Shown here one piece after another: positions 1 to 64,000 of a stretch of DNA of 64,000 bases. The notes under the pieces are model-generated. The model saw only the letters and a program-made list of their open reading frames with translations. It had not been told where the DNA came from and ran no database searches. Each line of letters starts with the position of its first letter. The first letter of the stretch is position 1. Source of the DNA: Octopus vulgaris (taxonomy: Eukaryota); contig OX597836.1 of NCBI GenBank assembly GCA_951406725.2, positions 15,872,001 through 15,936,000 on the forward strand, given 5' to 3'. Position numbers and translations under genes: made by a program.

Positions 1-1160
1 CTGTCACCAACCCTCACCTGTTTCCAAGCAAGGTAATATTTCCCCATGGCAAGACATATTCTTGCTCAGTGTCAGAACGACACCACTCGTATGACAGGGA
101 CAATCATTTTACAGCTATAACATAATGTCAATACAAGGAGACACCAAACCATACAAAAGACACACACACAACATGCTTCTTTCAGTTTCCATGAACCAAA
201 TCCACTCACAAGGCTTTGGCTGGCTCAGGGCTATGGTAGGAGACACTTACCAAAGGTGTCTCACAGTGGGACTGAACCCTGAACCATGAGGTTGGTAAGC
301 AAGCTACTTACCACACAGCCACTCCTGTGCCAATGATGATGATGATGATATGTATGGGAACAAATAAACCTTATTTGGAAAATTTAAAGGGTTAGCAACA
401 AGAAGGGTATCAGGTCCCACAGAACACTGCCTCTATACAGAAGCAGTGGCATCACCACAACCACTGCTGCTGCTGCTACTACTACTACAATACCTTTCGT
501 ATCCTAGACTTTATCTCACATCAGTGTAATGTCTACACATTTAAATGCATAGATGCAACCAACACGTTGCTCTGATTGAAAAGTCATACTACCATTTAGT
601 ATTCAAGACCTACCCATCATCAACCAGGGCCCTGGATCTCTAAGGCCCAGTTCCATTTCTCATTCAGTGAAAAATCTCGTGATAGGCTGGATGGTATGGG
701 AGGGTAGGGGATCAGAAATCAGGACACAAAAGGCTAGCCCAGACAATAATTATGTCTCTTAAGGCCATCCATACTTATTACTAAAGAGCCAACACTCATT
801 ACTAGAACTCTGACAGCTAATATTGATTGACCCTTTAACATTCAGATTACTCCATCAAATGTAATGCTTATTTATTCATATAGTTTCCAATTAATCGTGC
901 ATTATCTCATAGCTTCAAGATTTTTGATGATGTGATTGTTTATTTTTAGAACGACTTTGTAAGGTAGGTCAAAGAGGCTGGATCTGGCCAGTTTGAATAC
1001 AAAATAAATAGAATATTTGAGCCAGATATGGCCAGATTAAATGCTAAATGACCATGGAGGTGTTGCAGTATATTAGCAGCAAATAGAATCTTTCCCTATA
1101 ACAAGACCAAAAAACTTGTAGAAATAAGAAAATCTTTCTACAGTTGTCAAGAAAGCTTCT

Positions 1161-1875
1161 TTAACCCTTTCATTACCAACCCAGCTGAAACTGGGTCTGG
1201 CTCTACAAATGTTTTATTTTCATAAGGTTTGAATTAAAATCTTCCACCAAACCTTAGTCATAATTAATGTTCCTAACACTAGCTGAATGATAACTAAGTT
1301 ATTTTACTAAATTCTTTGTTATATTTTAAATTAATTGAAAGAAACACAGAGTATCTCAATAGAAATACAGTAACGAAAGGGTTAAAGTCATCATGATATT
1401 TTTAACCCTTTCAATACCAACCCAGCTGAAACCGGCTCTGGCTCTGTAGTACAAATGTCTTGTTTTCATAAGGTTTGAATTAAAATCTTCCACCAAACCT
1501 TAGTCATAATTAATGTTCCTAACACTAGCTTCATGATAACTAAGTTATTTTACTAAATTCTTTGTTATATTCTAAAGTAATTGAAAGAAACACAGAGCAT
1601 CTCAACAGAAATAAGGTAACGAAAGGGTTACAGTCACCATGATATTTTTAACCCTTTTGTTACCAACCCAGCTGAAACCAGCTCTGACTTTGAGTACCAA
1701 TGTCTTGTTTTCATAAATTTTGAATTAAAATCTTCCAACAAACCTTAGTTACAATATATGTTTCTAACACTAGCTTCATGATAACTAAGTTATTTTACTA
1801 AATTCTTTGTTATATTTAAAGTAATTGAAAGAAACACAGAGCATCTCAAAACAAATACAGTAACGAAAGGGTTAA
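1161..1875. mobile_element. Tandem trimer of piggyBac-like MITE (TTAA-CCCTTT...AAAGGG-TTAA)
   Basis: Units at ~1161-1385, 1403-1630 and 1648-1875 are separated by an AGTCA(T/C)CATGATATTT spacer. Confidence 0.8.
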
Positions 1876-2409
1876 TCCTTTAGCATTCAGACTACTCTCT
1901 CAAATGTAATGTTTATTTATTCAATGAAAAAATCCAGTGAAATCTGTGAAGGTAGAGTCAGTAGATCCAGTGGTAATCTAGGTGGAATGCTGGTATATGG
2001 ATGAGGAGAAGTGCTGAAAGTTTGGGAAGAGGTTCAGATATGCAAGTCGAAAGAGTAGGATGTTCAGTCAGAATCAAACTATTTATTTATTTATTCACAT
2101 TGTTTTAAATTAACAAGATTTTGATGTTGTGATAGTTTATTTTCAGAATGACTTTGCAGGGTAGGTGTGAGAGGCTGGATCTGACCAGTGTTAACATAAA
2201 ACAGCTTGAATATTTGAGCTGGATATGGTCAGTTAAAATGCTAATGGGTTGAAACCAAAAGACTTGTAGAAATAAGAAGATCCATCCACAGTCATCAAGA
2301 AAACTTCTTTAACTCTTTAGCATTCAGATTACTCCGTCAACCGTAATGCTTATTTATTCAAAATGTTTGGAATTAATCATGCATAACCTTGCAGCTTTGA
2401 GATTTTTTA

Positions 2410-2821
2410 TTTATTATAATTATTGTTCGACCGTGGTCGAGACAATGGAATTTACCATGCTACGCCAGACTTCACGGTCCATCATGGCATTACGGAGGTC
2501 CTGTTGCTGGATGCCTGTATCCCTGGAGATTACATCAGGGTAAGAGAGTGGGTGTTTGTTTGGTGTTGTTTGGTTGGGAGCTGACTCTTCACCATCAGGT
2601 GATACCCGTCTGTTAAGATTGAGGGCATCACCGTCAATGGATGCCCTTGGAGGTGCAACGTGATCAGAGACAGGACCCAGCAAAGCAGGGGCTGGACCTA
2701 CATCCGCAGGTATACCATTAGGTCTGGTTCCCTGGGGAAGAGGAGCCCTGGTGCAGTTAATTGTAAATTCCATAGTCTTTTCAAATGGCTAATAATGTGT
2801 GCGTGCGCCACTATTACACAT
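2410..2821 (-). mobile_element. Internally deleted (bipartite) copy of the same RTE LINE
   Basis: 2422-2550 is near identical to 45847-45975 (ORF 3' end). 2770-2810 matches the leader at 18255-18298. The ORF start is fused in frame to the ORF end. Confidence 0.7.
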
Positions 2822-3504
2822 GATTTTTATGATGTGACTATTTTTAAAACAACATTATAGGATAGGTGTGAGAGGCCAGATGTGGCCCCTTTGAACATAA
2901 AATAGATAGAATATTTCGGGCCAGGTGTGGGCTGTGTTTAAATTCTAAAGAGTGAATAATATTGATTGGTAAGACAAATTAAATTGCTAAACAATCTTAA
3001 TTGATTAAACAATAATGTTGACTGTTAAAACTAACTGCTGTACTAATAATCCCAACTGATGACTAATCACCGAAATAATAATCCTGATTGATTAAGCAAT
3101 AACATCATTATGACTAATTACTGATATAATAATCCTAATTGATTAATAACACTGGTTTCAAATTTTGGCACAAGGCCAGCAATTTTGGGGAGGGGCAAGT
3201 TGATTACATTGATTCCTGTGTTTAACAGGTATTTATTTCATGGACCCCAAAAGGATGAAAGGCAAAGTCGACCCCAGTGGAATTTGAACTCAGAACATAA
3301 AGACAGACGAAGTGCCGCCAAGCATTTTGGCCAGCATTATTCTGCCAGCTCACTGCCTTAAACTGATTGATAATATTGATTGTTAAGACTACTAATCAAT
3401 GAAGTAATAAGCCTTGATTGATTACACGGTACTACTGATTGCTAAGACTAATTAAAGAAGTAATAATATTAATTCTTAAGACAGATTGTTGAAACAACAC
3501 CATT

Positions 3505-3690
3505 TATTGCTGTAGAAGGCATCTGTTGGTCTCAACAGACAATGAATCTGCATCCAAAGAAATTGTGTCAACTGCTGATGGTGGTGCAGCATCTGTTGTG
3601 GCAGTAGAGGCCCACACAGGAGTGGTGGTCACCCATACAGTGACTGCATTTGAAGGAGCTCTCTACCGGTGCTACTGGTTTTTCATTTCA
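3505..3690 (-). mobile_element. RTE-like LINE 3' end with C-terminal zinc knuckle
   Basis: Minus strand reads SSFKCSHCMGDHHSCVGLYCHNRCC, similar to the RTE motif C..C...SRIGL.SH.R.C. Confidence 0.55.
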
Positions 3691-3764
3691 ATGAGTTTAC
3701 TGGGCTTCAGATATTTGTACCCCAGTGTCACTTTGATGGCTTGTATTGCTCTCTCACTCAGTAA

Positions 3765-4290
3765 TCTCTCTCTATATAAAGCTGAAGTTGTCTGTGTATG
3801 GCAGGTTCTGAGTTCAAATTCCGCCTCGATATGGTCGATAAATTAAGTACCAGTTACGCACTGGGGTCGATATAATCGACTTAATCCCTTTGTTTGTCCC
3901 CTCTGTGTTTAACCCCTTATGGGTAGTAAAGAAATAGGTTTGGTAGCCTTCAACTAACACTATCTCCTCTGAGACCCTATAGCACAAGTTGACCAAAATT
4001 GAGAGTATGATAGAAGAAGGCTTGCTCTTCCTTCTGTAGAAGAAAGAATTCAAATTGGGCCATGTTAACACCAAAAATTATTTACATCAAAAGGGTGGGT
4101 TTTTTTCTATGAAAATCCCTATTTTTCATGATTTTTTGACTGCTGTGTCGCCATTTTTCCGTGTATTTCAACCAGAAAAATGTTCACTTAAAGAGAATAA
4201 CAAGCTACATAATGCAAAATTTTTACTTTTCAAAAATTCCAATTCTAAAGGGTTGAAACAAACCTGAGCAACGCCGGGCGATACTGTTAG
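3765..4290 (+). mobile_element. Non-autonomous Helitron (same family), interrupted by a SINE fragment at ~3806-3937
   Basis: TC start, subterminal hairpin CCTGAGCAACGCCGGG and a TTAG/T end. Confidence 0.75.
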
Positions 4291-6858
4291 TAATAATAAT
4301 AATTATAATAATAATATTTTCTACTATAGGCACAAGGACTGAAATTTTGGGGGAGAGGGTAAGTCAATTACATCGACTCCAATATTTGACTGGTACTTAA
4401 TTCATCGACCCCCACCCACCAAAGGATGAAAGACAAAGTCAACCTGATGGAATTTGAACTCAGAACGTAAAGATGGATGAAATTTCACGAAGCATTTTGT
4501 CCAGTGTGCTAATGATTCTGCCAGCTCACCACCTTAAATAAAAATACTCTTTTACTTGTTTCAGTCGTTTGACTGCGGCCATGCTGGAGCACTGCCTTTA
4601 ATCGAGCAAATCGACCCCAGGACATCCGACCAATAATTCTTTCTGGTGGTGCTCCAGCATGACCGCGGTCAAATGGCTGGAATAGGTAAAAGATAAAGAG
4701 GATATATCTGTGTATATGCGTGTGTGTGTGTGTGTGTGTGTGAGCGTAAGTATAACGTGCACCAGTGCTTTGCCAGCATCCTTACACATGCAACAACAAC
4801 AAAAGCAACAGCAATGCAGCAACAACAACAGCACTGTGCAGCTGGTCATGTGTCAACTGCATAAACAACAAATGCAACTGTTCAACGGGCTCAACAAGAA
4901 CAAGAACAACAACAACCGAACTAGATGCACCTGACTTGCGGTTGTTACATGACTAAGTGGTGTTCTACAGTCGAACAGTTGCAGGTGCTCGGTAAAGCTA
5001 GGAGCGAGGGGGCAGGGTAGTGGTGGTGGGAGGACAGCTGCCAGTCTAAATACCCTCCCCAACCACCACCACCATCTCAGGTTGGTCTGTACCCTTGAAT
5101 TTATTCAAGAGTGACCCCTGGCATTTTTTCTTTGCTAACAGCAAAAAAAAAGGTGAGGGAAGTGGAGCTTGTTTAATGTAAGCAACCCATCGCTAATGAC
5201 CTAGTCTAGGTCATTGCCATGGAGACAATATGGCGGAGAAGGATACAGGAAGACCCAGTCTCTCACTCTCTCATTCACACACACACACACACGCGCATGC
5301 GTGTGCACAGCTTCAATGGTTTCGTGCTTTCTCACTACCGGTGAGTAAAGGCATGTAGTCCAGCGGTTAGGGTGTTGCACTCATGATCATAAGACCACAG
5401 TTTCAATTCCTGGACTGGGCAGAGTGTTGTGTTCTAAAGCAAAAGTACTTCGTGTCACGTTGTTCCTCTCCCACTCAGCTGTTAATGAATTCCAATAATA
5501 GCTGGGAAGTTAACCCTGCAAAGGATCAGCATCCTGTTTAGGGGTCAGGGAGCACGTCATAATACCTATATCTTTACTACCTACAAGGGGCTAAACACAA
5601 AGCGGACAACCAAGGACAGACAAACGGATTAAGTCGATTATATCGACCCCAGTGCGTAACTGGTACTTATTTAATCGACCCCGAAAGGATGAAAGGCAAA
5701 GTCGACCTCGGCGGAAGTTGAACTCAGAACGTAGCAGCACAAGGGGCTAAATACAGAGAGGACACACGGATTAAGTCGATTATAACGACCCCAGTGCATA
5801 ACTTTATTTATTTATTTTGGCACTCAGGCTACTAACACAGAGGGGACACTACAAGGACAGAGACAATACCACAGTGGGGACAATATGGCGAAATACCTAT
5901 CTCTTTGCTACCCACAAGGGGATAAACACAGAGAGGACAAAAAAGGACAGACAAACGGATTTAGTCGATTACTTCGACCCCAGTGAATAACTGGTACTTA
6001 TTTAATCGACCCCGAAAGGATGAAAGGCAAAGTCGACCTCGGCGGAATTTGAACTCAGAACATAACGGCAGACGAAATACCGCTAAGCATTTCACCTGGC
6101 GCGCTAACGTCTCTGCCTGCTCACCGCCTTACACGTCATAATAACAGTCACTTTTAAATGCCATAGAAACCGAGTTAAGCCCCAGCTTTATGAAACCTGG
6201 GTCCCATAACGGATCTAAATGCCAAAGTCTAACTGCTGATGATTGGTGGAGAACAACAAAACACCGAAAATCCTATTGATGCTAAAAAAAACAGCTAAAT
6301 CTTCCTCAATTCATCTCTCGCTTGTTTTAAATAAAGACCGATACATTGACCGACGGAGTGACTCATATAAATTGTTGCTGCACTAATATTTGTCACTATT
6401 AATGATTCATCATCATCATCATCAAGATAGAGGAAGCCTCAATGTAACCACCTGACCTGCTAGAAATAGCAGCAGAAGCTACCTCAAACCACATGGTAAT
6501 CTCCTGTATAAGAATAAGGCCCACCATATTTTGAAACAGGCACAGGTTTGGCTGTGTGGTAAGAAGTTTGCTTCCCAACCACATGGTTCTGGGTTCAGTC
6601 CCATTAAATGGCACTTTGGTCAAGCATCTTCTACTACAGCCTTCCAATCAAAGCCTTATGAGTGGATTTGATAGATGGAAACTGAAAGAAGCCTGTCCTC
6701 TATATGTCCTATATATATATATATATACACATACATATATACATATAGTCCAACCCATGCTAGCATGGAAAGCGGACGGTAAACGATGATGATGATGATA
6801 TATAAAATACATGTATATATATATAAAATATGCATGTATGTATGTATGTACTGTAAAG

Positions 6859-7180
6859 TGAAGGTGCATGGCTTGGTGGTTAGAGCGTCAAGCTTACAAT
6901 CGTGAGGTTGAGTTCGAATCCTGGACTGGGCTGCATGTTGTGTTCTTGAGCAAGACACTTTATTTCATGTTGTTCCAGTTCACTCAGCTGTAGAAATGAT
7001 GGTGCCAAGCTGTATCGGCCCCTTTGCCTTTCCCTTGGATAACACTGGTGGCATGGAGAGGGGAGGCCGGTATGCATGGGCAACTGCTGGTCTTCCATAA
7101 ACAACCTTGTCCGGACTTGAGCCTGAGAGGGTAACTTTTTATGTGCAATCCCATGGTCATTCATGACCAAAGTGGGTCTC
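6859..7180 (+). mobile_element. tRNA-derived SINE family D (other copies ~42654-42860, 63790-63990; related 54083-54385)
   Basis: Head TGGCT.AGTGGTTAGAGCG...GAGTTCGA.TCC, then CTTGAGCAAGACACTT. Confidence 0.75.
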
Positions 7181-7672
7181 AGCATATACTGTAATTAAAC
7201 ACGCACACACACGTGTATGTGTTGATGTGTCATCATCATAATTTAACACCCTCATTCCATTCTGGCATGGGTTGGATGGTGTGACAGGATCCAATGTGGT
7301 CAATAACTGCATCAAGCTCCAATATCTGTTTGAACCTGGTTTCTACAGCTAGCTGTCCTTCCTAATGTCTCTTATGCTGAACCACTAAGTTACAGGAACA
7401 TAAACACACCAACATCAGTTGCCAAGTGCTGATGGGAGGACAAACACAAAGACACACACACACACATATATATACACACACACATATATATACACACACA
7501 CACACAACAAACTTCTTTCAGTTTCTGTCTACTAAATACACTCACAAGGGTTTGGTTGGTCCTAGACTATACTGAAGACACTTGCCCAAACTGCCACACA
7601 GTGGGACTGAACCTGGAACAATGTGGTTGGGAAGTAAGCTTCTTACCACACACCCACATCTGCTCCCATATA

Positions 7673-7708
<36 letters not shown>

Positions 7709-7715
7709 AACACAA

Positions 7716-7750
<35 letters not shown>

Positions 7751-8076
7751 GATACGTTTGTACATATTATTCTGTTACGTGTCTATAAAGTCTTTGTGTG
7801 CATATGTATGTATGTATAATGTATATCTATATGCATGGTGTGTGTGTGTGAACGCATATCTATATATATAGTTTTGTGCAGTGGCGTGTTTGTATCTATA
7901 TTTAGATACATGAGCGAATGCTATTTTGTACTCTGTATGTCCACTGACAGTGAAGTTTTGCTCCATTGTTCTGTTAGTGCTGTACACTGCGTCATACCCA
8001 GAAACACCCCTCCCTGCCAGCTCCCATCACCTGCCCCACCCATATGGCCACCCCTTATGTTCCAAGGTTTACTGAC

Positions 8077-8161
8077 CTGCTGTAGGCACTCCTCTTCAAT
8101 TCCTGGACAACCTGAGTCAGCTGTGAGTGGGTACGTGATGCATAGATGATCTTGGGTACAA
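8077..8161 (-). CDS. RTEL1: RTEL1 coding exon 3, motif Ia ([29 protein letters not shown])
   Basis: Acceptor TTCCAG| at 8162 and donor CAG|GTCAGT at 8077/8076. The exon is 85 nt (phase 1 to phase 2) and in frame with the previous exon. [16 protein letters not shown] matches RTEL1 rather than FANCJ (PKIYFGTRTHKQ). Confidence 0.95.
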
Positions 8162-9574
8162 CTGGAACATTAGAGGTTTAATTAGTGAGATGCCGTTAAC
8201 GTTAATAAGTACCAGCACATCCACACCATCGACATACAGTCAACACACACACACACACACATGTGCGCACGTGCATGCACACACTCAGACCATAAACACA
8301 TTATGAACATCAATAGACCCATACCACCACCCCCATCTCGACACAATCACCGCTAACCAACACCTCAACACAAACCCATCCACAATGCCAACACATTATC
8401 ATGTCTACACCGTCGACATGTCAATTCCTCTGCATTGTCAACACCTCAACACAACTATACCACCACTAACACCTCGACACCACCACCTTGACGCATTCAG
8501 AACACTGGTACATTAACACATACACCACCGACATGCCAACACAACTACACCGTCGAGATGTCAACACATCTGCACCGTCAACTCATCAACATGTCCACAC
8601 TGTCAATCTATCATACAAACATTACCCACAGTGTCAACACACACCTCCACATGCACAGGTCAACAACAGACCCACCCATTTAATATGGCCACCACATAGT
8701 GACATTATCAACACGGTCATTAACATAGCCAGGTAATCATTAACATATTTACATCACCGTCATCAACATATCTATCGCCACATGATGTCATCACCATGTG
8801 TATCACTACAGTCGTCATCGTGATCACGACCACCATCATCATTATCACTACCATCAACATCACCATCATCACAATTATCATCATCAACATCATCACCAAT
8901 ATAATACTTATTGCATCAATGTAATCACAGGATCAGAGAGTCAAATAATTACATTGTGGTTGTTGACATTGCTAAGTGGTTAATAAATTTGCTTTGCCAT
9001 CATGAAGTTTCAGTTTCAATCCTAAAACACGGCATCTTGAGCAAGTCTTTTTCTTTTATTAATTTCTCAGTTCAATGGACTGATCTCCCATTCAGGGGCA
9101 AAAGAGGGGACAGTGTTGTAATCTATTACCTATATGTCATGGAAACCGAATTAAGCTCCAGCTTTAAGAGTCCCACGGTGCACAACAGAACTAAGTCTAA
9201 GTTTCATTAAGATCATAAGACCATGATTTCAATTCCGTGACTGGGCAGTGTGTTGTCTTCTTGAATGAAACACTTCATTTTATGCTGCTCCAGTCCACTC
9301 AGCCACAAACGGGTCACCCTGCAACAGCTGGGAAGTGAAATTCAGTCCATGAAAATTATGTAGGTGTCAGTCTGATGGGCTGTACCTGTATTTTAAAGGT
9401 TTGGCTTTAAAAAGTACTTGTGCCCATGACACACTAAAGGCAACCGTGCTAGTGATGCATTAAAGGCACCTGTGCCAGTGACAAATTAGAGGCACCCATG
9501 CCAGGGACATGTTTAAGGGATCCATGCTGGTGACATGCTAAGGACACCAGTTCCAGTGACACATTAAGGACAGG

Positions 9575-10130
9575 TGAGGAAGCAATACCATATTTTTGGC
9601 AAGAAACTCGAGAGTGAGGAGAGCTTGGTGACAGTGAATTGTTGTTGTGAAGAATCTGCTCCACAGATCCGGTCGCTTTCCCCAAATGTGTTACCTCAAA
9701 CGCTCGATTGATGGTCTGACCCTGGGGGACAAATTCTTGATGCACAATACCACATTTCCAGGGATGGCACTCAGGATATGTCTCCCAGATCGCTCATTGT
9801 CTTCCAAGGATGTTCTTCTACTTTTGAAGCACCCTTGCATAAGACCCATTGCCCTGTCAACAAAAACTTGCCAAAGCATGCTCAATGTCTCTGTAGAAGA
9901 CTTCCCAAGCTTAACACAAAATTTCACGTTGGTTCTTTGTCCCTGTCCATGACAAAATCACAGTCTATAGTATGTATGTGATCGCAAAAACACCAAATGT
10001 CATAAGTTGCGACGTAAACACAGCAATGTCACTCAGCACACTGCTAGCTCTCACTGTGCATGCAACCATGTGCTGCCATCTGTTGGCGCAATACAAAACT
10101 AGTTTGGGAACTTTTTGATACGACCTTGTA
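9575..10130 (-). mobile_element. Internally deleted mariner relic
   Basis: KFCVKLGKSSTETL...RTSLEDNERSGR (N-terminal HTH) is joined to HQEFVPQGQTIN. A TIR-like end GGAACTTTTTGATACGACCTTGTA is at ~10107-10130. Confidence 0.8.
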
Positions 10131-10348
10131 TTTATTTCAATGAAATTGGCAAATTTTATAAAAACTGACAGTTATTTTACTTAATTCTTTGTTATATTTT
10201 AAAGTAATTGAAAGAAACACAGAACATCTCAACAGAAATATGGTAACAAAAGGGTTAAACATAATAAACACAAATAAAAAGGAGTTTTAAAAAAAGGGTC
10301 CAATTTCACTGAAATAGTTAATTCTTCAGAATAAAAACAGATATTTAC

Positions 10349-10580
10349 CAAACTCCTGTCCTCCTCCCCATGCGGCACCACTCGAGTTGGTCAGCTGTTT
10401 TGATAAACTGTCCAATATGATGTTTCCGCCACTTGCACTGCTCTCAACAAATTCCTGGGCTCTTCCTTGCCTCTTCAATGCCATCAGGGCTTTGTAGTCT
10501 TGCAGCCATGCAAGGGACGAACACAAGAGGCAGAGGGTTTTACCAGTCCCTGTAGGACTTTCCAAGATGCCGTTCTGATT
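10349..10580 (-). CDS. RTEL1: RTEL1 coding exon 2 with Walker A/motif I ([27 protein letters not shown]...GGGQEF)
   Basis: Lies inside ORF 10326..10610. Acceptor CTGCAG|AAT at 10581/10580 and donor TTG|GTAAAT at 10349/10348. The exon is 232 nt (phase 0 to phase 1). [17 protein letters not shown] is the RTEL1-type motif I. Confidence 0.95.
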
Positions 10581-10906
10581 CTGCAGGAGTGAAATGAAAA
10601 AGATAACCATTAATAAGGATTGTACGAGGGGGTGCTGAAAAGTTCCTGGATTTTAGGGTATCGTGAAAGGCCTGGTTGGAGGCCCAACCTTCTGAGTTCT
10701 TTTATAGGGCTTAGAAAACCTAAAGGACTGCAATAAGTGTGTGAATCTGAGAGGGGAATATGTTGAATGAAATCATCATTGTCCTACAATAACATGGGGG
10801 TGGTCACAATTGGAACATATTTGATCATAGGTCTACTCCACCAGAGATGACCTGGGGTTAAACAACAACAACAACAAAAGTAAAAAGGGTTATTTCATAA
10901 GCTGAC

Positions 10907-11008
10907 CTGTTGTAAACATGTGATCACCTTCTGCATGTAGTCCTTCTGGCATTCATAGGCTTCAAACGGGAATTCTATATTCACCCCCATCACATTCAGT
11001 AAAGGCAT
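10907..11008 (-). CDS. RTEL1: RTEL1 helicase, first coding exon (MPLLNVMGVNIEFPFEAYECQKDYMQKVITCLQQ)
   Basis: Manual minus-strand translation; missed by the ORF track. It matches the RTEL1 N-terminus/Q-motif (human [34 protein letters not shown]). The pyrimidine tract and AG acceptor are at 11017-11018 and the donor CAG|GTCAGC is at 10907/10906. There are 102 coding nt, phase 0. Confidence 0.93.
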
Positions 11009-11100
11009 GATGCTGGCTGAGGAAGAAAAAGGGGGGAACAAGGGGTATGGATACTGAAAAACAAAAGAAAAAAAAAGGAAAGAAATAATTATAACATTTA

Positions 11101-11839
11101 CTATCAGTATCGCCCAGCATTGCTCGGGTTTGTTTCAACCCTTTAGAATTGGAATTTTTGAAAAGTAAAAATTTTGCATTATGTAGCTTGTTATTCTCTT
11201 TAAGTGCACATTTTTCTGGTTGAAATACACCGGAAAATGGTAACACAGCAGTCAAAAACTCGTAAAAGATAGGGATCTTCACAGAAAAAAAGCACCTTTT
11301 TGATGTAAATAATTTTTGGTGTTAACATGGTCCGATTTGATTTTTATCTTCTACGGAAAGAAGAGCAAGCCTTCTTCTATCATACTCTCAATTTTGGTCA
11401 ACTTGCGCTGCATGGTCTCAGAGGAGATAGTGTTAGTTGAAGGCTACCAAACCTGCCATACACAGACAACTTCAGCTTTATATATAGACTATCAGTATCG
11501 CCCAGCATTGCTCGGGTTTGTTTCAACCCTTTAGAATTGGAATTTTTGAAAAGTAAAAATTTAGCATTATGTAGCTTGTTATTCTCTTTAAGTGAACATT
11601 TTTCTGGATGAAATACACCAAGAAATGGCGACACAGCAGTAAAAGAATCGTAAAAAAATAGGGATTTTCATAGAAAAAAAGCACCTTTTTTATGTAAATA
11701 ATTTTTGGTGTTAACACGGTTCTTCTATCATACTCTCAATTTTGATCAACTTGCGCCGCAGGGTCTCGGAGGAGATAGTGTTAGTTGAAGGCTACCAAAC
11801 CTGCCATACACAGACAACTTCAGCTTTATATAGAGAGAG
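11101..11839 (-). mobile_element. Head-to-tail dimer of non-autonomous Helitron
   Basis: Each unit has a 5' TC(TATATAAAGCTGAAG) and a 3' hairpin CCCGAGCAATGCTGGG followed by (C/A)TAG. The direct junction is at 11488/11489. Confidence 0.75.
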
Positions 11840-11874
11840 ATTAGCGAAAGAGACAGTATTAAACCTTTAGTATT

Positions 11875-12326
11875 TAACTCTTTCATTACCAAACCGGCTG
11901 AAACCAGCTCTGGCTCTGAATACAAATATCATGTTTTCATAAGTTTTGAATCAAAATCTTCCACCAAACCTTTGTCACAATTTATGTTCCTAACACTAGC
12001 TTAATGATAACTAAGTTATTTTACTAAATTCTTTGTTATATTTAAAGTAATTGAAAGACTCAATAGAAATAAGGTAACAAAAGGGTTAAAGTCACCATGA
12101 TATTTTTAACCCTTTTGATAGCAACCCACCTCTGGCTCTGAATACAAATGTCTTGTTTTCATAAATTTTGAATTAAAATCTACCACCAAAGCCTTAGTCA
12201 CAATTTATGTTCCTAACACTAGCTGAATGATAACTAGGTGATTTTTACTAAATTCTTTGTTACATATAAAGTAATTGAAAGAAACACAGAGCATCTCAAC
12301 AGAAATACAGTAACGAATGGGTTAAA
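11875..12326. mobile_element. Tandem dimer of the same piggyBac-like MITE
   Basis: Same unit and same spacer (12090-12106). A partial copy is also at ~10170-10258. Confidence 0.8.
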
Positions 12327-13010
12327 CCAGCCATACCTGGCCCAGGTGAAAGCGCATGGCTTAGTGGTTAGGGCATCGGCTCACAGCCATGAGGTAGTCT
12401 TTTACCTGGCCCAAATACTCTACTAGTCTCATGTCCTAACATTCCAGATATAGCCTCTCGTATCTACCTTCCAATGTCAGTCTCAAAATATATAATCACA
12501 CCACTGATATCTTGAAGCCACAAGACAACACATGACTAATTCAAAACAATGTGAATAAATAAGCATTACATTTGACAGCGAAATCTGAATGCTAAAGATG
12601 TAATATTTGTCCCTACTCAGACAATGGTGTTCTGTTAGAACAAACTATACTTTGGTAGTTGCCATGAGAGAACCTCTCTAGTTGGTTTTTGATGCAAAAT
12701 GCACTCTTTTACTCGTTTCAGTCATTTGATTGTGGTCATGCTGGAGCACCGCCTTTAGTCGACCAAATCGATCCCAGGACTTATTCTTTGCAAGCCTAGT
12801 ACTTATTCTATCAGTCTCTTTTGCCGAACTGCTAAGTTCAAAGGAATGTTGACCTGCCTGCCTAGCTTGTGGGATGGCATCACTTGAAAGATACAACAAT
12901 GCTAGGAAGCGCATCATTGAAACCAGCGGTGTATTGCAACATGCAATAGTCTGGCCAATAGTCATACGCACACATGCATCACTAATCGAGAGAAAGATGC
13001 GGTGTGTTCC

Positions 13011-13375
13011 ATCATCATCATCATCATCATCGTTTAGCGTCCGTTTTCCATGCTGGCATGGGTTGGATGGTTCTACTGGGGTCTGTGAAGCCAGAAGGCT
13101 TCATCAGGCCCAGTCAAATCTGGCAGTGTTTCTACGGCTGGATGCCCTTCCTAACGCTAACCACTCCGTGAGTGTAGTGGGTGCTTTTTACGTGCCACCC
13201 GCACAGGTGCCAGACAGAGCTGGCAAACGGCCAGGAACGGATGGTGCTTTTTATGTGCCACCGGCACGAGGCCAGTCGGGGCGGCGCTGGCAACGGTCGC
13301 GAAACGGAAGGTTCTCTTACATGCCACCGGCACTGGTAACACATCTGCAATTTCCATTGATCGATTTCGATTCTG
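13011..13375 (-). mobile_element. SINE/LINE-tail family C with (GAT)n tail (other copies ~15602-15849, 43338-43680, 45545-46392, 62039-62238)
   Basis: Conserved CTACGGCTGGATGCCCTTCCTAACG and CCATGCTAGCATGGGTTGG blocks, with an internal ~55-bp tandem unit. Confidence 0.8.
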
Positions 13376-13867
13376 ATCCATGTGCCCCAAAACGAGTGAG
13401 ACCGATGCCGTTCTTTGTCCTCCTTCGACAGGGCACCAGCTTCAAGGTGGGACAGAATTGCAAGGGGTTCATGTCACGAGGCAGAAGGACCGTACGCAAT
13501 TGTTTGTGTAGGGGACGCATCAAGGAGAAACAATATGGCGATGAGAGTCAGAGTCACGAGTGACGAGACTAAGAGTCACGTGTGCCTGAGTAGCAAAAGT
13601 CACAAGACCAGCCGCCGATTTTACGCATACGTATGTATCTAACAATATTCTGCAAACATCATTTCGTGTGTGTACGTGTGTCCGCAAGTATATGCGTTAA
13701 TTCAAGTTATACATATTTGTACATACACACACACATGTATAATGGCAAGAATATATATAGACGTTCTCATACATAGGCATACATTATAGGTGTATTCTAA
13801 CACATGCGTACGCATCCAGAGGCTGTCAAATACATTGTATATATTATATACACACACACGCATGCAC

Positions 13868-13928
<61 letters not shown>

Positions 13929-14134
13929 GAGATACATACATACACACACATATCTATATACATATTTTAAAATCTGTCTCATTAGGTGGAGCTTATCTTG
14001 GTTTCTGTGACGTAAGCAACAGAGAGCATATAACCATCCAGAAAGGGTCACCAGTCCATCACAATATATGTGTGTATATATATATATATATACCTATGAT
14101 AGCATGGAAAACGGACTTTAAACAATGATGATGA

Positions 14135-14177
<43 letters not shown>

Positions 14178-14715
14178 TATACATACACATGTATATATAT
14201 ATTCATACTTCTGTATGAATAGAAAAACTTACATGTACACATTTTGTATAGACACACATACATCCAGATAGATAAATAGACAGACAGACAGATAGATAGA
14301 TGTATTCATCAATATGCAAATATATTTACACACATAAAAACATAAGCATCTACGTATTTATATTAAATATAAATGCATATATATATATATATATACGCAC
14401 ATTTAATTACAATATATATTTGTATACGAATATGTATGCACGTATATATGTATTTACACACACACTACATTTAATTACAACATATATTTATGGGTATGTA
14501 TGCATATTTATATATATATATACAGGTGAACACACACACACACACACACATATATACACACACATATACATACATATATATATATATACATACACACCGC
14601 ATTTAATTACAATATATATTTATGCGTATGTGTGTATGCATGTATACATATACATATATATGCAAGTGGATACACACATACATACAAGTGGACACACACA
14701 TACATGCAAGTGGAT

Positions 14716-14746
<31 letters not shown>

Positions 14747-15884
14747 CATACATACACAGATACACATAGCCACGCATGCATGCACGTGCTGATACAGAGG
14801 TAACACATACAGTAGCTGTGATGTTACAAAGAGGTGCACGTGACTTGCAGTGCACTGAAGCATAATCGAATGCACACTCAAAAATTCAACATATATATAT
14901 ACATCCATACATGCATATATATTATATACACACCCTCGCATACATTGTAAGCAGTTGATGTAAGTGCGTGTAGGTGCATGCATGTAGAATGGGTGAAAAA
15001 ATATATTTTCAAAAAGGTGTCGAGATATTGAAATGAAGAAGAATATGGATTGGCAATCGATTTTCAACAATGCACATTTAGTTATTTGATCACCCGGACT
15101 ACCTACTTGTCAAATTGATACACAGGTGGTTGAGTATTCCGTAGTAGTTATGTAGCCTGAACGTAATGTAATTCTTCAGATGAATCAGCCGGTGTTACAA
15201 AGCATGTGATATAATCGAACTTTTGACACTAGTGGGGAGGATGGGGTTACATGTGATCCAAAGGGCTTCCTCTAGTTTCCGCCTACCTGATCATACAGAC
15301 AAAGCTTGGGGGAGATGGGGGAAATAGTGGAGGTGTTGGTAAAAGACTTTGCTCCCTGCTTCCCCTCCCAAGATGCCATACAGTGGAATTGGACCAGGTG
15401 CTTCATGGCTGTGAAGCAAGTCTCTTCATCACCTGCCTACACCTAACAAGCACATTTCAGATTACCTTACATTCAAGCGATTGGGTGCATAAGAGAACAT
15501 TAAAGGCATACATACATATATGTACATGTGTGTGTTATACAAACACACTCATACATATATATACATAAAATGTATGTATATTAAATTTTTATATATATGC
15601 ACGTTAAAAGAACCATCCATCCATGGCCGTCTGCCAGCTCCGTCTGGCACCTGTGCAGGTGGCACGTAAAAAGCACCCACTACACTCACGGAGTGGTTGG
15701 CGTTAGAAAGGGCATCCAGCCGTAGAAACACTGCCAGATCAGACTGGGTCTGATGCAGCCTTCTGGCTTCACAGACCCCAGTACAACCGTCCAACCCATG
15801 CTAGCATGGAAAGCGGATGCTAAATGATGATGATGATGATGATGATGATATAGGATATTAAAAAAACCCTATATTTTTATAATC

Positions 15885-16103
15885 AACCCCTTATGATTCA
15901 GATTACTCTGTCAAATGAAATACTTTTTTTATTCACATTATTTTGAATTAATCTTACATTATCTCATAGCTTTGAGATTTCGATGATGTAATTGTTTACT
16001 TTTAGAATGACATCATAGGGTAGGTGTGAGAGGCTGGATCTGGCCAGTTTGAACATAAAACATATTTGGGTCGGATCTGACAGGTTTATATACAACAGGG
16101 TTA
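15885..16103. mobile_element. Second piggyBac-like MITE family (CATTCAGATTACTC...; copies also ~835-1050, 1876-2250, 2310-2950, 12400-12600, 42460-42650)
   Basis: Multiple homologous copies with CCCTT/AGGGTTAA-type ends. Confidence 0.6.
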
Positions 16104-16627
16104 ATAATACTCAGGCTGTTCCTTTCTGTAAGTCATATAAAGGTACAAAGGTAAAGTTCCCTTTTTGAGTCATACCGACTCATAAGGGCCAGATTCCTGG
16201 TTTCCATGGCGTATGTGTTACTCACCTGAACAGGACACCGGTCCATAGCAGGATTACTCACTTTTGCCAGCTGAGAGGGCTGGAGCAACGTGAAGTGAAG
16301 TGTCTTGCTCAAGAACACAATGCGTTGCCCAATCCAGGAATCGAGACCACAATCTTACGATTATGAGTCCAACGCCCTAACCACTAAGACACGTACCTCC
16401 ACATAAGCAATATGTCTAAAACTACAAGATTAGATCTACACCATTTTGCTGATGCTACAAAGAACTTGTTCCCATTTAGCCCTTAAGCATTCAGATTACT
16501 CTATTAAAATGTAATGCTTAATTCATTCACATTGTTTTAAATTAATCATTGCATTATCTTGTAGCTACAAGATTTCAATGATGTGGTTGTTTATTTTTGA
16601 AATGACATTCTAGATAGGTAGGTAGAT

Positions 16628-17180
16628 AAGTTTCTTTATTGGCCACACAGGGCTGCACACAGATGGGACAAGTTACAAGGTAGAGCTTTTCTTTTGGGGG
16701 ATGAAGAGAACAAAAAAAAAAAAAAAAGAGAAAAAAAGGGGGTGGCGTAGGTTTTCGATCAAGAGGGATCGTAAAAGGGAAGAAAAGAACAAAAACAAAA
16801 AAAGAAAAAATTGAATAAAATAAAAAGAATAAAAAGAAAAAAAAGGAAAGGAAAAGGAACAAAAGGAAAGAGAAATGAAAAAAGAAAGAAAAACGGGAAA
16901 AAAAGGGGAAGAGGAAAAAAAAAAAAGAACGATCAATAGGGATCGTGTATCACAGTGTTATGATATATGGTGTAAAGGGGAAAGCAAGTAAGGTTTATCC
17001 GTGGGAAGAAAAGCCTACGAAAAAGACCACGGTAACCTTGGTCAATATTGTTATATGTTACCACATTTGTTTGCAAGTGGGTAACCCTCTGTTTTCAATT
17101 TCTGGGTTCATAGGATTATGCTCAAGGTGGCTTCGTCATTCATACGTGCCATCCTTGCTACATTCACCCATCTTTTTTTG
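16628..17180 (-). mobile_element. L1/Tx1-like LINE 3' end inserted in (TAGA/TAGG)n
   Basis: ORF end [22 protein letters not shown], pyrimidine-rich UTR and AATAAA signal. Microsatellite flanks both sides. Confidence 0.55.
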
Positions 17181-17374
17181 TAGGTAGATAGATAGGTAGG
17201 TAGATAGATAGGTAGGTAGATAGATAGGTAGGTGTAGGTAGATTGATAGGTAGGTAGATAGATAGGTAGGTAGATTGATAGGTAGGTAGATAGATAGGTA
17301 GGTAGATTGATAGGTAGGTAGATAGATAGGTAAGTAGATTGATAGGTAGGTAGATAGATAGATAGATAGATATG

Positions 17375-17425
<51 letters not shown>

Positions 17426-18074
17426 GTAGAGAGATAGGTAGGTAGGTAGATATGTAGGTAGATTGTTTAATGTCCTCCTTCCATGGGTTGGACAGTTTGA
17501 CAGGAGTTGGCTAGGCAGAAGCCTGCATCCTACTTCTGTATCTGTTTTGGCACAGTTTTTTATGGCTGGATGCCCTTCTTAACACCCCCCCCCTCCGCAG
17601 AATAGGCAGAGTGTTTTTTACGTGGCACAGAACATGTGGCATTGTTTTTACAGCTGGATGCCCTTCCAAATGCCAACCACTTTACAGTATGGACTGTATG
17701 CTTTTTAAGTGACACCAGCACTGGCAGGGTCACCGAGTAACTTTGGAAGACAGGGAATCTGAGAGAAATGGGAGCATTGGAGGAGGGGATCTTGTGTCAG
17801 ATGAAAAATGGTTAGAGTGTGAGAGAGACAGAGAGACAGAAACAGGTACCTTACTGTACAGGAGGTACATAATTACCTAGCCAGAAATATATGTGCATAT
17901 ATGTGTGTGTCATCATCATCGTTTAGCTTCCGCTTTCCATGCTAGCATGGGTTGGACAGTTCAACTGGGGTCTGGGAAGCCAGAAGGCTGCAACAGGCCC
18001 ACTCTGATCTAGCAGTGTTTCTACGGCTGGATGCCCTTCCTAACACCAACCACTCCGTGGTGTGTGTGTGGGGA

Positions 18075-18298
18075 TAGAAAGGGCTTCTTAGCCGTAGTGA
18101 AGGCAATCTATCTAGGGAGATAACCTTACAATAAATCACTCGGTCTGTAGCTTAGAAATACTGGGTTGACGTCCAGCGGGAACAGCTTTGTTTCATGGAG
18201 GAGGAAATTATCTTCTTTAGTACTGGTTGTACAATGCTTTCTCAATGACCGTGGTGTGGCGCGCGCACACATTTTTGCTAGCCATTTGAAAAGACTAT
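18075..18298 (+). mobile_element. Probable RTE LINE 5' UTR fragment
   Basis: The 3' part (GCGCGCACACATT..TAGCCATTTGAAAAGACTATG) matches the leader of the 2420..2773 ORF. Confidence 0.55.
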
Positions 18299-21047
18299 GA
18301 AATATATATCGATACATATGATATGATGCGTATATATATATATATACGTTTATGAATTTGTTTTGCAAGAATTCTGATGTGAAATCGTGTTGAAACAGAC
18401 ATTGTTATATTTGGGGATGGTTATTTTTTTTTTTTGTTATAGTGCATGTGGTTAATTAGCAAAAAATAAATAAAAATGACCATCCCCCAAAATTACAAGA
18501 TCTATATAGGGTCATCCCATAAATAATGTAGTTTTTTTTAATACATCTTTTATTTTTCAAAATTAAGATAAAGAAAGTTCTTTTTTAATCTAGAATATAT
18601 GCTCCTTCATTTTCTACAATGCTTACAAACAATAAGTCCTGGGGTCAATTTCTTCAACTAATAACCTTTAAGGCAGTGCTCCAGCATGGCCACAGTCATA
18701 CGACTGAAACAAGTAAAAGAGATGTGATGAGGCAGGGGATGGTCACTGTTGGAATGCCTTTGATCATGTAAATTTGCTTAATCCCCTCTGACCTGGGGCT
18801 AAATAACAACTATAACAGCAACACTGCCTACAACCCCACCACCACTGTCTATTTACACCATCAGTAGGGGCTTCTTAGTGGTTGCTCAGCCTGGCAGAAA
18901 TAGCAGCCAAAACACCCTCTTACAAAAGAACATTCTTGGATAATCTTGTTCTGGAGTCCTAAATACAGGGAAAAGTTGAGGGGGTCATGATTGGAACATA
19001 GGGCTTGAGCATAGGACTGTCCTATTGTCAAACAACATCAAACCTTTATACTGTCACTCAACCTGCTAGAAATAGCAGCTAAATCAACCTCAAATTTGCC
19101 CTCTCCTAACCCCTTTACAGTGCTTTGGGGGGTATGACCTGGTAGAAATAGCAGCTAAATCTACCTCCAATCACACCACCACAACCAGCTTAGTGCTCCT
19201 GGGGTTGACCTGGTAGAAATAGCCAATTCCCCTTTAAATTATACCCTGCAGTCTGAACAGGACACACTGGATAGTGAGGTCCCAAGATCCTTGTACAGAG
19301 GAAAAACACAGGATGGTCATGGTTATAACTGTGGTGCCTTCTTTGATCTCAGGGTTGCTAGTCAAGTCTGACCTAGGGTTAAACAAGATCATCTACACTA
19401 ATATTACTATAACCACTACAACAGCCATCAAATTGCTATTAGCCTCTTCATGGTCACTCGACCTGCTAGAAATAGCAGCTAAACATCTGAATTACACTTT
19501 GCCTTTTTCAAACAGGACACATAAGATAATGTGGTCCCAAGGTCCTTGTACACAGGAAAAAGACAGGATAGTCATGGTTGGAATGCTTTACTTTTTACTT
19601 TGTTTCAGTCATTAGACTACAGCCATACTGGAGCACTGCCCTAAAGAATTATTAGTTGGATGAACTGACCCCAGTATTTATTTTTTTTTAAAGCCTGCTA
19701 CTTATTCCATTGTGCCCTTTTGCCAAACTGCTAAGTTATAGGGACATAAACCTACCGACACCACGCACATACACACAACAGGCTTCTCACAGTTTCCATC
19801 CACTAAATGTACTCAAAAGGCTTTAGTCAGCCTGAGACTTGCCCGAGGTACCATGCAGTGGGACTGAACCTGGAACCATGTGGTTGGGAAGCAAGCTTCT
19901 TACCATACAGCCATGCCTGCACCTTATATGTACTTAAGCTAGAAATAGCAACCAAATTTAACTCAAATCACACCCTCAACTCCCTTAAATAAAGACATCA
20001 GAGATTACATGGTCGTGTGTCCTGTGTACATAATAAAAAGAAAAAAAAAAACAGGGTGGTCACAGCTGGAAAGCCTTTGATCTTAGGTTTGCTTGAAAAT
20101 GGTTGAGCTCGGTGGGGGAGAAGGGGGCCCAAACAACAACATCAGCATCATCAATATTAATACTAGTATAACCTACACAACAGCTTCACCACCACCACCA
20201 CCCCATGGAGACATCTCCCCCTCTCTCTCTTACTCACTCGCTCACTCTCTCTCTTTCACATACAACCAGCAAGTCAGCCAGTTCCCTGTGAAAGAATCCC
20301 AACACAAACAAGCCGGCCCCTTCTCCACAAACAGATCCCTATACTGTTGTTTGGAAGAAAGGATGACTAAGCTGGTCAGGTCAGTGTTTAAAGTATGACT
20401 CACCACTCACCGCTGCCACCACCACCACCACCACCACAACCACCACCATTCACTGCCACCAGACAAGGAGGGTGCACCTATGCAGAGAGGCTCACATGCT
20501 AGAAATAGCAATGAAATCTTTCTCAAGATATCAAATTAAAACAACAACATAAAAGTAGAGTATAATGCATAGGTGCATCTATGCAGAGGTTTGACATGCT
20601 AGAAATAGCAATGAAATCTCTCTCAGGAATTTTTAAATTGAAAAAATAAAAAAAAATAAAAATAGTCCCAGATATATGGGCCATATCTTAGCTGAAATGT
20701 CTTTGATCATTAGGCCAGCTTTGATAGTGGGGGCTAGCGATGACCACCGCCACAACGATGTTACATCAACGATTTAATTCAATTCCAGTCAGTCATGTTG
20801 ACAATACACCCCTGGGGTGAGTATATGTGTGTGTGTGTGTGTAGTGTGTGTGTGTGTGTGCAGGTGTGGCCGTGTTGTAAGAAACTTGCTTCCCAACAAC
20901 ATTGTTCTGGGTTCAGTCCCACTGCATGGTACGTTGGGCAAGTGTCTTCTACTATAACTATATATATATATATATTTGTATGTGTGAGTGTGTGTGTGTG
21001 CCTCTGGCTTTCTGTTTTGTCTCCCATCACAAAAGAAAACAGAATAA

Positions 21048-21440
21048 GGCATAGGAGTGGCTGTGTGGTAAGTAGCCTGCTACCAAACCTCATGGTTCCG
21101 GGTTCAGTCCCACTGTGTAGCACCTTGGACAAGTGTCTTCTACTATAGCCTCAGGCCAACCAAAGCCTTGAGTGGATTTGGTAGACGGAAACTGAAAAAA
21201 GCCTGTCATATATATGTATATATATATACATATGTGTGTGTGTGTGTGTGTGTATTTGTGTGTCTGTTTTTGTCCCCCCAACATCGCTTGACAACCGATG
21301 TTGGTGTGTTTACATCTCCATAACTTAGTGGTTCGGCAAAAGAGAGCGATAGAATAAGTACTAGGCTTACAAAGAATAAGTCCTAGGGTCGATTTGCTCC
21401 GGCATGGCCACAGTCAAATAACTGAAAGAAGTAAAGAGTA
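21048..21440 (+). mobile_element. tRNA-derived SINE family B, CORE-like (other copies ~170-330, 22691-22855, 38325-38617, 38660-39052, 46520-46940, 58140-58465)
   Basis: Head GGAGTGGCTGTGTGGTAAG...GGTTCAGTCCC, ACCTTGG(G/A)CAAGT core, internal (TA)n/(TG)n and (AAAAGAGT)n tail. Dozens of partial copies. Confidence 0.85.
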
Positions 21441-23094
21441 AGCAATCAGACTTCAAAAAGGATAAGAATTTGGGTCAATTCATTTGGCTAAAACCCTTCA
21501 TCTTAGTGCCCCAGCATGGCCATAGTTTAATGACCGAAACCAGTAAAAGACAAGATGCAAGCATGAGAGAGAGAGACAGAGACAGACAGAGACAGAGAGA
21601 GAGAGAGATAAGTGAGACTGAAGTAGAGAGAGAAAGAGAGAGAGAAATCGAGGGGCAGAGAAAATGACCAAGGAGGGATGTCTGTGTATTTGGGTAATAG
21701 GGTAGAATCAGGGTGTCCTGAGAGATGGGTAGACAGGGGTAGTCACCACCAACACCACCACCACTTGCAGGATGAGGATGAGAGTGAGTGGATGGCATTG
21801 AATGGTGGTGCGGTGTGCATATACATGCGGATATCAGTGCACGCGCACACACACGCATATGTGTGTGTGTGTGTGTCAGACACTGACTGAGCTGGAATGA
21901 GAAAGAGATCTTGCTAACAGTGACCCCACACACATTATAACGAGGTCAAAGTGTCACAGTGTGACAGAAACTGAAAGAAAGGGGCAATGAGAGAGAGGGA
22001 GGGAGAGAGAGAGAGAAAGAGAGTAATGTGAAAGAGAAATGAGAGAGAGTAATAAGAGAGAGAGTAATGAGATGGAGAGTAATGAGAGAAAGAGAGCAAT
22101 GAGAGAGAGATAGTAATGAGAGGGAGAGTAATGAGAGAAAGAGAGCAATGAGAGTGATGGATGTGATGGGAGAGTGAAAGGGTGTGAAGAGAGGGGGAGC
22201 AAAGAGAGAGAGAGAGAGAGAGAGAGTGGAAGTTTTTCTATGCGTGTGTATGTATGTATATATATATATATATATATATACACATGCATTCACAGTAAAG
22301 AAATGAAGGAGGGGGAAACCAAAGGATGATGAACAATGTATAGACAGAGAGGGAGAGAGAAAGCGAGTGCTGACTTGAGACATGCATCAAAGGGAGGGAG
22401 ACAGAGAGTGATAACATAGAGGGAGAGTAAGAGGCGATGAAGCATCCATAATGGGAGAGAGAAAGAGAGAGAGAAGCAAAGAGGAGTAGAGAGCAAGAGA
22501 GAAGAGAATGAGAAGATTGGAATAGAGAGATATGGTGATGTAAAAAGACTGCATCCTTATTAGAAGTTAAACAGGTAGTAGTGTATATATATATATATAT
22601 GCATACATAGACATCTTGTGTCTTTAATTTGTTTCAGTCGTTAGGCTACGGCCATGCTGGGGCACCATCTTGAAGAATTTTTAGTCAAATAGGCGCAGGA
22701 GTGGCTGTGTGGTAAGTAGCTTGCTTACCAACCACATGGTTCCGGGTTCAGTCCCACTGCGTGGCCCCTTGGGCAAGTGTCTTCTGCTATAGCCTCAGGC
22801 CGACCAAAGCCTTGTGAGTGGATTTGGTAGACGGAAACTGAAGGAAGCCTGTCGTACATATAGCAGTGGTGCAAGGAAAAACACAGATAGAAAGACACAC
22901 ACATAAATACATACACAAACACACACACACAACAGGCTTCTTTCAGTTTCTGTCAACCAAATCCACTCCCAAGGCTTTGGTTGGTCCAAGGTGGTAGTAG
23001 AAGACACTTGCGCAAGGTGCCACGCAGTGGGACTGAAGATGGTACCATGTGGTTGGGAAGCAAGCTTCTTACAACACAGCCATGCCTGTGCCTA

Positions 23095-23440
23095 TTCTGG
23101 CAACTAAACTTTCAGAACATCCTCCTCCTCTGCTAATTAGGTCACCTAGGTTAAGAGAAAGTGTCTACTCCCTTCAGAGTATTTGAGAAAATCTATTTCC
23201 CATGCATCCTTTGTGTTCATTAGCTTTCTCCAGACCCCATTGCACCTATTGCCTGTCCACAGACTGCACCAGGAACACCACAAGCAACTTCTGTCTATAC
23301 TCTTCCTATAAATTGAGGAGGGCCATTTACCTCAAGTGGATAGAGTCCTGTCAGTTCTTCTGCTTCCTGAAAGCATGGGCTTTGCTTACTTTAAAGCCCT
23401 TTGATTCTAGATTTTGCTGCCAAGCCTGGAATTTCTTTTA
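23095..23440 (-). mobile_element. Degenerate LINE ORF2 fragment
   Basis: WQQNLESKGFKV... and LGDLISRGGGCSESLVARI, with many stops. Confidence 0.6.
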
Positions 23441-23711
23441 ATTATCTCATACATTCCACAATGAAAATGAAAACATACACATGCACATACACTTCTATCT
23501 TGTTTCACCTTTTGTTTCACTCATTAGACTGTGGCCATGCTGGGGCACTACCATGAAGAATTTTTAGTCAAAGGAATCAATCCCAGTACTTATTTTTTGT
23601 TAAGCCTGGCACTTACTCTAATAGTCTTTTTTGTTGAACCACTAAGTTACAGGGATGTAAACACACCAGCACCAGTTATCAAATAGTGGTGGTGGGTACA
23701 AAAACAAAAAT

Positions 23712-23742
<31 letters not shown>

Positions 23743-23744
23743 CA

Positions 23745-23974
23745 CAGGGTTGGCCAGAAGCCACCCAACAGTAAATCAAAATTCCATAAATACAATCTGT
23801 AATTCTGTATCGACTGCAATGGGAAAATGTGTCACTCAAGAAAGACTTCAGTTTGAACGATTTTAATGATGTTTCATATTTAGATGCTTTTATTAAATTC
23901 ATTCAGTTGTTGAACATAAATAAATCTTGGAATTAAATGGTTTTGATTTACTGTCAAGTAAGTTTTGGTCAACC

Positions 23975-23978
<4 letters not shown>
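23745..23978. mobile_element. Tc1/mariner-like MITE
   Basis: TIRs CAGGGTTGGCCA / TGGTCAACCCTG, embedded in TA repeats. Confidence 0.65.
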
Positions 23979-24032
<54 letters not shown>

Positions 24033-24954
24033 GGAAAGTTCATGAAGAAAACAAAAGACGAAGACAGATGGTGTACAAAACAAACAGATGTATTAGTATA
24101 ACGCTTAGGAAATTGAAAAAGTCTTTTACATTTCGAGCCTACGCTCTTCTACCAGAAAGGGGCACAGAAAAAAAACAAGGAGAGAAAAAAAATGTATGTG
24201 GTGGCTACCGATCTATCATGGCTTCTGCCGGACAGGTTTCTTTCAGTTTCCGTCTATGAAATCCACTCACAAGGTTTTGGTCAGCCTGAAGCTATAGTAG
24301 AAGACATTTGCCCATGCAGTGGGACTGAACCCGAAAGCATGTGGTTGGGAAGCAAGCTTCTTACCACGCAGCCACTCCTGCACGTATACATTATATATAT
24401 ATATATATATCAAGTATGTATATGCTACACACAGGAAAACATTACATTGTATTCAATCAAACGATAAATAATCCCTCAACCACTACCACCACCACCACCA
24501 CCACCACTGTTACCTGTTCCCTCCCACAATGCACACCTACATGTTGAAACACTTCCTGCATCACCTGGTACCACAACTCCCCCACATGCAGAGAACAACA
24601 GCGAAAACACAACACTACTGCAACAATAGGCGGCCTGATGCATTTGAGTGCACACATGAAATTGCAAGCATGAATTGATGCAAAACAATTGCAACACTAA
24701 TCACAGATGTTAGTTTGATGTTGCCGTGCAACACATGCACAATGCTAATTGCACATCCTGTTAAGGAGATGCACGTTATGAGTGCATACAACATGCAACC
24801 GATGCAGGAGAGAAGAATGTGCGCAGTATCTACTCTAATGAATCGCTGAAGACAATGGCCCACACATACACAAACGTGCCTCAACATACACAAATACACA
24901 GACGTGTATATACACAAATGTATATATACACACACACTAATACATGCTCCCATG

Positions 24955-24997
<43 letters not shown>

Positions 24998-25058
24998 CGA
25001 CACACATTGAAATATGCAATTGAAAGGCATTGAATGATTTTTCAGTTTAATATATATA

Positions 25059-25452
25059 CTAGCGGTATAGCCCAGCGTTGCTCGGGTTTGTTTTCTTTTC
25101 GACCCTTTAGAATTGGAATTTTTGAAAAGTAAAAATTTGGCATTATGTAACTTGTTATTCTCTTTAAGCGAACATTTTTCTGGTTGAAATACACCGAAAA
25201 ATGACAACACAGCAGTCAAAAAATCGTAAAAAAATAGGGATTTTCATAGAAAAAAAGCACCATTTTGATGTCAATTTTTGGTGTTAACATGGTCCAATTT
25301 GAATTTTTTCTTCTACGGAAGGAAGAGCAAGCCTTCTTCTATCATATTCTCAATTTTGGTCAACTTGCGACACAGGGTCTCGGAGGAGATAAGTGTTAGT
25401 TGAAGGCTACCAAACCTGCTACACACAGACAACTTCAGCTTTATATATAGAG
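25059..25452 (-). mobile_element. Non-autonomous Helitron (same family)
   Basis: A-CTAG end with hairpin; homologous body. Confidence 0.78.
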
Positions 25453-25911
25453 ATTATACATGAAAAACAAACTATATGTACACAATAAAATATATAAACA
25501 CATGCAGACACATACAAAAACACACACACACACAATTTCAAAGATTATGATTAAAATATAATGAAATACGGCAGAATCCAATAAAACATGTCTGCCCTGA
25601 GTTTCATGTACAACAATACATGCAAGTTATACATAGACCATGTATGTATGTGTGTGTGTATAATTAGGTATGCATATATATTTCTTTATTACCCACAAGG
25701 GGCTAAACATAGAGGGAACAAGCAAGGACAGACAAGGGGATTAAGTCGATTACATCGACCCCAGTGATTAACTGGTACTTATTTAATCAACCCCGAAAGG
25801 ATGAAAGGCAAAGTTGACCTTGGCGGAATTTGAACTCACTGATGTCGAAAAACGAACAGTAAGCATAATTAAATTTCAGAATTAGATTAAAACAGTAATC
25901 GCTCGATAATG

Positions 25912-26136
25912 TAAAGTATAGAAGCCATCTTACCGCCCGTTGACGAGGGACAACAATCCCGAAACTAGTACGAGCGTATCACTCAGGCTTGCGAGGAAGG
26001 GATGGCCTCCCTTTGCAAATATTCCAAGGACACTGATATTGTGTCTAGAGCCAGCTAGAGACGAAGATCTCTTGGGGCTATAAAGCTACAGTAACCCCCC
26101 CCCCAATGTGGTTAGCCATAATAAGATGGCTTCTAT

Positions 26137-26142
<6 letters not shown>
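25912..26142. mobile_element. Short element with 21-bp perfect terminal inverted repeats carrying a hammerhead (Penelope-like-derived?)
   Basis: TAAAGTATAGAAGCCATCTTA (25912-25932) pairs with TAAGATGGCTTCTATACTTTA (26122-26142). The element has internal hairpins and abuts (TA)n. Confidence 0.6.
25934..25976 (+). ncRNA. Minimal type I hammerhead ribozyme motif
   Basis: Reads CGCCCG-UUGACGA-GGGA caacaa UCCC-GAAA-CUAG-UA-CGAGCG. Stem I has 5/6 pairs, stem II is 4 bp, stem III is palindromic and the triplet is GUA. The core has C3U. Confidence 0.65.
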
Positions 26143-26199
<57 letters not shown>

Positions 26200-26361
26200 G
26201 TGTGAGTGATTGTGTATAGAAGAATATATTAATAAAAAGAATTCCAACCTTGTCTGATTTTCACGTTTTATTTACAATCTTATAATGATATATTATAAGA
26301 TAATATATTATAATAGAATAAAATAAAATGAAATAGTAGAATGTTAAATGTTCATTCTGAT

Positions 26362-26405
26362 TGAACTAGTACTTTCATGCATTGAATCTGCAATCTTCGG
26401 GTTCA
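26362..26405 (-). ncRNA. Hammerhead-like motif in left arm of long palindrome (inverted copy, sense to RTEL1)
   Basis: Reverse complement of the 26484-26528 motif, with loop II one nucleotide shorter. Confidence 0.55.
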
Positions 26406-26483
26406 TGTAGTAGTGTTGACAGTCATGCTTCACAATTTTTGACAGTCAAAAATTGTGAAGCATGACTGTCAACCACTACTACA

Positions 26484-26528
26484 TGAACCCGAAGATTGCA
26501 GAATTCAATGCATGAAAGTACTAGTTCA
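26484..26528 (+). ncRNA. Hammerhead-like motif in right arm of long palindrome
   Basis: Reads UGAAC-CCGAAGA-uUGCA gaauucaa UGCAu-GAAA-GUAC-UA-GUUCA. It has a perfect 5-bp stem I and palindromic stem III (AGUACU). The core has U4C and there is a U.U pair at the base of stem II. Confidence 0.55.
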
Positions 26529-26660
26529 ATCAGAATGAACATTTAACATTCTACTATTTCATTTTATTTTATTCAATTATAATATATTATCTTATAATAT
26601 ATCATTATAAGATTGTAAATAAAACGTGAAAATCAGACAAGGTTGGAATTCCTTTTATTA

Positions 26661-26709
<49 letters not shown>

Positions 26710-27393
26710 TAGGAGCTCACCTAGCTCTGCCTGAGATTTGAAACCAAATCTACACACGTGTTGCTTGTCAAACAACTGTTTGATTCCTTTGTGTTTTATC
26801 TCCATGTTGGGAAATTAATGAGAAACCTCTGACCTCCTATGACCTTTGATGGTCACCGAAGGATCAGTCCTTTGTTTCAGGTTTGACCTACTTCCTGGCC
26901 ATACCCTATATAACCAAGATCATATCTCACTTGTTCTCTTCCGTTGGCAAACCTCCAACTGGGAGCAATTGGCTTCCTACACCGAATAGCATCTGGAAAG
27001 GGACAACATAATCCTTACTCCTTCTTCCTCTCTGTCAGCAGAACACACAGTTTCCACACCATCACTACCTGCAAGCAACCAACACACCATTACAACTGTC
27101 AATTACTACTATGAATATCTTACTAACCACTGCCAGCAAATAAATTTGTGAATATTATTCCTTTCCTTTTCAGTCTCATTACAATGTTTCATCCTGCTTT
27201 TGACTATCTACATATGACCCGGCACAGAACAATTTCTACATCAAGTAACTTTTCATCTGTACAATACAACTGGTACCTCCAATGTGAGAACCTTACTTCG
27301 TACATTACATATGACGACCCTTAACACCTTACCACTACATTTGGTAACTCCGATGTACATACACATCTGTCAGTATACACACACACTCACACG

Positions 27394-27459
<66 letters not shown>

Positions 27460-27461
<2 letters not shown>

Positions 27462-27655
27462 ATTCATAAAAAAACAAAAGACGAAGACAGGTGGTGTAGA
27501 AAACAAACAGATGTATTAGTATAATGCTCAGGAATAGAAAAAAAGTCTTTAACGTTTCGAGCCTACGCTCTTCTACAGGAAGGGACACAGAAAGAAACAA
27601 GGAGAGAAAATAAAGAATGTGTAGTGGCTAGTGATCTATCATGGCGAATGCCAAA
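27460..27655 (-). mobile_element. Dispersed repeat family with GAGCGTAGGCTC hairpin (other copies ~24035-24230 minus, ~57775-57945 plus)
   Basis: Three homologous copies in the window, each adjacent to (TA)n. Confidence 0.7.
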
Positions 27656-28039
27656 TGTACTGATCTGTGATAAAAAATTCAACAAAACAAGTACTTTAAA
27701 TAAATACTATATATATATATATATATATAAAACGGATTTCTCTAAGTTTCTGTCTACCAAATCCATTCATATGGTTTTGGCTGGCATATGGCAATAGTAG
27801 AAGGCACTTGCCAAAGGTGTCATGAGTGGGACTGAACTGAGGACCATGTAGTTGGGAAGCAGACTTCATATCACACAGCCATGTCTGTGCCTACACATAC
27901 ACACACAATGGGCTTCAATGAAAAATGCCACTGGTATGATGGTGAGGTTAATTTACAATCATCACAGGATGTCAAGACAAGGGTACACACAAACACATAT
28001 ACATAAAGAATATGACGGGCTATCATATTAAAATCATAT

Positions 28040-28602
28040 TAAAATATGTACAGTAAATGTTAAGATACACACCATAAAGTAGTGTAGCTTAGTGAATGAA
28101 ATCATGAAATCAGCTGTTGTCTTATTGGTCTTTTGGAGCTCATACTGCATTGTAGTTCCAATATCTACCGTTAGGCATCTTTGTCACCTGTGATTGTTCT
28201 GAATTCAAATTTGTTAAAGTCTGTTTATTGGCTACTTTCTCATTCTCATTCATTTGTGACTTTATTTTTTGCCCCCATGGTTCCTAAGAAAATTCATAGT
28301 GAAAGTGCTAAGCATCATGCTATAATGCAGGAAGATAAACTGGCTATGGTAAAACGCCGTGAAAAAGTGGTAGCAATTGCACGATCTTTTGGGATGAGTC
28401 AGACGACTGTATCAACAACTGTACATAATACGGACAAGATTTTAGCACATATCAAATCTGAAGCCCCAGGTATGAAGAACACTGTTATCCATAGGCTTAG
28501 CCTAGAGACAAGTAAATTTGGCCTGGCCTATCCTAGAGACAAGTTAATTTGACTTAAGTCGTGTCTTCTCAAACCAATTAATGACGGGTGAGGTATACCT
28601 GT
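28040..28602 (+). mobile_element. Tigger/pogo-like relic (CENP-B-type HTH)
   Basis: Encodes MVPKK...KVVAIARSFGMSQTTVSTTVHNTDKI. The end GAGGTATACCTG-TA resembles a Tigger TIR. Confidence 0.7.
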
Positions 28603-28868
28603 ATATATACATATATATATGCTCAAGTTGGTCTGGGGCCATAGTAAAAGACATTTGCTCATGGGACCATACAGTGGGATTGAAACCTGAACAATGTGGT
28701 TGGAAAGCAAATGTTTTACCATACAGCCACTCATATATATAGTGGAGGAAAGTTACGGAAGGAGACCCCAAGAAGACACGCTGAAACTGATAAGTTTTGA
28801 GGCCATAAGCAGCAGATGGGGGGACACACAAAGACACACAAGCATAAATATACATACACATACAAGCG

Positions 28869-28912
<44 letters not shown>

Positions 28913-29321
28913 AGCGTATATAATATATATAGGAGTGGCTGTGTGGTAAGTAGCTTGTTTACCAACCACATGGTTCCAGGTTCAGTCCCACTGCGTTATG
29001 TCCCTGTTACTTAGCGGTTCGGCAAAAGAGACCGATAGAATAAGTACTGGGCTTACAAAAAGAATAAGTCCTGAAGTCGAGTTGCTCGATTAAAAGGCGG
29101 TGCTCCAGCATGGCTGCAGTCAAATGACTGAAAGAAGTAAAAGAGAGAAAAAGAGAAAAAAGATATATATATATCATCATCATCATCATCATCATCATCG
29201 TTTAGCGTCCGCTTTCCATGCTAGCATGGGTTGGACGGGTCAACTGGGGTCTGTGAAGCTGGAAGGCTTCGTCAGGCTCAGTCAGATCTGGCAGTGTTTC
29301 TACGGCTGGATGCCCTTCCTA

Positions 29322-29364
<43 letters not shown>

Positions 29365-29899
29365 TGCATATACACATACAACCAAATCCATTGCTAAGGG
29401 ATTGGTCAGCCCCAGCTCTAGCAGAAGACACTTCCCCAAAGACATTTGCAATGCAGTGGGACTGAACCTGAAACCATGTGGTTTCAAAGCAAGCTTCTTA
29501 ACCACACGGCCATGTCCACTCCGCACCTATAAAACAGACAATAAAAAAAATAAAAAAATAAAAAACACGAGTTCATTTATTTGTGTTGCTATGGAGATGA
29601 TTGATACATTATCATCATCACAACAGGGTAGAAACTACCAATACACTGTGAGCACTATGTTGCTGTAATTGCCAACATCAACACCACCACCACCAATACT
29701 ACTACCACTACAACTACTACTACTGCTGCTGCTACTACTACTATTATTTCACTACCATCGAAATAATCATTAAAACTTCCCCATCACTACCATCTCTAAT
29801 ACTACTGCTAATACTACTACCAATACTCCTGCCATGACTATCATTATCATTTATACCACCACCACTACCACCACTAGAAATACTACTATGTCCAATCCT

Positions 29900-30630
29900 C
29901 ATCATGACCATCACTGCCAATTCTAACACCATCATGAACAAAAAGCTACGACCAATACTAAGAATATTACTGTGACCAATCACAACATGACCACCACCAC
30001 CAATTTTATCATCATCACTACCTCTATTAATATCATCACCAACAAAGCTACCACCACCACTATGTTCAATCCCAACGTGACCACCACCATCAATACTAAC
30101 ATAATCACTATCTCTTTATTAATATCCCCACCAATACTAAGAATACTACTGTGTCCAATCCTAACATGACCATCACTGCCAAGTCTAACATCATCACTAC
30201 CTCTATTAATATCACCACCAATATTAAGAATACTACTATATCCAATCCTAACATGACCATCAGTACTTCTTTATTAATATTATCACCAACAAAGCTACCA
30301 CCACCATGTTCAATCCCAACGTGACCACCACCACCAATACTAACATCATCACTACCTCTTTATTAATATCACCACCAATACTAAGAATACTACTGTGTCC
30401 AATCCTAACATGACCATCACTGCCAAGTCTAAAATCACCACCAACAAAGCTACCACCACCATGTTCAATCCCAACGTGACCACCACCAATACTAACATCA
30501 CTACCTCTTTATTAATATCACCACCAATACTAAGAATACTACTGTGTCCAATCCTAACATGACCATCACTGCCAAGTCTAACATCATCACTACTTCTTTA
30601 TTAATATCATCACCAACAAAGCTACCACCA
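29900..30630. repeat. Complex ACC/ACT-rich tandem repeat with reshuffled modules
   Basis: Recurring blocks CCAATACTAAGAATACTACTGTGTCCAATCCTAACATGACC and CAACAAAGCTACCACCACC. Confidence 0.85.
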
Positions 30631-31627
30631 CCACCACCACCACCACCATCATCATCACCATCACTGCTGCCATTACCAATTCAGCATCCAATTTTGCAAG
30701 CTGCCAATAGCTAAGCAGGTCTGAATGAAAAGACAATTGGCACCAAACCAAAAGTACACAGTTCCTGGCACTGTGGAGGTGGTCATGGCTTGGACAGACA
30801 GTCCTGATTATTAAAACAAAACAAAACAAAACAACAACAACAATAATGACTTGTTTTATTTGCCAGAAGGGCAGATAAAAAGAAAAAGAAGAAAGTACTA
30901 CGAAATCATTTGTCCTAAATGTTGACCAATAATGAAAGCGCAAACTTCTCTGACAAGATATCGGTATTCTGCATCAGCTGATTGTTCGATAGATTATCTT
31001 TGACAAACCACTGCGTCGTAGATGCTCATTCCGTGTTTATTCATTTTTGCAAACTGACCGGGCGTGGCCGTGCGATAAGAAGTTTGCTTCCCTACCACAA
31101 TGGTTCTGGGTTCAATCCTACAGCATAACACCTTGGGCTTGTGTCTTTTACTGACCAAAGCCCTTGTGAGTGGATCCGTTACACAGAAACAGAAAGAGGC
31201 CTATTCTGGCTTCAAATTTTTACCAGTTTATATATAGATACATACATAATCATCATCATCATTTAGTGTCCGTTTCCCATGCTGGCACGGTTTGGATGGT
31301 TTGACTTGAACAGAGAGCTGCACAAGGCTCCATTGTCTGCTTCGGCAAGGTGTCTACAGCCGGATCCCTTCCTAATGCCAACTAGTTTACAGAGAGTACT
31401 GGGTGCCCTTTGTATGTGGCACCCACACTGACAAGGTCACCAAGTAACTTGCATAACAAAAACTCCTTCAGTTAGGAGGGAGTTGTGGGAGGGGGTGGGG
31501 CCTTTCTACCAGTTTGTATATATAGATACATACATAATCGTCATCATCACCATTTAGTGTCCGTTTCCCATGCTGGCGTGGGTTAGATGGTTTGACTTGA
31601 ACAGGGAGCTGCACAAGGCTCCTTCCT

Positions 31628-31800
31628 CTTCTTGTCTTGAGACAGCATTCACCCGGGGTGGGTTGAGCTGGCTTCATTCATCCTCAATGCTGCATCTCTT
31701 ACAAACGCCGACCAGGCCTGGCGATTTGAGGCTAACGACTGCATGATCGCCAACCACTCATTCCAGCGGCGAATACCGTAGATATGGGGGCCTAGGTTGG
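31628..31800 (-). mobile_element. RTE-like LINE 3' end (different family)
   Basis: Encodes LGPHIYGIRRWNEWLAIMQSLASNRQAWSAFVRDA* followed by a (CAAGA/AAG) tail. Confidence 0.65.
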
Positions 31801-34232
31801 GTTCCAGATCAGCCTTGGCTTGGTTTCTACAGCTGGATGCCCTTCTTAATGCCAACTACTCCAAGAGTGTAGTGGGTACCTTTTACATGTCACTGGCACT
31901 GGGCAAAACTATGATTTCACTTGGCCAACCAAGCACAGCAAATTGTCAAAGGTCTCAATCATTTGTCATTACCTCTGCATGACTCAACATCTGAAGACCA
32001 TGCTTCACCACCTCATCCCATGTATTCCTGGGTCTACCCATTCCACAGCTTCCCTCCACAGTTAGAGATCAGCACTTCTTTACACAACTGTCCTTGTCCA
32101 TACACATCATGTTGATATGAGCAGAGTCTTCTCTCTTGCATACATCTGATGTCTCTTACGCCAAATTTTTCTCTCAAGATGCCTACACTGTCGTATGTGC
32201 ACACTGACATTACACAGGGTGGTGGGAGATCTGTGCTACTGACTCCTTGCCTTGATATCGCATGTTATATGTAAATGAAAGTAACACTCATGCAAATGGT
32301 GTCTTTTGTTCATCTCCTGTGAAAGCATGTCTGGTCGTGGGAAAAAATATTACCTTGATTGGAAACAGGGTAAGGTTTGTGACAGGAAGAGCATCCGGCA
32401 GCAGAAAATCTTCCTCGACAAAATTTTGTCCATCCTATGCAAACATGGAAGAGATTTTTTTTATCTTTTACTTGTTTCAGTCATTAAACTGCGCCCATAC
32501 TGGGGCACTGCCTGGAAAAACTTCAGTCGAATGAATCGACCCCAGCACTTTTTTTAACCTGGCACTTATTCTATTGGTACCTTTTTTTTTTGCTGAACAG
32601 CTATGCTAGAGGGATATAAACACACGAATGCCATTGTCAAATGGTGGTGGGAGACAAACACAGACACAAAGACACACACGACAGGCTTCTTTCAGTTTCC
32701 ATCTACCAAATCCACTCACAAGGCTTTGGTCAACCCAAAGCTATAGTAGAAAACATTTGCCTAAGGTCCCATGCAGTGGGGACTGAACCTGGAACCATGT
32801 GGTTGGCACAAACACACACAAATATACATATATCTAACAGGCTTCTTTCAGTTTCTGTCTACGAAATCCACTCACTGGGCTTTGGTTGGCCTGAGGCAAT
32901 TGTAGAAGACACTTGCTTAAGGTTCCACAAATGGAACTGAACCCAGAACCATGTTCTTGGGAAGCAAACTTCTTACGAGACATATATAGAGAATCCTAGG
33001 CCCTCCACACACACACACACATCCAAGAGTAGACTGTGTACCTTTTATGTAGCACCAGTACCCCATATTACCACTCATAACTTTTTTATTTCATGGGATT
33101 CTCAGAAAATTTGTGTTCCAGACACGGGAATTCACATGATTATGCAAAAACCACAAAAAGAAATATTTTCTATGGTTTAAGGGTTATTTAGCTGTTATTT
33201 TTAGCGCATCTCACGACCACCTGATATCCTCCTCGTTTGTTTGTCAGTTTGATGTATTGATGTTTTTCAATATCTTTCTCCCCATAAACACACTTAATGG
33301 TCTGTTGCTGGGATTTAACAAAAAAATTCGGACTGTCCGTATACTGAACTTTGATTTTTTTAAAAATTCGAAAAATTAAAAAACACATTTTTTTTTTTTA
33401 AATATCGAAAAAATAAATTTTTTTTTCATAGTCGTATCAATTCCCGTGTGTAGAATAACAAATTCGCAAAAAATTTCTGAAAATTTCAAACAAAAAAAAA
33501 ATTGAGGGTTATATGGGATGCTTAAACGAGAATTCTGCCTAAAATTTTTTACACATTGCTGTACGTATAAAAATAAAATCGATAATTTAGGTGTAACTAA
33601 CAACAGATTGGTGCCCCGCCCACGGTTTTCTTATAACTTTTTTTTTTTTTTAATGACATTTTGCAGAGATCGTTTTCGGCGGTATGCATTGCGATTATAT
33701 TAATATCATTAACTGTTGGGCGAGAGAAAGATTTTTGGCAACGTTTCATAGCCGGATTTTCAGATCATCCCAACCACTCACGACTTTACTTTACTTTCTT
33801 TAAAGTTCATAATTTTTAATGGTGCATTACAAAAACACATTTCCTGGAGAGTAGATTACGTAATTTTGAAGTTTCAAACATAGACAGCAGGAGAAAATTG
33901 AAAAATACGAAAGTTAGGCAAACTGAGGATAAGAAAATCGTTAAAACAAAACTTAAGAAAAAAATTTTTTGAGAAATTTTATCAAGATCATAATCTTTAC
34001 CCTCGAAAATATATTTCTGCAAAATTACATAAATATACAGTCTACAGATAATTATGTGGAAACAAAGTTGATGGGGGCTCTAAACTGTAGTTATGCCATA
34101 TTTTTTTCCTATTTTATATGCTTTCAACGCTATTACGAATATGAGATTGCCACTTATGTCTGGACGAGATAGGACGGGCCCGTGGCTAAACAACTACAAC
34201 ATTCCTGTATTCCTTAATTATTATCGTATATA

Positions 34233-34486
34233 GCAGGGACCCCAATCACCGATTCGTGGATCAATTTGTATCCGGGCACACAGAAAGAATAAATTTTAGA
34301 ATCTTATTTCTGTCTCATTGACTATTGCAGTCTGCAGGTGTTTTTGGCATTTACGTAATAGTTAAATTACACATTATGCATTTCATTGTTTTGCTATGCG
34401 CGTGACCCTCCCCTCGGGTACGTGGAAAAATTGTCTTGCGTCATAATCCCGGTCTATGGTGCAAAAAAAGGGTTAGGGGCCGCTGG
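34233..34486. mobile_element. hAT/Charlie-like MITE
   Basis: Ends CAGGGACCCCAA... / ...GGTTAGGGGCCGCTG resemble Charlie-type termini; diverged. Confidence 0.45.
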
Positions 34487-34792
34487 TAAATGGTTTATAA
34501 ACCCTCTAAAAAAAAAAAACAACATAGAAAATAAGTCAGCTGATTAATTTACACGTGAACTGCGGAAATCGAAAACTAATCTGATTTTTTAATATATTTT
34601 CCTAATTCGTCAGCAATTTTAAAATTGTACATGGATTTATAAGTTCACGGAAGGTGTGTAATACATTCAATGAAATGTTTGTAGCATTTCCACAGCTAAA
34701 ATCTAAGACTCGTTGTTGTTACATAAAAGACACGTTGCTGTTACATAAAAACCGAATACAATTCCAAACAAGATATAAACAACAACACTTAC

Positions 34793-34935
34793 CTATAAAT
34801 AAATATATATATACAGCGATATGGAAATATAAAACGAGTGTATAAGAATATAAAACGGTTGTTTATAAACAGAATAAAGCGGTTTGCTTTCTGTCTAACG
34901 TTGGCGCAACGTAGACGTTCCCGCCATATTTTTAA
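34793..34935 (-). promoter_or_regulatory. Candidate RTEL1 promoter and non-coding first exon
   Basis: Unique CpG-containing island with a YY1-type CCGCCATATT (34921-34930) and E2F-like TTCCCGCC and TTGGCGC. A perfect minus-strand donor ATAG|GTAAGT lies at 34793/34792. The ATG exon has an acceptor, so an upstream exon is required. Confidence 0.55.
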
Positions 34936-35749
34936 ACCTGTTCCCCAGGAAATGAATGAAACGTAAGAACTAAAAGAAAAAAATAATAATCAAATGGGTT
35001 TAGATTAATTTTCATTAAAACACGATGCCTCATTAAAGGCATTTTAATTTAAAAAGAAAAATAACAATTTTTTTTTCCATCATGAATTATTTTAAATATA
35101 ACTTTTTCCTTATTTTTTTCTCTTTCCCTTTAGAAACTTTTAGAGATGGGGCGGTGTACATACATTTTTTGTCAACCGATATAAATTATTCCGAGAAAAA
35201 AATCCATTCAATTTAGTGATTTTTTTTTATAGGAATGGATGATTATTATTATTATTATCGTTAACACGCTTTTATTAAAATGCTTGACGGTTATTTCGTC
35301 TAGTTTTTACGTTCTGAGTTCAAATTCCACCTCGGTCAACTTTGCCTTTCATCCTTTCGGGGTCGATAAATTAAGTACCAGTTACGCACTGGGGTCGATA
35401 TAATCGACTTAATACCTATGTCTGTCCTTGTTTGTCCCCTCTATGTTTAGCCCTTTGTGGGTAATAAAGAAATAGGGATTTCGTCAGCCGTTACGTTCTG
35501 AGTTCAAATTCCACCTCGGTCGACTTTGCCTTTCATCCTTTCGGGGTCGATAAATTAAGTACCTGTTATGCACTGGAGTCGATGTAATCGACTTAACTCT
35601 TTGTCTGTCCTTGTTGCCCCCCTCTATGTTTAGCCCCTTGTGGGCAATAAAGAAATGAGAAACTCTGTCAGACCAGACTGGAGCCTGGTGCAGCCCCTGG
35701 CTATCCAGACCTCATTCAAACCATCCAAGCATGGAGAACGAACGTTAAT

Positions 35750-35950
35750 CGATGTGATCGATTATACCCCTCCCCCAAATGTGATCGATTATACCCCCCC
35801 TCCCCCAAATGTGATCGCTTATACCCCCCCCAAATGTGATCGATTATACCCCTCCCCCAAATGTGATCGATTATACCCCTCCCCCAAATGTGATCGATTA
35901 TACCCCCCCCCCCCCAAATGTGATCGATTATACCCCCCCTCCCCCAAATG
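35750..35950. repeat. ~27-30 bp minisatellite (GATCGATTATACCCC..CCCCAAATGT) x~7
   Basis: Visible tandem units with variable C-run length. Confidence 0.9.
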
Positions 35951-36217
35951 TTCAGGCCTTGTGCTTTTAGTAGAAAAGATTATTATTATTATTGAAATAT
36001 TAATATTCCTAAATCTCTCCAAAGGAGACTAAGGCAGCAGTGCTGGATATTAATAGTTATCGACAAGCTAACATGGCAGTCCAGATAAATAGGACGAATG
36101 CTGCCGTTGATTAGCTCCAAGTGGTCATCGCCTGTAGCTTACTATGTGACACACAAACTTGTATCCATTACAAACTTTGTACAGGGGAGGTCAGCAGCTT
36201 CCCCTGCTGGTTCAACA

Positions 36218-36260
36218 TCCACAGACTAGTTTCGGGGTAATTGCCCCTTCTCAATGTGGA
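36218..36260 (-). ncRNA. Minimal type I hammerhead ribozyme motif (U3-A8 core variant)
   Basis: Minus strand reads UCCACA-UUGAGAA-GGGG caauua CCCC-GAAA-CUAG-UC-UGUGGA. It has a perfect 6-bp stem I, a 4-bp GC stem II, palindromic stem III (ACUAGU) and a GUC cleavage triplet. Confidence 0.75.
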
Positions 36261-36318
36261 GTAGCCAAACCCAGTAGGCATCGCTGCTGACTGTCTGTCT
36301 GAAGGTTTATTTACAAAT

Positions 36319-36487
36319 ATGGATTTTCAACAGACAGGATATCCTAATATAAGTTTTTGCAAATATTTTATCAAAGTTTAGTTTATTTCTTCTACAATAG
36401 TGGCAGCATGGAATTCTTTCATTCTCTAGCTCTGATGAAATATTTGCAAAAAATTATATTAAGTTATCCTGTCTGTTGAAAATCCAT
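36319..36487. repeat. Imperfect inverted repeat (~55 bp arms) between two hammerhead-like motifs
   Basis: ATGGATTTTCAACAGACAGGATA (36319-36341) pairs with TATCCTGTCTGTTGAAAATCCAT (36465-36487), and pairing continues inward. Confidence 0.75.
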
Positions 36488-37371
36488 CTTTTTGCAACTG
36501 AAGATGGTGCTATATTTTAAATTGATATAATGGTTGCATTGTTCGATTAAATGGAGATGCCTGAAACAGCCATATTGCATTAATACCTTGACATCCTTGT
36601 TACATATTTGATATATAATTATATATATACATATACACTCACGGAGTGGTTGGCGTTAGGAAGGGCATCCAACCGTAGAAACATTGCCAGATCAGACAGG
36701 GCCTGGTGCAGCCTTCTGGCTTCCCAGACCCCAGTTTGAACCGTCCAACCCATGCTAGCATGGAAAGCGGACGCTAAACAATGATGATGATGATGATTAC
36801 ACATACATATATATGTACACACATATACACCACAGGCTTCTTTCAATTTCTGTTTACCAGGTTCCAATTCACCTACAAGACATTGTTAGCCTAAAGCTGT
36901 AGAATATGACACTTGTGCAAGGTGCTGCACAGTGGGACTGGAGCTGAAATCACATGATTACAAAGTGATCTTTTTAACAACACGTCCATACCAAGGCTTT
37001 AATTAGTTGTTTAGTCTGACCCTATAAACACTATTTATCTAGATTCACTCCTACAACATTGTAACTGGTCAAATATAGAATATTTATTCTTCATTTTTCT
37101 TCATTTCCTTGTTTTTGTTTTTGTTTTGTTTTTGTTTTATGGGGTTTTTTTTTACCACCTTATTCAAAGTTGTCTTCAGTTCTTGGTTAGCACCTCAAAA
37201 AAAAAAAAAAATGACATGTCCGCTAATGAACCTACATGACATTTTCAGCAAAGAATTCTTTGTAGATAAGTTTGGCATTTAAATCTGTCCAAGATGCATA
37301 TGTTGCCAGTTCTGACATTTGCTTTATGATGATTAAACCATTCCTCATATTTCTGATTCACAGTGAACTCA

Positions 37372-37430
<59 letters not shown>

Positions 37431-37759
37431 GGTGAGCTTGAAGAATTGTTAGCATGCCATACAAAATGCTTACTTGCAATTTTTTCATCCTTACATTGAG
37501 TTCAAATTTCAACGAGGTCGACTTTGCCTTTCAACCTTTCGGGATCCTTAAATTAAGTACCTGTTGAATACTGGAATTGATGTAATTGACTAGAATTGCT
37601 GACCTTGTGCCAATATTTGAAACCCTTATAATTTTTATTTTTATAAAAATTATTATTGAGTGAGAGAGATCAGTGCATGCCATCAAAGTGACACTGGGGT
37701 AAAATATACGAAGCCCAGTATACCCATCATGACTACCTGTTTGATAAGGGTACACCAGG

Positions 37760-37920
37760 CTTCAACAGGTGCTCTTCTTTCTTCCAGCAGGGGATAATTT
37801 TCTCAGTTGGCGGTGCTCCAAAATGCTTCTCTGCAGCCCTGTTGCCATGCTGTTTGGCATATTCAATCACTTGTAGCTTGTAACTGATTGTGTAAGAGTA
37901 TATTCAGCTTGAGGTTGCAT
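37760..37920 (-). mobile_element. Pogo-like transposase N-terminal fragment (Brinker-type DNA-binding domain)
   Basis: Minus strand reads YSYTISYKLQVIEYAKQHGNRAAEKHFG...WKKEEHLLK, frameshifted relative to the ATG. Confidence 0.7.
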
Positions 37921-39199
37921 TAATAACAGTTGTGTTAAAAATTTTATGTAAAATCTTCTGAAGCTGCAGATCACTTCCAACGTCAGTAGGTCCAGGTCTG
38001 AACTGGTTAAGACCATGGCTTTCCGAGATCAAAGAGGAAGCCTATGCTGCTGTCTCAACACAACACGTTTCATCACAGAGAGTGAGTAAGTAATAACTGA
38101 ATGCAACACATTTCATCATAGAAAGTGAGCTAAGCGATTACGATAGTATTGTTATTAATATTTGCCTGTAAACCCTTTTAACATAGAGTAGTTTTACTTC
38201 TTTGATCTCTTAATAAAATGTTCCCTTAAAGTCAGGTTGTTTGAAGAGAGTGATAATACAAGCAATATAAGATACACATGTACAATATCACTCCTCAGTT
38301 GCCTTGTCTAACATATGACCCTCTTACTCTTTTACTTGTTTCCGTCATTTGACTGCAGCCATGCTGGAGCGCCGCCTTTAGTCGAGCAAATCGACCCCAG
38401 GACTTATTCTTTGTAAGCCCAGTACTTATTCTATCGGTGTCTTTTGCCGAACTGCTAAGTGACGGGGACGTGAACACATCAGCATTGGTTGTCACAAGGC
38501 ATTGGTCGGCTCGGGGCTATAGTAGAAGACACTTGCCCAAGATGCCACGCAGTGGGACTGAACCCGGAACCACGTGGTTGGTTAGCAAGCTACTTACCAC
38601 ACAGTCACTCCTGCGCCCATACGAGAATGAATTTTGGTGATTATTCTGTCTTTATTCTTTTACTCTTTTACTTGTTTCAGTCATTTGACTGTGGCCATAC
38701 TGGAGCACCGCCTTTAGTCGAGTAAATCAACCCCTGGATTTATTCTTTGAAAGCCTAGTACTTAATCTATCGGTCTCTTTTGCTGAACCACTAAGTTACG
38801 GGGACGTAAACACACCACCATCGGTTGTCAAGCGATGTTGGGAGGACAAACACAGACACACAAACATATACACACAGATACATATATACAACATTCTTCT
38901 TTCAGTTTCCGTCTACCAAATCCACTCACAAGGCTTTGGTCGGCCCGAGGCTATAGCAGAAAACACTTGCCCAAGATGCTATGCAGTGGGACTGAACCCG
39001 GAACCATGTGGTTGGTTAGCAAGCTACTTACCACACAGCCACTCCTGCGCCTTTAATGAAATATTTCTGATGATTCAAGCTCCCAATTCACATTTGTAGC
39101 AGACGCTTAATGAAATTCTCTCTCTCTCTCTCTCTGAAATATATAACATAAATACGGACGTAGCAGATAACAGCTAACCTTCGGCAGGATAGACCCTGT

Positions 39200-39385
39200 T
39201 GTGTCCACTTCTCTGATTGGTTGGTATTGGCACAATTTATCTCTTGCTCTATTACACGTCAATGTGCAACCCAACCAATCGCAGCCTTCTGATAAGGTCT
39301 CATGATACCATCTTCTAAATCTCCGTTTGGAGCCTCCTAGTTCCTATAAAAAGCTAGATCAACAAACCGTATTTTGTCTTTGGTT
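39200..39385 (+). promoter_or_regulatory. Candidate TATA/CCAAT Pol II promoter of an unidentified plus-strand transcript
   Basis: ATTGG at 39216 and 39226, ACACGTCA (CRE/ATF-like) at 39254, CCAAT at 39275, CTGATAAG (GATA) at 39289 and TATAAAAA at 39345-39352, all in non-repetitive sequence with plausible order and spacing. Confidence 0.5.
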
Positions 39386-40112
39386 CTAGATTTTCTAAGG
39401 TCTAACCACTGACCACAGAGCACTCAGCCAGTTCTAGTTCCTGGAGGAAAAAGAAGTAGAAGGAAAAGAGGAGGAAGAAGAGGGGAGGAGAAGTAGAGAG
39501 AGGAGAAGAAAGAGGAGAAGAAGGGTAGAAGAAAAGGAGAGGAGGAAGGTGGGGGAAGAAAGGTAGGAGAAGAAAATGAGGAGGTGGTGAGGGAGGAGGG
39601 TGGAGGAAGGTAGAGGGAGGAGAAGAAGAAGAGAAGGAGGAGGAGGATTTGGATTCTGCTACTTTTGATTGCAGAAAGTGATAACTTTAATAAAAGAGAG
39701 GATTTGACCAAAATTCCAGACTCAGCGACCAAAGTTCCTTCCAGTGGAACATGTTCCTGCATCTATGAGACAGGAAGTGAACTCCTTGAGGGAACTGGTC
39801 ACTAAACAACCACAACAACAATGACAACAACAAGATTTTGAGTAGATTAATAGATTAGTAAAGAGATAAGCTGCTCTACTGATGGTAACAATTGTTATCT
39901 CTGGCAATTGCTACAGAAGAAGGCAAGAATCTTCAATAGTTGCATTGCAACAATCAATTCCATTATCTACCGATATTGATGGCGCCAGCAGCTGCTGGAA
40001 TTTGAGAAACAATCCTTGCAATAAGAAGAAGAAGAAGAAAAAATATATATATATACTAAGAATGTTCCAGATAATGGACCAAGAATTATAGGATTTAAAA
40101 TAAAGGAGGGGG

Positions 40113-40500
40113 AAGAAGAAGAAGAAGAAGAAGAAGAAGAAGAAGAAGAAGAAGAAGAAGAAGAAGAAGAAGAAGAAGAAGAAGAAGAAGAAGAAGAAGA
40201 AGAAGAAGAAGAAGAAGAAGAAGAAGAAGAAGAAGAAGAAGAAGAAGAAGAAGGAAAAGAAGAAGAAGAAGAAGAAGAAGAAGAAGAAGAAGAAGAAGAA
40301 GAAGAAGAAGAAGAAGAAGAAGAAGAAGAAGAAGAAGAAGAAGAAGAAGAAGAAGAAGAAGAAGAAGAAAAGCAGAAGAAGAAGAAGAAGAAGAAGAAGA
40401 AGAAGAAGAAGAAGAAGAAGAAGAAGAAGAAGAAGAAGAAGAAGAAGAAGAAAAGAAGAAGAAGAAGAAGAAGAAGAAGAAGAAGAAGAAAAAGAAGAAG
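40113..40500. repeat. Long (GAA)n tract
   Basis: About 390 bp, almost pure, with few interruptions. Confidence 0.97.
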
Positions 40501-41113
40501 TAAAGAAAGAAAGAGAAGAAAGAAAGAAAAGAAAGAAAGAAAGAAAAGAAGAAGAAAGAGAAGAAAATTGGAGAAAAAGAAGGAATGTGTGTCAGGAGAG
40601 GGGGGATTTTCATCACTAAAATCATTGCAATCAGCAGCAGTAGCAGCAGCAGCAGCAGAAGATGCTGCAGCATCACCCACCACCACTGCCATCGTCATCA
40701 CCTTTGTAGTTGTTGTTGTTGTTGTCACCTTCTCTTTCCCTCCCACACATCTTTCTTTTCTCACTTCTTCTCCTCCTCCTCCTCCTCATCATCATCACTA
40801 TCACTGTTATCAAACCATCCTCATTACCATCATGATCATCTTCATCATCCCCATCACCCACATTATCATCATTGTTGGCATCACTATCATTATCATCGTC
40901 ACCCTAACGACCACTGCCACCTCCACCACCACCACCTCTACCACAACCTCCACCACCACCACATCCACCACCACCACCTCCACCTCCACCACCACCTCCA
41001 CACCACCTCCACCACCATTGTACTCATCGCCATCATCATCGTCATCATCATCATCACCATCACCATCATCATCATCACCACCATCATCATCACTATCATC
41101 ATCGTCGTCATAC

Positions 41114-41157
<44 letters not shown>

Positions 41158-42100
41158 GCCATTATCACTCCCACCACTTCACACCATCATCACCACCTCC
41201 ACCCTGCATCATCACCATCATCATTATTATCATCATCCTCTCCGCCAGCCAGCCAGCCCCAACCGCCACCCCTGCTGCCACCAACAGACACCACCGCCAT
41301 CATCACTGTTGTAGTCATCATTATCATCACAGTGATTTTGACAAATGAATTCTGCTAGCTGTCTTAGTAATCAATGACTGCACTGTATTGAAGACTTGTT
41401 GCTGAAAGGACGAGGTATTGACTAATGGAAGCGAGGGGGGGCAGAGGGGGGGCAGAGGGGGTGCTTCGGTGCGAAGTGGGGGAGTGTCAGGGCAGGTTTC
41501 AAATGTCAGAATAGATGACTACATGGAACTTTACCACAGTTGAAATACTTCTGGCCCTTTCTCTCTCACACACACACACACACATACACTCATACACAAA
41601 CACACACACATCATAATTTAATGTCCCCTCTTTCCATGCCAGTATAGGTTTGACATTTCGACATGAACTGACATGCCAGAAGGTTACACCAAGCTTCAAT
41701 GTCTGTTTTGACATGGTTTCTATGACTGGACATCGTTCCTTATGCCAACAGCCTCATGATAAAAGTGCTGGTGCCATGGCAAAAGCACCCACTACACAGA
41801 GTGTAGTACCACTTGCCAGGAATGTATTTGATATATAAATATATTCAATAGTGTTATACCATTAAACTTAATGGCAACTTAAGCAATGTATTTATGGATA
41901 ATTAATGGATTGGATGTGGTACTGAAGAAAGAGCAATAATACTTGAAATGTGCATATACACCTATTACATTTCAATCACATTGTTTACATAGACGTATTC
42001 ATATACAAAACATTATAACTTTCAGAGCTAGCTCTAAATTCTATAGAAAATCTGAAGAGATAAACTTAAAAATATACAGATACATATATACATGCATGTA

Positions 42101-42158
<58 letters not shown>

Positions 42159-42335
42159 ATTTCTTTATTGCCCACAAGAGGGGAAAAACAAGGACAGACA
42201 CAGGGATTAAGTCAATTACATCGACCCCAGTGTGTAACTGGTACTCAATTTATCGACCCTGAAAGGATGAAAGGCAAAGTCAACCTTGGCACAATTTGAA
42301 CTCAGAACATAAAGACAAACGAAACACCGCTAGGC

Positions 42336-42386
<51 letters not shown>

Positions 42387-44156
42387 AGTACAGCTACCCA
42401 TCACTTGACTATAACTTGGTAATACAGTATAGCAATCTGTACTATACCTTCACTATTTGTTTAACTCTTTAGCATTCAAACTGGCCATATTCAGTCTAAA
42501 TATTCTTCTTGTTCTATTTTCAAATCAGCCAGATGCAGCCCATCCCACACTGTCCTCAATATATGCAATCACATGACTGAAATCTCAAAGCTACAAGATA
42601 ATCTATGATTAATTCAAACAATCTGAATAAATAAGCATTTCATTTGACAGGAGTGAAGGCGTGTGTCTTAGTGGTTAAGGTATTCGGCTTAGGATTGTAG
42701 GGTTGTGAGTTCAATTCATGGCGACACATTGTGTCCTTGAGCAAGACACTTTATTTCATGTTGTTCCAGTCCACTCAGCTGGCAAAAATGAGTGGTACCT
42801 GTATTTCAGAGGGCCAGCTTTGTCACACTCTGTGTCACACTGAATCTCCCTGAGAACTACATTTAGGGGAAGGTGGCGAAGTCATAGGTATTAATGATGG
42901 TGGTGTCAGAAGTCTGAATGGTGTGTGTATGGCAGTTGTGGTGGAGATGGTGGTGTTACTGGTGATGGTGATGGGAGATGGTGGTGGCACAGGTGATGGT
43001 GATGGTTGAAAACAATCAACAGAAAGAGAGAGAGAAAGAAAGAGGTTAGATAGAAAAAAAAAATTGTACTAACCCCTGAATGGAAGACAAAAATGTTTAT
43101 CATGCAGCTTTGCAATAAGTTCCAAGTCAACAAATTATATCATTGTTTTGATGAAAATTGTTCATTGCTTGATAAATATTGGTCAAGTTTAATACAATTT
43201 AATATGTACTCAATGCATGAAATGTCATTGTTGGGCCCAAGGCCCAATGAAGAGCACTCCACGGGAGCCATCTTAAGAGCTGCCCAACAGGTCTGCATTT
43301 AAACTAGTAATACATATATAAATATATATATATATATCATCATCATCATCATCATCATTTAGCGTCCGTTTTCCATGCTAGCATGGGTTGGACGGTTCAA
43401 CTGGGGTCTGTGAAGCCAGAAGGCTGCATCAGGCCCAGTCAGATCTGGCATGGTTTCTACGGCTGGATGCCCTTCCTAAAGCCAACCACTCCATGAGTGT
43501 AGTGGGTGCTTTTTACGTGCCACCCGCACAGGTGCCAGACGGAGCTGGCAAACGGCCACGAACGGATGGTGCTTTTACGTGCCACCGGCACGGGGGCCAG
43601 GCGAGGCTGGCAACAGACACGAACGGATGGTGCTTTTATGTGCCACCGGCAAGGGGGCCAGGCGAGACTGGCATCGGACACGAGCTGGCAGAGTCGTTAG
43701 CATGCCGGGCGAAATGCTTACTGGTATTTCGTCTGCCGTTACGTTCTGAGTTCAAATTCCGCCGAGGTCCACTTTGCCTTTCATCCTTTCGGGGTCGATG
43801 AATTAAGTACCAGTTACGCACTGAGGTCGATATAATCGACTTAATCCGTTTGTCTGTCCTTGTTTGTCCCCTCTGTGTATAGCCCCTTGTGGGCAGTAAA
43901 GAAATAGGACACGAGCGGATGTATATATATGTATGTATTACTAATATAAGGGTAAATAATTATCAATTTTAAAATTAATATTTGTTACCAAGTAGTTTTG
44001 GTATGGAAAGAGAACTTTTTCAAAAAGTATTTCTATAAAATAAATTACTTTACTCTGCTATGTATTGAGTACCTTATTTACTGTGGTTAACCCCGACTCA
44101 ACCCGGGACCTACATATATATATATATATATATAGAGAGATAGATATACACACACA

Positions 44157-44224
<68 letters not shown>

Positions 44225-44227
44225 TAA

Positions 44228-44263
<36 letters not shown>

Positions 44264-44268
44264 GTATG

Positions 44269-44305
<37 letters not shown>

Positions 44306-45838
44306 GCACATATGTATATATATACATATGTGTGTGTGTGTGTGTGTGTGTGTATATTCAATTTTCCTATTTTAATATATAATTTTTTTCACCCTCTGAT
44401 AAAGAAACATTATTAATGTTACTGAATGGCTAGTCACCATTAATTGGTGAACAACTATTCAGCAGCAAATTAAATTGATTTGTATTATTGGCTCTGTTAT
44501 TTTTTATTTTCTTTGCTTTGCTTTCGTTCTCTACCTCCCACCACTACCTTTGCTTACTGTTCTAATGAAAGGACAAACTTTAAGAGCAAATAACTATTTG
44601 GTTGGCAATTCAATTTGCTCTGCAGCGTACTTACTGATTTATATATGTGTGTATGTATGTGTGTTTATAGATATATATATGTGTGTGTGTGTGTGTATTT
44701 GTGTGTGTGTGGTTATGGTTAGTTTGTATTATTGTTTGGCAGTGTTATTAGGTTTTGTTGTTGTTGGTGTTGTTTAGTGGTTTTATGTTATTTACTATTG
44801 ATTTTCTTTTATTTTCGTTTTTCACTTGCGATGCATTTTAAAAGTGCAACTTTAAACTGGGTGAGCATCGTAATGGAGTCTGAATCATAGTATAGGTGGT
44901 CGTTCGTTGCGGGTGATAATAGTGGTAGTGGTGAGAGGCTGTGATTGTAAAGTGGTGGTGGTTATGACAGTAATTGTATTAGTGGTGGTAATAATAATGA
45001 TGCTAGTGGTGGTGGTGGTGATGGGGATAATAGTGGTAGTGGCAGGGGTGGTAAATTCCGCCGAGGTCGACTTTGCCTTTCATCCTTTCGGGGTCGATAA
45101 ATTAAGTACCAGCTACGCACTGGGGTCGATGTAATCGACTTTATACCTATGTCTGTCCTTGTTTGTCCCCTCTATGTTTAGCCCCTTGTGGGTAATAAAG
45201 AAATAGGTAATAATGATGGTGATGATGGTGATGGTTGTGGCGGCAGCGGTGGTGGTGGTGACAGTGGTAGAGGTGGTGGTGGTGGTGGTGGTGGTGGCAG
45301 TAGTGGTGGTGGTGGTGGTGGCAGTAGTGGTGGTGGTGATAGTTAAAGTGATGGTGGTAGTAGTAGTGGTAGTAACACTGGCAGTAGTATTAGTGGTGGT
45401 TTTGACCACTATCCTTACAGGTAAAGCAGTTATGTAAAGACTGCCTTTGTTTGGTTTGTAGTGGTGTTAAATTAGCTGCTGTTTTTAGCATAAGTGCTTA
45501 AAAAAAAGACATTCAACACAGACAATGTTATGTTAATCGAAATAAAAATCAAATGGAAATTGTAGTTGTGATACCTGTGCCGGTGGCACATAAAAAGCAC
45601 AATCCGAACGTGGCTGATGCCAGCGCTGCCTTGACTGGCATCCGTGTCTGTGGCACGTAAAAAGCACCAACCGATCATGGCCATTGCTAGCCTTCTCTGA
45701 CACATAAAAAGTACCCACTACACTCACGGAGTGGTTGGCACTAGGAAGGGCATCCAGCTGTAGAAACTCTGCCAGATCAGACTGGAGCCTGGTGCAGCCT
45801 CCTGGCTTTCCAGACCCCGGTCGAACTGTCCAACCCAT

Positions 45839-46333
45839 CATCATCATTGTTCGACCGTGGTCGAGACAATGGAATTTACCATGCTACGCCAGACTTCACG
45901 GTCCATCATGGCATTACGGAGGTCCTGTTGCTGGATGCCTGTATCCCTGGAGATTACATCAGGGTAGGAGAGTGTGCGCCCTCTGGTATTGCGAGTAGAT
46001 GGCTTCCAGAGGAGAAAGAGTAGAAATTACTTCTTTTTCAGCTCTACAACAATGTCCAGCAAACTGGACTCTCCTACCTTTCACAAGAGATGACACAGAT
46101 GGTAGTTTCCCATATATTTGCATTTTGGTTGGATGGCGCTTCCACGAGAGATTTTGAGCTCTCATAAGGAGGCGAGTGTAGGTTCCATCTAACCGCCTCT
46201 CAAGCTTCTTTGGTGACGTCCAGGTTTCTGAGCCATATAGTAGAATTGGTTCGACTGTGGCTTTGAAGATTTCAAGTTTGAAGTCTCTACTTCGATTTGA
46301 TGACCAGATCTTATGCATGTCATTACAGGCATA
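45839..46333 (-). mobile_element. 5'-truncated RTE-clade LINE 3' end inserted in a SINE
   Basis: Encodes IFKATVEPILLYGSETW...RRVQFAGHCCR (post-RT region), has a (TGA)n tail and a TSD TCCAACCCA(T) at 45829 and 46335. Confidence 0.88.
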
Positions 46334-47588
46334 ATCCAACCCATGCTAGCATGGAAAACGGACATTAAACGACGATGATGATGATGATGATGACAGCGCC
46401 AGCATTTAAGAGTTAGACTTATTGCATGAACTCAGAGTTTCCTCTTCCCCAACCCTGTTCTTGAGCACTTTTTGGAGTACCCTCCCAGGTAGATTGCCTT
46501 CATTGCAGCAGTAGGATCTATCTTTTATACTCTTTTTACTCTTTTACTCTTTTACTTGTTTCAGTCATTTTGACTGCGACCATGCTGGAGCACCACCTTT
46601 ATTCGAGCAAATCAACCCCGGGACTTATTCTTTGTAAGCCCAGTACTTATTCTATCGGTCACTTTTTGCCGAACCGCTAAGTGACGGGGACGTAAACACA
46701 CCAGCATCGGTTGTCAAGCAATGCTAGGGGGACAAACACAGACACACAAACACACGCACACATACATATATATATATATATATACGACAGGCTTCTTTCA
46801 GTTTCCGTCTACCAAATCCACTCACAAGGCATTGGTCGGCCTGAGGCTATAGCAGAAGACACTTGCCCAAGATGCCACGCAGTGGGACTGAACCCGGAAC
46901 CATGTGGCTGGTAAGCAAGCTACTTACCACACAGCCACTCTTACACCTGTTTTTTTTTTTTAATGACATTGTAGGGTAGGTGTGAGAGGCTGAATCTAGC
47001 CAATTTGAACATAAAAATAGGTAGAATATTTGAGCTGAATATGAGTTTAATAACTAAAGGATTAAATCTTTCTCTAGAATGAATGCATTTGATTATAGAG
47101 ATAATAACAGATTAACAGATCCATGTCTAGATACTTCTCTTGCGGATGTGGGTTAAATTTCAGAGTTCACACGACTGGGAAGAAGTGATATGATTCATTG
47201 GACTTCATCTTGCAAGCTCAGCCATCCGCCTCTTCAAACAAACTAATAATTCTGAGTTAGCTAGAATGTCGTAGGTGGATTGCTTGTTTTTATCGACTGC
47301 CATTTATTACATCAACCTCGGAAATGGTGAAAAAGCATGTACACAGACATCTCAAAAGTAAATAGAGACCAACTTTTACATTTTACGTGTTTCAGTCATT
47401 AGACTGTGGCCATGCTGGGGCACTGCCTTGAAGAATTTTTAGTCAAATGAATTGGCTCCACTACTTGTTTTATTTTTTTAAAGCCTGGTACTTATTCTAT
47501 GAGTCTCTTTTGCCAAACTGCGAAGTTATAGGGACATAAACACCCCAAGGCCGGTTGTCAGGCAGTGGTGTGGGACAAACAGACACAA

Positions 47589-47623
<35 letters not shown>

Positions 47624-47638
47624 ATCTATATCTATATC

Positions 47639-47680
<42 letters not shown>

Positions 47681-48511
47681 GCTTCTTTCCATCAACCATG
47701 AGTGTCCATCTACCAAATCCAATCACAAGGCTTTGGTTGGACACTTGTCCATGGTACCACACAGTGGGACTGAGCCTGGAACCATGCAGTTGGGAAGCAA
47801 ACTTATTACAACATACGCATACCCACACTGTAATTTTTTTTTTTTTTGCTTTTCTAAGATTTATTTCCAAAACCAAAATAATGTCCTTTGATGCCTTTAA
47901 ACACCTAATCTAGAATTTGGTCGACATGTCTTGTGCATTTTTTAATGATTCCACCCATTTTGGCATCGTTTTGAGGGGAGGTGTCTTCTGATCCTGTGAA
48001 TGCCATCAGCTCCTGCATTCATCAGAGTCTTTATATTATTGACTCTCGTAGAGATGAAAGACAAAGTTGATCTCGGCAAGATTTTAATCAGCATATATAT
48101 TTCTTTATTGCCCACAAGGGACTAAACATAGAGAGGACAAACAAAGACAGACAAAAGGATTAAGTCGATTACATTGACCCCAGTGTGTAACTGGTAATTT
48201 ATTTATCGACCCCGAAAGGATGAAAGGCAAAGTCGACCTCGGCGGAATTTGAACTCAGAATGTAACAGCAGACGAAATACCGCTAAGCATTTCACCCAGC
48301 GTGCTAACGATTCTGCCAAGCTCTCCACATTTTAATCATCATAATAACGAGTAAGGTCTACACAGATCAAACATTATAAACAGGTAGTGGGAGGGGCCTA
48401 TTTACTTTTGGATTGTCTGTGTAAAATCAGTAGTATAAAGTGTGTGGGAGGTAGGAAGGATTTGCAGGTTGTGAGAGGAGGGGTGGCCACTGCACAGGAT
48501 GGCCACTTCAT

Positions 48512-48978
48512 ATATGAGGGTGTGCTGAAAAGTTCCTGGCTTTGGGTAAAAGAAAATACAGGAGGCTCAGTTAATTATGATTTTATCCAACATATTCCTC
48601 TCTCAAATTCAGACACTTATTGCAGTGGTCCTTCAGTTTTTTTAAGACCTGTAAAAGAACTCAGAAGGTTGGGCCTCCAACCAGGCCTTTCACAATACCT
48701 ATTTCTTTACTACCCACAAGGGGCTAAATACAGAGGGGACAAACAAGGACAGATAAACGGATTAAGTCAATTACATCGACTCCAGTGCGTAATTGGTACT
48801 TAATTTATCAAGCCCGAAAGGATGAAAGGAAAAGTCGACCTCGGCAGAATTTGAACTCAGAACGTAACAGCAGACGAAATACGGCTACGCATTTCACCCA
48901 GCGTGCTAATGATTCAGCCAGCTCACTCGCCTTTCACAATACCCTAAAAGCCAGGGACTTTTCAGTACCCTCCCTATA
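48512..48978. mobile_element. Mariner-type MITE containing a SINE with 15-bp TSD (related partial copy at 10623-10775 in RTEL1 intron)
   Basis: Inverted ends TATGAGGG..GCTGAAAAGTTCCTGG / CCAGGGACTTTTCAG..CCCTATA. The TSD GCCTTTCACAATACC lies either side of the SINE. Confidence 0.75.
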
Positions 48979-49940
48979 TGTGTTTCCTGTAATGGAAAGT
49001 GTGTTACATTTAAGGAAGGGAGTAGCCAATTTTTCTGCTGCACAGGGCAGCCAAAATCCACACTACATTACTGTGAGGAACTGAACAGTATTTGAACTTA
49101 GAATCTAAAGGACTATAACTCAACACCACAAGGTATTTTTGTGCAAATGTCTTGTAGTATTTCTTCCTACTCTTTCTTTACATTCAAGATTCAAACCTTG
49201 CTGAAGTCAACTTTGCCTTTCGTCTCTACAGGAGTCAATAATAGAAAGACCCTGTTGAGTGCTGGAGCTGATGCTATTCACGGGACCACAAGACACCCTC
49301 CCCTCAAAACTTGTGATTTTGTGCCTTATTTAGAAACAGTTTTGTGAGCACCACTAATCATACCATCTCCTTGTCACTGCATATCTTAATCCCTTTTAAA
49401 ATCTCTCGTCCCTTTGTAACTCATAATTAAGTTGGCTTACTTTCATGAAGCTCACAGTAGTTCTAGTTCTAGTTGTAGTTTATTTATAGTTCCTCTTTTA
49501 TTCTCTTGGCTATTTTAATCCTTTGTAATATTCAGACCAAGCCTCTGTTTTTATCAATGATTAAAAAGAAAGAAACAAACAAAGAAATAGGGGAAGAGAG
49601 GTAGAAAGAAAGGAAGGGAAAATGCTTTTTAAAGCTATAAGCTGCATCGCAAGTATGTTCAGTTTCCAGTTTGTGAGTGGTGTGTATTTATGTTAGATAT
49701 AGGTGTGATGTGATGTGATGTGATGCATGAGTTTAGTGAGTAGAGAGAGAGAGAGAGAGAGAGGTGGTGGCTGGAGAATATTGAGTTGGTGTATAAAGTA
49801 GAGGGTGTAGAGTTGGTGTTTATAAAGTGGTGTTAGGGATATTCAATTCTATGATTTACATATTCATTCACACACAAACACACATTCACAAATGCACAAA
49901 CATATGTGTGTATGTATATGCATATGTATGTGTGTGTTCA

Positions 49941-49971
<31 letters not shown>

Positions 49972-50004
49972 GCATATATGTATATGTATATATATGTATG
50001 TATG

Positions 50005-50040
<36 letters not shown>

Positions 50041-50196
50041 TACATGTGCACACACACACACTCATATACACACATATATACATACGTGCACACACATTAA
50101 TATATCAGTCTACTTATTGATCTATCTTCATATGTGTGTGTATATATAGTGTACACACACATGTATGTACATATATATATATATGCATACATACAT

Positions 50197-50261
<65 letters not shown>

Positions 50262-52174
50262 TGCATACACACATATACACATACACATATACATATATAC
50301 AAACATGTAAACAAGCAACCCCTGTACACTCACACACACACACACACACACACATGTGCATATGTGTGTGTGTGCGTGCATGCGCACATGCATGTGTGTG
50401 TGTGTGTAAGTGAGAATAGTGGAAGTGAAATATAGTTCAGTCTGAAAAGGGAGGTGGAACGATCCACACATGCACATACCCACATATAAACATACACCCA
50501 CACACACACACATACACACACACACACGTGTGTGTATGCGCGTGCGCACTCACAGTGACAAAAGTAACCCACATCACTAACTGTTTGATGTTATTTCTAA
50601 TGGAGGAGGACCATTAGCAACGTCACCACTGCAACTACTGCCATCACTGCCACAACCACCACCACCACCACCTACACCTCCACAACCACTGCCACCACAA
50701 CCACCACCCCTACTACCCCCAACCACAACTACTACCTTCACCAATACCACCTATATTTGCCACTGCTACCACCAACATCACCACCATTACCACCACCACC
50801 ACTACCATCACCACCACAACCACCACCACCACCACCTACACCTCCACAACCACTGCCACCACAACCACCACCCCTACTACCCCCAACCACAACTACCACC
50901 TTCACCAATACCACCTATATTTGCCACTACTACCACTAACATCACCACCATCACCACCACAACCACCACCACCACAACCACCACCACCACCACCACCACC
51001 ACCACTACCACTATCACCACCACCACTACCATCACCACCACAACCACCACCACCACCACTATCACCACCACAACCATTATCACCACCACCACCACCACCA
51101 CCACCACCACCACCACTACCGCCGCCGCTGACGCTGCCGCCACCGTCACCACCACCACCAGTAATGGTCTTTATTCTGAAAAGTCTTCATGTTCTTTTGA
51201 TGATGTCTGCTGCCTATTTATGGAGAGAATTTTGGTAACTTTTTCTACTGGCACCATACAATATGTCCACTGCCCATTCAAGAGACTGAATAGAGAACGA
51301 TTCCCTCTTTTAATAATCAAAGCCTTCTCAATTCTGTTGAAGATCAATGACGGACGGTTTTAAAAATTACATCTGTACAATCTGTAGTGTTCATGACAGC
51401 TTAAAATAGAAAGACTGTGACAGACAGACAGACAGATAGACAGAAAGATAGGTAGATAGATAGATTTATAGATAGATGGATAGATAGATAGATAGATAGA
51501 TAGGAAAACATTGAGACAGATGTAGATAAGTAGATAAATAGATTGATAGATAGACAGAGAGAGAGAAACTGATTTCTCTCTTCGCTCCTTTTCACCACAT
51601 GGGCTCAATTCTCCTTCCCTCTTCATCTAACCCTCCACCTCTCCCCTCTCTTCCTCTCACACTTACTTCCTCCCACCTACCTCTCCTCTCTTGCTATGGC
51701 ACCCACTTCCTCTCTTCGCTCCTACCCACCTTCTCCCTTCATCATCACCCCACCCTTGTTAACCCACCCCTAAGCATTCCATCCCCACCATCCCTATACA
51801 TCCCATCCCACCCCCAGCCTTGCTTCCACCACTCTCGCCTCCCGCACATCCCAGCACCATCACATCACACCACACACCACCACACACCACACCACCACAC
51901 CACACACCACCATACCACACCACCATACCACACCACCCTGCACACACTAGCACTGACCACTTCCCATCACCTACACCATCATCCAAACACCTACATATGC
52001 ACACACGCACACGTCAATGTCACCAGCCCCCTTCCACATACACACACACATATACATGCTCTCACATGCACAGGCATGTGAACCTTCATTTTGGGATCAC
52101 CACTACTTTATTATCTCCCCTTCTTCCTAGCTCTCCTGTGTAACTCCTCTGTCTGGCATGGGGGAGAAGCAAAG

Positions 52175-52227
<53 letters not shown>

Positions 52228-52395
52228 GGGCTTCTTTCAGTTTCTGTCTATGAAATCCACTCATAAGGCTTTAGTCCAGCCAGGGCAATAGTAGAAAATA
52301 CTTGTCCAAGTGTCATGCAGTGGGACTGAACCTAGAACCATGTGGCTGGGAAACAAACTTATTACCATACAGCCATGCCTGCGCATATAGACTGC

Positions 52396-52476
<81 letters not shown>

Positions 52477-52477
52477 G

Positions 52478-52522
<45 letters not shown>

Positions 52523-52557
52523 GTAGATAGATAGATAGATAGATAGATTGATAGATT

Positions 52558-52601
<44 letters not shown>

Positions 52602-52611
52602 TATATATAGT

Positions 52612-52706
<95 letters not shown>

Positions 52707-52769
52707 GTAGATAGATAGATAGATAGATTGATAGATAGATAGATAGATAGATTGATAGATTGATAGATT

Positions 52770-52804
<35 letters not shown>

Positions 52805-52830
52805 GGATGGATGGATAGATAGATAGATAG
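52396..52830. repeat. (TAGA)n microsatellite
   Basis: Direct reading. Confidence 0.97.
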
Positions 52831-53527
52831 AGGGAGAGAGAATATGAGAGAGTGAGTGAGTGAGAGAGAAAGAGAGGGAGAGGAAGAGAAAGAGAGAGAG
52901 AGAGGGAGGGAGACGTAGTGAAAACATGGGCATGTGACTAAGAGGAAATCAACTGATTCATTGACATTTCATCCCACGAACCAAGCAATTTGAAACAATC
53001 AATCAAATCTATTTTGCCACTTCTTTAGAATGTTCTCCAGTTGTGGTAAGATTATAGAAATCACATGACTGATATGAAATGATCTGATTGGCAGAGAAGA
53101 CTTCATCATCCTACAAACCCAGTAATACAAAATATAAGACTTCTTTTTTTTACATTTTTCAAGAATATTTTTTGGCTCTGGCAAATCTTTGACCTTGTCT
53201 GCTATTCAGAAACCAGTAGGATTTTATTTTGTTTATTTCTTTTACTTGTTTCACTCATTAGACTGTGGTCATGCTGGAGCACCGCACTGAGGGGTTTAGC
53301 TGAACAAATCGACCCCAGGACTTACTTTCAAGTCTGGGGCTTATTTTATTGGTCTCTTTTGCCAAACCAAAGTTACAAGGATGTAAATAAACCAATATTG
53401 GTTATCAAGTTGCAGTGGGGTCAAACACACACATGCGCGCACACACACACACACACATGCACACACACTCTCTTTCTCACACACACAAACACTTAAATAC
53501 ACATATTTATAGAGCTATAGCTATATT

Positions 53528-53559
<32 letters not shown>

Positions 53560-55140
53560 TGTATGTATGTATGTATATGTATATATATGTAAGAGAACAT
53601 AACCAGCTGAAATTGCAAAGATAATCTGGAACTCGACTGAGGATAGGAAACTCCAAATGATCTGTCCTTGTTTTCCTTGTATCGTCTGTCTGGATATTGT
53701 GTTTTATTTCTTTTGTAACTTGAACTGTAAACTTTAATTTGCCATTTCTATACATGACAACCAAGAAGAAATCTTGTGAAAATAGATTATTTTAATGAGA
53801 TAGCTTTTCTAATCTCCTGAGGAGATACATCTACTCTAAGGGATACCCCTAAACCAGTTGCGTAGTATCCTGCCCACAAAGGACCAATGCTAGGTGGGTC
53901 AAAACAATTGTAGTGATTGGTAAATATTTTCATCTCTTGCATCTCGTGTCTCATAAATTACATTCCCAACAAACACTAAGCCAGTGAACGCACTTTACCA
54001 GCAAACTACCAGCTCTATACCATATGATTTATTAACTAATATATATGTATCTCATATATATATATATATCATCATCATCGTGGAGGCACAATGGCTCAGT
54101 GGTTAGGGCAGTGGACAGGCGGCTGTAGGATCGAGGTTTTGATTCCCAGACCGAGTGTTGTGAGTGTTTATTGAGCGAAAACACCTAAAGCTCCACGAGG
54201 TTTGGGCTAGGGGGTGGGGTGGCGATCCCTGCTGTACTCTTTCACCACAACTTTCTCTTACTCTTTCTTCTGTTGGCCTGCTCTCTGAGCCAGTGGGGTG
54301 GCGTCATTTGAAGGCTAAAACAATGTGAAGCGCATTGTGACCAGCGATATGTAGCAACATCTGATTGCCTGGTTGATCACGGTGATATCATCACTATCAT
54401 CACTTAACATCTGTTGCACACACACATGCACACACACATTTATACCATGGGCTTCTTTCAGTTTTTCTGTCTACCAAATCTACTTGTATGGCTTTGGTGA
54501 GCCTGGGGCTATAGTAGAAGGCACGTGCCCAAGGGTCTGTGCAGTGGGACTAAATCCAAGATCACATGGTTGGGAATGATCCAACATTTCTCTGATAAAT
54601 TTATTCCTACCAGCCTTATTTTTGGATTTATTTAGCAAGATTCTAGGAAACTGAGAGAGAAACAGACAGACTTTTGCAGTTGGCAGGACTGGCAGGACTG
54701 GCAGGAAAGATAAAGAATGACTAGAGAGGAAAAAAAAAAGTCATGTCAGAAATATTCCATGATATTAGATGGAGAGGCATAAACTTGTAATAATTTCATG
54801 GTTGCCAGGGAAAAATATCCATGGATTATTCACATTGCTATTTGAACAAGAAGATAAATAGCCAATCAATATATGGATAGAAAGGGAGCAGGGGGTAAAA
54901 ACTAGAAGTGTCTGGAATGTAGAATTTGAATAAATGCCACACAATGTATCTCTGAACATTTGAAGGATGATTGAAAATCTCAAAGCTTTGGGGTCTATTA
55001 AATGTGAACCCAATCAAAAATGTGTTTGCTGGGGTATTTAGGTGAACCCAGTTCTAATGTAACAAATGACTGGGGTACAGAGTCATGCAGCAGGGGCCAG
55101 AGTCATGTGATGCACTGACCTCTCTCAATTATCATTATTA

Positions 55141-55533
55141 CTAGCCGTATCACCCGGCGTTGCTTGGGTTTGTTTTGACCCTTTAGAATTGGAATTTTTG
55201 AAAAGTAAAAATTTTGCATTATGTAGCTTGTTATTCTCTTTAAGTGAACATTTTTCTGGTTTAAATAAACCAAAAAATGCCGACACAGCAGTAAAAAAAT
55301 CGTAAAAAATAGGGATTTTCATAGAAAATAAAAGCACCTTTTTGATATAAATAATTTTTGGTGTTAACATGGTCCGATTGGAATTTTTTCTTCTACAGAA
55401 TGAAGAGCAAGCCTTCTTCTATCATACTCTCAATTTTGGTCAACTTGCGCTGCAGGGTCTCGGAGGAGATAGTGTTAGTTGAAGGCTACCAAACCTGCCA
55501 TACACAGACCACTTCAGCTTTATATATAGAGAG
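55141..55533 (-). mobile_element. Non-autonomous Helitron (same family)
   Basis: A-CTAG end, hairpin CCCGGCGTTGCTTGGG; homologous body. Confidence 0.78.
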
Positions 55534-56024
55534 ATTAATTGATGAAAACATTCAGCTTGTTTTGCTGGGTATGATGAAAAGTGTCAGCTGCCCTCAGCCA
55601 GCTTACTAAGGTAACACTTGTTTCCTGATTATGCTTCAACAGCCCTACTCTTTACTCTTTTACTCTTTTACTTGTTTCAGTCATTTGACTGTGGCCATGC
55701 TGGAGTACTGCCTTTAGTCGAGCAAATCGACCCCAGGACTTATTGATTACCATGCAAGTTTTTTTTCTTTTTTGTTCACCATAACAATGTCACAGATCCG
55801 AGGACTGATCCGATGGTTACACTGGATCATTGCATCCCACAGGAAATTTGTAGTCTTCATTCTGGGTAACCTGAGCATTTGCACCTAGAAAGTTTCCCTC
55901 CCGGACACAAGTCTGGGCAAAGCTGTTTATGGAGGACCAACAGTCACCCATGCATACTGGCCTCCCCTCTCCATGCTACCGATGTTATCCAAGGGAAAAG
56001 TAAAAGCCTATACAGTTTTGTACC

Positions 56025-56066
<42 letters not shown>

Positions 56067-56617
56067 CCACAACTGACACCATCACTCCAACCCCCACCCC
56101 CACCACCTCCGGCACCCCACCCCCACCACCTCCGGCACCCCCACCACCACTGCCACCTACAAGAACGACATCACTGCTAACCACCATCCTCACCATCACC
56201 ACTATCGTCACCATCACAACTATTACCACCAGCACCACCACCGGTACAATTACTATTCTCACCACCACCATCACCACCACCACCATTACCATTCACACCA
56301 TCCCCCATCACCACCATCACCACCACCACCACCAACACCAACACCAACACCAACACCACAACCATCAGTACAATCACTACCTTCACCACCACCACCATCA
56401 CCACTACCACCACCACCACCACCACCACCACCACTACCTCCACCACCACTACCTCCACCAACACCAGCAACACTACAACCATCGACACAACCACTACCTC
56501 CGCCACCACTACCACCATCACTATTATTACTCCTGTTGAAGTTATTGTTAACATATTCTGTGGGCTACAAGTCAATAAATAACAATTATTGAATTGCAAT
56601 ATCTCGTTTTTTATTAT

Positions 56618-56660
56618 TGTAGTAGTAGTAGTAGTAGTGGTGGTCGTGGTCGTGGTCGTG

Positions 56661-56725
<65 letters not shown>

Positions 56726-56765
56726 AGTGGTGGTAGTGGTGGTAGTGGTTGTGGTGGTGGTGGTG

Positions 56766-56815
<50 letters not shown>

Positions 56816-56948
56816 AGTGGTGGTAGTGGTGGTAGTGGTTGTGGTGGTGGTGGTGGTGGTAGTAGTAGTAGTAGTGGTTGTGGTGGTAGTGGTGGTAGTG
56901 GTGGTAGTGGTTGTGGTGGTGGTAGTGGTGGTAGTGGTGGTGGTGGTG

Positions 56949-57004
<56 letters not shown>

Positions 57005-57095
57005 AGTGGTGGTAGTGGTGGTAGTGGTGGTAGTGGTGGTAGTGGTTGTGGTGCTGCTGCTGCTGCTGCTGCTGGTAGTGGTGGTGGTGGTTGTT
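56618..57095. repeat. Compound (AGT)n/(GGT)n microsatellite with higher-order repetition
   Basis: Direct reading. Confidence 0.95.
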
Positions 57096-57305
57096 GCCGG
57101 GGCATTTTTTGTTTCATTTCTATCAACTCCCTTGTTCTAAATTTCTGTAATATTTGGTCAAATACAAGTTATTTATAGGACTGTAAAACAATATGAACAG
57201 GCTGTATAAACTCCCCTTTCTGTCTTTATCTCCTTCCTTCTCTCCCTTTCATACATATATATATATGTATATATGTGTGTGTGTGTGTATGTGAGTGTAT
57301 GTATA

Positions 57306-57346
<41 letters not shown>

Positions 57347-57445
57347 GTAAAAGCTCTCAGCCTTTCAGTTACTATTGTTTCAACTAAATATTAATAAAAA
57401 TATTCATATTCTCATATTTTGAGTTCTGTTTTCCTGTTTGCACCA

Positions 57446-57748
57446 ACATACATACATACATACATACATACATACATACATACATACATACATACATACA
57501 TACATACATACACACATACATACATACACTCACATACACACACACATACATACATACATACATACATACATACATACACATACATACATACATACACATA
57601 CATACATACATACATACATACATACATACATACATACATACATACATACATACATACATACATACATACATACATACATACACACATACATACATACATA
57701 CATACATACGTACATATATACATACATACATATATACATACATACATA
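57446..57748. repeat. (CATA)n microsatellite
   Basis: Direct reading. Confidence 0.97.
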
Positions 57749-58349
57749 TGCTGGATCGCTAAAATCTAAGAATTTTTTTTTTGTTTTTTCATTCTCTCTA
57801 TTTATTTTCTCTTATTACTTTATGTTGAGGAGCGTAGGCTCAAAACATGAAAGACTTTCTCACTTTCCCAAGCGTCAAACTAATACACTTGTTTGTTGTT
57901 CACACACCTGTCTTTGTCTTTTGTTTTTCTATAAATTTCAAATATATATGTGTGTGTGTATGTGTGTGTGTGTGTGTGTTTATATATGTACATATATACA
58001 CACACACACATATATATCTATATATATATATAATCATATCAAAGGGAAATGGATAGATATATGTATATGCGTATATATGTACGTATATATATATATATAT
58101 ATATACATATATGTATATATATATGTATATACATTTTTTATTCTTTTATTTGTTTCAGTCATCTGACTGAGGCCATACTGGAGCACTGCCTTTAGTCGAA
58201 CAAATCGACCCCAGGACTGATTGTTTGTAAGCCTAGTACTTATTCTATCGGTGTCTTTTGCCGAAGCGCTAACTTACGGGGATGTAAACACACCAGCATC
58301 GGTTGTCAAGCGATGTTGGGGGGGAACAAACACAGACACACAAACATAT

Positions 58350-58382
<33 letters not shown>

Positions 58383-58460
58383 CGATGGGCTTCTTTCAGT
58401 TTCCACTCACAAGGCTTTGGTTGACCCGAGGCTATAGCAGAAGACACTTGCCCAAGGTGC

Positions 58461-58561
<101 letters not shown>

Positions 58562-58604
58562 TTTTTTTTTTTATATATATGTATTTATATATATGTTTAT
58601 ATAT

Positions 58605-58790
58605 ATGAGAACAGCTGCATTAAGAAGTGCCTGTCTCTAACTGTGGAGGGAATCTATGGAAGAGGAAGACCCAGGAAGACATAGGATGAGGTGATGAGGC
58701 ATGATCTTTGGATATTGAGTATCACAAAGGTGATAACAAGTAACCAAGACTCCTGGTGAATTGCTGTGCTTGAGAATCTATGTCAAGTTA
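58605..58790 (+). mobile_element. LINE 3' fragment (related fragment ~31960-32200 minus)
   Basis: Reads [30 protein letters not shown]. Confidence 0.6.
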
Positions 58791-59344
58791 AGTGAGATCA
58801 TATTCATTGACAGTGCTGGTGACACATAAAATGTACCAGGTACACTCTGTGCTGTAGTTGGTGTTAGGAAGGGCATCCAACCACAGAAACTAAGCCAAAT
58901 CAGACTGGAACCTGATACAGCTCTCTGGCTTACCAGTCCCAGTACAACCATCCAACCCATGCCAGCATGGAAAATGGATGCTAAATGATGACAATGACAA
59001 GGATGATATTTTTTTTTTTAGTTTCAGCTCAGAGCTGCGGCCATGCAGTAGTAGTAGTAGTAGTAGTAAATGTAAACAAACCAATGTTTGCCTTAGAAGC
59101 ACTGAAATGTGTATTGTGAGATACAAATAACATAATATATTTTCAAATGCACAAATGCTCGTAGAACAACAGAGACAGGATAAAATATCCATACAAAGCA
59201 GAAAAATATGTCAGCAACCAGCCATGAGACTCAAACTCACATCCCTTTATATATCATCATCATCATCATCATCGTTTAATGTCCGCTTTCCATGTTAGCA
59301 TGGGTTGGACAATTTTACTGAGGACTGGCGAACCAGATGACTGT

Positions 59345-59730
59345 TTACTAGTATAAAGCTCAGGTATACTACAACTCATCGGAAAAAGTAACCAAAACTG
59401 CTTGAATAGTACATAGAATATGCACAGGAAGTGAACAGTGAATGGTTCTTCAAAAAAAAAAAAGAAAAGGAAAAGAAAAAGAAGCAAAAAAAAAGAGAAA
59501 TGTGAGTGGGGAGCATCAGGTGTACTGTTGGTGAATATCAGGAAGCATGGAAGTTTTGAAGTGGGTTGTGTCTTGGCAGCCAACAACTGATGCGGGTTGT
59601 TCATTCTATGCTTCACCAATTCTGAATGTTAGAAGATGTTTCCGAAAGTGATGGATACTGAGATTTTATTTTCGATTTTGTAAACATGTCCATGATTGTA
59701 ACACATGTGGAATTCAAAAAAGTTGCTCAA
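59345..59730 (-). mobile_element. CR1-like LINE 3' fragment
   Basis: Degenerate GH..K...F...R...WN.L-type C-terminal region followed by a T-rich UTR. Confidence 0.45.
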
Positions 59731-60296
59731 GGTTAAACATTTAATTAACTATCTTTAATTAATTAATTATTGGTATCAGACTGCTATTTATGTAGTCATC
59801 CAGGAATCAGACATCTGATAATGATAAGAGATCAATTTGATTGATATAGAGTGTAAAAGTAAATATTATATAAACTACCTTTAATCAACCATTGGTACCA
59901 CCAGTCTGGTATTACGTCAACACCTGGGAAAAGACACCTGATGATGATGAAAGATCAAACAAATCAAGGTGCGATGTAGACATAAATATTTAAAGCAATC
60001 TTTGATCTCTGAAGATGAAGTTAACAATGTGAAAAATTCAAATCCTATTAACTACAGCTTATAACAGAACAGACATATAGATATTTAAATACCTGTTTGA
60101 TTTATTAAATGTTAATTAGAAGATAAGAAGAGGTGGAGGCATTAATTACTAACCATTTCATCATGAACAGTTCTACAGTCAACAATTAGCGTTAGTCTAC
60201 TAGTAGTATTTAAGAGTGAACATTCATGTAATGAACAGCTGCGTTTTGAAACATGAAATTCATCACAATATATTCCAACCATGCGGAAACTTTATT

Positions 60297-61725
60297 CTTC
60301 AAAGTAAGTACCATTACAACCAACACACACGTTTGCCAATGATTTACATGTTTGTTTATTCTGGTAACATAAAAATCTGGACTTCTGGAGCTGATGAATT
60401 CTTTGAATGCACTTTCAACATCAGTTTGATTTTTGAACTCCTTCTCTCGCAGGAAACCTTGAGAGAGCTTGAAAAAGTGGTAGTCAGAAGGAGAAAGGTA
60501 TGAGGAATAAGGCGGCGAGCTGGCAGAAACGTTAGCCCGTCGGGCGAAATGCTTAGCAGTATTTCATCTGCCGCTACGTTCTGAGTTCAAATTCCGCCGA
60601 GGTTGACTTTGCCTTTCATCCTTTCAGGGTTGATTAAATAAGTACCAGTTACACACTGGGGTCGATATAATCGACTTAATCCATTTGTCTGTCCTTGTTT
60701 GTCCTCTCTGTGTTTAGCCCCTTGTGGGTAGTAAAGAAATAGGTATTTCATCTGTCGCTATGTTCTGAGTTCAAATTCCGCTGAAGTCGACTTTGCCTTT
60801 CATCCTTTCGGGGTCGATTAAATAAGTACCAGTTACACACTGGGGTCGATATAATCGACTTAATCCATTTGTCTGTCCTTGTTTGTCTCCTCTATGTTTA
60901 GCTCCTTGTGGGTAGTAAAGAAATAGGTATGGGGAATAAGCTGGGTGGGGAAGAACTTTGTAGCCAAGTTCCCTCAACTTCTGGAGCGTCATTAGTGCAA
61001 CGTGTGGTCAAGCATTGTCACGAAGAATGATTGGCCCTCTTCGGTTGACCAGTCTGAGACAGAGGAGTTGCAGTTTTTCGTTCATTTTGGAAATTTCATG
61101 GCAATATGTTTCTGTAGTAATGGTTTTCCCAGGTTTTAAGAAGTTGTAGTGGATGGGTCCAGCAGTACACCACCAAACAGTCGCCATAACCTTCTTTTTG
61201 GAGAGCTCAGGTTTAGGGAAGATTTTCAGTGCTTCATTTTGGTCTAACCACTGTGAAGAATTTTTTTTATTACTGTACAGAATCCATTTATCATCGCAAG
61301 TTACAATACAGTCAAGAAATGGATCAGTCTGGTTGCGGAGAAGAAGTGACGAGCAAGTATCATATCTGCACATTTTCTGATTTTCATTCAAATCGAGTAG
61401 TACCCATTTGTTGAGCTTTTCTGATTTTCCAATCGCAAGCTAATGATTACAGGCAGTTTTCTGGCTAACTTAAAGTTCTTTTGCCAGTTCTCAAGTGGTT
61501 TTATGTGGATCTTTCTCAATGATGGTCATTAATTGACTGTCAGCAATGACAGATGGGCGTCCACTACATTCACGATCTTCAAGGTTCAGGTCTCCACTGC
61601 AAAATCACCCAAACCTTTTTTCAAGCTGACCACTCACTGGTTATTTCCTCACCAAATGTTTCATTGATATCATGAACAGTTGCAGCTGCTTTATGTCCTC
61701 TTATGGAGTTGAATGGCCAGCATAT
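60297..61725 (-). mobile_element. Degenerate mariner (DD34D) transposase, split by a SINE at ~60512-60925
   Basis: Motifs IVTCDDKWILY, KKVMATVWW, ILRDNA, HPAYSP..SPSDYHFF and C-terminal FLREKEFKNQTDVESAFKEFI...GTYFEE, with stops and frameshifts. The SINE is flanked by a GGTATG(A/G)GGAATAAG duplication. Confidence 0.9.
60512..60925 (+). mobile_element. tRNA-derived SINE family A, internally duplicated (other copies ~5569-6130, 25681-25838, 35283-35656, 42158-42340, 43681-43907, 48098-48325, 48699-48930)
   Basis: A/B-box-like head (GAGCTGGCAGAA...GAGTTCAAATTCC), conserved GCCTTTCATCCTTTCGGGGTCGAT core, many copies, TSDs. Confidence 0.85.
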
Positions 61726-61752
61726 TAAAAAAATACCTTTAAAGGTTAAATT

Positions 61753-62032
61753 TATAAACAAGGGCAAAAGAAAAAAATTTCAATGCCAAGTAGGCCGAAA
61801 TAGACTTAATTATCAACAACCATATAATTTATCACTATAAGCACGCGTCTCAAAAGCAAGCCGATAGAAATTTCTAAAAAATTTCGTTATTATCGGATCG
61901 GTCCCAATTTCTGTGTTAATTCATCTAGAATTTTCTCCTCATCAGCGATAAATATGTGTGCTTATAGTGATAAATTATATGGTTATTGAAATATTTGGCA
62001 TTGAAAAATTTTTTCTTTTGCCCTTGTTTATA
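61753..62032. mobile_element. Inverted-repeat element with decayed hammerhead-like core
   Basis: Outer IR is TATAAACAAGGGCAAAAG... and inner IR is 61818-61844/61958-61984. The minus strand has TATCG-CTGATGA...TC-CGATA at 61891-61950. Confidence 0.55.
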
Positions 62033-62669
62033 TATACCATCATCATCATCATCATCATCATCGTTTAACGTCCGTTCTCCATGCTAGCATGGGTTGGACA
62101 GTTTGACCGGGGATCTGGGAAGCCAGAAGGCTGCACCAGGCTCCAGTCTTATCTGGCAATGTTTCTACAGCTGGATGCCCTTCCTAATGCCAACCACTCC
62201 GTGAGTGTAGTGGGTGCTTTTTACGTGCCACCCGCACATATATATATATATATATATGTATATGCACACATACACAGACTCATATAGATAGATGTATAGA
62301 TATAGAAAAAATGCATTGCGGTGATGTATAGAAAAACTGACTGACAGACAGACAGACAGACAGACAAACTGACAGACTGGCAAGATGGAGAGTCAAAGTG
62401 ACACAGACAGGTGGTCAGTGAATGTGTTGGAACTGCCAGCAGCCATTTAGCTGCATGTCAACACCATCACTATGACCACTGTCAGTACCACCTCCCCCGC
62501 AATCAATAACACCACTGCCGCAGCCGCCACCACCACCACCACCACCACCTATGTTAAGTGGATTAACAGATTAACACACTCAAGAAACCAGATTTAGTTA
62601 CACTGAAAAAGCAAGCAAGAAAGAAAGAAAGAAATGAGGTGGTTGAACATCTTTTCATTCAGCCAGTCA

Positions 62670-63165
62670 TATTCATTCACTGAAAAACTCCTTCGTTTGT
62701 TCATTCTCTCACGTTCCCTCTTTCATTTAATCTTTTCTTTTTCACTTACTCTCATACTCATTATTTCATTCATCTCATTCAGCCATTTATTCTCTCATTT
62801 ACTCATTCGCTTTTCTTTCATTCACTTAATTGGTCTCTCATTCATTCACTTATTCTTGTTATTTCATTCATCATTCACACAATCTCTCATTTATTCAGTC
62901 TTTCATTCATTCACTGAAATACTCCTTCGTTTGTTCATTCTCTCACGTTCCCTCTTTCATTTAATCTTTTCTTTTTCACTTACTCATACTCATTATTTCA
63001 TTCATCTCATTCACCCATTTATTCTCTCATTTACTCATTCACTTTTCTTTCATTCATTTAATTGGTCTCTCATTCATTCACTTATTCTTGTTATTTCATT
63101 CATCCTCCACACGCATTCACCATTCACACAATCTCTCATTTATTCAGTCTTTCATTCATTCACTC
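62670..63165. repeat. ~240-bp tandem duplication within (TTCA/CTCA)-rich low-complexity tract
   Basis: CACTGAAA.ACTCCTTCGTTTGTTCATTCTCTCACG occurs at ~62678 and ~62912. Confidence 0.85.
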
Positions 63166-64000
63166 ATTCTCATTCACCATTTGGTAATTCATTCAGTCTC
63201 TCATTACTTTATCTTCTATTCACTCACTCTTTCATATTCATTCACTCATATTCACCCATCATCCACCTGTTTATTCAATTTCTCATTTACTCTGTTCTTC
63301 ATTCGCTCAATCTTTCATTCATTCACTCATACTCATTCAGCATCATTTCATTCATATGTTCTCTCATTCCCTTAGCTCCTCATTCATTCAATTCTCAATC
63401 ACATACACCCAGTCTCTCATTCACTCACTCATTCACTCATTCATTCGTTCTCTTACACTCTCATTTATTCATATGTATCCATCTTGTCCTCTCATCATTC
63501 AATCAGTCATTCGTTTATTCACATACATCAATTCTCATTCATTCACATTCTCTTTCAATCATTCAGCTTTAAGGTGATCCCCCACCCCACCCCAACAAAT
63601 GTCAAATACCTGTCATCAGGGCACCAGGATATGGTGGGGTGCAGAACTGTCTAGGCAGCATTACAGGTCCCTGGTCAAACCAAACCAACAAACCCTTAGT
63701 ATTTATTATACATACTTTAATTAGAACCAAACCCCTCAACTTGTGAAGTGTCCGAGCAACAATACAATAAGCCCTAAAGTATTTATTTGTGAAGGCACAT
63801 GGCTCAGTGGTTAGAGCGTTGAGCTCACAATCATGAGGTAGTGAGTTTGATTCCTGGATCAGGCAGTGTGTTGTGTTCTTGAGCAAGACACTTTATTTCA
63901 CGTTGCTCCAGTTCACTCATCTGTAGAAATAAGTTGTGGGATCACTGGTGCCAACTTGTATCAGCATTTGCCTTTCATGTGCCACCAGCGCATGGGTATT

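Follow-up and report, generated by a model that had tools for sequence, protein, structure and literature searches.

Hammerhead motifs in a 64-kb stretch of the Octopus vulgaris genome as likely remnants of truncated Penelope-like retroelements

What are the short hammerhead-like motifs found in elements with apparent inverted repeats along a 64,000-nucleotide stretch of Octopus vulgaris DNA (hereafter the window)? An earlier note had described nine of them as an 'ecosystem' of sequence-unrelated ribozymes in non-autonomous elements mobilised by Penelope-like retroelements (PLEs). We found that the nine motifs represent six families (A, B, C, D, D2 and E) and eight insertions. We consider it probable (about 0.8) that they are minimal type I hammerheads and that the repeats around them are 3' ends of PLEs (pseudo-LTR parts), truncated on the 5' side and derived from six or more PLE families. 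The insertions would thus be likely PLE stumps, as judged from their sequence, and back-to-back pairs of truncated PLE copies likely pass for inverted-repeat elements, as has been reported before for other animals.

The motif observation was confirmed in part. Four of the nine motifs, 25934-25976 (+), 26362-26405 (-), 26484-26528 (+) and 36218-36260 (-), satisfy a descriptor written before any parsing. This descriptor returned six sites in the window against a mean of 0.3 and a maximum of 2 in 60 block-wise dinucleotide shuffles, which is the excess over shuffled sequence that the proposal implied. Two of its sites, 41922 and 47118, have weak stems, were missed by the two other descriptors and were dropped. 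A second descriptor gave four sites against 0.14-0.16 (maximum 3, 400 shuffles). A third, relaxed post hoc after the motifs had been seen, gave seven against 0.09-0.10 (maximum 1, 400 shuffles), and three motifs (27547, 36493-36579 and 61890-61951) are recovered by it alone. The remaining two, 24123 and 57818, fail all three descriptors, both being broken copies of family A.

PLE insertions are characterised by inverted 5'-truncated copies, a one-ended tail of 30-40 bp and a (TA)n bias (PMC8557442), the tail corresponding to the stretch that separates one RT start site from the other (PMC11167929). The insertion at 25934 (family B) can be compared with this anatomy part by part:

25858-25908, minus strand: multi-copy tail of family B, about 50 nt long and confined to the inverted (left) end
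25909-25932, minus strand: family B inverted 3'-end copy (the apparent terminal inverted repeat), sharing 3 nt (25930-25932) with the forward copy
25930-26140, plus strand: family B forward copy, 5'-truncated, with the hammerhead at 25934-25976 and ending at (TA)28

The family B hammerhead has a U3.G8 core, a 4-bp stem II, an ACTAGT palindrome and its cleavage base at 25970. This family, one of the six, was compared with public contigs from four runs with three species labels (848, 835, 303 and 87 contigs; 30 of 30 bins covered), and the matches identify it as a multi-copy family. In the contigs the tail is contiguous with the inverted end and absent from the right end. What looked like a terminal inverted repeat is therefore an inverted 3'-end copy plus a one-ended tail, with 3 nt of microhomology at the joint. 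Upstream of 25930, other native sequence was present in 8, 10, 8 and 4 contigs of the four runs, and five contigs of run X1 and four of run X8 continue from 25932 into the reverse complement of the right end. Alternative junctions were each seen in one contig, with a short side of 21-25 nt that is below the 30-nt caution level. One junction is recurrent: the inverted tail runs directly into the sequence from 26082 on in 34, 38, 10 and 12 contigs from the four runs, under all three species labels. As this joint lies downstream of the hammerhead, the corresponding unit seems to lack a ribozyme.

Sixteen variable positions were listed for family B, and the hammerhead holds one of them, the cleavage-site base, which is A, C or T and never G; the stems are invariant at the 8% threshold. 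In addition 4, 9, 4 and 1 contigs hint at sister families with a different, G+C-rich stem III, although this is a mixed consensus (agreement 0.61-0.69). On the sequence evidence, the 25934 insertion can be accounted for by a 5'-truncated PLE copy of the ordinary kind plus an inverted partner. This anatomy is the published one of PLE insertions and not that of a MITE, which bears out the earlier warning that such elements may be taken for MITEs. The tail of about 50 nt exceeds the published length and counts against the PLE reading.

A 5'-truncated copy with an inverted partner can also be read directly in families C and E, listed here together with D and D2:

26228-26662, unstranded: family C, a 435-bp palindrome (98%) centred at 26444, its right end adjoining (TA)22
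36218-36260, minus strand: family D hammerhead, in an element at roughly 35990-36314
36315-36491, unstranded: family D2 inverted arms (36315-36376 and 36430-36491, 90%)
36493-36579, plus strand: family D2 hammerhead relic, with TA-rich sequence about 38 nt downstream
61750-62035, minus strand: family E, forward copy 61957-61750 and inverted 3'-end copy 61958-62035, ending in (TA)4

The motifs at 26362 and 26484, previously taken as separate, are mirror arms of the single family C palindrome and represent one event; both have C at position 4, a U.U closing stem II and an AGTACT palindrome. The family D hammerhead shows a U3-A8 covariation, a 6-bp stem I, an ACTAGT palindrome and a GUC site at 36224. 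From core to cleavage site it shares 24 of 31 bases with that of family B, with compensatory differences in the stems, so that the earlier 'sequence-unrelated' is too strong for the motifs of these two families; between their flanks blastn gave no match. The D2 relic keeps a 5-bp stem I, intact core boxes and a long helix II flanked by U.U in the MFE fold, and the left arm of D2 ends before any hammerhead. In family E the hammerhead (61890-61951) is decayed, stem II having only 2 of 4 pairs.

Family A presents a different picture:

24034-24222, minus strand: copy 1, hammerhead 24123-24159, 3' end adjoining (TA)26 at 23978-24029
27456-27645, minus strand: copy 2, hammerhead 27547-27582, 3' end adjoining (AG)n and then (TA)13
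57750-57939, plus strand: copy 3 (5' boundary approximate), with a short (TA)n at its 3' end and a dead hammerhead at 57818-57853

The best-preserved hammerhead of this family, 27547-27582, has a U6 core, an extra A after A9, a 4-bp stem II, an ACGT palindrome and 3 of 4 pairs in stem I. The other two copies are 77-87% identical to it; the motif at 24123 has an additional G in the core, and at 57818 C3, G12 and the cleavage-site base are all altered. None of the three copies is bounded by inverted repeats or has an inverted partner, so the description of inverted-repeat-bounded elements holds for the arms of B, C, D2 and E and not for A. The hammerhead lies 90-95 nt from the end (hand count). 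All three copies share the 3' end, and the 5' boundary is identical in two, with the third within about 10 nt. This apparently fixed length of about 190 bp is unlike what random truncation would produce and argues against the reading as PLE stumps. A palindromic stem III, claimed for all motifs, was found in B, C, D and the 27547 copy; at 24123 it is broken by one transition, and at 36493 the stem as present is non-palindromic, with 2 of 4 pairs and two C.A mismatches.

Dimerisation was assessed by the folding energies of artificial tandems, that is, on predicted structures. In families B, C and D the active dimer is predicted at or near the minimum-energy fold: -20.5 against an MFE of -22.7 for B (two monomers -7.0), -15.2, equal to the MFE, for C (-2.6) and -29.1 against -30.9 for D (-15.6). 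In the copies of A and E it lies 12-27 kcal/mol above the MFE, which counts against the PLE reading. Taken with the anatomy of family B and the literature, the tandem folding supports the proposed dimer-type architecture and link to PLEs.

In the window the hammerheads sit about 38-170 nt from cleavage base to repeat end and, where a 3' end is defined, are always oriented towards it. The reported adjacency to (TA)n was substantiated: (TA)4 or longer occurs within 2 nt of five of nine independently defined ends against a background of 1.7%. This may reflect insertion targeting or later growth of the microsatellite, and the four ends away from (TA)n count against the PLE reading. As had been stated, no RT or GIY-YIG ORF is visible: the 150 of 203 stop-free frames scanned gave no match to either, peptide patterns likewise pointed to none in the window, and the insertions are too short to accommodate such an ORF. 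Pfam returned no family in six read-through frames of 4,900 residues (22.8-37.5 kb), a search insensitive enough to overlook a CENP-B-like piece. Relics of Tc1/mariner and CENP-B-like elements are present in the window. Rfam gave no hammerhead family among the best 150 of 231 matches, those listed being all microsatellite-driven. The window contains no partial tandem or pseudo-LTR pair and no telomeric repeat arrays, which are relevant to the EN- Athena/Coprina types, and the 3' ends tested have no stable stem-loop (z from -0.7 to +1.4). The motif words looked up are absent from the PLE consensus files, and metagenome scans with one word each for families A and B gave 0 and 0 matches. Both matches of a genome scan fell in bacterial DNA whose flanks show no similarity, and were rejected as chance. 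Within these searches no family was linked to an RT or GIY-YIG ORF, and this, like the missing partial tandem, counts against the PLE reading.

We suggest the following course of events. A full element elsewhere in the genome would be transcribed as a partial tandem, in which, following the literature, two hammerhead halves would pair through the palindromic stem III and cleave slowly with the help of protein. Its GIY-YIG endonuclease would then nick DNA that is AT-rich or (TA)n, and reverse transcription would set out from either of two start sites inside the element, on the downstream side of the ribozyme, giving ends with or without a tail. Synthesis would stop early and switch template at a microhomology. 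The product would resemble a TIR element or palindrome, a forward copy truncated at its 5' end with a short inverted copy of the 3' end attached, and this is the anatomy seen in family B. The stumps in the 64-kb window have no ORF and no same-strand partner (tandem) for any hammerhead, and several have broken stems or cores. Given the missing tandems and the decayed copies these loci are probably inert, and would decay neutrally.

Other origins have to be weighed. Chance matches in repeat-rich DNA are hardly credible as a general explanation and are refuted for B, C and D: the motif is short, Perreault 2011 cautions about chance matches, the two weak sites are probably of this kind and the third descriptor is post hoc, but 6 against 0.3 and 4 against 0.15 came from descriptors that had not been adjusted to take in further motifs, and the cleavage base is constrained across family B. 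MITEs of DNA transposons, or fold-back elements, that had taken up hammerheads and moved by cut-and-paste into TA would agree with the inverted arms of B, C, D2 and E, the TA-rich flanks and the transposon relics mentioned above. Nevertheless arm lengths run from 24 to about 215 nt, family A has no inverted ends and the motif keeps its orientation towards the 3' end; this origin is very unlikely overall, and for family B it is refuted by junctions and arm lengths that vary between copies and by ends that differ by the tail. Scattered monomers of non-LTR retrozymes producing small circular RNAs are most improbable. Their sizes (190-435 bp here), low G+C and type I topology are similar and monomers are known (bioRxiv 2026.07.22.740005; PMC7229834), but none of the 150 tandem arrays listed, of 158, covers a motif (the other eight lie beyond 62038), the motifs are of the minimal PLE type and inversion plus tail is the anatomy of PLEs.

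That at least some families are independent non-autonomous units, SINE-like passengers which a PLE enzyme copies in full, is unlikely as the main story, and does not exclude PLE stumps. The shared boundaries of family A and the recurrence of the 26082 junction favour it, as do non-autonomous PLEs in Chlamydomonas (PMC8557442) and the dispensability of the hammerhead for insertion in vitro (PMC11167929). On the other side, family A has three copies, with a SINE in the 5' flank of one and a microsatellite array in that of another, and a solo pseudo-LTR would look identical; the recurrent junction belongs to a unit seemingly free of ribozyme, and the copy of B in the window does not represent a fixed unit. 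Non-autonomous elements, as originally proposed, are unneeded for B, the sole family tested, and possible for A and the hammerhead-less junction.

Returning to truncated PLE ends, the annotation of short palindromes or 'TIR' elements beside (TA)n should consider that they can be PLE stumps, for which the hammerhead is a cheap diagnostic. The supplement of PMC13282606 puts PLEs at 6.83% of O. vulgaris, divided among 190 families, and the text of that paper does not mention hammerheads; a census of ribozymes would bring in further families, and some repeats now labelled 'MITE' or 'unknown' could change class. We would extend this, tentatively and with considerable doubt, to about 100,000 hammerhead-bearing PLE ends in the genome (from eight insertions per 64 kb), some now independent passengers: family A a fixed, ORF-less, (TA)n-targeting PLE-dependent SINE of about 190 bp whose ribozyme has U6, at a core position that is otherwise nearly invariant, and the hammerhead-less family B fold-back a unit amplified prior to the divergence of three species. 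If true, the core variants (U3.G8, U3-A8, C4, U6, long helix II, none) would form a series provided by nature for testing the purpose of PLE hammerheads. The variants are usable test cases for that role, a question these loci leave unanswered.

Among known systems, EN+ PLEs have a single ORF with a telomerase-like RT and a GIY-YIG endonuclease, and pseudo-LTR partial tandems 'often', not always (PMC8557442). The Hydra-clade PLEs, including Hydra-1_Obim (Craig et al. 2021, PMC8557442), resemble our families in (TA)n targets and a hammerhead close to the 3' end, and a U.U flanks stem II in C and D2 as in 14 of 25 families of File S2 (own count). In Penelope-13_HM, too, an inverted copy is 5'-truncated and each strand bears a motif. 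However, the Hydra clade mostly has a stem III of 4 bp closed by a loop of 1-3 nt, in contrast to the 6-nt even palindromes of B, C and D; the published Octopus Hydra-1 hammerhead differs from the window's motifs, no match in sequence to published consensuses was found, and the clade is defined by RWK, DKT and CxCX5C motifs and RT phylogeny while our families are known without RT. Poseidon PAc of Anolis (Frangieh et al. 2024, PMC11167929) is similar in its AT-rich targets, in a ribozyme placed upstream of the RT start sites and in the one-ended tail to which its two internal start sites give rise. Its ORF begins inside the hammerhead and no such frame is evident in the window; the absence of a stable stem-loop at the 3' ends tested also enters this comparison. 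Non-LTR retrozymes (PMC7229834; bioRxiv 2026.07.22.740005) are alike in being short, ORF-less, type I and proposed to be PLE-mobilised, and differ in forming head-to-tail arrays with canonical motifs, which the window lacks.

A close likeness is also seen to the metazoan PLE hammerheads of Cervera & de la Pena 2014 (PMC4209133), as far as the accessible parts of that paper describe them: U3-A8, an extra base after A9, palindromic 15.2-16.2 and many dimer-type minimal families per genome, with pairs on opposite strands separated by 100-700 bp. Our families have in common with them the type I topology, the palindromic stem III and the short helix I, as well as the extra base after A9 (family A), the U3-A8 pair (D), mostly single motifs and opposite-strand pairs a few hundred bp apart (C). 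Helix II is mostly 4 bp here, and very long in D2, against 7-8 in S. mansoni, and we found no mention in those parts of the cores U3.G8 (B), C4 (C) and U6 (A). The motifs are real, and the many minimal hammerhead families that suggested an 'ecosystem' are the published norm per genome; the families of this window are likely further members of an already described hammerhead-bearing PLE type.

We consider it probable (about 0.8) that the hammerhead motifs of the window are real and well explained by the known biology of Penelope-like retroelements (PLEs), as parts of 5'-truncated 3' stumps of several PLE families. A descriptor fixed before any parsing matched six sites, against 0.3 (maximum 2) per shuffle in 60 local dinucleotide shuffles, and four of these (25934, 26362, 26484 and 36218) are motifs of the earlier note. 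A second descriptor gave 4 sites versus 0.14-0.16. The third, relaxed post hoc after motif inspection, gave 7 versus 0.1 (maximum 1) in 400 shuffles and newly gained 27547, 36493 and 61891, an excess that is less telling because the descriptor is post hoc. The matches at 41922 (+) and 47118 (-), weak and recovered by neither later descriptor, were dropped and are probably due to chance.

The motif count thus lies above the level of shuffled sequence. The hammerhead topology proposed for the named motifs is matched by the first four and, post hoc only, by the three gained later; the 27547 family also includes 24123 and 57818, both as broken copies. The nine motifs form six families in eight insertions. 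These had been described as unrelated, with differing stems that still pair; the stem I arms of 25934 (family B) and 36218 (family D) do differ yet pair in both, but the two motifs share 24 of 31 bases from core to cleavage site.

Part of 24035-28000 is covered by public runs under four species labels. Family B was followed in public contigs from four runs, aligned on 25845-26138 at 80% likeness (848, 835, 303 and 87 contigs; 30 of 30 bins covered, a depth that is not a copy number). Only one of its 16 variable positions, the cleavage-site base 25970 (A, C or T), falls within the hammerhead. In 8, 10, 8 and 4 contigs the sequence 5' of 25930 is not that of the window, so the window's own copy is truncated at this point, 10 nt before the core. 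The 'TIR' of 24 nt repeats the right end in reverse complement, and in 5 and 4 contigs it extends further along that complement. It overlaps the forward part by 3 nt. Other 'TIR' junctions, in single contigs, lead to 25999, 26054, 26094 or a longer upstream piece, with short sides of 21-25 nt that are weak alone. The segment 25858-25908 is multi-copy and continuous with the inverted end, and is absent from the right end, which enters (TA)28. A junction between this inverted tail and the final 57 nt of B occurs in 34, 38, 10 and 12 contigs, a recurrence which suggests one amplified fold-back, probably without the ribozyme. Contigs at 25974 also hint at sister families that share B's downstream part; in these a GUC site seems to be preceded by a stem III unlike that of B and rich in G+C.

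The layout of B is repeated, in window copies alone, by family C (the 26362/26484 palindrome), whose two arms read outward from centre 26444, and by family E (61891), whose 78-nt inverted end meets the forward copy 12 nt 5' of the core. A 9-nt near-palindrome (26440-26448) lies in the middle of C; it is repeated 23 nt leftward (26417-26425) and mirrored on the right, which suggests snap-back priming at this internal palindrome. Counted from the core, the 5' cut is 10-12 nt upstream in B (25930) and E (61957), immediately beyond stem I, and 44 nt upstream in C. For B and E this may be chance, or the cut may correspond to a pause of the RT, to the 5' end of an RNA or to a splice site. In D. virilis an intron ending at helix I is described (PMC4209133). 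Family D2 has inverted arms, the left one interrupted. Its motif at 36493 keeps the two core boxes, with stem I of 5 bp and helix II long, but its stem III is non-palindromic through two C.A mismatches, each one transition short of a pair. Since the copies of family A (24123, 27547, 57818) share both ends to within about 10 nt and all carry U at position 6, they may represent a fixed passenger or a solo pseudo-LTR. U4C and A6C reduce hammerhead activity, and 'A6U' is not among the changes noted in the excerpt of PMC3088659.

Within a monomer of B, C or D, stem III is limited to a single pair. On artificial tandems, the active dimer was computed at -20.5 kcal/mol for B (two monomers -7.0, MFE -22.7), -15.2 for C (-2.6, MFE -15.2) and -29.1 for D (-15.6, MFE -30.9); for the A copies and E it lay 12-27 kcal/mol above the MFE. 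No same-strand tandem of any one family's motifs occurs in the window, and a transcript across C is predicted to fold as a single hairpin (-324 kcal/mol) with the motif buried, so that on these models cleavage by the loci is unlikely.

The surroundings are repeat-rich eukaryotic DNA (G+C 34-45%, CpG o/e 0.41, 158 tandem-repeat rows). Their SINEs resemble those of octopus, and comparisons with octopus genomes apply only if the host is one. Other features are:

28175-28549, + strand, CENP-B-like HTH relic
61011-61439, - strand, mariner DDE relic (E 1.8e-25)
45959-46345, - strand, LINE C-terminal fragment with 149 relatives
35752-35951, a 30-bp unit repeated seven times, directly left of family D

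An unclassified repeat of about 345 bp has five copies, 79-89% identical (25057-25400, TA-flanked; 3953-4292; 11096-11437; 11480-11785; 55139-55479), two of them in tandem and all without a hammerhead match. The element of about 275 bp at 23724-23998, set between TA runs with 58-nt inverted ends (84%), likewise has no hammerhead match and looks like a conventional MITE, in contrast to family B. A weak DEAD-box helicase match (E 0.0026) at 10329-10652 (-) is possibly a host exon.

The earlier note placed several elements beside (TA)n and linked them to PLEs. Among nine ends defined via copy alignment or arm symmetry, five are no more than 2 nt from a (TA)n tract with n of at least 4, and the other four are 32, 37, 177 and 279 nt away; as background, 1.7% of positions are found 6 nt or less from one of the 93 tracts. 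As that note had observed, no RT or GIY-YIG ORF is visible: the 150 longest of 203 complex stop-free frames gave no match, and the same scan did detect the mariner DDE and CENP-B-like pieces. Scans of sequence collections for family relatives gave no usable match, and the window words compared with the PLE consensus supplement of PMC8557442 gave there no more than two 9-nt matches, both unrelated. Membership in PLEs is therefore argued from anatomy. If eight insertions per 64 kb, in this one selected window, scale, a gigabase-size genome would hold more than 100,000.

PLEs are abundant in octopus genomes (PMC13282606; PMC8967140), and the literature searched, short of most subscription papers and Repbase, yielded no octopus hammerhead census. 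PLE ends bear minimal dimer-type hammerheads, in many variable families per genome; U3-A8 and an extra base after A9, opposite-strand pairs 100-700 bp apart, and mostly single motifs, attributed to truncated PLEs, are all reported, with low activity in vitro, as dimers only (PMC4209133). Retrozymes are defined as tandem arrays (PMC7229834; bioRxiv 2026.07.22.740005). Families C and D2 carry U.U, like 14 of 25 Hydra-clade motifs; the hammerhead of the Octopus member in that list differs from those of the window (PMC8557442). A tail at one end mirrors two internal RT start sites (PMC11167929). Such a tail, together with an inverted, 5'-truncated copy beside the main one and a microsatellite as target, is how PMC8557442 (sections 6 and 11) describes PLE insertions, and family B shows all three.
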